The notes under the pieces: generated by a model
What the model saw: the letters and a program-made list of their open reading frames with translations, nothing else
Database searches by the model: none
What the model was told of the DNA's origin: nothing
Shown here: piece by piece, positions 1-64,000 of the stretch
How the letters are laid out: each line of letters begins with the position of its first letter
How positions within the stretch are numbered: position 1 is the first letter of the stretch
Source: Acidimicrobiia bacterium
GTDB lineage: Bacteria; Actinomycetota; Acidimicrobiia; Spongiisociales; ZC4RG35
Direction: 5' to 3'
DNA length: 64,000 bases
Assembly: GCA_965220995.1 (NCBI GenBank)
Contig: OZ244856.1
Coordinates: forward strand, 97,407-161,406
Position numbers and translations under genes: made by a program

Positions 1-65
1 CCCGCGCCAAGGCCGAGTAGAGATGATGATGAGCGCAGACCAGCCCGGGGGTTTCCCGGCTCATG

Positions 66-2657
66 TCAGCGCCTTCGTCCCAAGGGGTAGTGCTTGTTGA
101 AGGGCAGTCGAGTGCGCCACACGCCATCCACCTGGTGCAAGGCGGCGGCCACCGCTCCGGCGGTGGGAACCAAACCGATCTCGCCCACGCCTTTGATCCC
201 GTACGGGGAGTTCGGCTGGGGGACCTCCACCAGGATCACGTCCACTTCCGGCATGTCCTTGGCGCGGATGATCCCCAGACTCCGCAGGGTCATGTTGGTG
301 GGCCGACTCTCGGTGTCGCAGGGGAAATCCTCGGTGAGCGCATAGCCCAATCCCATGTGGACGGATCCTTCGATCTGACCCTCACACAGCACCGGATTCA
401 CCGCTTTGCCCACATCGTGAGCCGCCACCACTCTCTCCACCTTGCCGGTGGCGGCATCGGCGATCACCAACTGGCTGGCATACCCGAAGGCAGAGTGGAT
501 GATGGGGTTTTCCGCTCCCTCGGACAAGCTGTTGGTCCAGTCCACCACCCAGGCGCCGTGGTAATCAACCCCCGTTTCGCAGCCACCTTCCAGGGCCTTG
601 CGGCAGGCGTCCGCCACCGAACCGGCCACCATCAGGGTGGCCCGGGAGCCAGTGGTCTGCCCGGCGCCCAGTTCGCGGGAGGTGTCCACCAGCACCTCGA
701 TCCGATCGGGATCGATTCCCAGTTCCTCCACCGCCACCTGCAGGGCCACCGTGTGAACTCCCTGCCCCATCTCGGTCCAGCAGTGGCGCACCTCCACCTT
801 CCCATTGGGCTTGAAGCACACCACCGATCTGGAAACTTCGCGGAAGCCGTTGCCCAAACCGGAGTTTTTCAACCCCAGGCCCACCCCAACGGCTTTGCCT
901 TCGGCAATCGCACGGTCGTAGTGAGGCTTGACCGCCTCCAAACAACGCTGTGCCCCGAGCGAGCCCTCGTCCATAATCTGTCCCGGCCCCCACACCGAAC
1001 CCGGCATCACCACATTGCGGGAGCGCATCTCCCAGCCGCTGATCCCCACCTTCTCGGCCAGCCGGTCCATGACCCCCTCCATGGCGAACTGAGCCTGGTT
1101 CGCCCCGAATCCCCGGAAAGCCCCGCACACCGAGTTGTTGGTGCGAACCGCCAGGGCCTCCACGTCGATGGCCCCCACCACGTAGGGCCCGCTGGCATGC
1201 CCGGCCGCCCGCTCCAGAACCTTCATTCCCACCGAGGCGTAGGGACCCGAATCGCCCAGCATGCGCGCCTTGAAGGCGGTGAGTCGGCCATCGGGGTCAC
1301 AGCCGGCCCACAGTTCGATGCGAATGGGATGCCGCTTGGGATGGATATGCAACGACTGCTCCCGGGTGAGAGTGCATTTCACCGATCTGCCCAGAAGATG
1401 GGCGGCCAAGGCGGTCTGGGCCTGGTTGGCCATGTCCTCCTTGCCGCCGAAGGCGCCCCCGTTGGACACCAACTCCACGGTTATGCGGGAGGGGTCCATC
1501 CCCAGCACCGAGGCGATCTGGTTGCGATCATCCCACACTCCCTGCCCTCCCGAATAGACGTGCAGGTCGCCGTTGGGCAGCGGGACCGCCACCGTCGACT
1601 CCGGCTCCAAAAAGGCGTGTTCCACCCGCTGGGTATGGAAAACCTCGTGCACGATGTGGGCCGACTCCGCCAGAGCCTGTTCCACGTCGCCCCGCCGGTA
1701 GGCCGAGCGGGACAGAAGGTTCCCCTCCAACCCCCACACCGCGTCCTCGGAGGACAGGGCCTGCTCGGGATCGCTCACCGGCGTGAGCACCCGGTATCGG
1801 ACCTCGATCAGGTCAGCCGCCTCTCGGGCGGTCTGGACGTCGGACGCCACCACCATGGCCAGGACATCCCCCGAATAGGAGGTTCGGCCTCCCACCGGGA
1901 TGAACACCGGCCAGTCCTGGTGGATCAGACCCACCCGAAGATCGCCGGGAACATCGGCGGCGGTTATCACTCTCACCACTCCCGGATATGCGGAAGCCGC
2001 CGCGGTGTCGATTCCCAGCACGTCGGCCCGGGAATGGTCGGTGAGCCGCAGGGCGGCGTGCAGCATCATGGGCGAGGCCAGGTCGTCTATGTAGGGCCGG
2101 TCGCCCAGGGACAACTCCATCGCCTCGTACTTGCAGCCGTTCTTGCCCACCCCGCCCGGACGGGCCACGGTGGGAATCGGCTCACCCGAGGCCAAAAGCT
2201 CGATGGCCTCCACGATCTTGGTGTAGCCGGTGCAACGGCACAGGTGGGCGCCCAGACGACCGTTGATGGTTTTGCGGTCCAAGGCCGAACCCTTCTGGTC
2301 GATCAGAGCCTTGGCTCGCATAACGATGCCGGGAGTGCAAAAGCCGCACTGCAATGCTCCGGTGGATGCGAACCCCCGGGCCAGTCGATCCCTCTCCACC
2401 GGATCGAGTCCTTCCAGGGTGACGATCTCTTTTCCCTGGATTCGCTGAAGCGGCATCTGGCAACTCACCACGGCCCGGCCGTTCACCAACACCGTGCAGC
2501 ACCCGCATTGTCCCGACGGAGCGCATCCGTCCTTGGCGGAGATAAGCCCCAACTCTTCTCGCAGGGCGGCCAACAGGTGGGGATGGTCGGCGCGCACCGC
2601 CACCTCTTTTCCGTTGACAAGGAAGGAAACAGTGGGTGGGGCTTGCATCATGGTCAT
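66..2657 (-). CDS. Xanthine dehydrogenase/aldehyde oxidoreductase family molybdoenzyme with fused N-terminal [2Fe-2S] ferredoxin domain (no FAD domain; Mop-like architecture)
   Basis: The N-terminus has the two 2Fe-2S cysteine clusters (CGCCTVLVNG, CGFCTPG, CRCTGY), followed by a long MoCo-binding a/b-hammerhead and MPT-binding domains. I moved the start to MTMMQA (ATG at 2657, GGAG RBS 7 nt upstream) rather than the track's 2690. Its antisense 880-aa ORF is spurious. Confidence 0.85.
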   Translation of the reverse strand: MTMMQAPPTVSFLVNGKEVAVRADHPHLLAALREELGLISAKDGCAPSGQCGCCTVLVNGRAVVSCQMPLQRIQGKEIVTLEGLDPVERDRLARGFASTGALQCGFCTPGIVMRAKALIDQKGSALDRKTINGRLGAHLCRCTGYTKIVEAIELLASGEPIPTVARPGGVGKNGCKYEAMELSLGDRPYIDDLASPMMLHAALRLTDHSRADVLGIDTAAASAYPGVVRVITAADVPGDLRVGLIHQDWPVFIPVGGRTSYSGDVLAMVVASDVQTAREAADLIEVRYRVLTPVSDPEQALSSEDAVWGLEGNLLSRSAYRRGDVEQALAESAHIVHEVFHTQRVEHAFLEPESTVAVPLPNGDLHVYSGGQGVWDDRNQIASVLGMDPSRITVELVSNGGAFGGKEDMANQAQTALAAHLLGRSVKCTLTREQSLHIHPKRHPIRIELWAGCDPDGRLTAFKARMLGDSGPYASVGMKVLERAAGHASGPYVVGAIDVEALAVRTNNSVCGAFRGFGANQAQFAMEGVMDRLAEKVGISGWEMRSRNVVMPGSVWGPGQIMDEGSLGAQRCLEAVKPHYDRAIAEGKAVGVGLGLKNSGLGNGFREVSRSVVCFKPNGKVEVRHCWTEMGQGVHTVALQVAVEELGIDPDRIEVLVDTSRELGAGQTTGSRATLMVAGSVADACRKALEGGCETGVDYHGAWVVDWTNSLSEGAENPIIHSAFGYASQLVIADAATGKVERVVAAHDVGKAVNPVLCEGQIEGSVHMGLGYALTEDFPCDTESRPTNMTLRSLGIIRAKDMPEVDVILVEVPQPNSPYGIKGVGEIGLVPTAGAVAAALHQVDGVWRTRLPFNKHYPLGRRR

Positions 2658-2670
2658 AATCTGCTCCGAA

Positions 2671-3627
2671 TCAAGGCGGGGGAATCGCACCGCGTCTTTC
2701 GCTGATCAACCGGTAGTGCTCGGGCACCCGGTAAAGATCGAAATTGAAAACGTTGTCCTTGTAAAAACGACAGAAATCCAGGTCGATCCGGGCCACGGCC
2801 AGTTCGTCGCCGTCGGTGATGGTCTGGCAGACGATCTGTCCGGAGGGAGCGATTATCACGCTCTGTGCGATGTTTTCCACCCCTTCCTCGATCCCCGCCT
2901 TGGCGACCCCCACCACCCAGCATCCGTTCTGATAGGCGCCGGCCTGCATGACCACGTGACTGTGAAAATTCTGGAGGGGGTTCTGCTGAGGATCAGCCGC
3001 GTAGTAATAGGGCGTGTTGTAGCCGATCAGGATCAACTCCACCCCCTGCAGGCCCATCACACGATAGGTCTCCGACCACCTCCGGTCGTTGCAGATGGCC
3101 ATCCCCACTATTCCCCCGAACGCCCTCCACACTCCAAAGCCGTCGGGGCCGGACTTGAAGAAGTGCCGTTCGGCGTGCTGGAATGGTCTCCACTCCTGGA
3201 TCTCCTCATGTCCGGGAATGTGAATCTTGCGGAACTTGGCAACCACCGATCCATCCCGTTCCACCAGGATCTGCGTGTTGTACCGATGCAGTACTCCGTC
3301 GGAATCGGTGTGCGCTTCCGCATAACCCAGGCAGAAGCCGATACCCAGGCGGGCCGCTTCATCGAACAGGGGCCGGGTGGCTTCCGACGGCATTTCCTTC
3401 TCGTAGAAGGCGAGCATTTCCTCTTCGTCTTCGATGTACCACCGAGGAAAGAAGGTGGTGAGGGTCAACTCGGGGAACACCAGCAACTCCACCCCCCGCT
3501 CGTGGGCCTCATGCAGCAGCGTCAACAGGCGTTTGACAACTTGCTCCCGACTCTCGTCCCGGGCGACGGGACCCACCTGCGCCATGCCTACCGTCAAGTT
3601 GCGACTCATGGGAACCGAATGTACCAT
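2671..3627 (-). CDS. N-carbamoyl-D-amino-acid hydrolase (D-carbamoylase), nitrilase/CN-hydrolase superfamily
   Basis: Strong resemblance to Agrobacterium D-carbamoylase throughout (VFPELTLTTFFPRW, ICNDRRW, NTPYYY; Glu/Lys/Cys triad context). The TGA stop is followed 13 nt later by the XDH-like start, so the two are likely co-transcribed. Confidence 0.85.
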   Translation of the reverse strand: MVHSVPMSRNLTVGMAQVGPVARDESREQVVKRLLTLLHEAHERGVELLVFPELTLTTFFPRWYIEDEEEMLAFYEKEMPSEATRPLFDEAARLGIGFCLGYAEAHTDSDGVLHRYNTQILVERDGSVVAKFRKIHIPGHEEIQEWRPFQHAERHFFKSGPDGFGVWRAFGGIVGMAICNDRRWSETYRVMGLQGVELILIGYNTPYYYAADPQQNPLQNFHSHVVMQAGAYQNGCWVVGVAKAGIEEGVENIAQSVIIAPSGQIVCQTITDGDELAVARIDLDFCRFYKDNVFNFDLYRVPEHYRLISERRGAIPPP

Positions 3628-3664
3628 GCTACTTTACATTTTGTCAAGTACAGGCCAGGGCCTC

Positions 3665-4318
3665 ATGTCCACACCTTCGCAGGTTCCGACATCCGAGAAT
3701 CCCGCCGGTCCGGGGGAACAGCCCACCGAGCACCGGCTGTGTCGCCTGGAATTCCTGGTGGAACCGTTCTTGGAAGGCAACCCCGGCCCTCACGTGCTGG
3801 CGCCGCTTCACCGGCTTCGCCGCCGGGCAATCCAGGTCAACCAGGGTCCGTTCGGGAACACCGTGGAGGGCGACCGGCGGACGGTAACCACCGCTCTCCT
3901 GACCATCCTGGAAAGCGCCTTCGACAACGGGGCTTCCCGCATATTGATCAATCTGTCCCAAGGAGAACCGAACACCCTCCCTTCCCAGGTCCCGCCCGGG
4001 CAATCTCCGGGTCAGGGTCCGGGCATCGCCCGCCGTGCGGGGGTGGCGGATGACCCGCCGCCGGGGGGAGGCGGTATGCTGGGCGCCACCCGGCCCGAGG
4101 ACATTCACGGGGCGGTTGATCGCATTGTCAGTGCGGTGGAGGATCAGATGGGAGGAGCGTTGGGAGACCTGTCCAGAGAGAAGAAACAGGCGGCCGTGCG
4201 AATCCTGGACGAACAGGGCGTCTTCCTGATCCGCAAGTCGGTGGAGACGGTGGCGGACGCCATGGGGGTGAGCCGGATAACAATTTACAACTATCTGAAC
4301 GCCATCCGCGGGGATTGA
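3665..4318 (+). CDS. Putative transcriptional regulator: N-terminal MTH1187/YkoF-like domain fused to C-terminal helix-turn-helix
   Basis: The C-terminus (DAMGVSRITIYNYLNAI) is HTH-like. The N-terminal 'EFLVEPFLEGNPGPHV...VNQGPFGNTVEG' resembles the MTH1187/YkoF ligand-binding fold. The start was taken at the ATG after the divergent carbamoylase gene, because the track's ORF overlaps that gene. Confidence 0.5.
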   Translation: MSTPSQVPTSENPAGPGEQPTEHRLCRLEFLVEPFLEGNPGPHVLAPLHRLRRRAIQVNQGPFGNTVEGDRRTVTTALLTILESAFDNGASRILINLSQGEPNTLPSQVPPGQSPGQGPGIARRAGVADDPPPGGGGMLGATRPEDIHGAVDRIVSAVEDQMGGALGDLSREKKQAAVRILDEQGVFLIRKSVETVADAMGVSRITIYNYLNAIRGD

Positions 4319-4394
4319 ATGCCAGAATGAGAGAAATGCGCGGTCTGACGATTACCTACCAGGGCGCCTTCCCCCGGTTGTCCGAGGAGGGTGA

Positions 4395-5576
4395 GTGAGT
4401 TCTTCCGGTTCGGCTGCGCAGCGTTCCCGACTGGCAAACCAATTGCTCTCCTACACTGTGCCGGCCTTGGCCGTGTTGGGAGCGTTGGCGATCGGGGCCT
4501 TGATGTTGGCCGCCCTGGGCGCCAATCCCTTCACCGGGTTCTGGGCGATGGCCAAGGGGGCGTTCGGAAGCAGCAACGCCCTGGTGGAGACCGCCCTCAA
4601 GTCAACCCCCCTCCTGCTGGTGGGGGTGGGCATCACCATCGCCTTCCGGGCCAACGTGATCAACATCGGAGGCGAGGGCCAGATGGTGTCGGGCGCCCTG
4701 GCCACCACCATCACCGCCCTGGGGATGACCGACGTCACGGTGTGGATCGCCCTTCCCCTGTCCCTTTTGGCGGGAATCCTGGGGGGAGCGCTGTGGGGCG
4801 CCATCCCCGGCGCCTTGAAGGCGTACTTCGGAGTCAACGAGATCCTCAGCACCATCATGCTCAACGTGGTGGCGGTGCAGGCCATGAACTATCTGCTCAG
4901 AGATCCGTTGATCGATCCGATGGAGATCGAACGGGGGACCAGAATTCCGCAGACCGCCCGGCTTCCCGAAAGCACCGACCTGCCGCTCTTCGTTGAAGGG
5001 GGGCGACTCCACATCGGCCCGGTGATTGCGGTGGCGGCCGCCGTGCTGGTGTACGTGTTGCTTTGGCGAACCACCTCCGGCTATCGGCTGCGGGCGGTGG
5101 GACTCTCGGGTGACGCGGCTCGCTATGCGGGGATGTCGGTGGAAAGAAACGTGGTCTGGGCACTGACTCTCAGTGGGGCGATGTCCGGGCTGGCGGGAGC
5201 GATCCTGGTGCTGGGGTCGGAGGGTCATCGGATGGTGACCGACGGCAGCACCATCGGTTTCACCGGCAGCGCCGGGTTCAACGGAATAGTGACGGCGCTG
5301 TTCGGGGGGTTGCATCCGTTGTGGACCATCCCCTCCTCGTTCTTGTTCGGAGGGCTCTTGGTGGGAGCCATCGCCCTGCAAAGGGCCGCGCAGGTCCCCA
5401 CCGCCCTGGTGCTGGCTCTGAACGGTCTGGTGGTCCTGTTTGTGGTCAGCCTGGATCGCTACCGCCAGCAGTTGAAGGAGCGGGAAGATCGGCGCGCCCT
5501 GGCCCTGGCCGAGGAAGATCAGGAGGAGGGTGACGCCGGCCCCTCTCCTTCGGAACAGGAACCGGACGATGGCTGA
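4395..5576 (+). CDS. ABC transporter permease (BMP/nucleoside-type uptake system, permease 1)
   Basis: Multi-TM hydrophobic protein with the conserved 'NIGGEGQM' permease motif. GTG start preceded by a GAGGAGG RBS. First gene of a + strand transporter operon. Confidence 0.8.
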   Translation: MSSSGSAAQRSRLANQLLSYTVPALAVLGALAIGALMLAALGANPFTGFWAMAKGAFGSSNALVETALKSTPLLLVGVGITIAFRANVINIGGEGQMVSGALATTITALGMTDVTVWIALPLSLLAGILGGALWGAIPGALKAYFGVNEILSTIMLNVVAVQAMNYLLRDPLIDPMEIERGTRIPQTARLPESTDLPLFVEGGRLHIGPVIAVAAAVLVYVLLWRTTSGYRLRAVGLSGDAARYAGMSVERNVVWALTLSGAMSGLAGAILVLGSEGHRMVTDGSTIGFTGSAGFNGIVTALFGGLHPLWTIPSSFLFGGLLVGAIALQRAAQVPTALVLALNGLVVLFVVSLDRYRQQLKEREDRRALALAEEDQEEGDAGPSPSEQEPDDG

Positions 5577-6501
5577 CATTTTCGCCGCCACCGTCATCGT
5601 GGCAACCTTGTCGTCGGGAATCCGATTGGCGGTCCCCCTTCTGCTGGCGTCGCTGGGAGAGGCGTTCGGGCAGCGCAGCGGAGTGCTCAACCTGGGAGTG
5701 GACGGAATCATGCTGCTCGGCGCCTTCGGCGGCTACTACACCACCCTGAAGACCCAGAGCCCCTGGATGGGCTTGGCGGTGGGTCTCTTGGTGGGGCTGG
5801 CCCTGGGCCTGCTGTCATCGGTGATAAGCGTTTCCCTGCGCGCCGAACAGGGGATCAGCGGTATCGGCGTGTACCTGTTCGGGCTGGGCATGAGCGACCT
5901 GCTGTTCCAGCGGCTGGTGGGGACCCCTCTGCCCGTCAAGCCCTTCACCAAGACACCCATACCCGGTCTGTCGGAGATTCCGGTGCTGGGGGACCTGTTC
6001 TTCAATCACAGCATCCCCATCTACCTGGCCTTTTTGTCCGTACCCATCGCCACGGTGATCATCAACCGGACCCGGTTCGGGATGAACATCCGGGCGGTGG
6101 GGGAGAACCCCGAGGCGGCCGACTCCCAGGGAGTCAGCGTCACCCGGGTCCGTTATGCCGCCGTCACCATCGGGGGAGTGCTGGCGGGTGCGGCGGGTGC
6201 GGTTCTCGCCATCAGCCTGGGGATCTTCCAGCAGAACCTCACCAACGCCCAAGGCTTCATAGCCATCGCCTTGGTGTATTTCGGAGCGTGGAGACCGCTG
6301 GGGGTGATGGCCGGATCCCTGGTGTACGGGATGGTCTCGGCAATAGTGCTGCTGCTCAAGACCCGGGGGATCATCCCCCTGGGGGCCTCCGACCTGGCCG
6401 CCATGATCCCGGCGGTGATCACCGTCCTGGCCCTGGTGCTGGCGGCCCGGCGCTTCCGGGCCCCCACCGCTCTCACCAAGCCTTTCATAAGAGGGGGATA
6501 G
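5569..6501 (+). CDS. ABC transporter permease (permease 2)
   Basis: Multi-TM protein. MADIF start overlaps the end of permease 1, suggesting translational coupling. Typical second permease of BMP-family uptake systems. Confidence 0.8.
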   Translation: MADIFAATVIVATLSSGIRLAVPLLLASLGEAFGQRSGVLNLGVDGIMLLGAFGGYYTTLKTQSPWMGLAVGLLVGLALGLLSSVISVSLRAEQGISGIGVYLFGLGMSDLLFQRLVGTPLPVKPFTKTPIPGLSEIPVLGDLFFNHSIPIYLAFLSVPIATVIINRTRFGMNIRAVGENPEAADSQGVSVTRVRYAAVTIGGVLAGAAGAVLAISLGIFQQNLTNAQGFIAIALVYFGAWRPLGVMAGSLVYGMVSAIVLLLKTRGIIPLGASDLAAMIPAVITVLALVLAARRFRAPTALTKPFIRGG

Positions 6502-6554
6502 ATATTTCTTTCCCAATCTGTCAAATACAACCGAACCTACCCAAGGAGTAACTG

Positions 6555-8567
6555 ATGAACCTGTTTAGAAAGCCTGGTTTGGCCAGGCTATGGGTGCTGG
6601 CGGCCCTGTTGGCTTTGGTGGCCGCCGCCTGCGGAGACGACGCAGAGGAGCCGGCTGCGACCACCGCGGCTCCCACCACCCAAGCGGCCGAGGAGCCGGC
6701 GCCCGCCCCCGACGACGAGGCGCCCGCCCCCGACGAGCCGGAAGCACCGATGGAGCCGCTGCGGATTGCGGTGGTTGCGCCGAGCGCCTCCAATGATTTG
6801 GCGTTCACGCAGAGCATCGTGGATGCAGTGAACGTGATTGTGGATGAGCATCCGGGCACCGAGGTGGCCATCACCGACGGCACCTTCATTGTGGAGGACG
6901 CGGCGGCGGCCATCCGCGGTTATGCCGAAGAGGGCTATGACCTGGTGATCGCTCATGGTTCCCAATATGGCGGGTCTTTGCAGGAGATCGCCGGGGACTT
7001 CCCCGACACGGCGTTCGCCTGGGGTACCTCCGCTGACACCCTGGGCCAGCCCAATGTCTCGGCCTACACCGCCGCCTCCGACCAGGGAGGCTACGTAATG
7101 GGCAGAATGGCCGCAGTGCTGTCCCGGTCAGGTGTGATCGGGGTGGTCGGCCCCATCGAGGTGGGCGACGCCAAGCTGTTCGTGGACGGTTTCGCCAACG
7201 GCGCCAAGGCGCAGGACGCGGTGACCGTCAACATCAACTACATCGGTTCGTTCAGTGACGTGGCGTTGGCCTCCGAAGCCGCCCAGGCGCATATCGCGTC
7301 GGGCGCCGATGTTTTGACCGGATCGGCCCAGATGGTGGTCGGCGCGGTGGGTGTCGCTCAGGCCAACGCAACTCTGTGGTTCGGCACTCAGGCCAACCAG
7401 ACATCCCTGGCGCCCGATCTGGTGGTGGCTTCCCAGGTGTACAAGTGGGAAGTGGTGTTGCGCGACATCATCGCCGACATCTCCGCCGGTTCACTGGGTG
7501 GAGAGGCCTACGAGATCAACCTCGCCAACGGGGGCCTGGTGGTCGAATACAACGACGGATTCCCCCTGCCCGACGAGGTGCGCACTCTCGCCGAGAGCAC
7601 CATCTCGGGAATAATCGACGGGAACATCAACACCATGGATCAGATGATGGTGGAAGAACCCGAGCCGATGGAGCCGCTGCGGATTGCGGTGGTTGCGCCC
7701 AGCGCCTCCAATGATTTGGCGTTCACGCAGAGCATCGTGGATGCAGTGAACGTGATTGCCGGCGAACATCCGGGCACCGAGGTGGCCATCACCGACGGCA
7801 CCTTCATTGTGGAGGACGCGGCGGCGGCGATCCGCGGCTATGCCGAAGAGGGCTATGACCTGGTGATTGCCCACGGTTCCCAATATGGTGGATCGTTGCA
7901 GGAGATCGCCGGGGACTTCCCCGACACGGCCTTCGCCTGGGGTACCTCGGCCGACACCTTCGGCCTCCCCAATGTCAGCGCTTACACCGCCGCCTCCGAC
8001 CAGGGAGGCTACGTGATGGGCGTGGTGGCCGCCAATATCTCCGAATCGGGAGTGATCGGCGTGGTCGGCCCCATCGAGGTGGGCGACGCCAAGCTGTTCG
8101 TGGACGGTTTCCACAACGGCGCGGTGGCCACTCGGGGCGACGTGACCGTGAACATCAACTACATCGGTTCGTTCAGTGATGTGGCGTTGGCTTCCGAGGC
8201 CGCCCAGGCTCATATCGCCGCCGGAGCGGATGTCCTGACCGGATCGGCCCAGATGGTGGTCGGCGCGGTGGGCGTCGCTCAGGCCAACGATGTCTATTGG
8301 TTCGGCACTCAGGCCAACCAGACATCCCTGGCGCCCGATCTGGTGGTGGCTTCCCAGGTGTACAAGTGGGAAGTGGTGTTGCGCGACATCATCGCCGACA
8401 TCTCCGCCGGTTCACTGGGCGGTCAGGCCTACGAGATCAACCTGGCCAACGGCGGACTGGTGTTGGAGCCCAATCCGGCATTCGACATACCTCCGGAGTT
8501 GTTTGCCCAGGTTGCCGCCGTGGTTCAGGGAATCATCGACGGCAGCGTCGACACCGGCGCCAACTAG
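6555..8567 (+). CDS. Tandem-duplicated BMP-family (PnrA/Med/TmpC-like) ABC substrate-binding lipoprotein
   Basis: Signal peptide with lipobox (LVAAACGDD), then an Ala/Pro/Glu-rich linker and two roughly 305-aa BMP-like modules. Each module begins MEPLRIAVVAPSASNDLAFTQSIVDAVNVI..., and the two are about 90% identical. Confidence 0.8.
   Translation: MNLFRKPGLARLWVLAALLALVAAACGDDAEEPAATTAAPTTQAAEEPAPAPDDEAPAPDEPEAPMEPLRIAVVAPSASNDLAFTQSIVDAVNVIVDEHPGTEVAITDGTFIVEDAAAAIRGYAEEGYDLVIAHGSQYGGSLQEIAGDFPDTAFAWGTSADTLGQPNVSAYTAASDQGGYVMGRMAAVLSRSGVIGVVGPIEVGDAKLFVDGFANGAKAQDAVTVNINYIGSFSDVALASEAAQAHIASGADVLTGSAQMVVGAVGVAQANATLWFGTQANQTSLAPDLVVASQVYKWEVVLRDIIADISAGSLGGEAYEINLANGGLVVEYNDGFPLPDEVRTLAESTISGIIDGNINTMDQMMVEEPEPMEPLRIAVVAPSASNDLAFTQSIVDAVNVIAGEHPGTEVAITDGTFIVEDAAAAIRGYAEEGYDLVIAHGSQYGGSLQEIAGDFPDTAFAWGTSADTFGLPNVSAYTAASDQGGYVMGVVAANISESGVIGVVGPIEVGDAKLFVDGFHNGAVATRGDVTVNINYIGSFSDVALASEAAQAHIAAGADVLTGSAQMVVGAVGVAQANDVYWFGTQANQTSLAPDLVVASQVYKWEVVLRDIIADISAGSLGGQAYEINLANGGLVLEPNPAFDIPPELFAQVAAVVQGIIDGSVDTGAN
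6750..8567 (+). repeat. Imperfect tandem duplication (period about 918 bp, 2 copies) encoding the two BMP modules
   Basis: ATGGAGCCGCTGCGGATTGCGGTGGTTGCGCC recurs at 6750 and 7668. The copies differ by scattered substitutions (e.g. ...GTGATTGTGGATGAGCAT vs GTGATTGCCGGCGAACAT). Confidence 0.8.
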
Positions 8568-8607
8568 CCGAAAACGGAAACAAGGAACGTCTGACAGGGT
8601 GAGCGCG

Positions 8608-10128
8608 ATGACCAATCTCTTGGAGATGCGGGGAGTCACCAAGCGCTTCCCCGGCGTGCTGGCCAATGATCGAATCGATTTCGATCTGCGCGCCGGGGAG
8701 GTGCACACCCTGTTGGGAGAAAACGGCGCCGGCAAGAGCACCCTGATGAAAATCCTCTACGGGCTCTATCAGCCTGACGAGGGGGAGCTTTTGATCGGTG
8801 GGGCACCCACTCGGATCGGAAGCCCGATCGACGCCATTGAGCACGGGATCGGGATGGTGCACCAACACTTCATGCTGGTTCCCAGTCTCACGGTCACCGA
8901 GAACGTGGCGATGGGCGCCATCTCACGCAAGAGAAGCAGGATGAACCTGCGGGGGGTGGCCGATCGGATCCGGGAACTGTCGGAATCTCATGGGCTGGCC
9001 GTCGATCCCGACGCTCACATTTGGCAACTGTCGGTGGGCGAACGCCAAAGGGTGGAGATCATCAAGGCCCTGTATCGGGATGTCAAGATGCTGGTGCTGG
9101 ACGAACCCACCGCGGTGTTGACTCCCGGCGAGGTGGAGGATCTGTTCAACATCCTCCGTCAGATGGCCCAGGAGGGGCGGGGTCTGGTGTTCATCTCTCA
9201 CAAACTCCATGAGGTGCTGGCCCTGAGCGACCGGATCACCGTTCTTCGCCATGGCCGGGTGACCGGGGAGGTGGAGGCCGGGGAAGCCACCCGCGAGATG
9301 CTGGCTTCGATGATGGTGGGCCGTCCGGTCCGCCTTGCGCCCGACAAGCCGCCCTTGGCGCCGGGTCGGACCCGTTTGAATATCCGCGATCTGACGGTCA
9401 TGGGCGACCGGGGCCTTCCGGCCCTGCAGAACCTGGACCTGCAGGTCCGGGAAGGAGAGATTCTGGGTGTGGCCGGCGTCTCGGGTAACGGGCAACGCGA
9501 GTTGGCCGAGGCCATAGCCGGACTGCGGAAACCGGTTTCGGGAGCGATCGAAGTCAACGACAACGACGTGGCGGGCCGCAAGCCTTCCGCAGTGAGAGCG
9601 GCAGGTTTGGCCTACGTGCCCGAGGAACGAGAGCGGGACGGCGCCATCGGCGCTTTCACCGTGTCGGAGAATCTGATTCTGGTGAACCATGACCAGCCCC
9701 CCATGAGCCGCAGGGGTTTTTTGCGCAACGGCGAGATTCGCAGTCGCGGCCGGCGTTTGGTCGACAATTTTTCGGTGGTTACTCCCGGTTTGGATGTTCC
9801 GGCTTCCAATCTTTCGGGAGGCAACCTGCAAAAGCTGATACTGGCTCGGGAACTATCGGGTTCGCCTTCCGTGCTGGTGGCGTCCCAACCCACCCGGGGA
9901 GTGGATATCGGCGCCGCCGAGTACATCCATGATCGCCTCATCCAGCAGCGCGGCTCCCAGTCGGTGGCCATCCTGCTGATATCCGAGGACCTGGACGAGG
10001 TGTTGGGTTTGGCCGATCGGATTGTGGTGATCTATGAGGGCCGCATCGTGGGAGAAGTAAGCGGGGAGGAAGCAGACCGCCAGACCATCGGTTTGATGAT
10101 GGCCGGCGTGGGGGTCGCAGAGGAGTGA
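8608..10128 (+). CDS. ABC transporter ATP-binding protein with duplicated ATPase domains (sugar/nucleoside type)
   Basis: Two Walker A motifs (GENGAGKST; GVSGNGQRE), an LSGG/LSVGE signature and two Walker B motifs. Start set at MTNLLEMRGV, because the track ORF begins inside the SBP gene. Confidence 0.85.
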   Translation: MTNLLEMRGVTKRFPGVLANDRIDFDLRAGEVHTLLGENGAGKSTLMKILYGLYQPDEGELLIGGAPTRIGSPIDAIEHGIGMVHQHFMLVPSLTVTENVAMGAISRKRSRMNLRGVADRIRELSESHGLAVDPDAHIWQLSVGERQRVEIIKALYRDVKMLVLDEPTAVLTPGEVEDLFNILRQMAQEGRGLVFISHKLHEVLALSDRITVLRHGRVTGEVEAGEATREMLASMMVGRPVRLAPDKPPLAPGRTRLNIRDLTVMGDRGLPALQNLDLQVREGEILGVAGVSGNGQRELAEAIAGLRKPVSGAIEVNDNDVAGRKPSAVRAAGLAYVPEERERDGAIGAFTVSENLILVNHDQPPMSRRGFLRNGEIRSRGRRLVDNFSVVTPGLDVPASNLSGGNLQKLILARELSGSPSVLVASQPTRGVDIGAAEYIHDRLIQQRGSQSVAILLISEDLDEVLGLADRIVVIYEGRIVGEVSGEEADRQTIGLMMAGVGVAEE

Positions 10129-10180
10129 CCCCTCGAGTCAAGCCCGGTGAACAGCAGCCCATAACAGAGGAGGCGCCTTT

Positions 10181-11026
10181 ATGTCCAGCCAAGTGGTAAC
10201 CGCCGCTCTTGTCCAGTCGGAATGGACCGGTGACAAGGAGTCGATGGTGGAAAAGAACATCGGCTATGCCAGGGAAGCCGCCTCCCGGGGGGCCCGGGTG
10301 CTGTGTTTCCAGGAGATTTTCAACAGCCCCTACTTCTGCAATGTGCAGGACAGCGACAACTATTCCTACGCCGAGCCGATCCCCGACGGCCCCACTATCA
10401 CCAGGATGATTTCTTTGGCCCGCGAGACCAAGATGGTGCTGGTGGTTCCCATCTATGAGGTGGTGGACGAGGGGACCTTTTACAACGCCGCGGCGGTGAT
10501 CGACGCCGACGGAACCTACCTGGGAAAATATCGCAAGACCCATATTCCCCAGGTGAAGGGTTTCTGGGAAAAGTTCTATTTCAAGCCGGGGAACCTGGGC
10601 TACCCCGTGTTCGACACCGCAGTGGGAAGAATCGGCGTGTACATCTGCTACGATCGCCACTTCCCCGAAGGGTGGCGGGTGCTGGGCCTGAAAGGCGCCC
10701 GGATCGTTTTCAACCCTTCCGCCACCACCCGCGGGCACTCCAAGCACCTCTGGCAACTGGAGCAGCCCGCCTCGGCCGTGGCCAACGAATACTTCGTGGG
10801 CGCTATCAACCGGGTGGGATCCGAGGGCCTGACGGACACCGATTATTACGGGTCCTCATACTTTGTCAATCCCCGCGGAGAGATAGTGGGAGAAACCGCG
10901 TCGGATACCGAGGAAGAGGTGTTGGTGCGCCAACTTGATCTGGGACTGGTGGAAGAGGTCCGCCGTTACTGGGCCTTCTACCGGGACCGCCGACCCGAGG
11001 TCTACGAAGAGGTGGCGGCTCCCTGA
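10181..11026 (+). CDS. Beta-ureidopropionase / N-carbamoyl-amine amidase-like CN-hydrolase (nitrilase superfamily)
   Basis: Nitrilase-superfamily fold with catalytic-Cys context 'GVYICYDRHFPE', 'VLCFQE', 'FYFKPG'. It resembles beta-alanine synthase / N-carbamoylputrescine amidase and is the last gene of the transporter operon. Confidence 0.8.
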   Translation: MSSQVVTAALVQSEWTGDKESMVEKNIGYAREAASRGARVLCFQEIFNSPYFCNVQDSDNYSYAEPIPDGPTITRMISLARETKMVLVVPIYEVVDEGTFYNAAAVIDADGTYLGKYRKTHIPQVKGFWEKFYFKPGNLGYPVFDTAVGRIGVYICYDRHFPEGWRVLGLKGARIVFNPSATTRGHSKHLWQLEQPASAVANEYFVGAINRVGSEGLTDTDYYGSSYFVNPRGEIVGETASDTEEEVLVRQLDLGLVEEVRRYWAFYRDRRPEVYEEVAAP

Positions 11027-11290
11027 TCCCGGGTTGAGACCCTTGGGAGAGATCGCGAAAAAAGCAGGCCGGTAGGGCTTGACATCGGTCGCAGCCTCTC
11101 CTACATACTGATCAGACCAAACACCTCCCGGTCCGCTCCGGCGCCGTTCGGACTGCGCAGACTCCTGTGAAAAGAGGTCATACTCCTATCGGATCGCGGT
11201 CCGGCTCATCACTGCTGGCCACCCGCGTCCCGATCCCTGGCTAGGTGGCGGTGGGGGTGGGGCCCGACGGACGGGAAAATCCGGGCCGTT

Positions 11291-12716
11291 TTTAAGCGGT
11301 ACTTCGGAAATTAGTGGGGAGTGATGGTTGCGAGGAGTTTCCAGTTGGGTTTTCCGGCGTAGAGGAGTGCTCGGATTCGGTAGTTGTCGAAGTTCCGAAA
11401 ACCGAATGCTGCTCGTTTGATCCGTTTGATCAGGTTGTTCAGTCCCTCGGTGGGTCCGTTCGTCACTTTCGAGTGATGCCAGTTGGTGATCTGGGTGGCC
11501 CACCTGCTGATGGTCCGTCCCAGGCGGTTCACCTCTGGAGGGAGTGACCGGTCCTGCAGATCCGAGGCCAGCTGCTGGGTGAACTCCCAAGCCAGTTGTG
11601 GGTCTCCGATCTGGTAGATGTCCCGGACGCTTTCCTTAGCCGACCAGGCATCCCGTACCTCTCCGTAGGGGTCACCAGCCCGTAACAAGCCCCGGAGGCG
11701 GGATTCGCCGTGGCTGTCGATCCTTTCATGGGCCATTATCAAAAGCCGTCGTATGCGATACAGCGGGTCGCGTTTGCGTCCCCGGTGTCCCAGTGTCTCG
11801 TTCTGCACCCGGCATCGGACCTGATCGACGGTGCGGTTAGCCAACCTGATGACATGAAACGGGTCAGCCACCTGAAAGGCGTGGGGCAACACCTGGTCGT
11901 AGGCCACCTGATAAGGGCCGGACAAGTCCAACACCGCCCACTTGATCGCCTCACGCCACCCCTCTGGTTGGTTCCGGAACCAACCAGCCGCGCTTTTTAC
12001 GGTTCTACCAGGCACTATGTCCAACAACTGACACCCACCGACATCCACCACCGACGTGCACCACTGCTTGGTACGCCACCGGCCCTTCTTCCAGAACAGG
12101 GTCTCGTCCACTCCCACCGCCTCCACCCGCCCGAACCGGGCGGTGTCGGCTTCCAACAGCGACTTTCCCCATCGGACGGTCTCCTGGTTCACCGTATGCC
12201 AATCACACCCCAACTCGGCGGCCACCTCCGACACAGTACGCCCCAAACGGCCCACCTGATAAGTGACCCACCGCCCCGCCCGAGACGTCAACAAAGCCCG
12301 CTCCGGCGCCACCGACTCGTCCTGTTCCACAAACGACCCCACGCCGCATTCCCCATCAGGACACATCCAACGACGTTTCCGCCACCGCAACCGCACCGGC
12401 CGCCCAAACGCCGGCAAATCCACCAACCCCACCGTCCGATAGCCCTTCGACCACACCCCACCACCGCACTCATCGCATACTGGACGAAAAGCGCCCGATC
12501 TGATCGTCACCCTCAACCGGTCACCCGAAAGCTCCTCCACCCCTACCAAGTCCACGTCACCCAACCCGACCAACACCTCACACATACGCCTACCATCAGT
12601 CTCCACAGGGTCCTCCTTTCAGATGCGACTGCTTTCAGCACCCGATTATGGAGGACCCTCCCCCACAATCAATGGATTCCCCACTCCCCACTAATTTCCG
12701 AAGATCCTTTTAAGCG
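11291..12716 (-). mobile_element. ISL3-family insertion sequence, apparently intact
   Basis: Terminal inverted repeats of about 32-35 bp, with a perfect 22-bp core CTTCGGAAATTAGTGGGGAGTG at 11302-11323 and its reverse complement at 12683-12704. These flank a single full-length transposase ORF, and the length of about 1.43 kb is typical of ISL3. Confidence 0.8.
11311..12606 (-). CDS. ISL3 family transposase
   Basis: The C-terminal hallmark TNGPTEGLNNLIKRIKRAAFGFRNFDNYRIRALLY is typical of ISL3 transposases. The reading frame is intact at 431 aa. The 345-aa ORF on the opposite strand is spurious. Confidence 0.9.
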   Translation of the reverse strand: METDGRRMCEVLVGLGDVDLVGVEELSGDRLRVTIRSGAFRPVCDECGGGVWSKGYRTVGLVDLPAFGRPVRLRWRKRRWMCPDGECGVGSFVEQDESVAPERALLTSRAGRWVTYQVGRLGRTVSEVAAELGCDWHTVNQETVRWGKSLLEADTARFGRVEAVGVDETLFWKKGRWRTKQWCTSVVDVGGCQLLDIVPGRTVKSAAGWFRNQPEGWREAIKWAVLDLSGPYQVAYDQVLPHAFQVADPFHVIRLANRTVDQVRCRVQNETLGHRGRKRDPLYRIRRLLIMAHERIDSHGESRLRGLLRAGDPYGEVRDAWSAKESVRDIYQIGDPQLAWEFTQQLASDLQDRSLPPEVNRLGRTISRWATQITNWHHSKVTNGPTEGLNNLIKRIKRAAFGFRNFDNYRIRALLYAGKPNWKLLATITPH

Positions 12717-12749
12717 AGATAAGAAAGTTGTTCTCGGCGGGGCTTGACC

Positions 12750-13787
12750 TTACCCGTCGTTCTCGGTAGCGGTCTTCAGCCATACGGTGCGCTGGGGGAA
12801 GGGTATTTCGATGCCGGCCTGATCGAAGGCCTCCTTCAGGCGGCCCCGCAACTCCCGCGCTGTGGCGAATTGCTCACCGGCCTCGGTTTTGGCCATCAGG
12901 CGAAGGGAGATGGCGCTTTCGCCGAAGCTTTGCACCCCGGCGATGCTGGGCTCTTCGATGATGGTGGCGTTCGGCAACCGTTCCCGCCACATTCCGTCGG
13001 CCACCTCCTTGATCACCGCCATGGCCGCTTGGAGGTCGGTGTCGTACGACACCTCGATGTCCAGGACGGCGCGTCCCCAGTCCTGGGACATGTTCGCCAC
13101 CCGCCGGATCTCGCCGTTGGGGATATGCCAGAGAGTTCCGGAGAGGTCCCTGATCTGGGTGGTGCGAAGCTTCACTTCCTCCACCACCCCCACCGTGTCC
13201 CCCACGTCCACTGCGTCGCCCACTCCGTACTGGTCTTCGAGCAACATGAACATCCCCGACAAGAAATCCTTGACCAGGCTCTGGGCGCCGAAACCCACCG
13301 CTACTCCCAGAATCCCCGCTCCGGCGATGAGCGGCCCCAAATTGATGCCGAATTCTCCCAGGGACATCATCACGGCCATTCCGTAGATCACGATGGTGGA
13401 GATAGAACGAAGCACCGCGCCCAGGGTTCTGGTCCGCTGACTGCTGCGCTCCTGTTGTTCGACCAGCATCCGGGCCCGTTTTAAGGCCACTTCCCGCAGG
13501 TCGTCCATCCGACCGGGTTCTTCGTCCGGTTCTTCGGAATCCTGGGCGTCCGCCGACGCCCGGCGATTTAACCATCCCTCCACGGCCCGACCCACCGACC
13601 GCCGCACCATCCGATTGATCACCCAGGCCGCCAAGAGAATGATCAACACTTTGATGGGGCGGGCGGCAACCTCCATGAACTTCGCCAGACCGCTGTTGCC
13701 GGTCAGGTCGAAGACCAGGTTGCACACCGTGGCTGGATCTGTTCCGCACGCGTCGGCGAGGGTCTGGGCTAAGAGAAAAGAGTGCAT
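12750..13787 (-). CDS. Mechanosensitive ion channel family protein (MscS-like)
   Basis: TM helices followed by the MscS beta domain (GAGILGVAVGFGAQSLVKDFLSGMFMLLEDQYGVGD..IPNGEI). Start chosen at MHSFLL (AGGTG RBS) rather than the longer track ORF. Confidence 0.8.
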   Translation of the reverse strand: MHSFLLAQTLADACGTDPATVCNLVFDLTGNSGLAKFMEVAARPIKVLIILLAAWVINRMVRRSVGRAVEGWLNRRASADAQDSEEPDEEPGRMDDLREVALKRARMLVEQQERSSQRTRTLGAVLRSISTIVIYGMAVMMSLGEFGINLGPLIAGAGILGVAVGFGAQSLVKDFLSGMFMLLEDQYGVGDAVDVGDTVGVVEEVKLRTTQIRDLSGTLWHIPNGEIRRVANMSQDWGRAVLDIEVSYDTDLQAAMAVIKEVADGMWRERLPNATIIEEPSIAGVQSFGESAISLRLMAKTEAGEQFATARELRGRLKEAFDQAGIEIPFPQRTVWLKTATENDG

Positions 13788-13902
13788 ATCACAACACCTA
13801 TCAGTGGTCTCCTGCCATTCTATTGCCGATGAGACAACCCAAATCCGACGGCCCGCAGGCGCCCATTCGGCGAAAACTTGGTCCGATGCCGGGGAGGATC
13901 GG

Positions 13903-14556
13903 TTGAGGTTTGTCAATCGCACTCACGCCGGGCGGCGTCTGGCCCGTTTGCTTGATCACCTGCGCAACCAACCCGTGGTGGTTCTCGGCCTGCCCCGCGG
14001 CGGCGTGCCGGTGGGCTTTCAGGTGGCCCGTCGACTCTCGGCGCCCCTGGAAGTGCTGCTGGTGCGAAAACTCGGGGCGCCTTTCCAACCGGAGTTGGCC
14101 ATGGGCGCCATCGGCGAAGGCGAAATCCGGATCATCGACCAGGAGCGTGTGCGCCAGTTGGGCATCAAACCCGATCAGATAGACCGGGTGGAACGACAGG
14201 AGCGAAAGGAACTGGACCGGCAGGGGAAGGTCTTTCGGCAGGGCCGGCGGTCCATTGATCTGATGGGCAGGACGGCGATCATCGTGGATGACGGGGTGGC
14301 CACCGGGTCCACCGCCCTGGCCGCCTGCTCCATCGCCCGACGGCTCGGCGCCGACCGGATCGTGATGGCCACCCCGGTTGCTCCCCGCGAGGTTGTTCCG
14401 ACTTTCGAGCAGGCGGTCGACCAGTTCGTGGCGGTGACCACTCCCCAAAGGATGGGCGCTATCGGATTCTTCTACGCAGACTTTCGTCCCACCCCCGATT
14501 CCGAGGTGATTGATCTGTTGGAGTGCTCCCGCCGCACCGATCCCGGCCCGGACTGA
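13903..14556 (+). CDS. Phosphoribosyltransferase-family protein (type I PRTase fold)
   Basis: PRPP-binding motif 'TAIIVDDGVATGST' plus an N-terminal 'VVLGLPRGGVPVG' hood. The start is uncertain: a TTG at 13903 is in frame, and the track ORF overlaps the divergent MscS gene. Confidence 0.6.
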   Translation: MRFVNRTHAGRRLARLLDHLRNQPVVVLGLPRGGVPVGFQVARRLSAPLEVLLVRKLGAPFQPELAMGAIGEGEIRIIDQERVRQLGIKPDQIDRVERQERKELDRQGKVFRQGRRSIDLMGRTAIIVDDGVATGSTALAACSIARRLGADRIVMATPVAPREVVPTFEQAVDQFVAVTTPQRMGAIGFFYADFRPTPDSEVIDLLECSRRTDPGPD

Positions 14557-14657
14557 CCCGCCATACAAGGCCGGGGATGGTCGCCTCGCAGCGGGTGACA
14601 TGGCGGAAGAGTTACCATTGTTGGCGCGATGACGCCCGAATAGGAGGAGTTTTTGTC

Positions 14658-15809
14658 GTGGTAGTTCCCATGAGTGATCTGGCCGCCGAATACCGGTCCC
14701 TGAAAACGGATATCGACGATGCGGTGGGCCGGGTGCTGGCCAGCGGTAACTACGTCATGGGCGAGGAGTTGGAGGCCTTCGAAGCGGCGTTCGCCGACTA
14801 TGTGGGAGCCGGCTACGCCATGGGAGTGGGCTCGGGAACGGCCGCTTTGCATCTCGCTCTGGCGGCGCTCGAACTGGGACCCGACGATGAGGTGATCACC
14901 GTCCCCAACACCGACAATCCCACCGCCTCGGCAGTCACGCATGCCGGGTCCAAAGTGGTGCTGTCCGACACCACCGAGGACACCTTCACCATGGACCCCG
15001 AAAAGCTTGAGGAAAAGATCACCCCCCGCACCAGGGTGATTCTTCCGGTGCATCTGTTCGGGCATCCGGCCGACATGGATCCGATTTGCGAAATCGCCGA
15101 GCGCCATGGGATAGCCGTGCTGGAAGACTCGGCCTTGGCGGTGGGCGGGGAGTACAAGGGCCGAAGGACGGGAACTTTTGGGCCGCTCGGGTGTTTCAGC
15201 GTGGCGCCGGGAAAGATTCTGGGGGGATACGGCGACGGGGGAATGGTGGTGACCAACGATCCCGACCTGGCCCACCGGATCAGGGTGCTCCGCAACTACG
15301 GCCACGCTCCCGGGCTGAGATTGTCAGGTAAGGATCTCACCGGGGGGAGCGGCTGGAGGGTGCTGGAGGAAGGCTTCAATCAACGGCTCGACACCCTGCA
15401 GGCCGCAGTGCTGGCCACCAAGTTGCCCACCTTGGAAGACCGGATCGCCGGTCGACGACGGGCGGCCGATCTGTACCGGGAAATCTTCACGGGGACGCCG
15501 GTGACGTCGGTCCACGAGGCCCCTTGGGCCCGTCACGTCTACTTCGCCTACAACGCCATGGTCCCCGCCAATCTTCGCGATCAGGCCCGAGAGCACTTGG
15601 CTTCCCGGGGGGTGGCCAGCCGCCTGTATTACAACCCGCCCCTTCACCTTCACCCCGCCTATCGATGGATGGGTTTGGAGGCCGGGTCGTTACCGGTGGC
15701 CGAGGACACCGCGTCAAGAATGATCGGCTTGCCGTGCTTCCCCCAGATCACCGAATCCCAGGTGGAACAGGCCGCCTCCGCCCTCCTGGAGTTCATGGGT
15801 CGGCATTAG
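14658..15809 (+). CDS. DegT/DnrJ/EryC1/StrS-family PLP-dependent aminotransferase
   Basis: N-terminal 'DIDDAVGRVLASGNYVMGEELEAFEAAFADYVGAGYAMGVGSGTAALHLAL' is typical of sugar aminotransferases. GTG start 8 nt after an AGGAGG RBS. Confidence 0.8.
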   Translation: MVVPMSDLAAEYRSLKTDIDDAVGRVLASGNYVMGEELEAFEAAFADYVGAGYAMGVGSGTAALHLALAALELGPDDEVITVPNTDNPTASAVTHAGSKVVLSDTTEDTFTMDPEKLEEKITPRTRVILPVHLFGHPADMDPICEIAERHGIAVLEDSALAVGGEYKGRRTGTFGPLGCFSVAPGKILGGYGDGGMVVTNDPDLAHRIRVLRNYGHAPGLRLSGKDLTGGSGWRVLEEGFNQRLDTLQAAVLATKLPTLEDRIAGRRRAADLYREIFTGTPVTSVHEAPWARHVYFAYNAMVPANLRDQAREHLASRGVASRLYYNPPLHLHPAYRWMGLEAGSLPVAEDTASRMIGLPCFPQITESQVEQAASALLEFMGRH

Positions 15810-15864
15810 CGGCGCGCAAGAGCCAGTCCGGCCTGATTGCGGGACCCCGTAGCGACGATATATC

Positions 15865-15878
15865 AGATCATATGATCT
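15865..15878. promoter_or_regulatory. Perfect 14-bp palindrome AGATCATATGATCT, with two more (A/T)TGATCT copies before the Fic start codon
   Basis: Seen directly in the lower-GC intergenic region. Copies of (A/T)TGATCT sit at about 15872, 15903 and 15925 (overlapping the Fic ATG), with a TTGACT -35-like hexamer adjacent. Confidence 0.35.
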
Positions 15879-15924
15879 CTTGACTATGCATCCAGGGTCG
15901 TTTTGATCTAATATATCCAATCAA

Positions 15925-17094
15925 ATGATCTATCAAACACCAACACTGTCGTGGGTTGATCGACGGGTCCTGGAAGAGATCTTCAACCTGGCTGAGCGGC
16001 TGAGATGGTATTTGCATGTTCCCGAGAGGTGGTACGGGCCTTTGCGGCGCACCGCCATGGCCGGAGCCGTGCAGGGCTCGGTAGCCATCGAGGGTTATCA
16101 CGCCACCCTGGACAACGTGAGCTCGGTGATGGAGGGAGAAGATGTCGCCGAACTCGAAGAAGACACCAAGGCCGCCATCGCCGGATATCGCGATGCCATG
16201 ACCTTCGCCCTGGCGGTGGCGGACGACTGGCCGCGGATCGACCAGTCTCTTATCCGATCGATGCACTATATGATCGTCCGTCACGACCGGGGGGCTCGTC
16301 CGGGGAACTGGCGTCCGGGAAATGTTTGGGTAAGAGACAGCGTGGGGGAGGTGGTGTACAACCCCCCTGACCGGTCGGAGCTGTCCGACCTATTAGTCGA
16401 GTTGACCAATCAGTTGTCCGTTGAGGAGGGGCATCCTCTGGTTAGAGCTGCTATGGCTCATCTCAATCTGGTGTTGATTCATCCATTTCGGGACGGTAAT
16501 GGTCGGGTGGCCCGGTGTCTGCAGACCTTCGTTCTGGCGTCGGCCGGAATTCGCGAGCCGGTGTTTTCCAGTATCGAGGCGTACCTGGGACATCACACTC
16601 CCAGCTACTACCAGGCGCTGAGCGAAACCGCAGCCGGAAGATGGTCGCCGGAGCGAAGCGCCCGGTCCTGGATACGGTTTTGCCTAACCGCTCACTTTAT
16701 GCAGGCCCGCACCCATCTGCGGAGGATTGAGGAAACCGAAATGTTGTGGGGGGATTGTGAACGGGCTGCCGAGACCGCCGGGTTGCCCGACCGGGTAGTT
16801 GGAGGGTTGTGTGACGCCGCCCGGGGAACGATCCTGCATCGCTCTTTGTACCGTCGCACAACCGCCCTTTCAACCGCACAGGAGCCCAGCGAACCGGCTG
16901 CCACCCGAGACCTTGCCGCTTTGACCAAGGCCGGACTACTGGAGCCTTCCGGCGCCGGACGCCGCCGCACCTACCGGGCCACGCCGAAGTTGAGAAAGCT
17001 GTGGGACGAAATCCGCGCCAGACGCCGGGAATGGCTGATCAAGGATCCATATGTCACCTTCGGACAGCAACGGATTCCTACCCAGGGTGACTGA
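15925..17094 (+). CDS. Fic family protein (class II, self-inhibited AMPylator-type) with C-terminal wHTH-like region
   Basis: Canonical Fic motif HPFRDGNGRVARCL. The N-terminal region carries an (S/T)xxxE(G/N) inhibitory-helix-like motif (SSVMEG). Local GC is lower than in the flanks. Confidence 0.85.
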   Translation: MIYQTPTLSWVDRRVLEEIFNLAERLRWYLHVPERWYGPLRRTAMAGAVQGSVAIEGYHATLDNVSSVMEGEDVAELEEDTKAAIAGYRDAMTFALAVADDWPRIDQSLIRSMHYMIVRHDRGARPGNWRPGNVWVRDSVGEVVYNPPDRSELSDLLVELTNQLSVEEGHPLVRAAMAHLNLVLIHPFRDGNGRVARCLQTFVLASAGIREPVFSSIEAYLGHHTPSYYQALSETAAGRWSPERSARSWIRFCLTAHFMQARTHLRRIEETEMLWGDCERAAETAGLPDRVVGGLCDAARGTILHRSLYRRTTALSTAQEPSEPAATRDLAALTKAGLLEPSGAGRRRTYRATPKLRKLWDEIRARRREWLIKDPYVTFGQQRIPTQGD

Positions 17095-17127
17095 ACTCTT
17101 CTGAAGGACTGATGCTCCGTTCAAGAC

Positions 17128-17940
17128 TCAGGAAGGGGAGGCGAGTTCTTCTGCGAGGACGTCGGGGGTGAGGTGTTCCGACCTGGCGCGTAGGTCGAGG
17201 TAGAGGACAGAGCCGATCACCGCGGTGAGCGGAACGGTCCACAGGCTGCCGAGCAGAGCCGCCAGGTATTGGGGGAGAAACCAGTAGAGAGCCACGAGGG
17301 GCGGGCCGATCACCGCCAGAGACAACAGGAGAACCCCGACCGTACGCAGGTAATTGGGAAGAACCAGCTTCCAAGAACGCCGCAGGCTGTCGAAGGCGCC
17401 CCGGCCTTCCACCATCACCACCATGGGAGCGGCCCACCACGAAATCGCCAACGCGATGGCGGGAAGAATCATCACAAGAGTCCATATCAATAACATGAAC
17501 AGGTCGCCTGGGGGGATGGAAGAAAGATCATTGGAGAACTCGCTGAACTGCTCGAACCGGTCGAAGGCCACCACCGCCAAGATGACGCTTCCGATCATGA
17601 TCATCACCACGGCGGCCGTCAGCACTGCGATCCCGAAAACCAGCCACATGCCCACCAGGGTTCTGAATCTCCCCCATGCCGCCCGGATGGCTTCCGACGG
17701 GGAGACTTGCAGGTCGCCGCAGTGTGAGGCGACGATCCAGATGAAGGCGCCGGTGGCGACAAGTTCCGTCAGCAGCAGCACAAAGGTCATCAGCCATCCC
17801 ACTCCGGGAAGCCACTGCATCAGGGAGGGAATGCCCACCAACAGCACACCGATCGCCAGCAGTGAACCGAATCTCTGTCGATAGAGAGACCACGAGAAAC
17901 TGACGATCTCCCCGGCTGTGAGCGGGCGAAATTCCTGCAT
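17128..17940 (-). CDS. Polytopic integral membrane protein, function unknown
   Basis: Seven or more hydrophobic helices with no recognizable catalytic motif. Confidence 0.5.
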   Translation of the reverse strand: MQEFRPLTAGEIVSFSWSLYRQRFGSLLAIGVLLVGIPSLMQWLPGVGWLMTFVLLLTELVATGAFIWIVASHCGDLQVSPSEAIRAAWGRFRTLVGMWLVFGIAVLTAAVVMIMIGSVILAVVAFDRFEQFSEFSNDLSSIPPGDLFMLLIWTLVMILPAIALAISWWAAPMVVMVEGRGAFDSLRRSWKLVLPNYLRTVGVLLLSLAVIGPPLVALYWFLPQYLAALLGSLWTVPLTAVIGSVLYLDLRARSEHLTPDVLAEELASPS

Positions 17941-18040
17941 CTGACAACTCCTCCTCAGAGCCGGCGGCCCCGGTGTCGCCCACCCGAATTTAGCGAAATC
18001 CCCGAGGGGCCGATCTCTTTCGACTAACCCTCTGCCTGGA

Positions 18041-18811
18041 TCAGGAATACATGCCGAGCGGATCGCCGAAAGGTCTCCCCGCCACCGTGGAGTCGGGAGT
18101 CATTCGGGGAATGGTTTCCCGCACGTTGATGTGAAACCCGATGGAAAGACGCTCGGACAGCCAGTCGGCGTCACTGAGGGTGACCCTGACGCACCCGTGG
18201 GAGGCCGGATAGGTGGGAACGTCAGTTGAACCGTGCAGGGCGTAGGGTCCGTCGAAATACCAGGGTCGATACAGACCCCACCCATTCACGTAACGCCACC
18301 CGGCTATGTTTCGTTGCACGACAAAACTGCCCAGGGGGGTTGCTGCCCGGGCCCAACCCACTCCCGGTGTGGGGCTCATATAGACGAATCCGCCGCCGGT
18401 GGAGACGTGCAGCGTGGCCACCACCTCGCCTCCTTCCACCAGGTGCATCACCTGTCTCTCCAGATCCACCTCCAGCCGGTTGGGCTGGTCCGGCAAATCC
18501 GGTACCGTCGGTTCCCAAGCCGCCAGTCGAGCCAGGTCATGAGGCAGCAGGTCCGTGGTGCGTTCCAGGTCGGCCGCCTTGTGGAAGGCCAGGACGGCGT
18601 CGTCCAATCCGGTCCGGCTTATGCCGTCCACCGGACCCCGGTAAAAGCCCTTGGCAGACAAGAGAGCCTGAGCTCGCATCAAATGGGTATCGGCCAGGAA
18701 TGGGTCGGGAGGGGCGCCGATCCGCTCGGTGGCCGCCAAGGCCGGCAGGGATGAGGCCATGACTGCCAGGACAATCCCCCAATACAGAATAATTCTTCGC
18801 CACTTTCGCAA
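18041..18811 (-). CDS. L,D-transpeptidase (YkuD domain) with N-terminal peptidoglycan-binding domain and signal peptide
   Basis: Catalytic-cysteine context 'ALHGSTDVPTYPASHGCVRV'. N-terminal PG_binding_1-like 'GFYRGPVDGI..GLDDAVLAFH'. Signal peptide MRKWRRIILYWGIVLAVMASSLPALA. Confidence 0.8.
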   Translation of the reverse strand: MRKWRRIILYWGIVLAVMASSLPALAATERIGAPPDPFLADTHLMRAQALLSAKGFYRGPVDGISRTGLDDAVLAFHKAADLERTTDLLPHDLARLAAWEPTVPDLPDQPNRLEVDLERQVMHLVEGGEVVATLHVSTGGGFVYMSPTPGVGWARAATPLGSFVVQRNIAGWRYVNGWGLYRPWYFDGPYALHGSTDVPTYPASHGCVRVTLSDADWLSERLSIGFHINVRETIPRMTPDSTVAGRPFGDPLGMYS

Positions 18812-19026
18812 GGTCGGCCCGCCAATCCGGCTTCAGGGCCGCGGTCCCCACCGGGGCGCGGACACCCGAAAACCTATTTCGCCGTCGCTTCCAGAAACCG
18901 TTTAGCTTATCCGGCCAACCGGATGGTGTCAACCTGGCAAATTCGGCGCCTGCTCTGCCTCAGCAAGCCAAGGCGCAGCGGACAGCCCGGCACACCCTGC
19001 TCATTGTCAGCTCGCGGAGAGTCGGG

Positions 19027-20529
19027 CTACGCGTCCGTCCATGTCTCGGCCTCCCTCCAAAAGGGCTCCGGTTGCTCGGGGAACTGCCTATAGGCAGTCC
19101 GGTCCGACTCCAGCATCCTGGTCCGGACTGAGGCGGTTACCGGGGGTGTCAGATCCCAACCGGCGGCCTGGTGATACGCCTGACCGATGCGGGCGATCTC
19201 TGATTCGCCCAGGGGCCGGCCCATGATCTGCAGGCCGATGGGAAGACCGGAGGGGTCAAATCCGCAGGGCACCGACAGCGCCGGCTGACCGGTGAGGTTG
19301 GCCGGGGCGGTGGTGCGCACATAAGCCAGGATCATCTCTTCATCGGCGGTTGGATAGTGGAATGTTTCCTGGTCCTTGCGGGCGGCCGTAGCCGGCAGGG
19401 TGGGTGTGAGAGCCGCGGTGAGACGGTTTTGTTGAAAGCACTCCCGCATCGCCCGGCGAATCCGCTCCCGCCCCCGGAGGGCGGTGAGGTATTGCTCGGC
19501 GGACATCATCAGACCGGTGGCAAACAGCGTTCTGATAGCCGGATCAATCAGGTGCGGCGATTCCACCATCAACTTCCGGTGGTAAGCGGCGCCCTCGGAG
19601 GCCACCAGCAGGAACTCAATGTCCAGCACCATGTCGAGTTCGGGGATCTCCACCGGGACAATCTCCGCGCCCAGGTCGGCCAACAGGGCAAGCGCCGCTT
19701 CAAACCCCTCGGACACGGCGGGTTGGTTCAACGGATCGCGATAACGCTCAATCGCCCCCAGCCTTGCCCCCTCCAGGCCGTCGCCCGTCTCGGGATACCC
19801 ATCGGGAGGAAACTCGGTGAGAGTGGTGGGGTCGGTGGGATGGAAGCCGGAAATCACCGATTGCACCAGAATGCAGTCGGCGGGGGTCGCTGCCAGGGGG
19901 CCGATGTGGTCGAGCGACCAACTGAGCGCCGCCACTCCGCTGCGCGGAACCCGTCCGTAGGTTCCTTTCAGGCCGGCCGTGCCGCACAGGGCGGCGGGAA
20001 TGCGAATCGAGCCGCCCGTGTCGCTTCCCAGGGCGGCGGCCGTGATACCGGCTGCCACGGCCGCTCCCGATCCTCCGCTGGACCCCCCGGGCACCCGATT
20101 GATGTCCCAGGGATTGGAAGCGGGAGGAGAAGTCACCCCGCAGGCCAGTTCGTGGGTAACGGTCTTGCCGATGATCACCGCCCCGGCACTCTTGAGGCGT
20201 TCCACCACCGGAGCGTCCCCGGTCGCCGGGGTGTCCGAATAGGCCGGAGAGCCGCAGCGAGTGGGGTGTCCGGCCATGTCGATAATGTCCTTTACCCCCA
20301 CCGGGATCCCGGCCAGAGGGCCCGGATCGATCCCTCGGGCCAGTTGACGGTCCACCCGGTCGGCGGCCTGGCGGGCGCCCCGGTGGTCGATAATGGTGAA
20401 CGCCTGCAGTTGGGGGTTCAGTTCCTCGGCTGCGGCCAACGAGCGATCGGCCACCTCCCGGGCCGAGATTTCCCGCCCGCGGATCCGCCCCCCCAAATCG
20501 GCGATGACACCCGAGGTGTTCATTCCCAT
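19027..20529 (-). CDS. Amidase (amidase-signature family, GatA-like)
   Basis: Amidase signature 'GGSSGGSGAAVAAGITAAALGSDTGGSIRIPAALCG' with a Ser-cisSer-Lys triad context. Confidence 0.85.
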   Translation of the reverse strand: MGMNTSGVIADLGGRIRGREISAREVADRSLAAAEELNPQLQAFTIIDHRGARQAADRVDRQLARGIDPGPLAGIPVGVKDIIDMAGHPTRCGSPAYSDTPATGDAPVVERLKSAGAVIIGKTVTHELACGVTSPPASNPWDINRVPGGSSGGSGAAVAAGITAAALGSDTGGSIRIPAALCGTAGLKGTYGRVPRSGVAALSWSLDHIGPLAATPADCILVQSVISGFHPTDPTTLTEFPPDGYPETGDGLEGARLGAIERYRDPLNQPAVSEGFEAALALLADLGAEIVPVEIPELDMVLDIEFLLVASEGAAYHRKLMVESPHLIDPAIRTLFATGLMMSAEQYLTALRGRERIRRAMRECFQQNRLTAALTPTLPATAARKDQETFHYPTADEEMILAYVRTTAPANLTGQPALSVPCGFDPSGLPIGLQIMGRPLGESEIARIGQAYHQAAGWDLTPPVTASVRTRMLESDRTAYRQFPEQPEPFWREAETWTDA

Positions 20530-20705
20530 CTCGGGTCGAACGTCAGGGCGGGCTCATCGGTCTGGTCCAACCATCGTCGAACCGAGTGGACCTGGGATCT
20601 CTGGCCTTCCAACGCTTCGGCCAGTTCGTCCAGATCCCAATCGCCGGGATCCATCCCGGCCACAGAAAGCATCTTGCCCGCCGCTTCGGCCTGCAGCGAA
20701 CTCAC
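20520..20705 (-). CDS. Small acidic hypothetical protein (61 aa) filling the RidA-amidase gap
   Basis: Its start overlaps the RidA stop (ATGA) and its stop overlaps the amidase start. No recognizable domain, and such an ORF could arise by chance in high-GC DNA. Confidence 0.3.
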   Translation of the reverse strand: MSSLQAEAAGKMLSVAGMDPGDWDLDELAEALEGQRSQVHSVRRWLDQTDEPALTFDPRWE

Positions 20706-21091
20706 TGGGGGATCACCGCGATCACATCCACCTCCAGTTTCAGGCCGGGCAATCCCAGGGCGGCCGCCTGGCAGGCGGTGACCGCCGGGTAGGGACCGCC
20801 GCCGAACACCCGCCGCCGCACTTCCATCTCCTCGGGCAGTTCCCGGATGTCCTGGCAGTAATAGGTGATCTTCACCACGTTCGCCAGGGTCCCTCCGCAG
20901 GCCTCCAGCACTTCGGTGATGTTCTGCCAGATCTGTTCGGCCTGTTCTCCGGTGGTTTCCCCCACGATCTCCCCGTCTGCGTCGAACGCCACCTGACCGG
21001 CCAGATAAACCGTGTCCCCGGCCCGAACCGCATAGGAATAAGGCTCGGGTGGTTCACACATTCCTTCAGGATTGATGGCTTGGATACTCAT
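20702..21091 (-). CDS. RidA/YjgF/TdcF (Rid-family) protein
   Basis: The length of 129 aa and motifs 'PYSYAVRAGDTVYLAGQVA...NVVKITYY' are typical of RidA enamine/imine deaminases. Confidence 0.85.
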   Translation of the reverse strand: MSIQAINPEGMCEPPEPYSYAVRAGDTVYLAGQVAFDADGEIVGETTGEQAEQIWQNITEVLEACGGTLANVVKITYYCQDIRELPEEMEVRRRVFGGGPYPAVTACQAAALGLPGLKLEVDVIAVIPQ

Positions 21092-21191
21092 GCACCGCCT
21101 CCTAACAACTCGTCTGTGTCATACCCGGAAACTCGGACACAGGGTGCATGGAGGTCGATTCTATATGAAGCGCAGACTGTCGCTCGTCCGG

Positions 21192-21792
21192 CTATGAGGT
21201 CTCATCCAAGCGCACCGGTTCGATTCCCAAATCCCGGTAGGTCGCCATCGGGAGGTAGTCGACACCCAGCCTCTCGAAATAGGGTCGGGCCGAATCTCCG
21301 CGGTCCACCAGCGTCACCGCCGCCACGATTTGCGCTCCGGAACCTGCCACGGCATCGTATGCCTTGACGATCGACCCGCCGGTGGTGACCACGTCGTCCA
21401 CCAGCAACACCTTCCAGCCTGAACCGATCTGCGTCCCTTCGATCAGGCGATTGGTGCCCCGCTTCTTGGGCTCCTTGCGCACCGAGAACCAATGGGTGTC
21501 GCTGACGGCCGCCACTCCCACCGCGATGGCGTCGGCCCCCATGGTCAGCCCGCCCACCGCATCGAAGGCGTGTCCGGCGTCGCGGACGGCTTGATAAATA
21601 GCCTGGCATGCCACTCGCAGGTCACTCCATCGGGCCAACGCCTCTTTGCCGTCTATGAAATGGGAAGACCAAGCTCCCGAGGAGAGCTTTACCGGTGCCG
21701 GCAGTTCCTTGAGGGCCGGCCCGCGCAGTATCTCAAGCAACCGGCGGTGGGAGATGGAGGTGGTGATTGGCACGTTCTGTTGGCCAATCACC
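21192..21792 (-). CDS. Orotate phosphoribosyltransferase-like type I PRTase
   Basis: PRPP motif 'VLLVDDVVTTGGSI' and hood 'KLSSGAWSSHFIDGK', resembling PyrE. Start set at the GTG (VIGQQN...), because the track's long Arg/Gly-rich N-terminal extension is a high-GC artefact. Confidence 0.65.
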
Positions 21793-21802
21793 TTACCAGC
21801 GC

Positions 21803-22894
21803 CTAGCCGGGAACCACCACCGTGCGGATCGCCGAGTTTGCCTCCAGGTTCTCGAAACCCTTTTCCATGTCGGAGAGCGGGATGGTGTGGGTGACCATGG
21901 CGTCGAGGTCCAGTCGCCCCTGCTGGTAGAGGGAATCCAACACCGGGAAGTCGTGGGCCGGAATCCCTTCCCCGCCGTGGGTGGTCATCAGGGTGGAAGT
22001 GTTGCGGAAGAAGGCCGACGGGTTGAGTTCGGCTTCCGAACCAACCGGGGGAACCCCGATCATGGTGGCCACGCCGCCGTAGGACAGCATCCCCAGGGCC
22101 TGCTCCACGGTTGCTCCCATTCCCACCGCCTCGAAGGAATAGTCCACGCCTTCGCCGTCGGTGAGGGCCCGCACCGCCTCCACGGCGTCTTCTGTGGCCG
22201 AGTTGACGGCGTCGGTGGCGCCCATCGACAACGCCCATTCCAATTTGAGGTCGGAGATGTCAACGGCGATCACCCGCGACGCATTGGCGATTTTGGCCCC
22301 TTGGACGGTCGCCAGCCCGATCCCGCCGCAACCGATCACCGCGGTGGTGGCCCCCGGGCCTACCTTGGCGGTATGAAACACCGCGCCGGTTCCGGTCATC
22401 ACCGCACACCCCAACAGGGATGCGGAGGTCATGGGCATGCCGTCGCTCACCGGGTACACCGCCCCGACGTCCACGGCAATCCGCTCGGCGTACATGGCCA
22501 GACCCATGGGCAAGTCCACTTCCGAGCCGTCGGAGGCCACAGAGATCCGGGGCGCCCGGGCCGCAGAGTTGTTGCACCGGCGGGGGTCGTTGCGGCGGCA
22601 CATCGAGCACGCGCCGCAGGGCACCCGACATCCAACCGCCACCCGGTCGCCCTTCTTGAGGCGGGTGACTCCCGGCCCCACCTGTTCCACCACTCCCGCT
22701 CCCTCGTGGCCCAGCAGCATGGGATACCGGGGTTCCCGGCCTGACTGCAGGCCCTTGGAAACCTTGTAGTCGGTGCGGCACACCCCGGCCGCTTCCACTT
22801 TGAGAATCACTTCCCTCTCGCGGGGAGGGCCGAATTCGATCTCGGTGATCTCGAAGCGCCCCGGTTGCTTCACCAGGGCCGCCCGGCTACGCAT
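21803..22894 (-). CDS. Zinc-dependent alcohol dehydrogenase (MDR superfamily)
   Basis: GHEGAGVVEQVG (catalytic Zn), CGACSMCRRNDPRRC (structural Zn) and Rossmann 'AVIGCGGIGL'. The start ATG at 22894 overlaps the upstream gene's stop (ATGCGTAG). Confidence 0.8.
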   Translation of the reverse strand: MRSRAALVKQPGRFEITEIEFGPPREREVILKVEAAGVCRTDYKVSKGLQSGREPRYPMLLGHEGAGVVEQVGPGVTRLKKGDRVAVGCRVPCGACSMCRRNDPRRCNNSAARAPRISVASDGSEVDLPMGLAMYAERIAVDVGAVYPVSDGMPMTSASLLGCAVMTGTGAVFHTAKVGPGATTAVIGCGGIGLATVQGAKIANASRVIAVDISDLKLEWALSMGATDAVNSATEDAVEAVRALTDGEGVDYSFEAVGMGATVEQALGMLSYGGVATMIGVPPVGSEAELNPSAFFRNTSTLMTTHGGEGIPAHDFPVLDSLYQQGRLDLDAMVTHTIPLSDMEKGFENLEANSAIRTVVVPG

Positions 22895-24053
22895 CCAGGT
22901 CGACCAGAATGTCGTGGTCGTAGGTGAGTCTCTCTCCGCCGTTGGGGGTAACGCGCACGTTGTCCGACAGACAAATGCCACCCACTGCCAGGCCTTCCTC
23001 CGGATCATCGAAAGTGATCTGGGGATGCAGGTTGATGACCATGTCGGTCTTCATGATCCGCTCCTTGCCGGGCACCCAGGGAGGCTCATGGGAATCGAGC
23101 CCGATGCCGTGCGCGGTATAGGCCACCGATTCGAAACCACCCTGACCGTACTTGCGGTGGACCCGGTCACGGGCCGCCAGCACGTCGTCAGAGGAGCCGC
23201 CGGTCTTCATGGCCTCAACACAGGCGTCGAGAGTCTCCACCCGGGTATCCCAAAAGCGAAGAACCTGATCGGAGGGACGACCGAAGCTGTAGGTGCGACG
23301 GACTTCCACCCAATAGCCGGAGGGGCCCCCCCACTCCAGGTCGATGCAGATGACGTCATCCCGGTCGATCTCGGCGTCCATCCCGAAGGTGTAGGCCCGG
23401 TAGGGAGGCCGGCTCATCTGGGCGATCCCGTCCAGGCACCCGTACTGGCGGCAAAGGCGATGCGCCTCGGCCAGCACGTCCCGTTCGATGGCGCCGGGGC
23501 GAATGTGGCCTTCCAGGCTGGTGAACACCTGGGCGATGATCCGAGAGGTCTCGCGCAGGTTCTCCATCTCCTCGGCGCTCTTAATCGAGCGGATGTCGTC
23601 GAAGAAATCGGTTGCGTCGGTTAAAGTGGCGGTCTTCCCGAAAGCTTCCTGGAACTGCATGTAATGGGCCGCCGAGGTGATGTCGGCCAAGCCCACGATC
23701 CCGATCGTGCCGTGGGAGATCCCGTGGTCGGACAGGAGCCCGGCAATCTCGGCGGCCGGGGTTTGGGTGGCCCGAAAGTCCTGGATCCAGTTCACCAGGG
23801 CCACTCGCGACAGGCCCCACAGCGGGTCGCCGATGAATGTGGGTTCGCCCTGTTGGGGGAGCAGCACCATGCCCCATCCGGCCCATTGAAAGACATCGCT
23901 CACATACTGCACGCGGCCCCGAACGAACTCGTCGCCTCGGCTACAGATGATCAACGCGTCGATTCCCGATTCGGCCATGGCCTCGCGCAACACGCGATGG
24001 CGTCGTTCCCGCTCGGCGGGAGAGGAAATGTGAGTCAGCTTGCCTTCTGCCAT
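22887..24053 (-). CDS. M24-family metallohydrolase (creatinase / Xaa-Pro aminopeptidase-like)
   Basis: Creatinase-type N-domain plus pita-bread C-domain with metal ligands (HGIGLDSHE...), overall like creatine amidinohydrolase or prolidase. Confidence 0.8.
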   Translation of the reverse strand: MAEGKLTHISSPAERERRHRVLREAMAESGIDALIICSRGDEFVRGRVQYVSDVFQWAGWGMVLLPQQGEPTFIGDPLWGLSRVALVNWIQDFRATQTPAAEIAGLLSDHGISHGTIGIVGLADITSAAHYMQFQEAFGKTATLTDATDFFDDIRSIKSAEEMENLRETSRIIAQVFTSLEGHIRPGAIERDVLAEAHRLCRQYGCLDGIAQMSRPPYRAYTFGMDAEIDRDDVICIDLEWGGPSGYWVEVRRTYSFGRPSDQVLRFWDTRVETLDACVEAMKTGGSSDDVLAARDRVHRKYGQGGFESVAYTAHGIGLDSHEPPWVPGKERIMKTDMVINLHPQITFDDPEEGLAVGGICLSDNVRVTPNGGERLTYDHDILVDLDA

Positions 24054-24064
24054 ATCTTCGCTCC

Positions 24065-24862
24065 TTAGCTGCTGGGCGTCGGCACCGACGCCGGTTGATA
24101 GGTTGAGGAAGGTTGAGGGTTGGCGACTTCCGCGCAGATCTCGTCGGTGGTCAGGGAAGCAATGAACCCACCGTCGGTCATCCTGACCAGGGCGTTCTCA
24201 TGCAGTTCCCGGGTGGAGGAGGTGCAGGCGTCGTTCACCAGTGTCACGGTGTAGCCCCGATCAGCCGCATCGCGGGAGGAAAGCTCCACGCACCCCTCGG
24301 TGACGATGCCGGTCATGACCAGGTGGGTGATGCCCATGCGCTTGAGGACGTTGTCGATGGCCGTGGAATTGAAGACGCTGGCGGAAGTCTTGGAGAAGAT
24401 CATCTCATCGCCCTGTTCGGCCACTTCCGGAAGCAAGAGATCGTCCCGTTCGTCACGGGGCACCGGTTCGAGTTCGGCGTCGGGCATGAAAGCCTTGCCG
24501 GCGTCGCGGCCATTGTCGGTGCGATAAGCCACTCGGACGTGAATGACTTCCTCACCGGCGGCCCGGAAGGCGTCCTGGCACCGGCGGACGTTCGGCAGGA
24601 TGGCGTTGATGTTGTCCCACCGCTCCTGCATGATCTCGGGTTTCCCGGCGTCCTGGGCGATCCGGCCTATCCATCCCTCGGCGTGGGCGTCCAGATACTG
24701 CAGGTCGATGGTGAGCAGAGCGGTTTTCCCCGGTGATATGGAACCAAATGAGGGACGGGGAAACAGGTCATAGAAGGGATCGTGCAAATTCAAAGTCTCA
24801 GGCCTTTCCTCGGGGTGATTGTTCGTGGGCCGACGGTTGAGGGGCCGCCTGCGGTTTTGCAC
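24065..24862 (-). CDS. Isochorismatase-family cysteine hydrolase (N-carbamoylsarcosine amidase / RutB-like)
   Basis: KTALLTIDLQ (catalytic Asp context), 'THLVMTGIVTEGCVELS' (catalytic Cys) and a Lys. First gene of the minus-strand operon. Confidence 0.75.
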   Translation of the reverse strand: MQNRRRPLNRRPTNNHPEERPETLNLHDPFYDLFPRPSFGSISPGKTALLTIDLQYLDAHAEGWIGRIAQDAGKPEIMQERWDNINAILPNVRRCQDAFRAAGEEVIHVRVAYRTDNGRDAGKAFMPDAELEPVPRDERDDLLLPEVAEQGDEMIFSKTSASVFNSTAIDNVLKRMGITHLVMTGIVTEGCVELSSRDAADRGYTVTLVNDACTSSTRELHENALVRMTDGGFIASLTTDEICAEVANPQPSSTYQPASVPTPSS

Positions 24863-24972
24863 TCAGTATATTTAGCGAGGATCCGGAGCCCGGCTGCCGG
24901 GGCCGCCGGAGCCCGACCAATGAATCGCCGACCGTTGCGCGTCCGCGCAGGAGAAGGGAACACAGCAACAAG

Positions 24973-25905
24973 ATGAGAGTACTGGTGACAGGAGCGGGGG
25001 GTTTCTTCGGAAGAGCGTTGGCACGGGCCTTCGCCCGGGGGGGAGAGCAGGTGGTGGCGGCGGACATCCTTGCGCCGGGAGATTTTGCTCCCCGGTCGGG
25101 CGCCCCCGACGGATCCGTCGAATATGTGGTGCTGGATGTCGCCGACCCGGACGCCTGGTCCACCGACGTGACCGGCCCGGTGGACGGGATCGTTCATGCC
25201 GCCGCACTGACGCCCAGCATCCAGGAAGCCCGGGAGGATCCCTCCAAGCTGGTGGATGTCAATCTGATCGGCACTCTCAACGCCCTAGAGTTCGCTCGCA
25301 AGGAGAATCTGAGCAAGTTCCTGTTCATCTCCTCGGCCGGGGTGTACAACCAGTTCGAGGAGGAAGTCCTCACCGAGGCCGACGCCGACGGCGGTTTTTC
25401 CCTGTACGGCTCCGCCAAACTGGCGGCCGAGATCATGCTGTATCGCTACGCCGATATGTTCGGATTCGACGCCGGCGCCATCCGTCCCACCTCCATGTAC
25501 GGGCCCGCCGAGGAGTTCCGCAGCACCCGTCCCTTCGTCACCCAGGCCAAGCAGTTGGCCGACGCCGCCATGGACGGTGTTCCGGTGCGGGTGATCGGCT
25601 TGGAGGACCGTTGCGACTGGGTGTTCGTGGACGACGTGGCCGAAGGCGCCCATCGGTTCTTCTCCGGGGATATGGATAGCCGCTCCTTCGCATTCTCCTC
25701 GGGGGACCCGATCCCCTTCCAGGATGTACTCGACGCGGCAGTGGCCTCGTTCGGAGTGGTGGTGGACGAACACGCCGAGATGCTGATCGACGCCACTCCC
25801 GACCGGGCCACCACCATCTCCTGCGACAAGGCCCGGGCCGAACTGGGCTGGAACCCGGTGGGCATCGCCGAGGGCATGCAGCGATATGCCGATTTGGGCG
25901 GCTGA
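24973..25905 (+). CDS. NAD-dependent epimerase/dehydratase (extended SDR)
   Basis: N-terminal VLVTGAGGFFGRAL Rossmann motif and a YxxxK context 'YGSAKLAAE'. Confidence 0.8.
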   Translation: MRVLVTGAGGFFGRALARAFARGGEQVVAADILAPGDFAPRSGAPDGSVEYVVLDVADPDAWSTDVTGPVDGIVHAAALTPSIQEAREDPSKLVDVNLIGTLNALEFARKENLSKFLFISSAGVYNQFEEEVLTEADADGGFSLYGSAKLAAEIMLYRYADMFGFDAGAIRPTSMYGPAEEFRSTRPFVTQAKQLADAAMDGVPVRVIGLEDRCDWVFVDDVAEGAHRFFSGDMDSRSFAFSSGDPIPFQDVLDAAVASFGVVVDEHAEMLIDATPDRATTISCDKARAELGWNPVGIAEGMQRYADLGG

Positions 25906-25974
25906 GTCCTTCCCGCAGACTTTTCGACCCGACATGACAGCAAGCAACCAGACAGCCTCAGATATGGAGTCCCA

Positions 25975-27171
25975 ATGAGTCAAAGCACACTGAGATCAGC
26001 GCTGGCCGAGCGCACTTTGCGAATCCGCGGCGGCCACGAGTCACCGTACTTTCAGATATTGCGGAAGGTAGCGGGACGTGACGACATCATCCGCCTGGTG
26101 AGGGGGGAACCGGACATCCCCACCCCCGCCCACATCGTCGAAGCCGCCAAGCGCTGTCTGGACACCCGCCACATCGGCTACACACCGCCCGGCGGAATGA
26201 TCGAGCTTCGGGAGGCCATAGCCCGCAAGTTCAAGAAGGACAACAACCTCGAATACGACGCCGAGTCCGAGATCCTGGTGACCGCCGGCGCCCAGGAGTC
26301 GATGGCGGTGAGCCTCCAAACCCTGTTGGATCCCGGCGACGAGGTGCTGTTGGCCACCCCCCACTACATGGCCTATCCGGCCAACATCATCATGGCGGGG
26401 GGAAAGATCGTGTATGTGCCCACGGTGGAGGAAGAGGACTTCGAGTTGAAGCCCGAAGCCATCGAAGCGGCCATCACCGACCAGACCAAGCTGTTGGTGC
26501 TGGTCACCCCCAACAACCCCACCGCCGGGGTAATCACCGAGGACACCCTGCGAGCCATCGCCGACGTGGTTCGGGCTCATCCGGGTCTGGTGGTGATCTC
26601 CGACGAGCTGTATGAGAAGGTGGTTTACGACGGCTTCGAGCATGTCAGTTTCGCCACCCTGCCGGGGATGTGGGAGCGCACCATCACCATCAACGGGTTC
26701 TCCAAGGCCTACAGCATGACCGGATTCCGAGTGGGGTACATGGCCGGGCCGGCCGACTACATCCTGGCCGCCACCGAACCTCGCCACTCCCTGAGCATCT
26801 CCACTTCTCTTCCCTCCCAGCACGGCGCATTGGCCGCTCTGGAGGGACCGCAGGAATTCCTGGACGAGATGATGGAGGAGTACCACCACCGCCGGGCGGT
26901 GATGCGGGATACCTTCGACCGGCTGGGAGTCACCTACGGCGAGCCCAAGGGCGGGTTCTACTTCTTCGCCAACGTGTCGGGGTCGGGGATGGACGCCGTG
27001 TCCTTTGCCGACAAGGCGGTGGAATACGGCCTGCTGTTCTCGCCGGGCAACATCTTCGCCGAGGGCGCCGTCAAATACATCCGCATCTCCTACCTGGCGC
27101 CCCGCGATGAACTCCACGAAGCGATGGATCGCTTCACGCGACTTTGGAACGACTGCCGGAGCGGAAAGTGA
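25975..27171 (+). CDS. PLP-dependent aminotransferase, class I/II (aspartate aminotransferase-like)
   Basis: The PLP-lysine region 'ITINGFSKAYSMTGFRVGYMAGP' is conserved. Confidence 0.85.
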   Translation: MSQSTLRSALAERTLRIRGGHESPYFQILRKVAGRDDIIRLVRGEPDIPTPAHIVEAAKRCLDTRHIGYTPPGGMIELREAIARKFKKDNNLEYDAESEILVTAGAQESMAVSLQTLLDPGDEVLLATPHYMAYPANIIMAGGKIVYVPTVEEEDFELKPEAIEAAITDQTKLLVLVTPNNPTAGVITEDTLRAIADVVRAHPGLVVISDELYEKVVYDGFEHVSFATLPGMWERTITINGFSKAYSMTGFRVGYMAGPADYILAATEPRHSLSISTSLPSQHGALAALEGPQEFLDEMMEEYHHRRAVMRDTFDRLGVTYGEPKGGFYFFANVSGSGMDAVSFADKAVEYGLLFSPGNIFAEGAVKYIRISYLAPRDELHEAMDRFTRLWNDCRSGK

Positions 27172-28145
27172 GCGGCCCCAAGGTAGCCCTGATCGAGGAG
27201 TACACCCCCGCTCAGGTGGCGGCCCTTCAGCAGGCCCTGCCGGCCGGGGCCACCGTGCTCACCGATGCACTGGGGTCGGGGACCATCAAGCAGGCCGACT
27301 ATCTGGTGCTCCTGGAGCAAAGCCCCGACGACGACCAGCTAGGGGCGTTGTCGTCGCTGCGGGGAGTGGTCACCATCGACTCGGGCGGCGCCGCCGTCTC
27401 TTCCGACATCTGCGATTCCCTGGGGGCGTGGACCGAAGGGGTGGTGTCCCCGGGGCCGACCAGTGTGGCCGAACACACTGTGATGATGATCCTGGCCCTG
27501 TTCAAGCGCCTTCCCATCGCCCAGCAACGCCTGATGGACGGGGTGATCGTGGAGGGCATGGCCCCGTTCGTAACCGACCAGGAAAACTATTCCTACAACT
27601 GGGTGGGCCTGGATTTGTTCGAGGCCCTGCTGGGCAAGACCGTGGGTTTGGTGGGGGTAGGCCAGATCGGATTGGTGGCGGCCAAGCTGTTGGTGGCCTT
27701 CGGAGTGGATGTGGTCTACTACAAGCGCAGTCGCTTCTCGCCCGAGGAGGAGGCCGAATTGCAAATCCGTTACCTTCCCTTCGATGAACTGCTGGCCGAG
27801 TCTCATTGCGTGTCGCTTCACAACCGGTTTACCCCCGAGACCGAGAAGATGATGGGCGCCCGGGAGTTTGCCCTGATGCCCAAGGGCTCGTTCTTCGTAA
27901 ACACGGCCCGGGGCCGGTTGGTGGACGAGGACGCCCTGATGGCGGCCCTGCACAGCGGGCACCTGGCCGGAGCGGCCCTCGATGTCTTCTGGTGGGAGCC
28001 GATTCTTCCCGACAGTCCCCTGCGCAGCACTCCCAACCTCCTGATGACCCCCCATACCGCCGGCACGCCGATGGGCGACACTGTGGCCCTGGAACTGGGA
28101 TCCGCCGGAAGGGTGATCCGCCGGCGACACGGAACGGCGCCATGA
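27168..28145 (+). CDS. D-isomer-specific 2-hydroxyacid dehydrogenase (NAD-binding)
   Basis: 'GKTVGLVGVGQIGLVAAK' NAD-binding motif and a catalytic His/Glu/Arg context. GTG start overlaps the upstream stop (GTGA). Confidence 0.75.
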   Translation: MSGPKVALIEEYTPAQVAALQQALPAGATVLTDALGSGTIKQADYLVLLEQSPDDDQLGALSSLRGVVTIDSGGAAVSSDICDSLGAWTEGVVSPGPTSVAEHTVMMILALFKRLPIAQQRLMDGVIVEGMAPFVTDQENYSYNWVGLDLFEALLGKTVGLVGVGQIGLVAAKLLVAFGVDVVYYKRSRFSPEEEAELQIRYLPFDELLAESHCVSLHNRFTPETEKMMGAREFALMPKGSFFVNTARGRLVDEDALMAALHSGHLAGAALDVFWWEPILPDSPLRSTPNLLMTPHTAGTPMGDTVALELGSAGRVIRRRHGTAP

Positions 28146-37774: not shown

Positions 37775-38098
37775 TCAGAAGAACCGGAGGAGTATCCCCA
37801 CTGCTCCGAGGATCGCCAAGGCTATCCACACGGTGCGTCCGAAGGCCCTGTGCAGTCCGGCGATCTGTACCTCGATTTTGGCGATCTCCACTTCAATTCT
37901 GCTGTTGAGGGTGGTCTCCAGTCGGTCCATTCGACCGTTGAGGCTCCCTTCCAGTTGGTCCATTCGACCGTTGAGGCTCCCTTCCAGTCGGTCCATCCTG
38001 TTTTCCAGGTCGTGTTTGACCAGCATGACGTCGCCTTTGGTGGCGGGTTTCGTCATCCAGTCGTCCTCGGCGATCAACTTTTCTACCTCCAGAGCCAT
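37775..38098 (-). CDS. Small coiled-coil protein with C-terminal transmembrane anchor (DUF1640-like), containing an 11-aa tandem repeat
   Basis: RMDRLEGSLNG / RMDQLEGSLNG / RMDRLETTLNS repeats, then a hydrophobic tail 'VWIALAILGAVGILLRFF'. Confidence 0.5.
   Translation of the reverse strand: MALEVEKLIAEDDWMTKPATKGDVMLVKHDLENRMDRLEGSLNGRMDQLEGSLNGRMDRLETTLNSRIEVEIAKIEVQIAGLHRAFGRTVWIALAILGAVGILLRFF
37925..38010. repeat. 33-nt tandem repeat (about 2.6 copies) inside the small coiled-coil gene
   Basis: TCCATTCGACCGTTGAGGCTCCCTTCCAGTTGG is repeated head-to-tail, as seen directly in the sequence. Confidence 0.6.
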
Positions 38099-38315
38099 CG
38101 CATCCTCCCTTCGGGCTGGTTTGCTATATGTCCCCCTATTGGACCTGCTTTCTGTGGCATGCTACCCCAATACGGGAGTAATGCAACCCCGACTACGACC
38201 TAGCGCCGGGAGATGTCAGAGAAGATTGCGGTCTAGATAAGAAGAGTCGAGGCACGCCCGCAGTACGGCGTTGGAGACCGCAGCCTCACAATAGGCACCG
38301 TTCATATGTGAACTT

Positions 38316-40508
38316 ATGTTTACTTTTCTGAGCCGGTTCCGGCGTCAGACAGCAGTCCTGACAGCCCTGGCACTGGTAGCCAGCGTCCTGGTCACCGTAC
38401 CAGTGTCGGCTGCTGATGACGATCCGGAGGCGAATTTTGAGGCTACTTTCAGTGCCTGTGAGGGTTTGGATGCGGCTGGGTTCGAGGATGTTCCCACCGG
38501 TCATTCCAGTGCAGGGTCGATTGATTGTATTGCGTACTACGGGATTACCAGGGGAACTTCGGCTACTACCTACTCGCCGCTGATGTCGGTCACTCGTGAG
38601 CACATGGCCCTGTTCTTGACCCGTTTGGCCGCTCGGGTGGGTATCGACATGACTGCCGATCCCGATGATGCGGGGTTCACTGACATTGGTGAACTACCTG
38701 ATGAGTCGCAGACCGCCATCAATCAGTTGGCCGATCTCGACATCACCACAGGAAAGTCAGCTACTACGTATGCACCGGCTGATTCGGTGACCCGCGGCGA
38801 GATGGCACTGTTCATCTCCAGGTTGATGGACTTGATGGATCCGATGGCCGATGGTGATACCCCTTATGGGTATATCCCATCTGATGTGGTCACGAACGAA
38901 GATGACCATGACATTGGTTCTCCGTTCGCCAACGACTTGAAGGGGTCGGTAGTCACCGTCGCGGACGCAGTTGAGCAGTTGTGGGAGTTGGGTGTGGCTA
39001 CGGGTATCTCCGCCACGGCCTATGCTCCGAACGCCTCGATCACCCGCGCGGCGATGGCTGACTTCATGGCTGCTGTGTTGAATCATTCCAACGCTCGCCC
39101 GGCCGGTGTGACCATGCAGGCGACCTCGACTGAGGACTTCGGAACCGCCAGTTCCACACTTGCCATTTCTTATCGGGATGAGAACTTCGCGCCCATGGTG
39201 GACACATCGATCAAGATCTTCGATACCGAAGACGTTGGAGACTTTGACGAGGACGGCAAGTGCGCTGCTGCTGCTGACTGCGAATGGACCGATAGCGAAA
39301 CTCTCACTAACGCTGCAGGAAATATCTTCCGCGCTGTGTCCGTTGCACTTGAGACGGGCAACGCTGCCAATGACAACACCTGGTATGCGTGGATGGGTGC
39401 TGAGAATGGTGATGAGTTTGTGATGGACCAGTCCGGCGAGGCGTCTATAACCGTCTCCGCTAAACCCCAATCCCTTGGGATGAGGATCATGGCGGACATT
39501 AGCGAAGAGGCCCGCGGCACTGGTGCTACAGGGGCAGGCATCAACGTCAACCTAGCTAAGGACAGTTCGGTCCTTCTCACCGTCCAACTCGTTGACGAGG
39601 CATCCGACAGTACGACGATCGCCAATGCTGATGCTGTGGCGAAAGCTGGCATCGAACTCAGTATCGCCTGGAGTCAGGTCCCCGGTGGAACCGTCCACCC
39701 GGCTCCTGCTCCGGTCACCACTGACGAAAACGGTCAGGCAACCTTCACCATAACCGGACCTGAGGACGACGACGACACGCTACAGACCAGGACTGACACC
39801 ATTACAGTCACGGGCAATGTTGACGGCGACGAAACCACAGGGACCAATGGCGATGAGAGTGCAGCCATTGAGATTATATGGACCGATGCTGCTGCTGAGG
39901 TAATAAAAGGTGAGGCCGAAACTCCCGACTATGTCCTAGTCGTAGATGACGAGGTGAGTGTTCGAGCTACGGTCACCTACTACGACCAGTACGGCAACCC
40001 TGCTGGCGGTGGTCAAAATGTTGACATCACGATCAACAACACCGACGACAACGATGACAGTGGGACGACCACCAAGACGGATCGGACTATTGACAGTCGC
40101 GGCACGGCGGGCTACCGCGGTTCTGTTTCGGCAGAAGCCGGTCACTCGATCACCGTTTCCTTCGCCAACGGCCCAACCAATGACGGTACCACTACCGGTA
40201 CAGCAGTTTCTGTAGACTCTGTTGAGGGCATTGAAGTGTTGAGGCACGCGCATAAGAACGACAACACGACCACGACGGCGGCAGTTACCATCTACGCCGA
40301 TGATGATGTGTTCCACTTCAGCGCTGACGACAGCGAGGCCCTGTACAGCTACGATTCGGACGATGTGTTTATCACCGGCGGAGCTACCGGAGGACAGACG
40401 GTCAGCATGGACAAGTTCGAAGAAATGGTTGAGGACGGTGCCACGGTACAGGTTGTGTCCTACAGCCCAGACGGACCAAGCGTCTTTACTGTGACCGCAA
40501 CAAGCTAA
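38316..40508 (+). CDS. S-layer-homology (SLH) domain surface protein, with three N-terminal SLH domains and Ig-like/adhesin-like repeats
   Basis: A signal peptide, then three SLH modules ('FEDVPTGHSSAGSIDCIAYYGITRG..', 'FTDIGELPDESQTAINQLADLDITTG..', 'FANDLKGSV..LWELGVATGIS..'), followed by a Thr/Asp/Gly-rich beta region. Confidence 0.8.
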   Translation: MFTFLSRFRRQTAVLTALALVASVLVTVPVSAADDDPEANFEATFSACEGLDAAGFEDVPTGHSSAGSIDCIAYYGITRGTSATTYSPLMSVTREHMALFLTRLAARVGIDMTADPDDAGFTDIGELPDESQTAINQLADLDITTGKSATTYAPADSVTRGEMALFISRLMDLMDPMADGDTPYGYIPSDVVTNEDDHDIGSPFANDLKGSVVTVADAVEQLWELGVATGISATAYAPNASITRAAMADFMAAVLNHSNARPAGVTMQATSTEDFGTASSTLAISYRDENFAPMVDTSIKIFDTEDVGDFDEDGKCAAAADCEWTDSETLTNAAGNIFRAVSVALETGNAANDNTWYAWMGAENGDEFVMDQSGEASITVSAKPQSLGMRIMADISEEARGTGATGAGINVNLAKDSSVLLTVQLVDEASDSTTIANADAVAKAGIELSIAWSQVPGGTVHPAPAPVTTDENGQATFTITGPEDDDDTLQTRTDTITVTGNVDGDETTGTNGDESAAIEIIWTDAAAEVIKGEAETPDYVLVVDDEVSVRATVTYYDQYGNPAGGGQNVDITINNTDDNDDSGTTTKTDRTIDSRGTAGYRGSVSAEAGHSITVSFANGPTNDGTTTGTAVSVDSVEGIEVLRHAHKNDNTTTTAAVTIYADDDVFHFSADDSEALYSYDSDDVFITGGATGGQTVSMDKFEEMVEDGATVQVVSYSPDGPSVFTVTATS

Positions 40509-40534
40509 ACCGTCCACATCATCTAACAAAGAGA

Positions 40535-40560
40535 TGGAGGCTCCCCAACCGGGGAGCCTC
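40535..40560. terminator. Perfect hairpin GGAGGCTCCCC-aacc-GGGGAGCCTCC between the two convergent SLH genes (bidirectional terminator candidate)
   Basis: 11-bp stem and 4-nt loop in the 77-bp gap between the convergent genes. Confidence 0.5.
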
Positions 40561-40585
40561 CATCAGATAGTCAAGTGTTTTCTGT

Positions 40586-42859
40586 TTATGAACCGACCGC
40601 GGTGACTCGGAAAATGCTGACACCGTCATCGTCGTAGAACACGACCTCGACAGAACCCGCAGTTCCGCCAGTACCTGCCTTGATCAGTCCTTCGAATTTC
40701 TCGAGGGTGATACGCCTGTCTTCGCCGGCGGCGGGGGCGTCGTCGCCGCTAGTGAGGCCGTTGATGAAGGTATCGCCGTCATCATAGCTGTACAGCGCAC
40801 CCGTGATGCGGAACCGGTCCTCCTTGTCGTAGACCGCAGTAATGGGAGTAGAGGCACCCGTACTGTCGTCATCGGCATGTCTCACTGGGACCACCGAACC
40901 GTCAGCAACCTCTGGAGTAGTGACATCATTTTCGTCGGCCGCGTCCCGGAGTGTATAGGTCACTTCTAAGACTGTGCCCAGAACCCCATCAAGGGTGCGG
41001 GTCCATCTGGCCATGCCTCTGCTACTCACGGTCCTTGTGTCGGAATTATCAGCCCCGGTACCGATGGCGATCGCCACATTTTCGCCCTTGCCGGCGGGGT
41101 TGCCGTACTGGTCGTAGAACGACACCGAGGCTCGGACGGTCACCTTGTTCTGGCCGCTCAAGAAAGCGTAAGGATCAGTGCTTCCCTTACCGGAACCCAC
41201 AGCTGCCCGAGAGATAGCGGTGCCACTCCCGTCTCCGACGGTGTCAGTGGCACCGGCCGGAAGCAGGGTCGGATTGGAGTCTGTCCAGACGATCCTGGTT
41301 ACCACGGTCTCATCATTACCGCCTGTTGCTGTGTACTCATCCGTCGGATCAGCCACATCATTCTGAGTGGTGCCGTTGTCGTTCACATCGGCTTCGAAGG
41401 TAATCATGTCGACCCTGTCAACATCAACGGCGCCCTTGGTGGACTTCGGACCGGAGGCGGTGTAAGTCACCATACCGTCATCATCGGTCTTCATCGGAGC
41501 AGGCCCCGGATGCAGGCGACTTGTGCCCTGGTTCACAGTAATGCTGACTTCAACACCGGACTTGGCCACCGGTTCACCAGTACCGTCGACCAACTGCGCG
41601 GTGACAGTGACACTGCTTGTAGCGTCTATATCCACCGTGTTCTCATTGGTGGAGTTCTCGTTGATGTCAGTAGTGACCTTCAGGTGCACAGCATCAGTGG
41701 TGGAAGACAGAGTTACTGTCGCATGGGGGGACGTGTCGACGTCGAAGTCGTTCTCGTCAGCGTCGGCATCACCCATCCACGCGTAGTAGGTGTTCATCTT
41801 CCCGTTTTCAGCGATGCCGTCCTGGAAGATGTTGCCCGAAACGTCAGTCAGCGACTCGTCATCGGTCCACGCGCAGTCAGAAGCCTCTCCACAGCCACCG
41901 TCCTCGTTGAACGAACCAACCGTGTCGCTGTCGAAGACCTTGACGGACACATCGACCATCGGCATGAACATGTCATCCCGATAGGACACAGCAATGGTGG
42001 TAGAGATGTCGCCGAAGTCCGAGGTGCTTGCAGCCTGGATGGTCACACCGGCCGGTCGGGCGTTGGAGTGATCCAACACTCCAGCCATGAAACCGGCCAT
42101 CGACGCACGGGTGATAGAAGCCGCCGGACCATACGAAGTGTCAGAAAGACCAGAAGCAACACCCAACTCCCACAACGCCGTTATCGCGTCATAGGTCGAC
42201 TTCGTCACCGAACCCAAATCAGTAAACGGCGACTCCGCCTTCTTGGTCTCATCCGCGTCAGTATCATCGTCGTCTTCGACATCAACCACATCTTCGGGGG
42301 TAAACCCAAACGGGGTGTCACCATCGGCCATCGGATCCATCTGATCCATCAACCGGCTGATGAACAAAGCCATGTGACCACGCTGCACCGGATCAGAAGG
42401 TGAATAGGTGGTGTCAGACGTGCCCTGGGTGATCCCAAGATCGGCCAACTGGTTGATCGCGGTCTGTGACTCGTCCGACAGGTCACCGATATCGGTGAAA
42501 CCCGCATCGTCAGGATCGGAAGCAACCTCGATTCCCACCAACCCGGCCAGGCGAGTCAAAAACAGGGCCATATGCTCACGCGTCACCGACATCAACGGCG
42601 AATACGTGGTAGCCGACGTTCCCAGAGTGATCCCGTAATAGGCAATACAGTCGATGTCACCCGCGTTTTCATGATTCGCCGGTACGTCGGTGAAGTCCGA
42701 GGTACCCGCACCAACACACGCTGAGAACGTCGCCGTGTAATCCGCTTTCGGATCGTCGTCAGCAGCCGACACTGGTACGGCGACCAGCACACTGGCCACC
42801 AGTGCCAGGGCTGTCAGGACTGCTGTCTGACGCCGGAACCGGCTCAGAAAAGTAAACAT
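40586..42859 (-). CDS. SLH-domain surface protein, a convergent paralog of the 38316-40508 gene
   Basis: The first 35 or so residues are identical (MFTFLSRFRRQTAVLTALALVASVLV.VPVSAADDDP), and paralogy extends through three SLH domains and about 350 aa before the C-terminal halves diverge. Confidence 0.8.
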   Translation of the reverse strand: MFTFLSRFRRQTAVLTALALVASVLVAVPVSAADDDPKADYTATFSACVGAGTSDFTDVPANHENAGDIDCIAYYGITLGTSATTYSPLMSVTREHMALFLTRLAGLVGIEVASDPDDAGFTDIGDLSDESQTAINQLADLGITQGTSDTTYSPSDPVQRGHMALFISRLMDQMDPMADGDTPFGFTPEDVVDVEDDDDTDADETKKAESPFTDLGSVTKSTYDAITALWELGVASGLSDTSYGPAASITRASMAGFMAGVLDHSNARPAGVTIQAASTSDFGDISTTIAVSYRDDMFMPMVDVSVKVFDSDTVGSFNEDGGCGEASDCAWTDDESLTDVSGNIFQDGIAENGKMNTYYAWMGDADADENDFDVDTSPHATVTLSSTTDAVHLKVTTDINENSTNENTVDIDATSSVTVTAQLVDGTGEPVAKSGVEVSITVNQGTSRLHPGPAPMKTDDDGMVTYTASGPKSTKGAVDVDRVDMITFEADVNDNGTTQNDVADPTDEYTATGGNDETVVTRIVWTDSNPTLLPAGATDTVGDGSGTAISRAAVGSGKGSTDPYAFLSGQNKVTVRASVSFYDQYGNPAGKGENVAIAIGTGADNSDTRTVSSRGMARWTRTLDGVLGTVLEVTYTLRDAADENDVTTPEVADGSVVPVRHADDDSTGASTPITAVYDKEDRFRITGALYSYDDGDTFINGLTSGDDAPAAGEDRRITLEKFEGLIKAGTGGTAGSVEVVFYDDDGVSIFRVTAVGS

Positions 42860-42977
42860 AAGTTCACTTATGCATGCATGAGTTACAACTCGTCAAAGGC
42901 GCCAAGACATGATCGTAAGGCTGACGGGGAAGGGTCGGTTCGGCGATTCTGGTTTTCCGGCGCTATCTGATGGCAGA

Positions 42978-44087
42978 TCAGGAACGGACCGCGGCGATGA
43001 TCTCTTCCACAGACAGGCCGTCCAATCCCAGTCGGTCCAGGGTGCGGCCCTGGGCGATCTCAGACTCCAACCCGGCCGCAGACGCCAGATTCAGCAGGGC
43101 CTCCGCCACCGGGGTCTTCACGCCCGCCACCTTGGCCAACTCCACCATGGGAAGTAACCCATAGCCGAAATCCTCGGTGTAATAGCGGTGACCGAGAGAA
43201 TCGGGAGCCATGATCCGGGCGTTGGCTGAGCCGCCCGAGATGGCGCCCTGCAGGTCTGATTGATCGGCATCGGCCTCCACCGTGCCGATCGCCAACATCT
43301 CCTCCATCAGGGATCCCAGACGGTATCCGAAGGCTTGCGCCACGGCCAGGCGTTCCCGGTCTACGCGTTCCATAACCGAAGCCACCCCGGAAGTCATCCC
43401 CTCCACGTAGAAACGAAAATCGCCGCCCGTGGCCTCCACCCAGGCGGCGGCCATTATCGCTCCGGGGGGATGAAGGACCATATTCACCTCCGCCAATCCC
43501 ACCGCCAGCACATCGGGCTGACGGATAGCACCCGGATAGAGATGGCCGACCAGATCCAATGTCGCTTCCCCACCGGGAAGGCACCCGACCAACATCCGGG
43601 CGGCCGCTCCGGTGATGTTCACCAACCACTGCGGGTCCACCTCCCCCGCCCGATTGTTTGCACCCCCGGCTGTGGCGCGGACCGTATAGGGAAGAGTGGA
43701 ACATTCGGCAATGGCGGGCAGGCACTCGACACCGCTATCCTGCATCACCTTCGCCACCTCCAAGGCGCCTCCCAGGTGACCGGGCGCCAACACCACGGGG
43801 TCCTCGCATCCCACCCGCGCCAAATGTCGGGCCACCTCCCGGTGAGCAGTGGAGGGCAGGCAAACCAGCACTCCGGCTGCTCCCCTCACCGCCTCTGCCA
43901 CGCTGTTGGTGCAGTTGACCGGCATCACCCCATCACCGAACACTCCTTGGTACGCCAGGTGAAACCCGGCAACAGGCTCTTTCGGCAACGTGCGCCGCCA
44001 CCAAACTACGTCGAACCCTCGCAGCGTCAGGTCGACTGTCGCCGCCATGCCCCCCGCTCCCCCTCCCATCACCACAATCCGGGTCAC
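42978..44087 (-). CDS. NAD(P)-dependent opine (octopine/nopaline-type) dehydrogenase-family protein
   Basis: N-terminal Rossmann 'IVVMGGGAGG' and a C-terminal 'YYTEDFGYGLLP' region typical of the opine dehydrogenase family. Confidence 0.75.
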   Translation of the reverse strand: MTRIVVMGGGAGGMAATVDLTLRGFDVVWWRRTLPKEPVAGFHLAYQGVFGDGVMPVNCTNSVAEAVRGAAGVLVCLPSTAHREVARHLARVGCEDPVVLAPGHLGGALEVAKVMQDSGVECLPAIAECSTLPYTVRATAGGANNRAGEVDPQWLVNITGAAARMLVGCLPGGEATLDLVGHLYPGAIRQPDVLAVGLAEVNMVLHPPGAIMAAAWVEATGGDFRFYVEGMTSGVASVMERVDRERLAVAQAFGYRLGSLMEEMLAIGTVEADADQSDLQGAISGGSANARIMAPDSLGHRYYTEDFGYGLLPMVELAKVAGVKTPVAEALLNLASAAGLESEIAQGRTLDRLGLDGLSVEEIIAAVRS

Positions 44088-44097
44088 GGGTAGTTGC

Positions 44098-45288
44098 TCA
44101 CTGACCGGCGCCCAGGTCCAAGTGTGTGCCGGCGGCCACCGAGTACTCTTCCACCTTGGCCGAATCGACCTTCACTCCCAGGCCGGGACCCCGGGGAACC
44201 ATCACCCGCCCCTCCTCGAAACCGAACGCCTCGGTGATCAGGTCGTCGGTGTAATAGATACCGGCAATCTCGGGCCGGGCTGAACCCTGGGGGCCGGAAA
44301 CCGGGCAAACGCTGGGAAGGATGGCGTTTTCGGCGGCCGCGCCCAGCGCCAGATTGGCGGCGTTGCCGATGCCGGTTTCGATCGATCCGCCGATGTCGCA
44401 CATCATGCCCAGGCGACGGGCGGTCTCGGCCTGCTGGCGGGCCCGGAACAAACCGCCGGGTTTGGTGACATAGCACGAAAAGTATTCGGCGGCGCCCAAT
44501 TCAACCAGTTCCCAGATGTCCTCGGTGGTCCAAGCCGACTCATCGGCCATGACCGGGGTCTCCACCCGCTGGGCCACCGCCGCCAAACCCTCCGCCCCGG
44601 CCACCGGCTGTTCGCACAGCATGATGTCGTACTCCTCCTGGGCGCGAGTGACCCGAACGGCCTCCGCCACATGGGAGTAACCCTCGTTTCCATCCACTCT
44701 GATCTTGATCCAGGGGCCCACCAACTCACGCAGTCGTCGCACCAATTCCACATCCCGGGTGGGATCAAGACCCGTTTTGCATTTGATGGTCAAAGCCCCT
44801 TCGGACACCGCCTGCTCCGCCTCGGCCAGACATTTTTCCACCGGCATGATCCCCAGAGAATGCGCCAACTCGATACCCCGACGGTGAGCACCACCCAGCA
44901 GCGTGGACACCCCCACCCCCATGGCATGGCCGGCCGCGTCGTAGCAGGCCATATCGATCATGGCCTTGGCGTAGGGATGACCCTTCACTGCTTTGTCCAT
45001 CCGCGAGTGGACCACCGCGATCTCCCGGGGATCACAGCCGGCCACCGCCGGTAGCAGATAATCGGAAGCCACGATCCGGACCGTCTCCGGTGATTCCCCG
45101 TAATACCTCATGGCCGACCCACCCCAGGTGATTCCCGCCGGGGCCTCTCCCCATCCCACTACTCCCCGGTCGGTGCCCAGGCGGAGAATGGCGTGGTGGC
45201 CGATGGGGGCGGTCATCTTGGAAGCCCAGGTGTGGTGGCGCCGGGTGGGAAGGGCAACTATGTAGATGGTGGCCTCGGTGATTCTCAT
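44098..45288 (-). CDS. Enolase-superfamily enzyme (mandelate racemase / muconate lactonizing enzyme / dipeptide epimerase-like)
   Basis: Capping domain plus a TIM barrel with 'KIRVDGNEGYS', 'MLCEQPV' and metal-ligand Asp/Glu positions. Confidence 0.8.
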   Translation of the reverse strand: MRITEATIYIVALPTRRHHTWASKMTAPIGHHAILRLGTDRGVVGWGEAPAGITWGGSAMRYYGESPETVRIVASDYLLPAVAGCDPREIAVVHSRMDKAVKGHPYAKAMIDMACYDAAGHAMGVGVSTLLGGAHRRGIELAHSLGIMPVEKCLAEAEQAVSEGALTIKCKTGLDPTRDVELVRRLRELVGPWIKIRVDGNEGYSHVAEAVRVTRAQEEYDIMLCEQPVAGAEGLAAVAQRVETPVMADESAWTTEDIWELVELGAAEYFSCYVTKPGGLFRARQQAETARRLGMMCDIGGSIETGIGNAANLALGAAAENAILPSVCPVSGPQGSARPEIAGIYYTDDLITEAFGFEEGRVMVPRGPGLGVKVDSAKVEEYSVAAGTHLDLGAGQ

Positions 45289-46280
45289 GTCGGTTCCGTT
45301 TCATAAAGTTCGATCTCGTTGCCGTCGGGGTCGGCCACATAGACGGTGAGTCCATAGGGGCCGGGCCCCAGGGGACGCACGATCCGGTAACCCGCCTCCT
45401 CCACCCGCCTCTCCCATTTGGCCACCCCCGCCACCTCGAATGCGAAATGATCCACCTGACCGCCCCGGCCGGTTCCCCCTTCGGTGAGACCCAGACCCTC
45501 CTCGGTACCGATGAAGCGACGCCCGTCGCGAAAAGGGGCGCGGTTCTTCACGGTGAATCCCAACAGGTCGACATAGAAGCGCTCGGCAGCCTCCAGATCG
45601 GTGGTCTCCAACAGCACATGCCGTATCCCTTTCACCACCGGACGGCGACTGCTCTCCAACCAGGCCTTCACCTGCTCCGAGGTGGCGAGATGGGCCAAGT
45701 AATGCGACCACACCTCCAAAGCCGAGGGTTCCCACCGGGGGCGCACCCCCGCGATGCAGTCGGTGACGGCCACCACATCGTAATCCCGCAGATAGGCCTC
45801 ACGAATGGTGGTCTCCACACAGGCATTCAAGGTCACCCCGGTGATGAAAAGGGTCCGTGCCCCCAACATGCGCAACAGGGCCTCGAGGCGGGTTTCGTAG
45901 AAGGCTCCGAAACGGTGTTTTTGCACCACCATGGTCGGGTCATCAGCCAGGTCGGCCAGCTCCTCCACGATCTCCGCATCCCAGCTGCCCGCCAGGGCCG
46001 CCACCCGGGAACGGCGCTCGGTGTGAGAGGGGAGTCGCTTGCGTTGCCTACCCCGGTCGGGTTGCAGATGCGCCTGAACCGTCCAGATCACCGGAAGGCT
46101 CGCCTCCCCGAAGGTACGCACCAGCCCAGCGACCGGCTCGTAGACATGGTGGGTAGGTCTGACATCCACCCCTGATTCGCCCAGCGTCCCTTGGGGATGA
46201 CAGAAGGCATTCTGCAGGTCGATAACCAGCAAGGCTGACCCCTGGGGATCAAGCCTCAGCAGATCGGTCTCCCCGCTCAT
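45285..46280 (-). CDS. Fusion protein: N-terminal isochorismatase-like hydrolase and C-terminal VOC (glyoxalase/bleomycin-resistance/dioxygenase) domain
   Basis: N-terminal 'ALLVIDLQNAF' with 'LFITGVTLNACVETT' (Asp/Cys catalytic context). C-terminal 'RHVLLETTDLEAAERFYVDLLGF...DHFAFEV...YVADPDGNEIELYE' VOC signatures. Overlaps both neighbouring genes by 4 nt. Confidence 0.7.
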   Translation of the reverse strand: MSGETDLLRLDPQGSALLVIDLQNAFCHPQGTLGESGVDVRPTHHVYEPVAGLVRTFGEASLPVIWTVQAHLQPDRGRQRKRLPSHTERRSRVAALAGSWDAEIVEELADLADDPTMVVQKHRFGAFYETRLEALLRMLGARTLFITGVTLNACVETTIREAYLRDYDVVAVTDCIAGVRPRWEPSALEVWSHYLAHLATSEQVKAWLESSRRPVVKGIRHVLLETTDLEAAERFYVDLLGFTVKNRAPFRDGRRFIGTEEGLGLTEGGTGRGGQVDHFAFEVAGVAKWERRVEEAGYRIVRPLGPGPYGLTVYVADPDGNEIELYETEPT

Positions 46281-46471
46281 ACGTCGGTTCGGTCGGGACC
46301 GAGCACCCCCGCCAGACCCCAGCTGTCCCGGGGGACATCGTGGATGATGACGTGCAAGGCATCAGGCCGGGCATCGGCATGTTCCACCATCGCCTCGGTG
46401 ATGGACTTCACCAACCGGCGCTTTTGCTCGACGGTTCTTCCTTCCCACATTTCCACGGTCACAACCGGCAC
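46277..46471 (-). CDS. 4-oxalocrotonate tautomerase-family protein
   Basis: 64 aa, with an N-terminal catalytic Pro1 context 'MPVVTVEMWEGRTVEQKRRLVKSITEAM'. Confidence 0.7.
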   Translation of the reverse strand: MPVVTVEMWEGRTVEQKRRLVKSITEAMVEHADARPDALHVIIHDVPRDSWGLAGVLGPDRTDV

Positions 46472-46556
46472 CAGGAGACTCCCTTCATGGCATTCACCCC
46501 CTTAAGTTAGTTTTCCTGGCTACGGGAGTGTGGCGGTAGTCCGGCCCCGGCGGGGC

Positions 46557-46841
46557 TCACCGAAAGTCGAAGCGAGGAGCTTCTGTGTACGGTTCCGAGA
46601 CGGTCGCCTCGATTAAATCATTCCACTGCCTTCTGGTGGTTTCCTTCTCATAGGTAAAGAATCGGGAACACCCTTGGAGATCGGCGGAGCCGAGATGGAT
46701 AGCATCGGCCGATCTCACTCCGCGTAATCCCTCCCGCCGGGCCCGTCGCACGGCATCCGACAGTTTTCGGATCGTGACCTCGCCGCCGAGGCGGAACGTC
46801 ACATGGTCTTCAGACATTCGCAGGGATATTAACGGAGCCAC
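46557..46841 (-). pseudogene. Possible truncated PIN-domain (VapC-like) remnant
   Basis: 'RSADAIHLGSADLQGCSRFFTYEKE' resembles the C-terminal half of VapC, but the N-terminal catalytic Asp region and any antitoxin are missing. Confidence 0.25.
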
Positions 46842-47099
46842 TTTGCATGCTCCTTCGCCTCAGTCTCAACCACCCAGGACTTCCCCACAACAGGACCCAA
46901 CCAACCGCAAGACTTATGCGCCCTTCATCGTAGAGGCGGTGAATCACCCGGCAGGCAGGGGAGGCTGCGCGGACCGTCCGGGCCGATTCAAAGCTCGGGC
47001 CAACGCACCCGACCCGGACCGGGTAACACCGACACCAAATAGTGGATCCCGAAACAAGGAGCAATGTCCCCCGACCAACTCCGATAGCCTTTCCACATC

Positions 47100-48893
47100 A
47101 TGCAACCCACCACCGCCGCGGGTTCCCACCCGTCCTTTGTTTGGGAGCTTGCGATCCTGGGCGACCGCCTGGCCGGCTTGTCCTTGGCCGCGGAGGCGGC
47201 GGCCAGCGGGTTGGAACGGGTGTTGGTGCTGTCCCCCTCCGATCCCGGGATGTACCCCAGCCGTTTCTCGGCGCCGGGAATCACCGTTCGCTACCAAACG
47301 GTGTCCCGACGGATCCGCCCGGTGGCCGGCCCCTTTGTGGTGGTGGAAACCTCCACCGGACCGGTGACGGCAAGAAAGGTGGTGATAGGCCCGTCTCTTC
47401 CTTCACCGGACCACCGCTCCCCGCTTATCACGGTGGATCCGTCGGTTTCCCACCTGGTCTACACCCACCCCACCCAATTGCAGGAGCCGCCGGGAGACGT
47501 GGTGGTGATGGGAGAGGGCGACGAACCGGTGGAGTGGACCCTGGACCTCTTGACCAAGGGGGCAAAGGTGGTCTTGTGCATCAGGCATACCGAGTTCGGC
47601 AAGATGTCGTTTCTGGCCCGACGAACCGTGCGCCGGCTGGAGGCACAGCGCCAGATCACCGTCTTCTGGCGAGCCCGACCCACCCGGGTGTACGACGTGG
47701 CGGGTTATCCGATGGTGGCTTTCGACAACCGCCAGACCCCCGACCTGCAGTTCGATCAGGTGCTGCTCTCGGGGCCCAATCCCCCGGTGGCCCGGTTGCT
47801 GGAAAGCTCCGGCATAGAAATCGAGCAAGCGTCGCCTGCGGTTCATCTGCTGACCCACGGCGACGAACCTGGCCCAGACCCCGAGGGAGTGGTCACCCTA
47901 CCCGCCGACCGGGCGTGGGAAAAAATGAGGTCCCGCTACTTTCCTTCCCTGCCGACCTCGCCTCACCATGCCACGCCGGTTACCGATGGCCGGCGCCTGT
48001 CCCATCTGGAAGACCGCTTCTACAACGCCACCATCACCTGGTTCCGACGAGTCAATCCCGACCTGTGGATCGTCAGGGTGCGGCCCGACCAGCGCGACGC
48101 TCCGCTGGTGCCCGGACAATACGCCACTCTGGGACTGGGCTATTGGGAGCCCCGGGTGGATGGGGCGGTCGATCGGATGGCCAGAGACGAGCGACTGGTT
48201 CGCCGATCATATTCCATTTCTTCCCGCATATTCAACTCCCAGGGATATCTGACCGATCCGGTCTATGAGGAGCACCTTGAGTTCTACATCGTGTTGGTGC
48301 CACCCAGTCCCGACCGTCTGCCGGGACTCACCCCCCGACTTGCCCTCAAGCACGAGGGGGACCGGATCTATCTGGGTCCCAGAATGGCCGGGCGCTACAC
48401 ACTGTCGGGGGTGACCGACCCCTTTTCCGACGTGTTGTTTCTGGCCACCGGCACCGGAGAGGCCCCTCACAACGCCATGGTGGTGGAACTGTTCCGCAGG
48501 GGGCATCAGGGTCGGGTGATCTCGGTGGTGTCGGTCCGCTACGCCGCTGATCTGGGATATGCGGCCCGACACCGAGCTTTGGAAGAGCGCTTCCCCAACT
48601 ATCGATACATGCCGCTGGTGACTCGGGAAGACGCCGCCGGGACGCTGCGGATGCGCATCCAGCAACTGATCGCCGAGGACCGTCTCACCAGGGAAACCGG
48701 ATTGGAGTTGGACCCTGCCCGACTGAAGGTTTTCATGTGCGGGAACCCGGCCATGATCGGAGTGCCGGAGTGGCTCGATGAACAGCCCACCTTCGGTGAC
48801 ACGGTCGGTGTGGCCCAACTTCTGGCCGAGCGAGGGTTTACCCTCCCTCGGCATGGCGTCAAATCAAATGTTCACTATGAAGAGTATTGGTAG
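47100..48893 (+). CDS. Two-domain flavoprotein: N-terminal FAD/NAD(P)-binding Rossmann-like module fused to a ferredoxin-NADP+ reductase (FNR)-type oxidoreductase domain
   Basis: C-terminal FNR motifs 'RRSYSISS' (FAD), 'GTGEAP' (NAD(P)H) and 'PGQYATLGL'. N-terminal 'VWELAILGDRLAG' dinucleotide-binding-like motif. Its stop overlaps the next gene's start. Confidence 0.65.
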   Translation: MQPTTAAGSHPSFVWELAILGDRLAGLSLAAEAAASGLERVLVLSPSDPGMYPSRFSAPGITVRYQTVSRRIRPVAGPFVVVETSTGPVTARKVVIGPSLPSPDHRSPLITVDPSVSHLVYTHPTQLQEPPGDVVVMGEGDEPVEWTLDLLTKGAKVVLCIRHTEFGKMSFLARRTVRRLEAQRQITVFWRARPTRVYDVAGYPMVAFDNRQTPDLQFDQVLLSGPNPPVARLLESSGIEIEQASPAVHLLTHGDEPGPDPEGVVTLPADRAWEKMRSRYFPSLPTSPHHATPVTDGRRLSHLEDRFYNATITWFRRVNPDLWIVRVRPDQRDAPLVPGQYATLGLGYWEPRVDGAVDRMARDERLVRRSYSISSRIFNSQGYLTDPVYEEHLEFYIVLVPPSPDRLPGLTPRLALKHEGDRIYLGPRMAGRYTLSGVTDPFSDVLFLATGTGEAPHNAMVVELFRRGHQGRVISVVSVRYAADLGYAARHRALEERFPNYRYMPLVTREDAAGTLRMRIQQLIAEDRLTRETGLELDPARLKVFMCGNPAMIGVPEWLDEQPTFGDTVGVAQLLAERGFTLPRHGVKSNVHYEEYW

Positions 48894-49804
48894 AGCCTGA
48901 CGTGTCGGTTCCCTGGACCCAAAGGGTGATCGCGGTGGTGGGAGGGGACCGCCGGGAGCAGGAGATCGCCCGTCGGGCCGCCGCCACCGGCGCCACGGTG
49001 CGCGCCCACGGGTTCCCCTGGCCCGGCCACGGTATTCCCAAGGTTGTGAACTGTTCCACTCCCATCGCAGCGTTGGCAGGCGCCCACTTCGGGCTGCTTC
49101 CCATCCCCGGCATTGCCCCGAATGGCGCTCTCTTCGCACCCTCGGCTCCGCAACCGATTTTCGTCGGGGTCACGGCGTTGGAAGCCATGGCCGAGGGCGC
49201 CCACCTAATCCTGGGCGCTTCCGACCGGCGCCTGCGGGAGGCGGCCGAGCAGGTGGGCATTGGCATCTCCGAATACGAGGATGACCGCGAGTTGATGTTG
49301 CGCAGGGGTCCGGCGATCGTGGAGGGGGCGGTGGGAAAGATTATCGAACTAACCGAGATCACCATCCACAACGCCAGGGTGGGAGTGGTCGGGCAGGGAA
49401 CCATCGGCTCTCTGCTCACTCGCACCCTGGTATTGCTGGGAGCCCGCGTCCTGGTGGCGGCCCGCAGTCCCGTCCAGCGGGCGGCATCGGAGACGATCGG
49501 CGCATCCGCGGTTCCTCTTCACCGGTTTTCCGACCATGTCCATCGTCTGGATATGCTGGTTTCCACCGTTCCTGCGCCGGTGGTGGGGGAAGACCTGCTG
49601 CGGCGCCTTCCGAAGGGAAGTCTGGTGATGGACCTGGCGGCCCCGCCGGGAGGAGTTGACCTGAGCCGGGCGGCGGCGCTGGGCCACGTCACCTGCTGGG
49701 CCAGAGGTTTGGGCGACCGGGCGCCGGTCACGGTTGGGGCATCCCAATGGGACGGCATACGCAAGAGAATCGAAGAGATCGAAGAGGCAAGGAATGCAGG
49801 CTGA
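48887..49804 (+). CDS. DpaA-like protein (dipicolinate synthase subunit A / SpoVFA family; NAD(P)-binding)
   Basis: Collinear similarity to B. subtilis SpoVFA: 'RVIAVVGGDRREQEIARR' vs 'KKIAVIGGDARQLEIIRK', 'VGVVGQGTIGSLLTRTLVLLGARVLVAARS' vs 'VAVLGLGRTGMTIARTFAALGANVKVGARS', 'LVMDLAAPPGGVDL' vs 'LILDLASRPGGTDF'. Confidence 0.75.
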   Translation: MVEPDVSVPWTQRVIAVVGGDRREQEIARRAAATGATVRAHGFPWPGHGIPKVVNCSTPIAALAGAHFGLLPIPGIAPNGALFAPSAPQPIFVGVTALEAMAEGAHLILGASDRRLREAAEQVGIGISEYEDDRELMLRRGPAIVEGAVGKIIELTEITIHNARVGVVGQGTIGSLLTRTLVLLGARVLVAARSPVQRAASETIGASAVPLHRFSDHVHRLDMLVSTVPAPVVGEDLLRRLPKGSLVMDLAAPPGGVDLSRAAALGHVTCWARGLGDRAPVTVGASQWDGIRKRIEEIEEARNAG

Positions 49805-51140
49805 TCTGGTGATACGCAACGCCCGGGTGGTAACCCACACGGGAGAATTTCGGGGAGGAGTCTCCGTGGTGGGAGAACAGATTTCGGTGGTCGGCCAGGA
49901 CACCGATCTGCCCCCCGCCCGGCGAGTAATTGACGCCGACGGTCTGGTGCTGATGCCGGGAGTGATCGACCCCCATTGTCACCTGGGCGTCAACTATCCC
50001 TACGACGAGGATATGGACACCGAGACGGCCGCGGCAGCCCGCGGGGGGATCACCACGGTTCTTCTGTACATACGCAATCTCGAGCCTTCCTACCTGCCCT
50101 TCTATCGGAACCGTCGCCGACGGGGCGAAGCGGTGGCCCGGATCGACTTTGGGTTTCACTTCGGGATCCAACGGGAGGAACACATCGCGGAGATCCCCTT
50201 GATCGCGCAGGAAACCGGGGTGCAGTCATTCAAATGCTATTTCGGCTACGAGCAGCAGAACCCCATCGGCATAGTCCCGGCGGACGACGGTTGGGTTTAC
50301 ACCGCAATGACCAAAATACGCGAGCTTCCCAAAGGGGTTATCTCGATCCACTGCGAGAACACCGAGATCGCCCGATGGATCAAAAAGTCGGTGCAGGCCA
50401 CCGGTCGCCAGGATCTGGGCGCCTACACCGAGTCGCGGCCGGCTCTCTGCGAAGAGGAGACCATCGCCCGGATGATATTTCTGGCCGAACGCACCGGGTG
50501 CCCGTTGTACGTGGTGCACACCAGTGTGGCCGCCGGGCCCCCCATGGCCGCCCGGGCCCGCGCCCGGGGGGTGGATGTCACCATCGAAACCTGCCCTCAC
50601 TATCTGGTGCGCACCGCCTACGACCCCGACCTGGACATGCGGGCCAAGATCTCCCCTCCTCTGCGGGACCGAGAGGAACAGGAGGGCTTATGGGAAGGGA
50701 TCTTCGCCGGGCAGGTGGGAGCGATCGGCTCGGACCATGTTCCGTTCTTTCCCAAGAAGGGAGAAGACCTGTGGGAAGAGAAGCCGGGCGTGGTTTCCTT
50801 TCCGTGGGAGTTGGCGCTGCTCTTGGAGCACGGAGTGCACCGTCGGGGCCTTTCGCTCCCCGATCTGGTCAGGATGAACTCCTACGGACCGGCGCGGCGC
50901 TTCGGTTTCTATCCTCGCAAGGGCGCGATCGCCCCCGGGGCCGACGCCGATCTGGTGATGGTGGACCTCGATCAGGTGGATACGGTCCGGCACACCGGCA
51001 ACGGCACCTGCATCTACGAGGGCATGAAGCTTCGGGGATGGCCGGTGATGACGGTCAGCCGGGGACGGGTGGTCTTCGAAGGCGGGGAGGTCGATCCCGA
51101 TTCCCTGGGCCACGGCCGGTGCGTAACCCGACCCGACTGA
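49794..51140 (+). CDS. D-hydantoinase / dihydropyrimidinase
   Basis: 'LMPGVIDPHCHLG' HxH motif, a carbamylated-Lys region 'QSFKCYFGY', and His/Asp ligands. The start (MQADLVIRNARVV) overlaps the DpaA-like stop. Confidence 0.85.
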   Translation: MQADLVIRNARVVTHTGEFRGGVSVVGEQISVVGQDTDLPPARRVIDADGLVLMPGVIDPHCHLGVNYPYDEDMDTETAAAARGGITTVLLYIRNLEPSYLPFYRNRRRRGEAVARIDFGFHFGIQREEHIAEIPLIAQETGVQSFKCYFGYEQQNPIGIVPADDGWVYTAMTKIRELPKGVISIHCENTEIARWIKKSVQATGRQDLGAYTESRPALCEEETIARMIFLAERTGCPLYVVHTSVAAGPPMAARARARGVDVTIETCPHYLVRTAYDPDLDMRAKISPPLRDREEQEGLWEGIFAGQVGAIGSDHVPFFPKKGEDLWEEKPGVVSFPWELALLLEHGVHRRGLSLPDLVRMNSYGPARRFGFYPRKGAIAPGADADLVMVDLDQVDTVRHTGNGTCIYEGMKLRGWPVMTVSRGRVVFEGGEVDPDSLGHGRCVTRPD

Positions 51141-51213
51141 TTGGGAAGATGCCGGCGAACCGTTCCCGCAGTCATAGCATTGCCGAGATGAGACGCGAGC
51201 CGGAGAGCAGTCG

Positions 51214-51810
51214 ATGAGAATCCTGGTGGTGTGGGCTCACCCCCTGGCCGACAGCTACTCGGCGGCCCTCAAGGACCGGGCCGTGGAGGCCCTGGCGAGG
51301 GCCGGGCACGACATCGACCTCCTGGACCTCTACGCCGAGGAGTTCGACCCGGTCCTGTCCGCCCAAGAACGCCGGGACTACCACGAAATCGGCCCGAACC
51401 TGGCCAATGTCTCGGCCTATGTGGAAAGGCTCCGAGCCGCCGAGGGGTTGTTGTTGATCTTCCCCACCTGGAGCTTCGGTTACCCGGCCATCCTCACCGG
51501 GTGGCTGCAGCGGGTGTGGATCCCTGGAGTGGCCTTCGGACTGCGGGAAGAAGGCGGCCCCATCATCCGGGGAATTCTCAACATCCGGAGAGTGGCGGCA
51601 GTGACCACCACCGGCTCACCATGGTGGTATGTCCTGGCGGTGGGCAACCCGGCCAAACGGGTCCTCAAACGCGGTCACCGGGCCATGTTCGCCCGGGGGT
51701 GTCGAGTCAAGTGGCTGGACCTGAACAACATGAACAAGGACTCGCCGAACAAGCGAAAAAAGTTCCTGGGCCGAGTGGAGCGCACCCTGCCATCCTTCTT
51801 TTCCGATTGA
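51214..51810 (+). CDS. Flavodoxin-like fold NAD(P)H-dependent oxidoreductase (NQO1/quinone reductase-like)
   Basis: 'MRILVVWAHPLADSYSAAL' start and overall pattern typical of the NAD(P)H dehydrogenase (quinone)/FMN reductase family. Confidence 0.7.
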   Translation: MRILVVWAHPLADSYSAALKDRAVEALARAGHDIDLLDLYAEEFDPVLSAQERRDYHEIGPNLANVSAYVERLRAAEGLLLIFPTWSFGYPAILTGWLQRVWIPGVAFGLREEGGPIIRGILNIRRVAAVTTTGSPWWYVLAVGNPAKRVLKRGHRAMFARGCRVKWLDLNNMNKDSPNKRKKFLGRVERTLPSFFSD

Positions 51811-51819
51811 CTCCCACCA

Positions 51820-51980
51820 GGCCGCTTTCCGGACTTATAGAGACTTTAAGGGCTTATAGGAAAAATGCTATAACTTCAACAAGTCCCTATAACTCCACGT
51901 CCCACGCACAACCTCCTCCCCCCAACTTATAGGAACTTGTTACACTTATAGAAAAAACGCTATAACTTCAACAAGTCTCT
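51820..51980. repeat. AT-rich iteron-like array: two roughly 42-bp direct repeats carrying 8 copies of a CTATAA(C/G) heptamer
   Basis: GCTTATAGGAAAAATGCTATAACTTCAACAAGTCCCTATAAC (51842-51883) and CACTTATAGAAAAAACGCTATAACTTCAACAAGTCTCTATAAC (51934-51976). CTTATAG/CTATAAC copies are at 51824, 51843, 51858, 51878, 51915, 51936, 51950 and 51970. Confidence 0.65.
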
Positions 51981-52019
51981 ATAACCCGTCAACACATCAC
52001 CCCCGATCAACCCTGATAG

Positions 52020-53195
52020 ATGGACCCCAGCCAGAATCCCTACAGTCCCGGAGCAGGGGCCCAACCTCCTGCCCTGGTTGGGCGAGACCGGGAACTGGAA
52101 CAGTTCGACATCGCAGTCGCGCGACTCGGCAGGGGGCTCTACGATCGCAGCTTCCTGGTAAGCGGGCTCCGCGGTGTGGGCAAGACCGTTCTTCTCTCCG
52201 AGTACTGCAGCATCGCCCATCAGCACAAATGGGCATACCAGCAAATTGAGGCTGCCAGGAACCTCGATCTGCCACGCGTCATTGCGGATCGGATACGTCT
52301 GGCCTTGCTGCAGTTATCCCCAGGCCGTCGTGTCGCTGCCCGTGGTCGCAGGGTGCTGCAAGTATTGAAATCTTTCAAAGTGCGGTGGAACCTGCCGGAA
52401 GGGGGCGAACTGGAAGTGGGTGTCGATCCCATTCCCGGCCGAGCCGACACGGGAATTCTCCAAGAAGATCTCACCGACCTCTTTATGGAGGTGGGCGAGT
52501 ACGCCCGAGAGCGGAAAGTCGGGGTTCTCATCACTATTGATGAAGCCCAATACCTGGACAAGAGCCAGCTTGTGCCGTTGCTCATGGGGCTTCACATGAT
52601 CGGCCAGAGGAATCTCCCCTTCATGGTGGTGTGCGCAGGGCTGCCATCCCTTCCCGGCTTGGTAGGTGAAGCCCGATCGTACGCCGAACGATTGTTTACC
52701 TTTGCAACCATCAACAGTCTTCAACCGGAGGAGTCCGTCACTGCACTAACCGCCCCGGCGGCCCGACACGACATCCAATGGGATGATGACGCCTTGGCAA
52801 GAATCGTTGAAGAGACGTCCGGTTATCCCTATTTCCTCCAGGAGTTCGGGAAACAGGCCTGGAACTTTGCGACCGATACTCACCGAATCACCCTGGCTGA
52901 TGTAGAGAGCACCGTACCGATGGCGATCCGAGAGCTTGACCTGGGTTTCTTCAATGTGCGGTTCCACCGCACCACTGGCGCAGAGAGAGCCTATCTGGCC
53001 ACCATGGCCGCCCTTGGACCCGGCCCCCACCCATCAGGGCAAGTGGCATCCAAAATGGGCAGAACGACTTCCCAGGTCAGCACTCTCCGCAACACCTTGT
53101 TGGCCAAGGGCCTTTGCTACGCCCCTCGCTACGGCGAAATCGCCTTCACCGTGCCCATGTTTGATCAGTTCCTCCTCCGCCGTCTGTCGTCATGA
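52020..53195 (+). CDS. AAA+ ATPase (Arch_ATPase/AAA_16-like, ORC/Cdc6-type P-loop) with C-terminal wHTH-like region
   Basis: 'LVGRDRELEQ...LVSGLRGVGKTVLL' Walker A and 'VLITIDEAQYL' Walker B. Function unknown. Confidence 0.65.
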   Translation: MDPSQNPYSPGAGAQPPALVGRDRELEQFDIAVARLGRGLYDRSFLVSGLRGVGKTVLLSEYCSIAHQHKWAYQQIEAARNLDLPRVIADRIRLALLQLSPGRRVAARGRRVLQVLKSFKVRWNLPEGGELEVGVDPIPGRADTGILQEDLTDLFMEVGEYARERKVGVLITIDEAQYLDKSQLVPLLMGLHMIGQRNLPFMVVCAGLPSLPGLVGEARSYAERLFTFATINSLQPEESVTALTAPAARHDIQWDDDALARIVEETSGYPYFLQEFGKQAWNFATDTHRITLADVESTVPMAIRELDLGFFNVRFHRTTGAERAYLATMAALGPGPHPSGQVASKMGRTTSQVSTLRNTLLAKGLCYAPRYGEIAFTVPMFDQFLLRRLSS

Positions 53196-53244
53196 GAACT
53201 GCGGTGGCATGAGCGGAGAGACTTCGTCGGCGCCCTGAACCCAA

Positions 53245-54361
53245 TCAACCCACCGTGATCAGTTGGCGGTTGTCGTTCACATCCGACAGCAGCTGCGCCC
53301 CCTCGGCGGTCACTGCCACCATGTCCTTGAGTTGCAACCCGAAGCCGTGGCCGGTGTTGTAGATCAGGGGTTCCACGCCGAACACCATGCCCTCCTGCAG
53401 TACCTGGTCGTGGCGGGGGCTGATGTAGGGATGCTCATGCAACGACAGACCGATTCCATGACCAACGAACGAAAAGAGCGGCAGGCCGAGCGGGCCGCAC
53501 AGGGCCTCAAACCGATCCCACACCATCCGGCTTGACACTCCCGGCCCGATGGTTTCGAGCAGCACATCCCGGCACTCCACCAGCTTGGACCATATCTCCA
53601 CCGCGGACGGGGACGGGGAACCCACCACCGCCGTGCGACACACCCCGGCGTGGTAGCCCTCCGCCACCGCGAAGATCTCCACCCGGCACACATCGCCCTC
53701 CTGCAGCACCCGGCCGGTGGGACCCACATTGGCCAGTTGGCTGCGTGGCCCGGTGGCCACGATCATCAGCCGGAAGTCCTCGGCGCCTCCCCGGTAGATG
53801 CCGTCGGTGAGAGCCGCGGCTATCTCCATCTCGGTGTCTCCCGCCTTCACCGATCGGAGCGCCTCGCCGATGGATGAGTCGGAGATACGGGACAGACGGG
53901 CCAGGAGATCCAATTCCTCGGGGGTCTTGACCTGCCGCTGCCTTCCCAGCCAGGAGTCGGCGGCCACCCAGTCCACCCCCGGGGCAGCGTTTTGCAGTCG
54001 CGCGAAATCGGCGGCCGGCAGGTATCCCAACTCCACTCCCAGCCGCCCCCGCCCCAGGCCCAGGCGATTCAGGAGGCCCGCCAGACATACCATCGGGTCG
54101 TCGTCGAATTCGTCCCACACGGCCACCTGGGCGGCGCCGGTTCGTTGGCGCACCATGGCCTCTTCCACCCCGATGCACATCACCGCCGGTTCGCCGTCCC
54201 GGGGCAGCACCATCGCGGCATGCCTCCATCTCATCAACGGCTGGGAAGGGACCACGAACCCGGCCGGATAGGCGAAGTTTTCCGGAGAGCAGACCACCAA
54301 CCCGTCCCAGTCCTCCTGCTCCAGGGCGGCATGGAGACGAGTGATAACTTCAGTTCTCATA
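53245..54361 (-). CDS. M24-family metallohydrolase (creatinase / Xaa-Pro aminopeptidase-like), second copy
   Basis: Creatinase N-domain plus pita-bread domain with 'HGIGLSLHEHP' metal-ligand context. Start set at MRTEVIT (GGGGGA RBS). Confidence 0.8.
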
Positions 54362-54465
54362 TCAGGATTCCCCCAACTGTCCGCGCAAAGGGTAACCACC
54401 GGGAAGGTGCCATGCCCCACCCCGGTATCGTTGGGCGGAGCAAGTCAAAGGAGCCGAACCAAGCA

Positions 54466-55353
54466 ATGGACCAGGTACCCATCCCGGTGCGCGGACCGGC
54501 GGAAAAATTCCAGACCCTGTTCGACGCCGACCACCCCGATACCGGCGAGGGCGTGGCCCTCCACCCTGATTTCGCCGCCATCTACGGCGGACCGCTTCGG
54601 CTTCGGCCGCCCACCGACGGGCTGCCCCTCTTGGCAATGAACTTTGTAGCCGCCCACGACGGCCGAGTCGCTTTCAACCACCCCGACCATCGGGGGGGAG
54701 GTCCCATCTCGGGTTTCGATGACAACGACGTGTGGCTGATGGGCCTGCTCAGAGCCCGGGCCGATGCGGTGGTGGTGGGCGAGGGGACCCTTCGGGCCGA
54801 ACCCCGCCATATCAACACCCCCGACGACATCTACCCCAAGGACGCCGAGGCATTCGCGTCTCTCCGCAGCCATGAGAAGCGGTCGGAACTGCCCATCTTC
54901 TCCTATATCACCTTCGCCGGGAATCTCCCACCCCAATCCCGGGTCTTCACCTTGGAGAATGCTCACATAGTGGTCGCCACCACCGCCATCGGCGCCCGAC
55001 AAATCCGGGAGACCGTTCGCCCCGCCGGAAGGCTCGACATCCTGGAATTCGGAGACGACGGCGTGGACCTGGAGCGCTATGCGCGGATCATGGCCGCCGA
55101 CTACGGGGTGGACTTCCTGCTGTGCGAGGGTGGGGCCACCCTGTACGGCGCCCTGCTCCGGGCGGGGATCGTGAACGAACCCTTCATCACCCGGTCGCCG
55201 CTGGTGGTGGGAGAAAACCCCGACAACCCCCGTCCCAGCCTGGTGGAGGGTGTCGGTTGGCTGCCCGACGACGCGCCGCGCATGCAGATCCTCTCGGTTC
55301 GCAAGGCCGGTGAATACCTTTACATGCGCTACCGCGCCACCTATCCCGCCTAG
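54466..55353 (+). CDS. RibD C-terminal-domain / dihydrofolate-reductase-like NADPH-dependent reductase
   Basis: 'LLAMNFVAAHDGRVAF' and 'VDFLLCEGGATLYGALL' are typical of the bacterial bifunctional deaminase-reductase C-terminal (RibD_C) family. Confidence 0.65.
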   Translation: MDQVPIPVRGPAEKFQTLFDADHPDTGEGVALHPDFAAIYGGPLRLRPPTDGLPLLAMNFVAAHDGRVAFNHPDHRGGGPISGFDDNDVWLMGLLRARADAVVVGEGTLRAEPRHINTPDDIYPKDAEAFASLRSHEKRSELPIFSYITFAGNLPPQSRVFTLENAHIVVATTAIGARQIRETVRPAGRLDILEFGDDGVDLERYARIMAADYGVDFLLCEGGATLYGALLRAGIVNEPFITRSPLVVGENPDNPRPSLVEGVGWLPDDAPRMQILSVRKAGEYLYMRYRATYPA

Positions 55354-55368
55354 CCACCGGCCCGCCCG

Positions 55369-56832
55369 TTGGAGACTGTGACCCCTCTCACCTCCGCAAC
55401 CCTCATCGAACACCTGGAGTTCGCCATTACCTGCAACCGGGACAACCAGGTGATCAGAGACGGGGCGATCCTGATCGAAAACGATCGCATCAAGGATCTG
55501 GGAACCACCGAGCAGGTGTATCAACGTCTCCGGTCGGAAAACACCAATCATCCGCCCAAGCGCCGGAGTGGTCGACGCCTGGGAATCACTCCCGGGCTGG
55601 TGGATTCGCACGTACATCTGTCCGAAACCCTGTCGCGGGCGGTGTTTCCCGATGTGATCGACACCCGTACCTGGGTATTTCACTGGGCCAAGCCCTTTTA
55701 CGCTCACGTGAGCACCGCCGACGAAGCAATCGGGTCTCTGCTCGGAACCGCCGAGATGCTCCGGGGAGGAACCACCTGCTTTCTGGACATGGGCGCCCAG
55801 AACGACCCGGCCCCGGTGGCCGCCGCGGTGGAGCAAACCGGGATCAGGGGCATCACCGGCCGTCACGCGGCCGACCGAAAACCCAAAGAGATCCCCCGGG
55901 GATGGTCCCCCCAGATGGTGGACCACCATTTCTTCCCCAACGCCGAGGTGGCATTGCAGGCCTTGGAGGACACGGTGCGAACCTGGAACGGAGCGGCCGG
56001 GGGGCGCTTGGGGGTGTGGGTGAACATCGAAGGGAAGGAACCCTGCAGCCTGGACCTGCACGTCGGCGCCCGGGAGTTGGCGGAGCGCCTGGGAGTGGGT
56101 GCCACCTATCATCTGGCCACTTCTCTACCCGAGGCGCACATCTCGCAGCGGCGGCATGGTATGTGGCCGATCACCCGGGTGGCCCAAGCCGGCGGCCTGG
56201 GTGACAACCTGGTGATAGCGCATGCGGTGGCCGTGACGCCCGATGAGGTGGAAGACTTGGCCGAACACCGCACCAAGGTGGCCTTTTGTCCCTCCACCTC
56301 CCTCAAACTCGCCAAAGGTGCCACAGCCATCGGGCAGTATCCGGAGATGATGGAGGCCGGGGTGACCGTGGGGTTGGGGACCGATGGGGTCTCGGCAGCC
56401 GGAAATCTCAACCTTCACCGTCAGATTCACCTGGCGGCCGGAATGTTCAAGGACGCCCGCATGGATGCTTCCCTGGTGGGCGCCCAGCGGGCATTGCGCA
56501 TGGCGACCATCGATGGCGCAACCGCGCTGGGGATGGAGTCGGAGATCGGGTCGCTGCAGATCGGTAAGAAGGCCGACTTCGTGCTGTGGAATCTGGATCA
56601 TCCCGACTGGGTTCCCTACGGAGACCCCCTTTCGGCGTTGGTATGGTCGGCGTCCACCGGATCGGTGCTGGAGACCTGGGTGGACGGGCGTCCCTGCTAC
56701 CGGGACGGCCGGGTGCTCGGAATCGACGAGGAGGCGCTCTTCGAGGAAGCACGGCAGAGAGCCGCCCACATCCGCGCCCGCGCCGGGCTCACCAGCCCCG
56801 ACGTTCCCCTGACCACCGCCCTCTACCAGTGA
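55369..56832 (+). CDS. Amidohydrolase of the TRZ/ATZ / guanine-deaminase / aminohydrolase subgroup
   Basis: 'PGLVDSHVHLSE' HxH, a later HxxE-type region, and 'GTDG' plus a C-terminal Asp, typical of nucleobase/s-triazine deaminases. Confidence 0.8.
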   Translation: METVTPLTSATLIEHLEFAITCNRDNQVIRDGAILIENDRIKDLGTTEQVYQRLRSENTNHPPKRRSGRRLGITPGLVDSHVHLSETLSRAVFPDVIDTRTWVFHWAKPFYAHVSTADEAIGSLLGTAEMLRGGTTCFLDMGAQNDPAPVAAAVEQTGIRGITGRHAADRKPKEIPRGWSPQMVDHHFFPNAEVALQALEDTVRTWNGAAGGRLGVWVNIEGKEPCSLDLHVGARELAERLGVGATYHLATSLPEAHISQRRHGMWPITRVAQAGGLGDNLVIAHAVAVTPDEVEDLAEHRTKVAFCPSTSLKLAKGATAIGQYPEMMEAGVTVGLGTDGVSAAGNLNLHRQIHLAAGMFKDARMDASLVGAQRALRMATIDGATALGMESEIGSLQIGKKADFVLWNLDHPDWVPYGDPLSALVWSASTGSVLETWVDGRPCYRDGRVLGIDEEALFEEARQRAAHIRARAGLTSPDVPLTTALYQ

Positions 56833-58046
56833 ACCTGCCCGTCAGCCGCCCCGGCGATCTGGTTTGCGGCGATCGTCCCCAGGGGATCGGCCCGGTGAGG
56901 GTTCCCGGATACGGACCGCCCCAGGTCATTTTTCTGCGAGACGGCGCAATCGGGGAAATCAGTCCCGCCCCCGCCGGCGCGGAGAACTCCAGTGAAGCGC
57001 CCACCCATTTGGCGCTGCCCGCCTTCTCCGAACCGCACCTGCATCCCGACCGCGCCTATGTGGGATCGCCGCGTGCTCCCCGCTCCCTGGAAGACGCTAT
57101 CGAGTTGGGTGTCCGCCCCGAAGGCTACGTGGTGGAGACCGCCGCCCGGCGCGCCCGGCGTCTGTTCACCACCCTCCTGAAGAACGGGGCCACCCGGGCG
57201 AGAGGCCATGTCGGGCATCTTCCCGGCTCCATCGCCCCACCCCGATGGCCGGTCATGAACCAGGTCCGCGCAGAACTGGCCGATCGCATCGAGATTGAAC
57301 TGGTGGCTTTCGCCGTGGAGGGCACCCTGGCCGATCCCGATGAAACCGACCGCCTCCGCCAGGACCTCGCCCAAGGCAGATACCAGTTGGTGGGGGGATC
57401 ACCCAACCACGACAGCCGACCCGAACGGTCGGTGCGGGCGCTTATGAGACTCGGGGCTGAAACGGGAGTAGAGGTGGACGTTCACATTGATGAGACGCTC
57501 GACCCCGCCCGCCTTCTGATGGACTTCGCCCTCGACGAGGTGGAGCGCCACAACCTGGCGGGCAAGGTCTCCTTCAGCCACAGTTGCCTGTTGAGCGCCC
57601 TCCCCGAGCCACAGACCCGCGCTCTGGCCCGGCGCATGGCCGGACTGGGGATCACCGTCAACTGCCAGCCCCGGACCAACTTGATCCTGCACGAATACCG
57701 GGTTCACTCGCCCCGTCGGGCCCTGGCCCCCATCAACCTGCTCCACCAAGAGGGGGTTCACGTGAGGCTGGGGGTCGACAACGTGGACGACACTTTTTGT
57801 CCTTTCCCCACCGCCGACCCGCTGGAGATGGGGTACCTGGCCCGAATGGCCGGACACCTCTATGATGATTCCCTCCTCCTTTCCGCTCTCAGCGACGGCC
57901 GCTCCACCCTCGGGGTCGGGGAGCGGGCCGACATGGTGCTGGTGGAGACGGACACCATCAACAAGGCTCTTGCTCTGCGGCCCTCGCGGGTTACCATGAG
58001 GGCAGGCATAGTGGTAGCCCGTGGCAACAACCGAGAACTCGGATAG
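56829..58046 (+). CDS. Cytosine-deaminase-like amidohydrolase (CodA / creatinine-deaminase family)
   Basis: 'LPAFSEPHLHPD' HxH and 'VDVHIDE' match the CodA family. GTG start overlaps the upstream stop (GTGA). Confidence 0.75.
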   Translation: MNLPVSRPGDLVCGDRPQGIGPVRVPGYGPPQVIFLRDGAIGEISPAPAGAENSSEAPTHLALPAFSEPHLHPDRAYVGSPRAPRSLEDAIELGVRPEGYVVETAARRARRLFTTLLKNGATRARGHVGHLPGSIAPPRWPVMNQVRAELADRIEIELVAFAVEGTLADPDETDRLRQDLAQGRYQLVGGSPNHDSRPERSVRALMRLGAETGVEVDVHIDETLDPARLLMDFALDEVERHNLAGKVSFSHSCLLSALPEPQTRALARRMAGLGITVNCQPRTNLILHEYRVHSPRRALAPINLLHQEGVHVRLGVDNVDDTFCPFPTADPLEMGYLARMAGHLYDDSLLLSALSDGRSTLGVGERADMVLVETDTINKALALRPSRVTMRAGIVVARGNNRELG

Positions 58047-58806
58047 GGGTCCGACTATTTCAACAGGCAATCTCCCAGACTCCACCCTGATCAACTTTGA
58101 CGGGGTGAGCAAAGTGTTCCCCGACGGAACCCATGCCGTGGACAATGTCTCCTTCTCGGTGAAGCCGGGGCAATTTGTAACGGTGGTGGGTCCCTCGGGG
58201 TGCGGAAAGTCCACTCTTCTGAGGATGGGATCAGGTTTGCTGCCCGTTACATCGGGCAACGTGCGTCGGGCCGAGGGCACTTTGGGCTATGTGTTTCAGG
58301 ACGCCACCCTGCTGCCATGGAGGACCGTGCAAAAAAACGTCGAACTGTTCTGCGAACTGCGGAAATTCAATCGGGAGGAACGCCGCCAGAGGGCCAACGA
58401 CGCCATTGAACTGGTGGGCCTGGGAGGGTTCAACGGTCACTATCCCACTGCTTTGTCGGGGGGAATGAAGATGCGGGTCTCCCTGGCCCGCTCCCTCACC
58501 TTGGATCCTCCTCTGTTCTTCTTCGACGAACCGTTCGGCGCCCTGGACGAGATCACCCGCGAATACCTGAACACCGAACTGCTCCGGATATTCGACCATG
58601 AGGGTTTCGGCGCGGTGTTCATAACCCACAATCTGTACGAGGCGGTTTTTCTTTCCACCGAGGTGCTGGTGATGTCCAAGCGACCGGGACGCATCCTGCA
58701 GTCCTTCCAGGTTCCGTTTCCCTATCCTCGCGACCTGGACCTGCGGTTCGACCCGGCATTCGCCGAACTGACCGGTGAGGTTTCCGAAGTGCTGAGAGAT
58801 GAATAG
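58021..58806 (+). CDS. ABC transporter ATP-binding protein (NitT/TauT nitrate/sulfonate/bicarbonate-type family)
   Basis: Walker A 'GPSGCGKST', signature 'LSGGMKMRVSLARSL' and Walker B 'FFFDEP'. Confidence 0.85.
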   Translation: MATTENSDRGPTISTGNLPDSTLINFDGVSKVFPDGTHAVDNVSFSVKPGQFVTVVGPSGCGKSTLLRMGSGLLPVTSGNVRRAEGTLGYVFQDATLLPWRTVQKNVELFCELRKFNREERRQRANDAIELVGLGGFNGHYPTALSGGMKMRVSLARSLTLDPPLFFFDEPFGALDEITREYLNTELLRIFDHEGFGAVFITHNLYEAVFLSTEVLVMSKRPGRILQSFQVPFPYPRDLDLRFDPAFAELTGEVSEVLRDE

Positions 58807-59616
58807 ATGACCGGATCCCAGTCCACGCCATCCCGCCTGCGGTCCTCCCTCAACCGACTTGGAGCGCCCATCCTGGTGCTGATGGCGGTGGTGGGGATTT
58901 GGTACTTCATCAGCCTGGGAATCCTCGATCCCGACCGTCAGTTTCTGCTTCCCGCTCCCAACGAGGTGATCGAGGTGGGCTTTTTGAACCAGGACAATCT
59001 GTTCCAGGTGTTGGAAGGGCTGCTCTGGACGGTGGCGGTCTCCATGTCGGGTCTGATTATCGCCATCGTTTTGGGGATGACCTCGGCCATCATGATGAGC
59101 CAGGCCAAGTGGATCGAGACCTCCTTTTATCCCTATGCGGTGGTGATCCAGACCGTGCCGATCCTGGCAATCGTCCCCCTGGTGGGCTTGTGGCTGGGAT
59201 TCGGGTTCACCAGCCGGGTGGTGGTGTGCGTGATCATTTCCATTTTCCCGATCATCACCAACACCCTGTTCGGCCTCCAGTCGGTGCCCGCCTCGTTCCA
59301 TGATCTGTTCACGCTGCACCGGGCCAACCGTTGGACCCGCCTGGTGAAGCTGCAGTTCCCCAATGCCCTGCCGGCCATCTTCACCGGGTTCCGAATCTCC
59401 GCCGGGCTGTCGGTGATCGGGGCCATCGTGGGCGAGTTCTTCTTCCGTAAGGGAATACCCGGCCTGGGACGGCTTCTCGATTTGTACCGGGCAAGGTTGC
59501 TCACCGAACAACTTTTCACCGCCCTGGTATTTTCCTCCCTGCTCGGCATCCTGGTCTTTTGGGGATTCGGGTTGTTGGGCAGGCTGGCGGTGGGCAAGTG
59601 GCACGAAACCACCTGA
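58807..59616 (+). CDS. ABC transporter permease (NitT/TauT family)
   Basis: Six-TM BPD-transporter fold with an EAA-like loop. Starts immediately after the ATPase gene. Confidence 0.85.
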   Translation: MTGSQSTPSRLRSSLNRLGAPILVLMAVVGIWYFISLGILDPDRQFLLPAPNEVIEVGFLNQDNLFQVLEGLLWTVAVSMSGLIIAIVLGMTSAIMMSQAKWIETSFYPYAVVIQTVPILAIVPLVGLWLGFGFTSRVVVCVIISIFPIITNTLFGLQSVPASFHDLFTLHRANRWTRLVKLQFPNALPAIFTGFRISAGLSVIGAIVGEFFFRKGIPGLGRLLDLYRARLLTEQLFTALVFSSLLGILVFWGFGLLGRLAVGKWHETT

Positions 59617-59668
59617 ATGCGTGGCCAGGCCCGATCGTCATATGAAAACCATTCAAACAACACGCTAA

Positions 59669-61936
59669 ATGAAAGGAGAATCTTCCATGAAACGCACTAA
59701 GAGGGCGACCAGGTGGCTGGCTGTCCTGGCTGTTCTTGCCCTGGTGGTGGCGGCCTGCGGAGACGACGAGGAGGCTGCCGATCCCGTGACCACGGCCGCG
59801 CCCACAACCACGGCCGCGCCCACAACCACGGCGGCGCCCACCGAGCCGGAAATGCCCGATGTGGCTTTGGCGGATGTGTGTCCGTCGACGATCGTGGTGC
59901 AGACCGACTGGTTCCCCGAGGCCGAGCACTCGGAGCTTTACCACTTGGCTGGTCAGGGCGGTGAGATCGACAGCACCAACGGAACCTACACCAACGAGAT
60001 CGGTGACACCGGAGTGATGCTGCAGGTTCGGGCCGGTGGCCCTTACATCGGCTTCCAAAACGACATCTCGCTGCTCTACCAGGATGAATCGATCCACTTG
60101 GCGTACACCAACACCGACGAGCAGGTGCGACTGTCGGCCTCCCAACCCACCATCGGGATCGTCGCTCCCCGCGACAAGAACCCCCAGATCGTGATGTGGG
60201 ACCCGGCTGTCTATTCCTTCGACAGCTTCGCCGACATCGGCGCCTCGGGCGCCACGTTGCTCTACTTCGAGGGCGCCACCTACATTGACTATCTGTTGGG
60301 CAAGGGCTGGGTCACCGAGGACCAGGTCGACGCCTCCTATGACGGGTCACCGGCCCGGTTCATAGCCGAAGGCAACCTGGTCCAGCAGGGATTCGCCTCC
60401 GCCGAGCCCTATCAGTATCAGAACGAGTTCGAGGACTGGGGCAAACCGGTCGATTTCATGCTGATCCACGACTCCGGCTTGGAGATGTATCCGCAGTTGT
60501 TGGCCACCAAGCCCGACATTGTCGAGGAATACCGCGAGTGCTGGGAACTGTTCGTGCCCATGGTGCAGCAGGCCCAGGTGGACTACGCGGCTGACCCGGC
60601 TGCCACCAACGCCCAGATCGTGGAGATCGTGGAGGCGTTGGACAGCTTCTGGACCTACGGCCCGGGAGTGGCACAGTACTCACACGACGCCCAGTTGGAG
60701 TTGGGACTGATCAGCAACGGACCCAACGACACCATCGGCGACTTCGACCTGGGTCGGGTCAACGAGGTGATCGCTCTACTGGCCGACATCTACGGACCCC
60801 AAGAACTTGAAACCTGGGATCCCAACGTGACCGCCGCCGACATCGTCACCAACGAATTCATCGACCCCAGCATCGGACTGCCCGATATGGACATGGCGGA
60901 AATGCCCGATGTGGCTTTGGCGGATGTGTGTCCGTCGACGATCGTGGTGCAGACCGACTGGTTCCCCGAGGCCGAGCACTCGGAGCTTTACCACTTGGCT
61001 GGTCAGGGCGGTGAGATCGACAGCACCAACGGAACCTACACCAACGAGATCGGTGACACCGGAGTGATGCTGCAGGTTCGGGCCGGTGGCCCTTACATCG
61101 GCTTCCAAAACGACATCTCGCTGCTCTACCAGGATGAATCGATCCACTTGGCGTACACCAACACCGACGAGCAGGTGCGACTGTCGGCCTCCCAACCCAC
61201 CATCGGGATCGTCGCTCCCCGCGACAAGAACCCCCAGATCGTGATGTGGGACCCGGCTGTCTATTCCTTCGACAGCTTCGCCGACATCGGCGCCTCGGGC
61301 GCCACGTTGCTCTACTTCGAGGGCGCCACCTACATTGACTATCTGTTGGGCAAGGGCTGGGTCACCGAGGACCAGGTCGACGCCTCCTATGACGGGTCAC
61401 CGGCCCGGTTCATAGCCGAAGGCAACCTGGTCCAGCAGGGATTCGCCTCCGCCGAGCCCTATCAGTATCAGAACGAGTTCGAGGACTGGGGCAAACCGGT
61501 CGATTTCATGCTGATCCACGACTCCGGCTTGGAGATGTATCCGCAGTTGTTGGCCACCAAGCCCGACATTGTCGAGGAATACCGCGAGTGCTGGGAACTG
61601 TTCGTGCCCATGGTGCAGCAGGCCCAGGTGGACTACGCGGCTGACCCGGCTGCCACCAACGCCCAGATCGTGGAGATCGTGGAGGCGTTGGACAGCTTCT
61701 GGACCTACGGCCCGGGAGTGGCACAGTACTCACACGACGCCCAGTTGGAGTTGGGACTGATCAGCAACGGACCCAACGACACCATCGGCGACTTCGACCT
61801 GGGTCGGGTCAACGAGGTGATCGCTCTACTGGCCGACATCTACGGACCCCAAGAACTTGAAACCTGGGATCCCAACGTGACCGCCGCCGACATCGTCACC
61901 AACGAATTCATCGACCCCAGCATCGGACTACCGTAA
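59669..61936 (+). CDS. Tandem-duplicated NMT1/THI5-like (SsuA-type) ABC substrate-binding lipoprotein
   Basis: Signal peptide plus lipobox (LVVAACGDDEE), a TTAAPTT linker, then two identical roughly 350-aa SBP modules (EMPDVALADVCPSTIVVQTDWFPEAEHSELYHLAGQGG...). Confidence 0.8.
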   Translation: MKGESSMKRTKRATRWLAVLAVLALVVAACGDDEEAADPVTTAAPTTTAAPTTTAAPTEPEMPDVALADVCPSTIVVQTDWFPEAEHSELYHLAGQGGEIDSTNGTYTNEIGDTGVMLQVRAGGPYIGFQNDISLLYQDESIHLAYTNTDEQVRLSASQPTIGIVAPRDKNPQIVMWDPAVYSFDSFADIGASGATLLYFEGATYIDYLLGKGWVTEDQVDASYDGSPARFIAEGNLVQQGFASAEPYQYQNEFEDWGKPVDFMLIHDSGLEMYPQLLATKPDIVEEYRECWELFVPMVQQAQVDYAADPAATNAQIVEIVEALDSFWTYGPGVAQYSHDAQLELGLISNGPNDTIGDFDLGRVNEVIALLADIYGPQELETWDPNVTAADIVTNEFIDPSIGLPDMDMAEMPDVALADVCPSTIVVQTDWFPEAEHSELYHLAGQGGEIDSTNGTYTNEIGDTGVMLQVRAGGPYIGFQNDISLLYQDESIHLAYTNTDEQVRLSASQPTIGIVAPRDKNPQIVMWDPAVYSFDSFADIGASGATLLYFEGATYIDYLLGKGWVTEDQVDASYDGSPARFIAEGNLVQQGFASAEPYQYQNEFEDWGKPVDFMLIHDSGLEMYPQLLATKPDIVEEYRECWELFVPMVQQAQVDYAADPAATNAQIVEIVEALDSFWTYGPGVAQYSHDAQLELGLISNGPNDTIGDFDLGRVNEVIALLADIYGPQELETWDPNVTAADIVTNEFIDPSIGLP
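59849..61930 (+). repeat. Perfect head-to-tail tandem duplication (period 1050 bp, about 1032 bp identical, 2 copies) within the SBP gene
   Basis: 59849-60880 is identical to 60899-61930 by direct inspection. The ORF track also lists identical internal ORFs at 60456/61506 and 60519/61569. Confidence 0.85.
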
Positions 61937-61965
61937 GCCGGCGCCGAAGAACCTATCACAGAAGA

Positions 61966-61995
61966 AAGGGGGCCCCACGGGGCCCCCTTTCTCTT
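61966..61995 (+). terminator. Rho-independent terminator (GGGGGCCCC-acg-GGGGCCCCC followed by a T-tract)
   Basis: GC stem followed by TTTCTCTTT, directly downstream of the SBP stop codon. Confidence 0.6.
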
Positions 61996-62262
61996 TGGAT
62001 CCAGCCCATCACCCACCGTTTTCAGAGCCACCAAGCCGCGAAACTTAGCTACTAACCCGCGAAAATCACCCTGCTCTCCTCACCCGTTGGGCCCCGGCCC
62101 CCGCCACCACCTATCCAGAGGATCGGACGCGGTCTGCCAGACGCTGGGAAGCCCGCGTCCGATAATAAATATGACCTCGCCGCTTGAAAGCAGCGTCCTG
62201 CACGGTCGGAACGACGTCGGAACAGACCAGGAGGTGTTTTTGACTATGCCAATATGCACCAT

Positions 62263-62300
62263 CCCTGAGGCCAAGTCAACTCTCAGGCCCCCTCTTTTTT
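62263..62300 (+). terminator. Orphan terminator-like hairpin (CCTGAGG..CCTCAGG plus CCCCCTCTTTTTT) with no credible upstream + strand CDS
   Basis: The hairpin plus U-tract is on the + strand inside the 3' intergenic region of convergent genes. It may end a small RNA starting around 62000-62250. Confidence 0.3.
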
Positions 62301-62333
62301 CGCGACAATTCGGCCGGTCGCGAACCGCCGGGT

Positions 62334-63113
62334 TTATGTGGCCCTTGAATCCCGCCAGGCCACCCACTTCTCCAGTGCCGACAGGTCAAAGTCGGGTCCG
62401 ACGGTGCTCGCCAGCAGGAACGTGATGCCTGCGGCGAGATAGTCGTCTCCCATCGAAACCGGCCCCGTTTCCACGTTGCATGACCGTTCGATCATGGCCG
62501 GATCGCGGCCCTCCACCTCGCACCATCGGTCGATCACCGCGTTCTTGTGCGCCATGGTCTCCGGAGTTCCGAACCCGTGCCAGATGTCGCCGTGACGGGC
62601 CACCAAACGCAGGGTCTTTTTCTCCCCCATGCCGCCGATCAGAATCGGGATCTTGCGAAGCGGCGGCGGATTGAGTTGCTCCCACCGAGCCTCGATGCGG
62701 GGTAAAGCCTCCGCCAAGTCATCCAAACGGCTGCCGGCGGTTCCGAACGGGTACCCGTAGGAGTCATAGTCGAAACGGAACCATCCCGACCCGATGCCCA
62801 GAATCAGGCGGGCGTCGGAAATGTGATCCACGGTGCGGGCCATGTCCGCCAACAGGTCCGGGTTGCGATAGGAGTTGCAGGTCACCAACGCGCCGATCTC
62901 CACCCGGCTGGTGGATTCTGCCCAGGCGCCCAGCATCGTCCAGCATTCGTAGTGCTTGCCCCGGGCGTCCCCGTACAGCGGAAAGAAGTGGTCCCAGTTG
63001 AACACCGCATCCGCTCCGATTTCCTCCGCTTGGCGGGCCGCATCTCGGATGGCGGAATAGTCGGCGTGCTGGGGCTGCAATTGCAACCCGATTCTGATCG
63101 GAAAGTTGGTCAT
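62334..63113 (-). CDS. LLM-class (luciferase-like) F420-dependent oxidoreductase
   Basis: 'ILGIGSGWFRFDYDSYGYPFG' and the overall TIM-barrel LLM pattern. Length 259 aa. Confidence 0.8.
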   Translation of the reverse strand: MTNFPIRIGLQLQPQHADYSAIRDAARQAEEIGADAVFNWDHFFPLYGDARGKHYECWTMLGAWAESTSRVEIGALVTCNSYRNPDLLADMARTVDHISDARLILGIGSGWFRFDYDSYGYPFGTAGSRLDDLAEALPRIEARWEQLNPPPLRKIPILIGGMGEKKTLRLVARHGDIWHGFGTPETMAHKNAVIDRWCEVEGRDPAMIERSCNVETGPVSMGDDYLAAGITFLLASTVGPDFDLSALEKWVAWRDSRAT

Positions 63114-63176
63114 GTTCTCCTCATTTTGTCATTTTGTTTCGATCTTTCCCCAACCTTATCCGGGCCGACGGGCTGA

Positions 63177-64000
63177 TCAGTTGGAAAAGGTCTCCTCGGG
63201 AGGCAATTCATCAAGAAAGGGCGGATCGGCGCCCGGGCGGGAACAGGTTACGGCGGCGGCAGCCGTGGCGCGTCTCAGGATGGGCGACCAATCGGACGGT
63301 CCCATGTCGGCCAGCCGGACACGACCTTGTTCTTGGCCCATCTTCTGCACCGAGGTCAGAATCGCCGCCACAAAGGAGTCCCCGGCGCCAACCGTGTCGG
63401 CCACCTGCACCCCGACGCCGCCCACCGAGCAAGACCCACGGTCGGTGTAGACGGTTGCACCGGACCCGCCCCGGGTAACAAAGACCACCGATGCTCCAAC
63501 CGACAGTAGCTCCTGCGCACAGGAGTCCTCGGACCGGCCGGGCCAGATCCATGCCAAGTCTTCATCCGACGCCCGATAAATGTGAGCCCGGGCCATCCAG
63601 CGGTGATGAAAGTGGTTCCACCGCGCTCGATCCTTGATCAACCGGGCGCGAACATTGGGATCCACGGACACAATGCCGCGGTGTCTCTCAACCAGCCCGG
63701 CCAGGGTTTCCGCAGTGAGACCCCGAAACATTCCGAGCGTGCCCCCGTGGAGGATGTGCGGGCCTCCGCCCAGCCGACTCAGGTCGGCTCGCGAGAGCAT
63801 CGTGTCAGCCGTGTTTTCCCCCTCGAAGTGAAACCGGAGTTTGGGCCTGTGTTCCACTCTGGCCCTGGCCGTGGGTTCGCTTCCGCGTTGGCAGGCGCGC
63901 AAGTCCACACCATTGGCCTTCAAATAAGACCAGATGGCCTCGCCATGGGCATCCGTGGATACTCTTCCCACAAACGCCGAGGGCGCTCCGAGCCGGGCCG
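63177..64000 (-). CDS. PfkB-family carbohydrate kinase (fructokinase/ribokinase-like), 5'-partial at the window edge
   Basis: C-terminal anion-hole/catalytic motif 'DTVGAGDSF'. The ORF is open to the window end, so the N-terminus lies beyond 64000. Confidence 0.7.
   Translation of the reverse strand, partial: ARLGAPSAFVGRVSTDAHGEAIWSYLKANGVDLRACQRGSEPTARARVEHRPKLRFHFEGENTADTMLSRADLSRLGGGPHILHGGTLGMFRGLTAETLAGLVERHRGIVSVDPNVRARLIKDRARWNHFHHRWMARAHIYRASDEDLAWIWPGRSEDSCAQELLSVGASVVFVTRGGSGATVYTDRGSCSVGGVGVQVADTVGAGDSFVAAILTSVQKMGQEQGRVRLADMGPSDWSPILRRATAAAAVTCSRPGADPPFLDELPPEETFSN

Follow-up and report, generated by a model that had tools for sequence, protein, structure and literature searches.

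Which reaction is catalyzed by a relative of the dipicolinate synthase subunit DpaA whose gene lies, in the 64,000-nucleotide stretch of Acidimicrobiia DNA analysed here (the window), between the genes for an FNR-like flavoprotein and a cyclic amidohydrolase? A sequence-only reading had taken the flavoprotein for a DpaB-like partner and the third gene for a D-hydantoinase, with all three genes overlapping start to stop. The genes are real and tightly packed: the FNR-like gene (gene A, 47100..48893, plus strand, 597 amino acids) is followed by the DpaA-like gene (gene B, 48902..49804, plus strand, 300 amino acids) and the amidohydrolase gene (gene C, 49794..51140, plus strand, 448 amino acids). 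The overlap holds for genes B and C, where the start of C lies 11 nt within B. It does not hold for genes A and B at the likely start of gene B, GTG 48902, which yields the 300 amino acids of the homologs P0001 (99% identical) and P0002 (85% identical) and separates gene B from the stop of gene A (48893) by 8 nt; only the alternative TTG start at 48887 would give an overlap, of 7 nt. Together they form the rightward operon of an island of about 19 kb (42978-61936), within which the window carries the full ancestral set of the cluster genes described below.

The collinearity of gene B with DpaA was confirmed. Over residues 13-299 the protein is 26-29% identical to Bacillus subtilis DpaA (2rir), the top Foldseek matches of its AF2 model (pLDDT 87) are 2rir and 3d4o (E 5e-21), followed by transhydrogenase dI and D-2-hydroxyacid dehydrogenases, and its NAD(P)-site motifs (GQGTIG164, AARS186) are intact. 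DpaA_N is matched with 63 bits, DpsA NF006162 with 182 bits (cutoff 261) and spore_dpaA with 165 bits (cutoff 320). Genuine DpaA catalyzes the alpha,beta-dehydrogenation of a cyclic imino dicarboxylate and requires a flavoprotein partner. A DpaB homolog was found neither in the window nor in any other locus examined, and we therefore rejected dipicolinate synthase as the identity of the DpaA-like system. The results support the view that the protein is not a sporulation enzyme, and the cluster is common to many non-sporulating bacteria; in the literature searched we found no report on it, the system being uncharacterised there. The best reading of the sequence is that the enzyme would perform NAD(P)-linked imine/enamine redox chemistry.

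Gene A does encode, as had been claimed, a fused Rossmann/FNR-like flavoprotein. The C-terminal half is an FNR of the bacterial Fpr type (39 bits with Pfam NAD_binding_1; E 6e-18 with Fpr in the PDB, 1fdr/8dos; Foldseek TMt 0.76) with intact FAD and NADP motifs (RSYS at 369, GTGEAP at 451, CGNP at 547, C-terminal EEYW), and the N-terminal approximately 290 amino acids form a divergent two-Rossmann domain resembling pyridine-nucleotide-disulfide oxidoreductases and AIF (Pyr_redox_3 23.5 bits, under the cutoff of 30), the first glycine motif of which reads GDRLAG.

The neighbourhood of gene B was compared in 82 related loci, the sample being the best 80 of 213 genome hits, with heuristic ORF calling and a neighbor-joining (NJ) tree without support values. 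Full flanks were available for 49 loci, 14 from a clade of marine, apparently sponge-associated Acidimicrobiia and 35 from other lineages; the non-clade loci number 63 overall. Among the 82 loci the FNR-like gene adjoins the DpaA-like gene only in the marine clade, in 13 of the 14 full-flank loci (14 of 15 if the short contig L015 is counted), mostly within a few nucleotides of the DpaA-like start. It was found in none of the 35 full-flank and none of the 63 non-clade loci, although these keep the DpaA-like and often the amidohydrolase gene. Even within the clade it is missing from the complete chromosome L014, a neighbour of the window in the tree that retains the rest of the cluster, it is separated by 168 nt in L006, and it carries an apparent frameshift in L019. 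The next-closest relatives (about 47% identity, more than 1000 proteins) are encoded by stand-alone genes in unrelated neighbourhoods. The FNR-like gene is thus confined to the marine clade and dispensable. The proposal that the two proteins form a two-component heterocycle dehydrogenase of the DpaA/DpaB type, which passes its product or substrate to the hydantoinase and replaces PydA/PreAT, could draw on the tight packing in the window, the retention in 13 of 14 loci, the intact cofactor motifs and the flavoprotein requirement of genuine DpaA. But FNR and DpaB belong to unrelated fold families and no DpaB was detected; with the distribution just described this largely refutes the proposal as a general model and makes it very improbable.

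Retention in 13 of 14 loci is consistent with a clade-specific function that the FNR-like gene may have in the marine Acidimicrobiia. Two further genes are specific to this clade, one for a Flavodoxin_2/NQO-type FMN-containing NAD(P)H oxidoreductase (51214..51810, plus strand; Flavodoxin_2 104 bits; 14 of 14 clade loci, none of the 35 others) and one for a RibD_C/pyrimidine-reductase-family protein (54466..55353, plus strand; RibD_C 59 bits; 63 bits, under the cutoff, with the NCBIfam pyrimidine reductase family; 14 of 14 clade loci). All three proteins are additions of the marine Acidimicrobiia and not DpaB-equivalent partners; they may serve as a source or sink of reducing equivalents, or be mere neighbours.

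The juxtaposition of genes B and C has a different distribution from that of genes A and B, which is conserved within one clade only. The overlapping pair is present in 14 of 14 marine and 16 of 35 other full-flank loci, in Actinomycetota and Proteobacteria, far above chance, and thus recurs across phyla in non-sporulating genomes; the NJ tree suggests that it is the ancestral state. The functional link between the DpaA-like protein and a cyclic amidohydrolase that had been postulated is therefore supported by gene order. Gene C has the full motif set of the binuclear-metal amidohydrolases (DPHCH59, SFKCY145, IHCEN185, VVHTS240, GSDH312) and belongs to a distinct subfamily of the hydantoinase/allantoinase/dihydropyrimidinase superfamily. 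Because it scores nearly equally with allantoinase (287 bits), D-hydantoinase/dihydropyrimidinase (282 bits) and AllB (273 bits), under all curated equivalog cutoffs, the designation D-hydantoinase is correct at the family level only. The 11-nt overlap could reflect that the two proteins associate physically, or that they act in succession, the redox reaction coming first. A redox step feeding the amidohydrolase is possible but not favoured, because derived proteobacterial clades have lost the amidohydrolase and keep the DpaA-like gene together with those for a VOC/glyoxalase domain and a tautomerase.

The unit conserved in more than 200 species is not the FNR-like plus DpaA-like pair. The invariant core consists of the DpaA-like dehydrogenase, a VOC/glyoxalase domain (a homolog near the DpaA-like gene in 49 of 49 full-flank loci) and a 4-oxalocrotonate tautomerase (4-OT) family protein (48 of 49); a natural fusion of the DpaA-like and VOC proteins exists (P0364). 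In the window the 4-OT protein (46277..46471, minus strand) has 64 amino acids with proline after the initiator (Pfam Tautomerase 74.9 bits; NCBIfam taut subfamily 59.4, over the cutoff of 56.9), and the VOC domain (Glyoxalase 61 bits; intact metal motifs HVLL221, DHFAF277, EIELY322) is fused to an isochorismatase-like cysteine hydrolase (45285..46280, minus strand; Isochorismatase 128 bits). The latter has an intact D-K-C triad (IDLQN20, QKHR120, NACV152), and in PDB and NCBIfam it matches RutB and biuret hydrolase best.

Three enzymes usually accompany the core: an opine-dehydrogenase-like (ODH-like) NAD(P) oxidoreductase whose gene is coupled upstream, a member of the enolase superfamily and an M24 hydrolase deficient in metal ligands. 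The ODH-like gene immediately precedes the DpaA-like gene, translationally coupled, in 37 of 63 non-clade loci and is present in 22 of 35 other full-flank loci; in all 14 marine loci it is on the other strand at a distance of about 4.2 kb, in the window in a divergent operon (42978..44087, minus strand; Pfam Octopine_DH 134.8 bits; PDB 1bg6 (CENDH) E 1.7e-40; GGGAGG at residue 8). The enolase-superfamily (MR/MLE) enzyme (44098..45288, minus strand; MR_MLE_C 154 bits, MR_MLE_N 55 bits; PDB 3i4k E 1.5e-45) does not reach the cutoff of the muconate cycloisomerase subfamily (210 bits, cutoff 335); it occurs in 14 of 14 clade and 22 of 35 other full-flank loci. In several lineages TPP-dependent 2-oxo-acid enzymes repeatedly adjoin the cluster.

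Type I loci, which contain both the cyclic amidohydrolase (HYD) and the ODH-like gene (ODH), are basal in both phyla in the NJ tree, and HYD-less loci form nested, derived proteobacterial clades. The ancestral operon order is ODH-like > DpaA-like > cyclic amidohydrolase > 4-OT > isochorismatase-VOC, accompanied by the M24 hydrolase, the enolase-superfamily enzyme, two deaminase-type amidohydrolases and an ABC transporter. Cultured Aminobacter and Shinella, and also Pseudarthrobacter, have a tight six-gene operon (ODH>DpsA>HYD>hyp>4-OT>Iso-VOC) with overlaps of 1-4 nt, neighboured by genes for RidA, GntR, a cytosine deaminase and an ABC transporter. The ancestral hydrolytic module comprises the two deaminase-type amidohydrolases, the cyclic amidohydrolase overlapping the DpaA-like gene and the isochorismatase-like cysteine amidase fused to VOC. 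In the window the deaminases are a TRZ/ATZ-type protein (55369..56832, plus strand; Amidohydro_1 175 bits; best NCBIfam matches, none reaching its cutoff, 5'-deoxyadenosine deaminase at 249 bits and 8-oxoguanine deaminase at 196 bits) and a cytosine-deaminase-like protein (56829..58046, plus strand; PRK05985 139 bits and PRK07572, cytosine deaminase, 115 bits, both below cutoff), homologs of which are annotated as cytosine deaminase in Aminobacter and Shinella.

We tentatively propose, with a confidence somewhat short of even, that the locus represents a widespread and new gene cluster for the catabolism of a cyclic compound of the ureide/amidine type, in which the FNR-like protein is not a DpaB partner. 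The order of steps is deduced solely from which genes were gained and lost. The substrate, an amino-substituted cyclic ureide or amidine resembling a pyrimidine, hydantoin or creatinine, would be imported and deaminated, its ring opened by the cyclic amidohydrolase and the resulting carbamoyl or amide group removed by the isochorismatase domain. The released amino/enamine acid would enter the invariant core, where 4-OT (in some hosts with RidA) would tautomerise the enamine/imine, the VOC domain would isomerise or cleave, and the DpaA-like and ODH-like enzymes would catalyze NAD(P)-linked C=N/C=O redox steps leading to a 2-oxo acid. The DpaA-like enzyme would thus act after rather than before ring opening, and the M24 variant may provide a parallel entry as amidino- or ring-hydrolase.

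The overlapping genes in the order ODH > DpaA-like > amidohydrolase would also fit an NAD(P)H-dependent reductase, formed by the DpaA-like with the ODH-like protein, that saturates the deaminated heterocycle at a C=C or C=N bond before a dihydropyrimidinase- or enamidase-like amidohydrolase opens the ring and the isochorismatase domain acts as beta-ureidopropionase, RutB or NicF. Such an enzyme would parallel dihydropyrimidine dehydrogenase or 6-hydroxynicotinate reductase but contain neither flavin nor Fe-S clusters; the reduction is the reverse of DpaA chemistry, and the neighbours have a pyrimidine flavour (cytosine-deaminase-like, TRZ/ATZ, RibD_C and RutB-like proteins), with Mo-hydroxylase genes, judged by reading sequences only, beside some proteobacterial clusters. 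We consider this unlikely, since about half of the non-clade loci have the DpaA-like, VOC and 4-OT genes but lack, within 10 kb, any deaminase, isochorismatase domain or cyclic amidohydrolase.

The M24/creatinase-fold hydrolase (53245..54420, minus strand; Peptidase_M24 131 bits, Creatinase_N 52 bits) has the ligands E-G-H-E-K in place of D-D-H-E-E (alignment to prolidase 5cdl), a pattern shared by 34 of 40 cluster-linked M24 proteins. The loss of two to three metal ligands, as in creatinase, would fit a creatinine/creatine-like (guanidino/hydantoin) pathway, in which the cytosine-deaminase-like enzyme would yield a hydantoin, the cyclic amidohydrolase would replace the ATP-dependent N-methylhydantoinase, the isochorismatase domain would be of the N-carbamoylsarcosine-amidase type, the metal-free M24 protein would be a creatinase-type amidinohydrolase, and the ODH-like and DpaA-like enzymes would oxidise a sarcosine-like secondary amine to glyoxylate or another oxo acid plus amine. 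All enzyme families of the known route find a family-level counterpart here, the M24 entry persists in HYD-less loci, the Aminobacter cluster contains inserted genes for malate synthase G and D-amino-acid dehydrogenase, and closely related loci come from MAGs with names suggesting sponge sources, creatine and creatinine degradation having been reported for sponge microbiomes. The pathway is nevertheless distinctly unlikely: the isochorismatase domain is nearer to RutB and biuret hydrolase than to carbamoylsarcosine amidase relatives, the M24 protein matches prolidases (113 bits) better than creatinases (60 bits), sarcosine oxidase and urease genes are not in the cluster, and creatine, achiral and small, leaves MLE, VOC, 4-OT and TPP enzymes unaccounted for.

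A further, very improbable reading is catabolism of a pyridine dicarboxylate, in which the DpaA-like enzyme would catalyze the dipicolinate synthase reaction in reverse, from dipicolinate to dihydrodipicolinate. The cyclic imine would be reduced further by the ODH-like enzyme, and aminomuconate/oxopimelate-like products would pass to 4-OT, VOC and MLE. 4-OT, RidA and MLE are typical for (amino)muconate-type dicarboxylates, which together with the DpaA homology of gene B speaks for it, as do Burkholderiales loci with putative TctC-type carboxylate-binding proteins (read from sequence) and Mo-hydroxylase/Amidohydro_2 decarboxylase-like neighbours. Soils and sediments are rich in dipicolinate (PMC11472048). 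But GTATAC was not found in the GntR/DpaA-like intergenic regions examined, and the ancestral deaminases, cyclic amidohydrolase and carbamoyl-type amidase would not be accounted for.

For the import with which the proposed ureide/amidine pathway would begin, the island encodes an ABC transporter ATPase (58021-58806, plus strand; ABC_tran 100 bits; homologs in 30 loci) and permease (58807-59616, plus strand; BPD_transp_1 87 bits; homologs in 23 loci). A variable AAA_16 ATPase (52020..53195, plus strand; 56.9 bits), present in 8 of 14 clade loci, is a possible regulator. The last gene of the island (59669..61936, plus strand) encodes a putative substrate-binding lipoprotein, which has no Pfam match and contains an internal perfect tandem duplication of 1033 bp.

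Three long open reading frames on the + strand span 47100-51140: gene A (47100-48893, 597 aa), in which a two-Rossmann N-domain is joined to an Fpr-type ferredoxin-NADP reductase (FNR) module, gene B (48902-49804), encoding a DpaA-like protein, and gene C (49794-51140), encoding a complete binuclear-metal cyclic amidohydrolase. The sequence-only reading had taken all three to overlap from start to stop. The gene trio itself was confirmed, and so was the junction between B and C, where gene C overlaps the gene B stop by 11 nt; the junction between A and B had to be corrected. Because the start codons of homologs with 99% and 85% identity to gene B correspond to GTG 48902, genes A and B are most likely separated by an 8-nt gap (the alternative start, TTG 48887, would give a 7-nt overlap). 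A scan of 46300-52100 for sigma-70 promoters and intrinsic terminators gave no signal above shuffled controls.

Gene B is collinear over about 290 residues with DpaA of B. subtilis and B. halodurans (26-29% identity), as had been noticed from the sequence. It scored 63.3 bits with PF16924 (DpaA_N; cutoff 29.2) and aligned to 2rir over residues 13-299 (E 9e-28), and an AF2 model (pLDDT 87) retrieved 2rir/3d4o as the top Foldseek match (E 5e-21, TM 0.64-0.77), with transhydrogenase domain I and D-2-hydroxyacid dehydrogenases next in rank. With DpaA/DpaB (SpoVFA/SpoVFB) of endospore formers it thus has the DpaA_N domain and the two-domain dehydrogenase fold in common, and its NAD(P) site is intact, with an NADP-type motif GQGTIG...AARS, of which AARS reads GARS in Bacillus DpaA.

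Gene B is almost certainly not a dipicolinate synthase, because it scored below both curated DpaA/DpsA cutoffs (NF006162, 182.0 versus 261 bits; TIGR02853, 165.2 versus 319.65 bits), because its hosts do not sporulate and because the window and the related loci contain no DpaB homolog. When DpaB of B. velezensis (L091 3391-3981, from a dpaA-dpaB-asd-dapG locus) was used as query, tblastn of the 64-kb window and some 90 loci returned two chance matches (E 0.53 and 5.5), neither of them in the window, and PF02441 was not among the Pfam matches of genes neighbouring the DpaA-like genes. Whereas DpaA hosts sporulate, the DpaA-like hosts are non-sporulating Acidimicrobiia, Gaiellales, Actinomadura, Hyphomicrobiales and Burkholderiales, and whereas dpaA of Bacillus adjoins asd/dapG, the DpaA-like genes sit in hydrolase-rich catabolic operons.

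A protein search with gene B yielded more than 1600 relatives, the closest of which are unnamed or labelled "dipicolinate synthase subunit DpsA". For these non-sporulating organisms the pipeline label is almost certainly wrong, since DpaB is absent and the scores lie below the equivalog cutoffs. To our knowledge, DpaA was previously known solely as one half of the spore dipicolinate synthase. We found no literature report of DpaA homologs outside sporulation, nor one linking them to a hydantoinase, an opine dehydrogenase or an isochorismatase; the mentions of "dipicolinate synthase subunit A" that we found all concern sporulating Firmicutes.

A profile search of 1.8 billion cluster representatives gave 690 families at E ≤ 1e-30; some 25 of these, each the representative of a 50%-identity cluster, are close to the query. 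In a scan of one genome per species at least 213 genomes were seen to encode the DpaA-like sister family, all of them from non-sporulating bacteria (Actinomycetota, Proteobacteria and other groups); loci from the best 80 of the 213 genome hits were compared by tblastn with every window protein and by homology-supported ORF maps, the ORF calling being heuristic (frame-GC plus homology). Full synteny with the window is shared by a marine Acidimicrobiia clade, to which the window and 15 retrieved loci belong (14 with full flanks of about 10 kb); some of these come from MAGs that bear the names of OM1 and RHO1 bins. The 35 full-flank loci from other lineages include those of Gaiellales, Actinomadura, Amycolatopsis, Leucobacter, Pseudolabrys, Xanthobacteraceae, Rhodoplanes and Burkholderiales.

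The comparison went against the proposed pairing of gene B with an FNR-like partner: the FNR-like gene accompanies the DpaA-like gene in 13 of the 14 full-flank loci of the marine clade, having been lost from one of them (L014), and in none of the 35 elsewhere. The pairing with a hydantoinase-type gene fared better, being found in 14/14 loci of the clade and in 16/35 of the others. All 14 clade loci likewise contain genes for an opine-dehydrogenase-like (ODH-like) protein (22/35 in other lineages), an isochorismatase-VOC fusion (16/35), an enolase-superfamily MR/MLE enzyme (22/35), an M24 creatinase-fold protein (21/35) and a TRZ/ATZ-type amidohydrolase (16/35). Of the full-flank loci, 49/49 encode a VOC domain, either free or fused, and 48/49 have a gene of the 4-oxalocrotonate-tautomerase (4-OT) family. 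When all non-clade loci with enough flank on the relevant side were taken, the immediate upstream neighbour of the DpaA-like gene (with an overlap or at most about 20 nt away) was ODH-like in 37/63 and FNR-like in 0/63, and an amidohydrolase gene lay directly downstream in 30/61.

Among cultured organisms, Aminobacter aminovorans and Shinella sp. HZN7 have the DpaA-like gene in a six-gene operon with overlaps of 1-4 nt; its companions are genes for RidA, a GntR/FCD regulator, a CobW-type GTPase, cytosine-deaminase-like and TRZ/ATZ-type proteins, MLE, M24 and an NMT1-type ABC transporter. The arrangement in Pseudarthrobacter sp. P1 is similar. On a 3.9-kb metagenome contig (L093 2477-3763) a single ORF encodes a full-length DpaA-like protein fused to a VOC/glyoxalase domain (P0364, 428 aa); the fusion looks genuine and supports a functional link between the two. 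An apparent Octopine_DH+DpaA fusion (P0120) was rejected as a frameshift artefact, its linker being arginine-rich and out of frame and its start lying in the middle of the ODH part; P0376 was rejected likewise.

Gene A encodes in its C-terminal approximately 250 aa a bacterial Fpr-type ferredoxin/flavodoxin-NADP+ reductase with the motifs RSYS369, GTGEAP451, CGNP547 and a terminal EEYW (RxYS, GTGxAP, CGNP and terminal YW in Fpr). This part scored 39 bits with Pfam NAD_binding_1 and 74.3 bits with NCBIfam Fpr over residues 376-553 (the equivalog NF008178 has a cutoff of 390), and matched 1fdr/8dos (E 6e-18; Foldseek TM 0.76 on target), so that both the motifs and the fold are those of an FNR. 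Unlike the single-module Fpr of about 250 aa, the protein has an additional N-terminal domain of about 290 aa, a divergent two-Rossmann domain with a degenerate first glycine motif (GDRLAG), a sub-cutoff match to Pyr_redox_3 (23.5 bits) and weak matches to TrxR-type FNR and YpdA. The AF2 model, which is moderate (pLDDT 68, nine-sequence alignment) and was used for domain-level fold assignment only, gave AIF- and CoA-persulfide-reductase-like matches for this domain. The family, Acidimicrobiia-wide, includes P0142-P0240, PNDR/AIF-like plus Fpr-type FNR fusions with an invariant HYEEYW C-terminus in varied contexts.

Cluster-linked copies of gene A are at least 69% identical; identity then falls straight to about 47%, to a group of more than 1000 members across Acidimicrobiia, which are stand-alone genes with DNA ligase, lipases or regulators as neighbours. 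Since the ODH-like protein has the same identity structure (at least 74%, then about 50%), the drop is a measure of how distant the marine clade is and does not point to a special paralog. The locus L014, on a complete 2.94-Mb chromosome, groups beside the window and L001; it contains no FNR-like sequence, has an unrelated 256-aa ORF on the opposite strand and has kept every other cluster gene. In L006 a 168-nt spacer separates the FNR-like from the DpaA-like gene, and in L019 there is a frame change within the FNR-like gene. Most simply, the FNR-like gene would belong to a family found throughout Acidimicrobiia and would have arrived in front of the operon in the marine clade. It may have an accessory role there, shared with the Flavodoxin_2 and RibD_C genes, which are likewise confined to the clade, but the data do not require one.

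In a plain neighbour-joining tree of the DpaA-like proteins (no support values) the order ODH-like, DpaA-like, amidohydrolase occurs in all Actinomycetota loci and in the basal proteobacterial branches, and the marine clade branches from inside the Actinomycetota type. What is new in the marine clade is a divergently oriented block of ODH, MLE, isochorismatase-VOC and 4-OT genes and the FNR-like gene ahead of the DpaA-like gene. The loci without the amidohydrolase fall into derived proteobacterial clades, nested in the tree, with the order DpaA-like, (4-OT,) VOC, in which the VOC domain is free of an isochorismatase partner; halves of TPP-dependent decarboxylases and putative TctC-type binding proteins appear in these clades.

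In the window the divergent block, on the - strand, encodes a tautomerase of the 4-OT family (46277-46471), an isochorismatase-like cysteine hydrolase that carries a fused VOC/glyoxalase domain (45285-46280), the MR/MLE enzyme (44098-45288) and a full-length opine-dehydrogenase-family protein (42978-44087). The last, with an N-terminal Rossmann domain and an Octopine_DH helical domain, belongs to the same family as CENDH and octopine dehydrogenase (PF02317 Octopine_DH, 134.8 bits, cutoff 30; 1bg6, CENDH, residues 8-358, E 1.7e-40); in other lineages the genes of its counterparts are often coupled in translation with those for a DpaA-like protein and a cyclic amidohydrolase, a context that we did not find described for opine dehydrogenases.

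Gene C is followed by genes for a Flavodoxin_2 FMN oxidoreductase, an AAA_16 ATPase, the M24 protein (- strand) and a RibD_C protein of the "pyrimidine reductase family", and further downstream by genes for a TRZ/ATZ-type and a cytosine-deaminase-like amidohydrolase, an ABC ATPase and permease, and a lipoprotein without Pfam match, which is probably the binding protein of the ABC transporter. This 755-aa lipoprotein-like ORF (59669-61936, +) has a signal peptide and a lipobox and matches no Pfam or NCBIfam model. It contains a perfect in-frame tandem duplication of 1033 bp (59847-60879 and 60897-61929, 350 codons apart), for which recent duplication, gene conversion and an error of assembly are all conceivable origins. 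Among the retrieved loci, L009, L011 and L012 likewise have a further copy behind the first, whereas the soil relatives L004 and L031 have one.

Gene C had been called a D-hydantoinase. The cyclic amidohydrolase family was correct: all motifs of the binuclear metal site (HxH, carboxylated Lys, His, His and Asp) are present (DPHCH59, SFKCY145, IHCEN185, VVHTS240, GSDH312) and the L-hydantoinase 1gkr was matched with E 1.4e-59. The specific name was not, all scores being below the curated cutoffs (281.9 versus 393.25 for D-hydantoinase/dihydropyrimidinase TIGR02033, 273.5 versus 357.85 for the allantoinase model TIGR03178 and 287 versus 631 for the allantoinase model PRK06189). Gene C is a family member and not an equivalog of any named enzyme, and its roughly equal distance from several families suggests a separate subfamily.

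As in the reductive pyrimidine pathway (PydA/PreAT-PydB-PydC), the cluster allows for a redox enzyme, a cyclic amidohydrolase and a carbamoyl-removing hydrolase, and genes A and B had been proposed as a two-component dehydrogenase in the place of PydA/PreAT. Gene C is in the same superfamily as PydB but misses the dihydropyrimidinase cutoff (282 versus 393), and no domain of dihydropyrimidine dehydrogenase (DHOD-like plus Fe-S) was among the Pfam matches of the scanned window genes or of the related loci. The third enzyme is an isochorismatase-family cysteine hydrolase plus VOC, versus the CN-hydrolase/M20 enzyme of the pyrimidine pathway, and the redox genes persist where the amidohydrolase has been lost.

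A second pathway, via creatinine deaminase, N-methylhydantoinase, N-carbamoylsarcosine amidase and creatinase, operates in Arthrobacter, Pseudomonas and Corynebacterium (PMC8864220). At family level the cluster has counterparts to creatinine (cytosine) deaminase, to carbamoylsarcosine amidase (with its isochorismatase fold and Cys as nucleophile) and to creatinase (an M24 fold that lacks a metal centre), and sponge microbiomes are reported to degrade creatine and creatinine (PMC6742649). The M24 protein (53245-54420, -) has E-G-H-E-K in place of the canonical metal ligands D-D-H-E-E when aligned to prolidase 5cdl; the pattern recurs across phyla in 34 of 40 cluster-linked M24 proteins, which argues for a creatinase-like metal-independent hydrolase and not a prolidase. 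(Gaiellales-type clusters carry a canonical DDHEE M24 enzyme instead.) A creatinine/creatine-like pathway is a weaker rival. None of its enzymes is matched at equivalog level, the isochorismatase domain being closest to RutB and BiuH and the M24 protein nearer to prolidases than to creatinase; the pathway uses ATP-dependent HyuA/HyuB, whereas the hydantoinase of the cluster is a metal-dependent cyclic amidohydrolase, and Pfam scans of the window cluster genes found no HyuA/HyuB domains. The DpaA-like, ODH-like, 4-OT, VOC and MLE proteins would be extras without a role in it.

In the Rut pathway, the ureidoacrylate amidohydrolase RutB is the best structural relative of the isochorismatase domain (81 bits); RutC is of the RidA type, and a RidA gene accompanies the cluster in Aminobacter and Shinella. 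The RutB-like domain and RidA together point to the handling of an enamine or imine after hydrolysis. RutA monooxygenase and RutF flavin reductase are absent here, and ring opening would be hydrolytic, by the cyclic amidohydrolase.

Another weaker rival is a reading of the cluster as dipicolinate reversal, with the homology to DpaA on its side. The dip cluster for dipicolinic acid catabolism in A. faecalis JQ135 reportedly comprises the monooxygenase DipD, the regulator DipR (GntR/FadR) and intergenic GTATAC operators. GTATAC was not found in the GntR/DpaA-like intergenic regions of four Burkholderiales loci (L040, L073, L078, L083), and the window has no GntR gene. In these four loci the clusters, which lack the amidohydrolase, lie beside genes for CoxL/CoxM/CoxG-like Mo-hydroxylases, an Amidohydro_2 (ACMSD/PicC-like) decarboxylase-like protein and an alpha/beta hydrolase, all of these assignments being read from the sequences and not HMM-based; these neighbours hint at an N-heteroaromatic carboxylate as substrate in those hosts. 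Homarine catabolism (the recently described homABCDER operon, PMC13236597) was rejected since its enzyme families are different. The closest known systems are dipicolinate synthase (in fold only), the reductive pyrimidine, Rut and creatinine/N-methylhydantoin pathways and the opine dehydrogenases, and of each of them the cluster lacks a defining feature.

From the gene content, on which both the order of steps and the substrate class are based, we propose that a hydrolytic module of deaminases, cyclic amidohydrolase and isochorismatase-type cysteine amidase (with an intact D-K-C triad) would convert an amino-substituted cyclic ureide or amidine to an amino or enamine acid. The invariant core of 4-OT, VOC, DpaA-like and usually ODH-like proteins would then tautomerise this product and act on C=N/C=O bonds with NAD(P), to give a 2-oxo acid; TPP-dependent 2-oxo-acid enzymes recur beside the cluster in three separate lineages. 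We tentatively place the DpaA-like step after ring opening and not before, because the core survives the loss of the whole hydrolytic module.

It appears unlikely that the DpaA-like, ODH-like and VOC/4-OT proteins form instead a new nicotinamide-dependent, flavin- and Fe-S-independent system acting directly on the N-heterocycle. Such a ring reductase feeding the amidohydrolase, in our judgement a serious though less likely rival, is the idea of the sequence-only reading with the ODH-like protein replacing the FNR-like one as partner: a ring of the pyrimidine, hydantoin or pyridine-carboxylate type would be reduced or dearomatised and subsequently opened by the new amidohydrolase subfamily. If true, it would be an unrecognised catabolic route for N-heterocycles, widespread in soil and sponge-associated bacteria, that reuses the dipicolinate-synthase scaffold.

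Familiar enzyme superfamilies are thus combined in a catabolic cluster that is widely conserved and, as far as we found, undescribed; in it the DpaA-like sister family is central to a conserved hydrolase-rich operon, and the DpaA scaffold would have a second role, apart from sporulation. The marine, apparently sponge-associated Acidimicrobiia may use the cluster to harvest nitrogenous waste of the host. Because strains that are cultured and tractable (Aminobacter aminovorans, Shinella sp. HZN7, Pseudarthrobacter sp. P1) also have the cluster, its pathway can be tested directly.

C-N hydrolases and functions of the nucleobase type abound in the remainder of the window too, so that all of it has the look of a region for nitrogen scavenging. 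Another group of C-N hydrolases (19027-24862, -, and 29550-32193, +) includes an AtzE-like amidase, RidA, a Zn-ADH and an Xaa-Pro-dipeptidase-like amidohydrolase; in it a second M24/creatinase-fold protein adjoins a second isochorismatase, and a second allantoinase/hydantoinase-like cyclic amidohydrolase lies at 30835-32193 (299 bits). At 66-2690 (-) there is a Mo-hydroxylase with a fused 2Fe-2S domain (TIGR03311, "selenium-dependent xanthine dehydrogenase", 822.8 bits, cutoff 830.45), followed by a CN_hydrolase gene and adjoining a PnrA/Bmp-type nucleoside ABC transporter (4395-10128). An ISL3-family transposase (11311-12606, -; DDE_Tnp_ISL3, 195 bits) separates the nucleoside-transporter/CN-hydrolase block from an MscS-type channel gene. 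The product of 36120-37688 (+) matches the C-terminal approximately 500 residues of the NACHT antiphage protein EruA (NF058535, 320 bits, cutoff 1000) and may be a truncated or divergent defence gene. Directly to the left of the cluster, 38316-40508 (+) and 40586-42859 (-) encode, in divergent orientation, two paralogous proteins of about 730-757 aa, the first of which has a confirmed SLH domain; their N-terminal 30 or so residues are near-identical and the first 330 or so similar.

Follow-up and report, generated by a model that had tools for sequence, protein, structure and literature searches.

Mirrored arrays of short phased boxes in front of a stand-alone bacterial ORC/Arch-ATPase-like gene, a probable autoregulatory operator

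Two dyad units between a Flavodoxin_2 gene and an AAA+ ATPase gene

The stretch of Acidimicrobiia DNA that we analysed, hereafter the window, is 64 kb long. Within it, a 209-bp intergenic region at 51811-52019 separates a Flavodoxin_2 gene (51214-51810, plus strand) from an AAA+ ATPase gene (52020-53195, plus strand). The latter encodes a 391-aa protein with a lid carrying GYPYF as its GxP motif and a C-terminal winged helix, and is the presumed source of the protein that binds the region. The intergenic GC content is 45.0%, as the first-pass annotation had estimated, against 62.5% for the whole window; the background of about 68% given in that annotation was too high. An exact search for CTATAAS found 10 matches in the window where 1.38 were expected, while the maximum among 100 dinucleotide shuffles was 5. 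Eight of the 10 are clustered inside 152 bp of the intergenic region, which bears out the array that had first drawn attention to the locus. The remaining CTATAAC sites, at 35429 and 39445, are singletons without a dyad.

A repeat search resolved the array into a 61-nt direct repeat, with copies at 51833-51893 and 51925-51985 that are 82% identical and lie 92 bp apart, start to start. The spacing agrees with the earlier description, but the repeat had been taken as 42 bp, which is only its better-conserved 3' part. Each copy is also an inverted repeat, with two leftward and two rightward boxes whose inner pair is 8 nt apart, in the layout CTTATAG-12-CTTATAG-8-CTATAAC-12-CTATAAC, plus a weaker symmetric middle element, CTTGTT/AACAAG. 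The unit, 57-61 bp long, is thus a dyad, and each of its arms holds the weaker element flanked by two strong 7-bp boxes, whose starts are 19 bp apart rather than the 20 bp originally reported. Neighbouring sites within an arm are therefore about 9-10 bp apart, roughly one helical turn. This dyad symmetry within each 61-nt unit had been absent from the first description.

All eight boxes were placed by exact search. In the distal unit (unit 1, 51833-51893), which combines the direct and inverted repeats and whose architecture is kept in relatives, boxes L3 (51834-51840) and L1 (51853-51859) read CTATAAG on the minus strand, and boxes R1 (51868-51874) and R3 (51887-51893) read CTATAAC on the plus strand; the middle elements, read from the sequence, are CTTTAA at 51844-51849 and AACAAG at 51878-51883. 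The proximal unit (unit 2, 51925-51985), identical in the relative L097, has L3 at 51926-51932 and L1 at 51945-51951 on the minus strand, and R1 at 51960-51966 and R3 at 51979-51985 on the plus strand. The weak middle element of its left arm, CTTGTT at 51936-51941, also read from the sequence, mirrors AACAAG at 51970-51975. The dyad centre of unit 2 lies about 64 nt 5' of the ATG.

The window's close relatives, whose proteins are about 69-73% identical to that of the window, keep the gene order Amidohydrolase - Flavodoxin_2 - ATPase - M24 peptidase - RibD_C. This conserved order indicates that the ATPase gene is a long-standing chromosomal resident and not a recent insertion. No integrase, relaxase, helicase or tRNA gene lies near the ATPase gene in this synteny, and a tRNA scan of the window was empty. 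The idea that the boxes are integrase arm-type or att sites of an integrated element is accordingly not supported: the genes flanking the ATPase gene are those for Flavodoxin_2 and an M24 peptidase, with neither an integrase nor a tRNA, and their order is the same in relatives.

When 12 units from this clade were aligned, mean column identity was 80%, and the columns without any variation coincided with the four boxes and the TGT/ACA middle elements; the TGTT/AACA columns are invariant or nearly so. The number of unit copies varies from one to three and their spacing from 86 to 135 bp. L086 and L095 have a single unit, while the window and L097 (whose protein is 99% identical to the window's and whose array is the same) have two at 92 bp, start to start. 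Two units are also present in L100 (86 bp) and in L085 and L098 (about 135 bp), and three in L084 (about 95 bp). The sequences between units look unrelated, judged by eye from a side-by-side, unaligned comparison.

The 64-kb window and the whole 75-kb plasmid pPO70-3 were each searched for a second copy of their own arm composite, and neither has one. When metagenomes were scanned strictly for the unit architecture, with 24 bases specified, three loci emerged, and all three adjoin a gene of the ATPase family. The array was found exclusively in association with its gene. One of the three family genes beside these metagenome loci is truncated.

The ATPase, its family and its plasmid contexts

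The product of 52020-53195 begins MDPSQNPYSPGAG, which is the N-terminus typical of the family. Its sole passing Pfam match is AAA_16 (E=4.7e-15); AAA_22 and AAA_14 fell below their cut-offs, the Arch_ATPase model PF01637 was not matched, and the C-terminal 161 aa searched alone against Pfam gave no match. Searches of PADLOC, NCBIfam, PHROGs and PDB sequences with the product returned no informative family, and a PDB profile search returned ORC4 only, at E of about 1e-3. Against the Orc1/Cdc6 model TIGR02928, whose cut-off is 181.3 bits, the product scored 20 bits, with residues 15-68 alone matched. A known anti-phage defence system was considered and rejected, as the best PADLOC match was weak (PDC-S27, E=0.0014, 15.6 bits) and neighbouring genes across the family are mostly housekeeping (ResIII 3, integrase 2 and DruA 1 of 144).

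An AlphaFold model, built with 28 homologues in the alignment (pLDDT 78), has an AAA+ core, a helical lid in which the GxP motif, GYPYF, is invariant, and a winged helix that is predicted with confidence at the C-terminus. The top Foldseek match was Sulfolobus Orc1/Cdc6 on origin DNA (E=1.3e-7), followed by ORC1, RuvB, SSO1545, CED-4 and MalT. The model has the AAA+ domain, lid and C-terminal winged helix of the Orc1/Cdc6 fold, and it also has the fold of the solved Arch_ATPase members. The core features of STAND proteins are present as well (AAA_16, the GYPYF motif and a WHD), but 391 aa leaves no room for a sensor or effector. The earlier reading of the protein, as ORC/Arch-ATPase-like and equipped with a wHTH, therefore stands at the level of the predicted fold. 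Walker A and Walker B show no variation in the family, nor does a SYAERLF motif, the candidate Arg finger; the conserved C-terminal wHTH resembles both ArsR/MarR repressors and DNA-bound Orc1/Cdc6.

The family is large. More than 7,800 proteins had E<=0.001 among 90%-identity cluster representatives, and 774 clusters at 50% identity had E<=1e-30, nearly all of about 390 aa. A GTDB scan confirmed at least 596 loci, and the phyla among the matches listed include Acidobacteriota, Actinomycetota, Planctomycetota, Chlamydiota, Bacteroidota, Verrucomicrobiota and others, along with Alpha-, Beta- and Gammaproteobacteria (Pseudomonadota). Source annotations call these proteins just 'ATP-binding protein' or 'AAA family ATPase', and our search of the open-access literature found no description of the ATPase family or of the array.

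An all-against-all clustering of flanking ORFs detected no conserved neighbour. By Pfam, the 144 immediate neighbour ORFs fell into 142 families, none seen more than three times. The array thus has no partner gene, and nothing but the encoded protein accompanies it from locus to locus. An optional downstream gene for a 350-aa PD-(D/E)xK-like protein was weighed as a partner and left out of the system because elsewhere it is paired with a different 125-aa gene, with the ATPase absent. The sole 'phage' match, MT837995, is an unverified high-GC fragment without the array and was set aside as uninformative.

Members of the family are present on 118 of 72,556 plasmids. On most of those examined the gene lies in an accessory region, and such plasmids have a different, typed replicon. 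In two Pandoraea plasmids the gene is divergent from parA-parB, and MOB-suite gave neither plasmid a replicon type; one of them, pPO70-3, has no annotated Rep in its PLSDB gene table, which is itself incomplete. The gene after parB in the Pandoraea plasmids, uncharacterised and of 436-446 aa, occupies a repABC-like position and is just as good a candidate for Rep. As regards a Rep role, the plasmid contexts are thus ambiguous in Pandoraea and accessory elsewhere.

These contexts bear on the proposal, made in the first-pass annotation, that the array is a replication origin. The boxes would then be analogues of iterons or ORB elements, at which an ORC-like ATPase melts DNA to replicate a plasmid-derived or integrated element. 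The predicted fold, closest to Orc1/Cdc6 and including its origin-DNA-bound form, is in keeping with this, and there is an archaeal precedent, in that inverted ORB elements adjoin the orc1/cdc6 gene at archaeal origins. The presence on 118 plasmids, the Pandoraea arrangement without a typed replicon, and the lack of an annotated Rep on pPO70-3 (subject to its incomplete table) also speak for it. However, the chromosomal synteny is kept in relatives with no mobile-element genes; only 8 nt separate the arms, which leaves no AT-rich unwinding element; and the array overlies the promoter of its own gene across the family, as described below. Between 43 and 64 kb the cumulative GC skew declines steadily and does not turn at 52 kb, the product fails the Orc1/Cdc6 model (20 vs. 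181 bits), and there is no helicase partner. The prevalence of accessory locations and of other typed replicons on the plasmids examined, and the competing Rep candidate in Pandoraea, weigh in the same direction. We consider an origin unlikely. An iteron-type plasmid origin in particular is not supported, since the mirrored 7-bp cores differ from head-to-tail repeats of 17-22 bp and the product has no Rep-family match.

Boxes, promoters and protein clades across homologous loci

Mirrored boxes with a phase of about 10 bp stand just 5' of the start codon in the majority of some 85 homologous loci, which come from many phyla. A per-locus greedy 8-mer motif finder proved too noisy to define these boxes, and dyad-anchored and ATG-anchored analyses were used instead. 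In 84 upstream regions aligned on the ATG, TAA peaks at about -31, -22 and -13 and TTA at about -45, -54 and -65, a mirrored pattern with a 9-10 bp phase. A gap-free dyad score of at least 20/32 was reached by 21 of 84 loci vs. 0.5% of shuffles, and a score of at least 18/32 by 35 of 84 vs. 3.3%, with dyad centres clustered 36-38 nt 5' of the ATG. About half of the loci score no better than shuffles by this gap-free measure, though boxes are visible by eye in many of them. A multi-site binding array, as proposed in the first-pass annotation, is supported over a chance cluster.

Taken column by column, 24 canonical loci give the consensus TTGATA(-35..-30)-17-TATAAT(-12..-7)-6-ATG. Such a consensus identifies the right arm as a sigma-70 promoter giving a leaderless mRNA, with the inner and outer right boxes serving as the -35 and -10 elements. 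In these 24 loci, and for the family that they represent, the sites are thus the -35 and -10 of the candidate binder's own gene. For the window the overlap of operator and promoter would hold by analogy: R1 of unit 2 occupies the position of the -35 region in canonical members, and R1 and R3 are spaced 19 bp apart. By the canonical geometry, TATAAC at 51980-51985, within R3, is the putative -10, from which transcription is predicted to start near 51992 and the 5'UTR to measure about 28 nt. This hexamer lacks the usual final T, and a strict sigma-70 scan of the region returned no promoter. The window array also lies farther upstream than the canonical one (centre at -64 vs. -37), and the same holds for the window's wider clade, where a leader is present. 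In L094 and L096 the last box abuts the start codon (GTG in L096), so the relation of boxes to promoter is not fixed; the middle box of L096 gives way to a Shine-Dalgarno sequence, GGGAGG.

The canonical promoter helps to weigh a reading of the dyads as RNA, whether as a structured 5' leader, as an sRNA or as the terminator of the Flavodoxin_2 gene upstream. In favour of such a reading, the region directly follows the stop codon of that co-directional gene and folds far better than shuffles (z = -4.7), yet any sequence with this dyad symmetry would trivially fold well. There was no Rfam match at the gathering score, and the sole match at a permissive threshold had E=3. No T-tract follows the hairpins, and a terminator scan of the region found only one weak terminator-like site, inside the upstream gene on the opposite strand. 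Mismatches between arms show no marked wobble bias (83/412 GU-type and 65/412 AC-type), and a hairpin does not need the ~10-bp phase of boxes inside an arm. Moreover, with a leaderless promoter in the right arm, the transcript of the gene leaves out most of the dyad in canonical loci. An RNA element is therefore very improbable.

The boxes share a TAA/ATA core, but the full box is specific to each locus and uniform inside it: GTATAA in L070, GGGATAAA in L031, GnTAAGA in L042, GTTAAAG/GCTAAT in L034 and CTATAA in the window, among others. The type of box tracks the protein clade and the sequence of the recognition helix. The clade with '-ESVAPRR-' has TAAGA boxes, 'HRT...SLGPVRAKLIKKGM' goes with (G/C)TATAA, 'TSLGPTRNQLI' with TAAAC, and 'SQVSTxRN', the window's own, with CTATAA; part of this link could reflect shared ancestry. 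On one 3.14-Mb contig, two paralogues about 85 kb apart have different boxes (ATAAGAT in L051 and CTATAA in L084). Because the array follows a solitary gene across phyla and differs between paralogues of the same genome, the gene's own product is the simplest binder. The accompaniment of the gene by the array, the locus-specific boxes that track clades, and the lack of any other co-travelling gene all point to the adjacent ATPase, which is very probably the cognate binder that the first-pass annotation had proposed.

The same variation bears on whether the boxes are instead sites for a nucleoid protein or general regulator of the host, or a plain promoter with an UP element, the ATPase not being the binder. 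In its favour, the boxes are rich in AT and similar to -10 hexamers, canonical loci have R1 and R3 as their -35 and -10 elements, and AT-rich tracts of high-GC genomes attract nucleoid proteins. However, a promoter has no need of a left arm in mirror orientation or of three phased copies in each arm; the boxes vary among loci and between paralogues of one genome while being uniform inside a locus; and the module retains its array in hosts of more than 10 phyla, which no single host factor could explain. We regard this alternative as quite unlikely. The first-pass annotation had allowed that the region might be simply a promoter, and this is half right: it is the promoter region but, on the reading favoured here, one built as a multimeric operator.

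A probable promoter-operator for its own gene and its relation to known systems

The reading that best accounts for these observations is that the array is the private autoregulatory promoter-operator of 52020-53195, to which the product of that gene binds as an oligomer. We put its probability at roughly 0.7. On this reading, the winged helices of several ATPase copies would bind the phased boxes, and their AAA+ domains would oligomerise along each arm in a nucleotide-dependent manner, giving two oppositely oriented sub-assemblies per unit. Such a two-arm assembly may be likened to DnaA on the two halves of oriC. As the right arm takes in both the -35 and the -10, occupancy would control the access of RNA polymerase; the array and the polymerase would compete, and autorepression is the most likely outcome predicted from this geometry. 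In the window's lineage the whole unit is duplicated in tandem (two copies here, one to three in relatives), which should add cooperativity and sharpen the response, or allow looping. Binding by the gene product, its dependence on ATP and the sign of regulation are all predictions from comparative analysis.

Canonical loci have three similar sites per arm, and the window clade has two strong sites and a distinct middle element. Speculatively, the arm type might hinge on an insertion in the modelled AAA+ domain (about residues 100-150, conserved but predicted partly with low confidence) that would contact DNA; the initiator-specific motif of Orc1 contacts DNA.

A protein that does nothing but regulate itself would have no evident purpose, and for this reason a second function must exist. 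A broader and doubtful proposal is that the gene together with its mirrored array is a self-contained module capable of horizontal transfer, in which a minimal ORC/Cdc6-like ATPase would act as a nucleotide-driven DNA switch with an output beyond its own transcription. That output might be local melting or replication initiation on plasmids without a known Rep, as next to parAB in Pandoraea, or else an independent role in DNA-sensing defence or in addiction.

Neither autoregulatory multi-site operators nor AAA+ proteins that bind DNA at phased boxes are new in kind. What does appear to be new is a module of this sort around a stand-alone bacterial ORC/Arch-ATPase-like protein, with mirrored, phased boxes that form its own promoter (and, in canonical loci, a leaderless mRNA), spread over bacterial phyla with box variants that track the protein clade. 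The family thereby gains a testable cis-element with a probable DNA target, together with predictions of the promoter, of the leaderless start and of the stoichiometry, at two to three protomers per arm. With this element in hand, the family offers a tractable bacterial model for how ORC-type AAA+/winged-helix proteins read phased sites. The variants in clade and box are a natural set for studying how specificity evolves, and locus-specific boxes could serve as orthogonal regulator-operator pairs.

Among the closest known systems is archaeal Orc1/Cdc6 with the ORB and mini-ORB elements at oriC (Sulfolobus, PDB 2qby), which likewise has inverted sites immediately 5' of the protein's own gene. 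In contrast, the system described here is bacterial, its protein fails the family HMM, and no unwinding element lies between the arms; the sites are 7-bp cores with a ~10-bp phase on a promoter, with no MCM/helicase context and no skew switch. The Arch_ATPase proteins PAB2304 (2qen) and SSO1545 (2fna) share the fold at 11-14% identity, although the product here does not match PF01637. To our knowledge neither has an assigned function, and the fold match thus leaves the mechanism unexplained.

Multiple phased short sites on the binder's own promoter, with cooperative multimeric occupancy, are found in parC-ParR of plasmid R1 and in OR1-3 with cI of lambda, where the PRM transcript is leaderless. 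ParR and cI are small ribbon-helix-helix or HTH proteins without an ATPase, whereas the candidate binder here is a 391-aa AAA+ protein. DnaA is an AAA+ protein with a C-terminal DNA-binding domain that oligomerises in an ATP-dependent manner on closely phased short boxes in two oppositely oriented arrays, and it autoregulates its own promoter. DnaA belongs, however, to another AAA+ subfamily and uses its HTH domain IV, where the ATPase here has a winged helix and no link to replication. In a passage of PMC8203912, dnaA is named as the gene for which transcriptional control by DnaA was first discovered.

STAND regulators, such as MalT and IniR (PMC5760070), share the NBD, the helical GxP domain, the winged-helix core and AAA_16, and MalT and CED-4 are among the fold matches of the ATPase. 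In comparison, the ATPase is the core module alone, with no sensor, effector or separate DNA-binding domain. Sulfolobus Orc1-2 is described, in a passage of PMC9738581, as a non-initiator Orc1 paralogue that regulates transcription in response to DNA damage. It is archaeal, global and has many targets, whereas the search of the window and pPO70-3 gave no second target for the ATPase. As that passage presents it, Orc1-2 nevertheless provides a precedent for an ORC-type AAA+/winged-helix protein that acts as a transcription factor rather than an initiator.

Array boxes, promoters and paralogues

At canonical loci of the ATPase family, the inner and outer right boxes of the upstream array coincide with the -35 and -10 elements of the ATPase promoter, with the middle box between them. 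In two homologous loci, L094 and L096, the start codon directly adjoins the last array box, and in L096 the place of the middle box is taken by a GGGAGG Shine-Dalgarno sequence. These arrangements imply that the boxes acting as the putative -10 must differ from locus to locus. Box sequences also vary within one genome: a 3.14-Mb Acidimicrobiia contig bears two family paralogues ~85 kb apart, L051 and L084 (sharing 46% and 70% identity, respectively, with the window ATPase protein), whose boxes are unlike each other (ATAAGAT and CTATAA). In L095 (8391-9510, MKWU01000187.1), only the C-terminal 177 aa of the ATPase gene are left; despite this reduction, one array unit, a single dyad of mirrored boxes, is still intact and adjoins the Flavodoxin_2 gene.

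Gene neighborhoods

Immediately 3' of the ATPase gene, four relatives carry a homologous ORF of ~350 aa (L084 4240-5313, L085 4226-5503, L100 2784-3830 and L095 7271-8338, minus strand) with a PD-(D/E)xK-like motif, RPDMVGYD...LLVESKFWA. The window, L086, L097 and L098 lack this ORF. Its homologues number 761, and Pfam and PADLOC returned no matches for it. At other loci the ~350-aa ORF comes after a conserved ORF of 125 aa, in TA/recombinase/SIR2 surroundings, and the ATPase is absent.

On the Pandoraea plasmids pPO70-3 (L083) and pPV15 (L090), the family gene is divergent from parA-parB and a hypothetical gene (436-446 aa) for which Pfam returned no matches. Neither plasmid has a typed replicon, and the whole gene table of pPO70-3, itself incomplete, lists no annotated Rep.

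The window also contains a lower-GC island (32000-43000, GC 0.56-0.60 vs. 0.625) encoding an AAA_14+DUF4143 ATPase (32278-33540, plus strand), a 1383-aa ORF with no Pfam match (33537-37688, plus) and two SLH-domain proteins (38316-40508, plus; 40586-42859, minus).

Conserved segments of the window ATPase

Two segments of the window ATPase are highly conserved in sequence, residues ~100-150 (LKSFxxRWNLPxGG...ADSG) and 211-230 (GEARSYAERLF), but the predicted model is of low confidence there, with pLDDT below 50 at residues 128-145 and 211-230. Both might adopt an ordered structure only when the protein is bound to DNA or assembled into an oligomer.

Follow-up and report, generated by a model that had tools for sequence, protein, structure and literature searches.

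A binding-protein gene with two identical modules in an acidimicrobial genome: an old tandem architecture, very probably re-homogenised by recombination

A substrate-binding protein gene in the window analysed here (64,000 nucleotides of contig OZ244856.1 from an Acidimicrobiia bacterium) carries two in-frame copies of a 1-kb module that do not differ at a single base. Such a repeat raises the question of whether the gene was doubled only recently, whether the second copy or its exactness was produced during assembly, or whether an old pair of modules has been kept alike by recombination. Taken as a whole, the evidence makes it very probable that this is a genuine, old two-module lipoprotein whose modules have been re-homogenised by recombination.

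The repeat and the lipoprotein that contains it

6555-8567, + strand: two-module Bmp/PnrA-like binding lipoprotein (Pfam Bmp twice)
56586-58046, + strand: amidohydrolase, cytosine-deaminase-like, first gene of the conserved cluster (Pfam Amidohydro_3, Amidohydro_1)
58021-58806, + strand: ABC transporter ATP-binding subunit, NitT/TauT type (Pfam ABC_tran)
58807-59616, + strand: ABC transporter permease (Pfam BPD_transp_1; NCBIfam SaoP, NtrB, SsuC, TauC-like)
59669-61936, + strand: two-module substrate-binding lipoprotein gene (ORF of 755 aa; likely start ATG 59687 after AAAGGAG)
59687-59758, + strand: lipoprotein signal peptide, MKRTKRATRWLAVLAVLALVVAAC, ending in lipobox LVVAAC (read from the sequence)
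59789-59841, + strand: 18-nt tandem repeat, 2.9 copies, encoding a TTAAPT stalk between lipid anchor and module 1 (Tandem Repeats Finder)
59847-60879, + strand: repeat copy 1, binding module 1, ThiY/Thi5-like type II periplasmic-binding fold
60880-60896, + strand: unique inter-module linker of 17 nt, GCCCGATATGGACATGG, the ancestral junction, unrepeated within the window
60897-61929, + strand: repeat copy 2, binding module 2, 100% identical to copy 1, with an M1-type leader, EMPDVALADVCP
61964-61997, + strand: probable intrinsic terminator (GC-rich hairpin, then TTTCTCTTT; RNA fold -37.2 kcal/mol, z -4.4)

Base-by-base comparison at an offset of 1050 nt gave one unbroken run of 1033 nt at 100% identity (59847-60879 against 60897-61929), and a separate repeat search, in which match length was capped at 300 nt, recovered the same pair. 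None of the 1033 sites differs between the copies, silent sites included, and outside both ends of the run identity falls at once to 20 to 50% per 20-nt block. A perfect repeat of 1 kb cannot have arisen by chance within 64 kb. As the period of 1050 nt equals 350 codons, both copies lie in frame within a single ORF. An earlier note on this DNA, made from the letters alone, had placed the repeat at 59849-61930 with about 1032 bp, which is essentially right against the measured 59847-61929 and 1033 nt; it was also correct in calling the copies in frame and identical even at silent sites, and in reading a ...DMDMAEMPD... linker (60880-60896 yields ...GLP-DMDMA-EMPDV...). Its "perfect 1050-bp duplication" needs qualification, since the identity covers 1033 of the 1050 nt and the unique linker makes up the other 17. 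When the ORFs of the window were compared half against half, only two, both encoding binding proteins (59669-61936 and 6555-8567), were internally duplicated.

The product is predicted to be a bacterial lipoprotein, having a signal peptide and a lipobox (...LALVVAAC-G, read directly from the sequence) whose Cys (C30) is invariant in an alignment of 50 homologues. Two full modules of 344 residues each occupy residues 61-404 and 411-754. In a full-length AF2 model (pLDDT 86, pTM 0.53), both are well folded, residues 1-61 and linker residues 408-413 are disordered, and the TTAAPT stalk has low pLDDT. Both modules appear to be functional, judging from the diverged pairs in relatives, in which codon changes are mostly synonymous. 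The hairpin after the gene was absent from the output of a simple terminator scan, though RNA folding shows it.

The top structural matches of the module are ThiY (3ix1) and Thi5. The whole protein matched no Pfam family at E≤0.01, a single module matched none at E≤10, and NCBIfam and PDB sequence searches (phmmer, plus a 29-sequence profile) returned nothing relevant and no NMT1/THI5 match; the NMT1/THI5-like label given earlier thus holds at the level of fold and fails at the level of sequence. Members of this ThiY-fold family, which has no Pfam model, form approximately 900 clusters at 50% identity, are abundant in sponge-symbiont Acidimicrobiia, and include two-module and multi-receptor fusions. 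Across the window no Rfam family attained its gathering score, and a search of 55800-62400 at E≤1 turned up nothing relevant, hence no TPP riboswitch; the only weak matches fall on the terminator hairpin. We rejected a thiamin/HMP transporter because riboswitch, sequence match, and nearby thiamin genes are all lacking, and the HMP/pyrimidine-like ligand proposed earlier found no support. A creatinine/creatine-type substrate, weakly suggested by a neighbouring creatinase/M24-like gene and by the cytosine/creatinine-deaminase-like amidohydrolase, was not adopted.

The gene is encoded together with a NitT/TauT-family permease and ATPase. Top NCBIfam matches of the ATPase are taurine and nitrate ABC ATPases (TauB, NtrCD-like); its gene adjoins the binding-protein gene in nearly all related loci, and the order ATPase-permease-binding protein is kept in relatives. 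As the permease gene is the only one at the locus, its product presumably acts as a homodimer. The amidohydrolase, which matches the NCBIfam entries PRK05985 and PRK06846 and cytosine deaminase subfamilies over residues 113-480, is syntenic in related loci L001 to L011; its translation probably begins some 300 nt beyond 56586, where the ORF opens.

Age and homogenisation of the modules among relatives

Two modules are present in homologues of roughly 750 aa that make up approximately 80 clusters, and also at 26 GTDB species loci, many of them on single-contig MAG chromosomes of 2.3 to 4.1 Mb. In chromosome-scale MAGs, module 1 (M1) and module 2 (M2) are 94 to 100% identical, with 100% identity in the single-contig chromosome-scale MAGs L009, L014, L016, L024, and L026; modules differing at one or two sites only were seen in L011, L015, L018, and L021. 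The OZ and OY MAGs are megabase-sized single contigs, and we infer from this and from papers on the Sanger sponge metagenomes that they are long-read assemblies. The claim that the architecture is real and recurrent is thereby borne out, and the suspicion of an assembly artefact falls as far as a spurious extra copy is concerned, being contradicted by the 80 or so independent two-module clusters and by the chromosome-scale MAGs with identical modules.

The architecture also appears to be old in the window's clade. All 11 clade relatives, which are 21 to 26% diverged in flanking genes, share the homologous junction GLP[SD]M[DE]..., and all 11 keep a position-specific codon, CCC after M1 versus CCG-stop after M2. 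The 17-nt linker of the window (CTGCCCGATATGGACATGG) is shorter than the linkers of most relatives and corresponds exactly to the start of the linker in L008, the modules of which differ from those of the window at 18% of nucleotides. The very recent duplication offered as one reading in the earlier note is contradicted by this sharing of the junction. In the deep branches of the family tree, single-module and two-module proteins are intermingled, and some two-module lineages may therefore stem from independent duplications rather than from one ancient event. The second module of L019 is truncated and frameshifted, so two modules are dispensable in some lineages, and in some relatives a third module copy sits in the next gene.

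The modules of the window differ from those of every relative by 12 to 18% of nucleotides, with at least 84 third-position differences (25 to 37% at third positions). Within-gene M1-M2 nucleotide identity in relatives ranges from 86.5% to 100%, and in most lineages the M1 and M2 of one gene are sister tips; copies within a genome are thus closer to each other than to their orthologues, silent sites included. That the duplication predates the species split is seen in the conserved junction, in the position-specific codons, and in the M2 modules of L003, L004, and L006, which are monophyletic in 200 of 200 bootstraps. The M1 modules of the same three loci cluster with both L007 modules (191/200), and L004_M1 with both L007 modules reaches 199/200, so that both L007 modules are of M1 type; both L002 modules group with the M2 type (153/200). 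In the flanking-gene tree, L002, L003, L004, L006, and L007 fall in one clade. Further, L004 contains a 293-nt perfect M1-M2 run despite 113 differences overall (p<0.0005), and in L002 and L007 the M1-M2 differences are confined to the module ends. Leaders are also swapped in type, the M2 leader of the window being M1-type and the M1 leader of L009 being M2-type. At the level of sequence comparison, the positional grouping, the presence of a single positional type in both modules of two sister species, and the mosaic tracts together indicate recurrent gene conversion, i.e., concerted evolution, in the window's clade. Comparison with orthologues, which had been suggested as a check, thus found the two-module architecture, a homologous junction, and positional orthology, and together with the mosaic tracts favours homogenisation by gene conversion among the options raised at the outset. 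As the linker of the window is shorter than most and the 5' end of the identical tract falls where little homology is visible, the last homogenising event in the window may have gone beyond a simple conversion.

We propose that the gene product is a lipid-anchored protein that binds substrate for an ABC importer of NitT/TauT type, with two complete ThiY/Thi5-fold modules separated by a short flexible linker. The doubling would predate the divergence of the window's clade, and homologous recombination between the direct repeats would recently have overwritten one module with the other, most likely module 1 onto module 2 in the window, leaving identity at all sites. Gene conversion could have done this, as could, to the same effect, repeated unequal exchange between sister chromatids with the linker left intact; recurring across many lineages, the process would amount to concerted evolution. 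Both modules would be expected to bind the same small ligand, with either docking on the permease, such that receptor density per anchor is doubled; selection would retain two copies although perfect direct repeats collapse easily.

The other duplicated ORF of the window (6555-8567) offers a parallel. It is a two-module version of the Bmp/PnrA-family nucleoside-binding lipoproteins (PF02608), and its modules are 90.3% identical over 803 nt (91% in amino acids), in agreement with the divergence of about 10% noted previously. M1-M2 identity spans 74 to 100% among 120 two-module Bmp homologues, the same within-protein homogenisation pattern. It is the same phenomenon as in 59669-61936, at an earlier stage of divergence. 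The Bmp/PnrA fold class is unrelated to that of the ThiY-fold protein and belongs with a different transporter family, so this gene is relevant only as a parallel case.

Competing explanations

If a single-module gene had been doubled in tandem only lately, and in this lineage alone, the copies would have had no time to diverge, which would account for the absence of differences over 1033 nt; tandem duplications arise readily, and single-module homologues exist, interspersed in the tree, such that this origin may hold for some distant lineages. However, it predicts identity across the whole period, which is broken here by the unique 17 nt; these recur in L008, and the junctions of the 11 clade relatives are homologous to them; the CCC versus CCG difference after the modules is conserved across species, and in none of the two-module loci examined does the length of identity equal the period. 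The shared junction largely refutes this origin for the window, and we regard it as very improbable. Cycling of copy number, by repeated collapse to one module and re-expansion, would make the identity a re-duplication. Perfect direct repeats recombine readily, and tandem duplications are lost by RecA-dependent recombination; the interspersed single-module relatives and the rearranged second module of L019 also fit such cycling. Yet the linker would be lost on collapse and a different junction formed on re-expansion, whereas every clade member still has the ancestral linker together with the codons specific to each position, and partial mosaic tracts are typical of conversion rather than of whole-unit cycling. 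We consider this history just as improbable as a fresh duplication.

An effect of assembly, which we judge unlikely though less so than either of these histories, could take the form of a spurious second copy or of slightly different copies collapsed to one consensus that was written twice. A 1-kb repeat is longer than short reads, and the exact protein of the window is not on record elsewhere, which leaves it without an independent assembly of the same sequence. The linker joining the end of one module to the start of the next could be obtained only from a true tandem, however, and the same architecture occurs in dozens of independent assemblies, both of which speak against a spurious copy. 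As for a collapsed consensus, a bubble-popping assembler could erase a few true differences, but the five single-contig MAGs named above have modules that are 100% identical, and short-read SPAdes contigs of relatives retain 7 to 147 inter-copy differences, which shows that collapse is not systematic. In the window itself, a small number of real differences between the copies may nonetheless have been lost to smoothing by the assembler. Against these alternatives, an old two-module gene re-homogenised by recombination remains the preferred explanation.

Significance and comparison with known systems

On this explanation, perfect 1-kb in-frame repeats in such binding-protein genes would be biology rather than artefact, which matters to annotators and assemblers alike, and they flag loci where short-read assemblies can misstate copy number or identity. 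The locus adds a clean, phylogenetically resolved case in which gene conversion has recurred within a bacterial gene: sister species preserve every stage between 13% divergence and identity, and the same genome contains a parallel case. It also points to an uncharacterised family of binding proteins with a ThiY-like fold, whose two-module and multi-receptor fusions are a natural test of why transporters multiply receptors. A more speculative joint reading, which we hold to be possible but doubtful, is that sponge- and marine-associated Acidimicrobiia maintain "bivalent" lipoproteins that need two identical modules, with selection acting on continual conversion to keep them identical; the pair might, for example, serve to load a homodimeric permease, which has one docking site, when substrate is very scarce. 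As part of that reading, the ThiY-fold module would define a sequence family outside Pfam coverage, with a new ligand tied to the neighbouring amidohydrolase. If it is true, this would be a long-lasting case of intragenic concerted evolution that runs in parallel in two or more unrelated families of binding proteins (ThiY-fold and Bmp) and extends to exchange between adjacent genes. Literature searches on tandem identical binding modules, Acidimicrobiia binding proteins, and the MAG accessions found no paper describing the pattern reported here.

Nearest by fold are ThiY (FAMP-binding, PDB 3ix1), the thiamin-binding protein 4nmy, and Thi5/NMT1 (Pfam NMT1), and more broadly the binding proteins of NitT/TauT-family ABC importers, such as SsuA, TauA, and NrtA. 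Compared with ThiY, 4nmy, and Thi5, the module of the window has 13 to 20% identity in structural alignments and no sequence similarity detectable even by profile, is approximately 40 residues longer, occurs twice per polypeptide, and is not accompanied by a TPP riboswitch. In architecture, the likeness is to GlnPQ of Lactococcus lactis and other Gram-positives, whose two tandem substrate-binding domains are reported to be fused to the permease and unlike in specificity and affinity (10.1101/2020.12.19.423572, PMC8025302). Both systems place two complete binding domains with short linkers on one extracytoplasmic chain serving one ABC importer. In contrast to GlnPQ, the modules described here reside on a separate lipoprotein with its own signal peptide and lipobox, the permease being a separate ORF (58807-59616), and they are 100% identical rather than different, which rules out a broader substrate range as the gain. 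In mode of evolution, the likeness is to the tufA/tufB type in the survey of Wang and Chen (2018), which reported long-lasting concerted evolution in 26 prokaryotic genes and attributed it to gene conversion (PMC6053082); neither "ABC transporter" nor "binding protein" turned up in a text search of that survey. There, as here, copies sharing a genome resemble each other more than they do their orthologues in other species, synonymous sites included, and the pattern recurs in many lineages. Unlike those cases, which concern separate genes, the units homogenised in the window are modules inside one ORF.

The identical repeat and its gene

The two copies are identical over 1033 consecutive nt (59847-60879 and 60897-61929; base-by-base comparison, offset 1050), and outside this tract identity falls at once to the background of 20 to 50% per 20 nt. 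As the period of 1050 nt equals 350 codons, the repeat is in frame, and the nucleotide-identical, in-frame copies described in the earlier note are confirmed within a single ORF. A clean head-to-tail duplication is ruled out by the unique stretch between the copies together with the differing final Leu-Pro codons, which are CTG CCC behind copy 1 and CTA CCG, then TAA, behind copy 2.

59669-61936, plus strand: ORF with both copies in the ORF list, 755 aa
59789-59841: 18-nt tandem repeat encoding a Thr/Ala/Pro stalk behind the lipoprotein signal
60880-60896: unique 17-nt stretch between the copies, GCCCGATATGGACATGG
6555-8567: Bmp/PnrA-like two-module binding lipoprotein, modules 90% (nt) and 91% (aa) identical

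The true start codon is likely ATG 59687, which has AAAGGAG ahead of it at the proper distance and agrees with homologue N termini (MK..K..RWLAxLAVLALV); the ORF-finder start, ATG 59669, is on these grounds probably wrong. The product carries an N-terminal lipoprotein signal (…LALVVAAC), and a strong hairpin and then a T-rich run lie 3' of the stop codon. The binding proteins at 59669-61936 and 6555-8567 are the only internally duplicated genes in the window. Short tandem repeats occur within or near large ORFs at 37917-37996 (33 nt, 2.4 copies, 95%) and 14297-14338 (21 nt, two copies).

Two-module loci in relatives

A search of 5.8 billion proteins returned about 80 clusters of two-module homologues (about 750 aa, 38 to 93% identity), chiefly from Acidimicrobiia MAGs and some on megabase contigs, and a scan of GTDB species representatives found two modules in 26 of 79 loci, so that the architecture is real and recurrent, as the earlier note had argued. 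Many of the 26 lie on single-contig MAG chromosomes of 2.3 to 4.1 Mb, presumably long-read assemblies; HiFi metagenomes of sponges have been published. Across these loci (given L numbers, with L001 to L011 as the window's clade relatives), the proposed comparison with orthologues gave nucleotide identities between modules 1 and 2 (M1 and M2) of 86.5 to 100%: the modules are identical in L009, L014, L016, L024, and L026, as they are in L020 and L022, both short-read loci, differ at one or two positions in L011, L015, L018, and L021, and are 86.5 to 99.4% identical in the remainder.

In several distant relatives, the ThiY-fold module occurs a third time, in a downstream lipoprotein gene that fuses it to a receptor domain of another kind; this copy has a nucleotide identity to the upstream pair of 99.4 to 99.9% in L012, L016, L024, and L025 and of about 84% in L014 and L015, where it is older. 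The Ala/Glu-rich N-terminal stalks of the downstream and upstream genes of L016 are 87% alike. The residual module 2 of L019 equals module 1 at 100% over 332 nt, and this locus looks like a tandem that has recently decayed or been rearranged.

L016, 8193-11012: downstream lipoprotein, 939 aa, third module 99.9% nt identical to the upstream gene's two copies
L019, OZ244034.1, 6103-7755: syntenic orthologue, module 1 frameshifted at its end, module 2 truncated at both ends

Evidence for concerted evolution of the modules

In almost every lineage, M1 and M2 of one protein are mutual nearest relatives, with within-protein amino acid identity mostly 93 to 100%, whereas orthologues share merely 40 to 50%. 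This pattern alone would fit repeated fresh duplications as well as concerted evolution; in the window's clade, five observations, read from sequence comparison, decide for concerted evolution. In all 11 relatives, the stretch joining the two modules reads …IDPSIGLP-[S/D]-M-[D/E]-…; CTGCCCGATATGGACATGG, which includes the window's 17-nt linker, recurs without change in L008, a species 18% different from the window in its modules and 26% in its flanking genes; and the difference between CCC (module 1) and CCG-stop (module 2) is kept across species, marking the junction as ancestral. The window's modules show 12 to 18% nucleotide differences from every relative's modules (25 to 37% of third positions, at least 84 sites) and none from each other. 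In the module tree of the subclade L001 to L004, L006, and L007 (flank distances, 0.08 to 0.14), the modules 2 of L003, L004, and L006 form one clade (200/200 bootstraps), and their modules 1 form another with both L007 modules (191/200), within which L004_M1 groups with the L007 pair (199/200); both modules of L002 join the module 2 type (153/200). With both modules of M1 type in L007 and of M2 type in L002, one copy was overwritten by the other after speciation, in either direction. Mosaic tracts are also visible: L004 has a 293-nt perfect run amid 113 differences (44 nt expected; p<0.0005), and in L002 and L007 the differences between M1 and M2 are confined to near the module ends. Finally, the window's module 2 bears the module 1 leader, EMPDVALADVCP, instead of the relatives' M[A/T]MA[S/T]L…, whereas module 1 of L009 bears the module 2 leader and has the module 2-type codons CTA CCG behind it; conversion tract ends thus vary from species to species. 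The homogenization by gene conversion suggested in the earlier note is accordingly well supported by junction, clades, tracts, and leaders. In diverged copies, codon changes are mostly synonymous (e.g., 73 versus 39 in L003), which places M1 as well as M2 under purifying selection.

Identical copies might equally be expected from the very recent duplication that the earlier note had put first, or from a collapse followed by reduplication, but either event should have created a new junction, whereas the junction here is ancestral and common to all 11 relatives; neither, therefore, fits. A spurious second copy, the assembly artefact of the same note, is excluded because one architecture with a continuum of divergence recurs in independent assemblies of both technologies, although assembly may have erased a small number of genuine differences between this window's copies. 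We therefore favor concerted evolution, in which the perfect identity would stem from a recent conversion of module 2 by module 1, through RecA-type recombination between direct repeats or an unequal sister exchange keeping the linker. Both modules would bind one ligand, and either could dock on the permease. Because perfect direct repeats are prone to collapse, selection probably retains two copies.

The Bmp-type protein, which the earlier note correctly described as tandem duplicated and about 10% diverged, lies in its own ABC operon (permeases, 4395-6501; double ATPase, 8290-10128). Within-protein identity among its 120 two-module homologues is 74 to 100% (at least 98% in 25) and persists even at 60 to 67% identity to the window protein, the same apparent pattern of concerted evolution as in the 59669-61936 gene.

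Fold, transporter context, and known systems

Pfam gave no family for the full protein or a single module, even at E<=10, NCBIfam gave no meaningful match, and a PDB sequence search gave none, even with a 29-sequence profile. The AlphaFold2 model of one module is confident (pLDDT 92.4, pTM 0.91), with Thi5 among the three solved proteins nearest in fold and NrtA, SsuA, and TauA next; the earlier label "NMT1/THI5-like" is thus true of the fold and untrue of the sequence family. In the full-length model, the two modules are well folded, pTM is only 0.53, and the N-terminal stalk (residues 1-61) and intermodule linker (408-413) are disordered, so that the predicted protein resembles two independent beads on a string. 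The family is small (exhaustive HMMER across 1.84 billion representatives; 899 clusters at E<=1e-3, 217 at E<=1e-30), and its members are mostly single-module proteins of about 400 aa, with three two-module 50%-identity clusters and several members fused to further domains. Fusions with Bmp-like and OpuAC-like receptors in two homologues from the protein-database search suggest that these bacteria tend, in general, to line up several kinds of receptor on a single anchor.

P0115: 1085 aa, one ThiY-fold module + Bmp + OpuAC-like domain
P0049: 1007 aa, N-terminally incomplete, two ThiY-fold modules + OpuAC-like domain
53245-56112, minus strand: M24 peptidase (creatinase/prolidase-like) and 555-aa ORF, directly upstream of the amidohydrolase-transporter cluster

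A NitT/TauT-type ATPase and one permease gene lie directly upstream of the binding protein, preceded by a cytosine deaminase-like amidohydrolase. The order M24/creatinase-like, orf555, amidohydrolase, ATPase, permease, binding protein, and luciferase-like monooxygenase (opposite strand) is kept in 11/11 close relatives. The 555-aa ORF has no Pfam match and is kept with the M24 peptidase upstream of the cluster in all of them; the two may belong to one pathway with the transporter's substrate. Rfam gave neither a TPP riboswitch nor any other family. We would tentatively guess that the ligand is a small N-containing compound handled by the amidohydrolase. Separately, two AT-rich 61-nt direct repeats (51833-51985; 82% identical, 92 nt apart, with motifs CTTATAG and CTATAAC), conspicuous against GC-rich sequence, occupy the intergenic stretch directly ahead of an AAA_16 ATPase gene (52020-53195) and might serve as arrays of operators or binding sites.

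A set of 26 prokaryotic genes has been reported to undergo long-lasting concerted evolution (PMC6053082); a search of that text for ABC transporters or binding proteins gave no match, and our literature search turned up no account of free binding lipoproteins with identical modules in tandem. GlnPQ likewise has tandem binding domains (10.1101/2020.12.19.423572), but there they are part of the permease polypeptide and have different specificities, whereas here a separate lipoprotein carries identical modules. The feature is real and combines elements already known: a binding protein with a ThiY fold, receptor domains in tandem, and concerted evolution driven by gene conversion.
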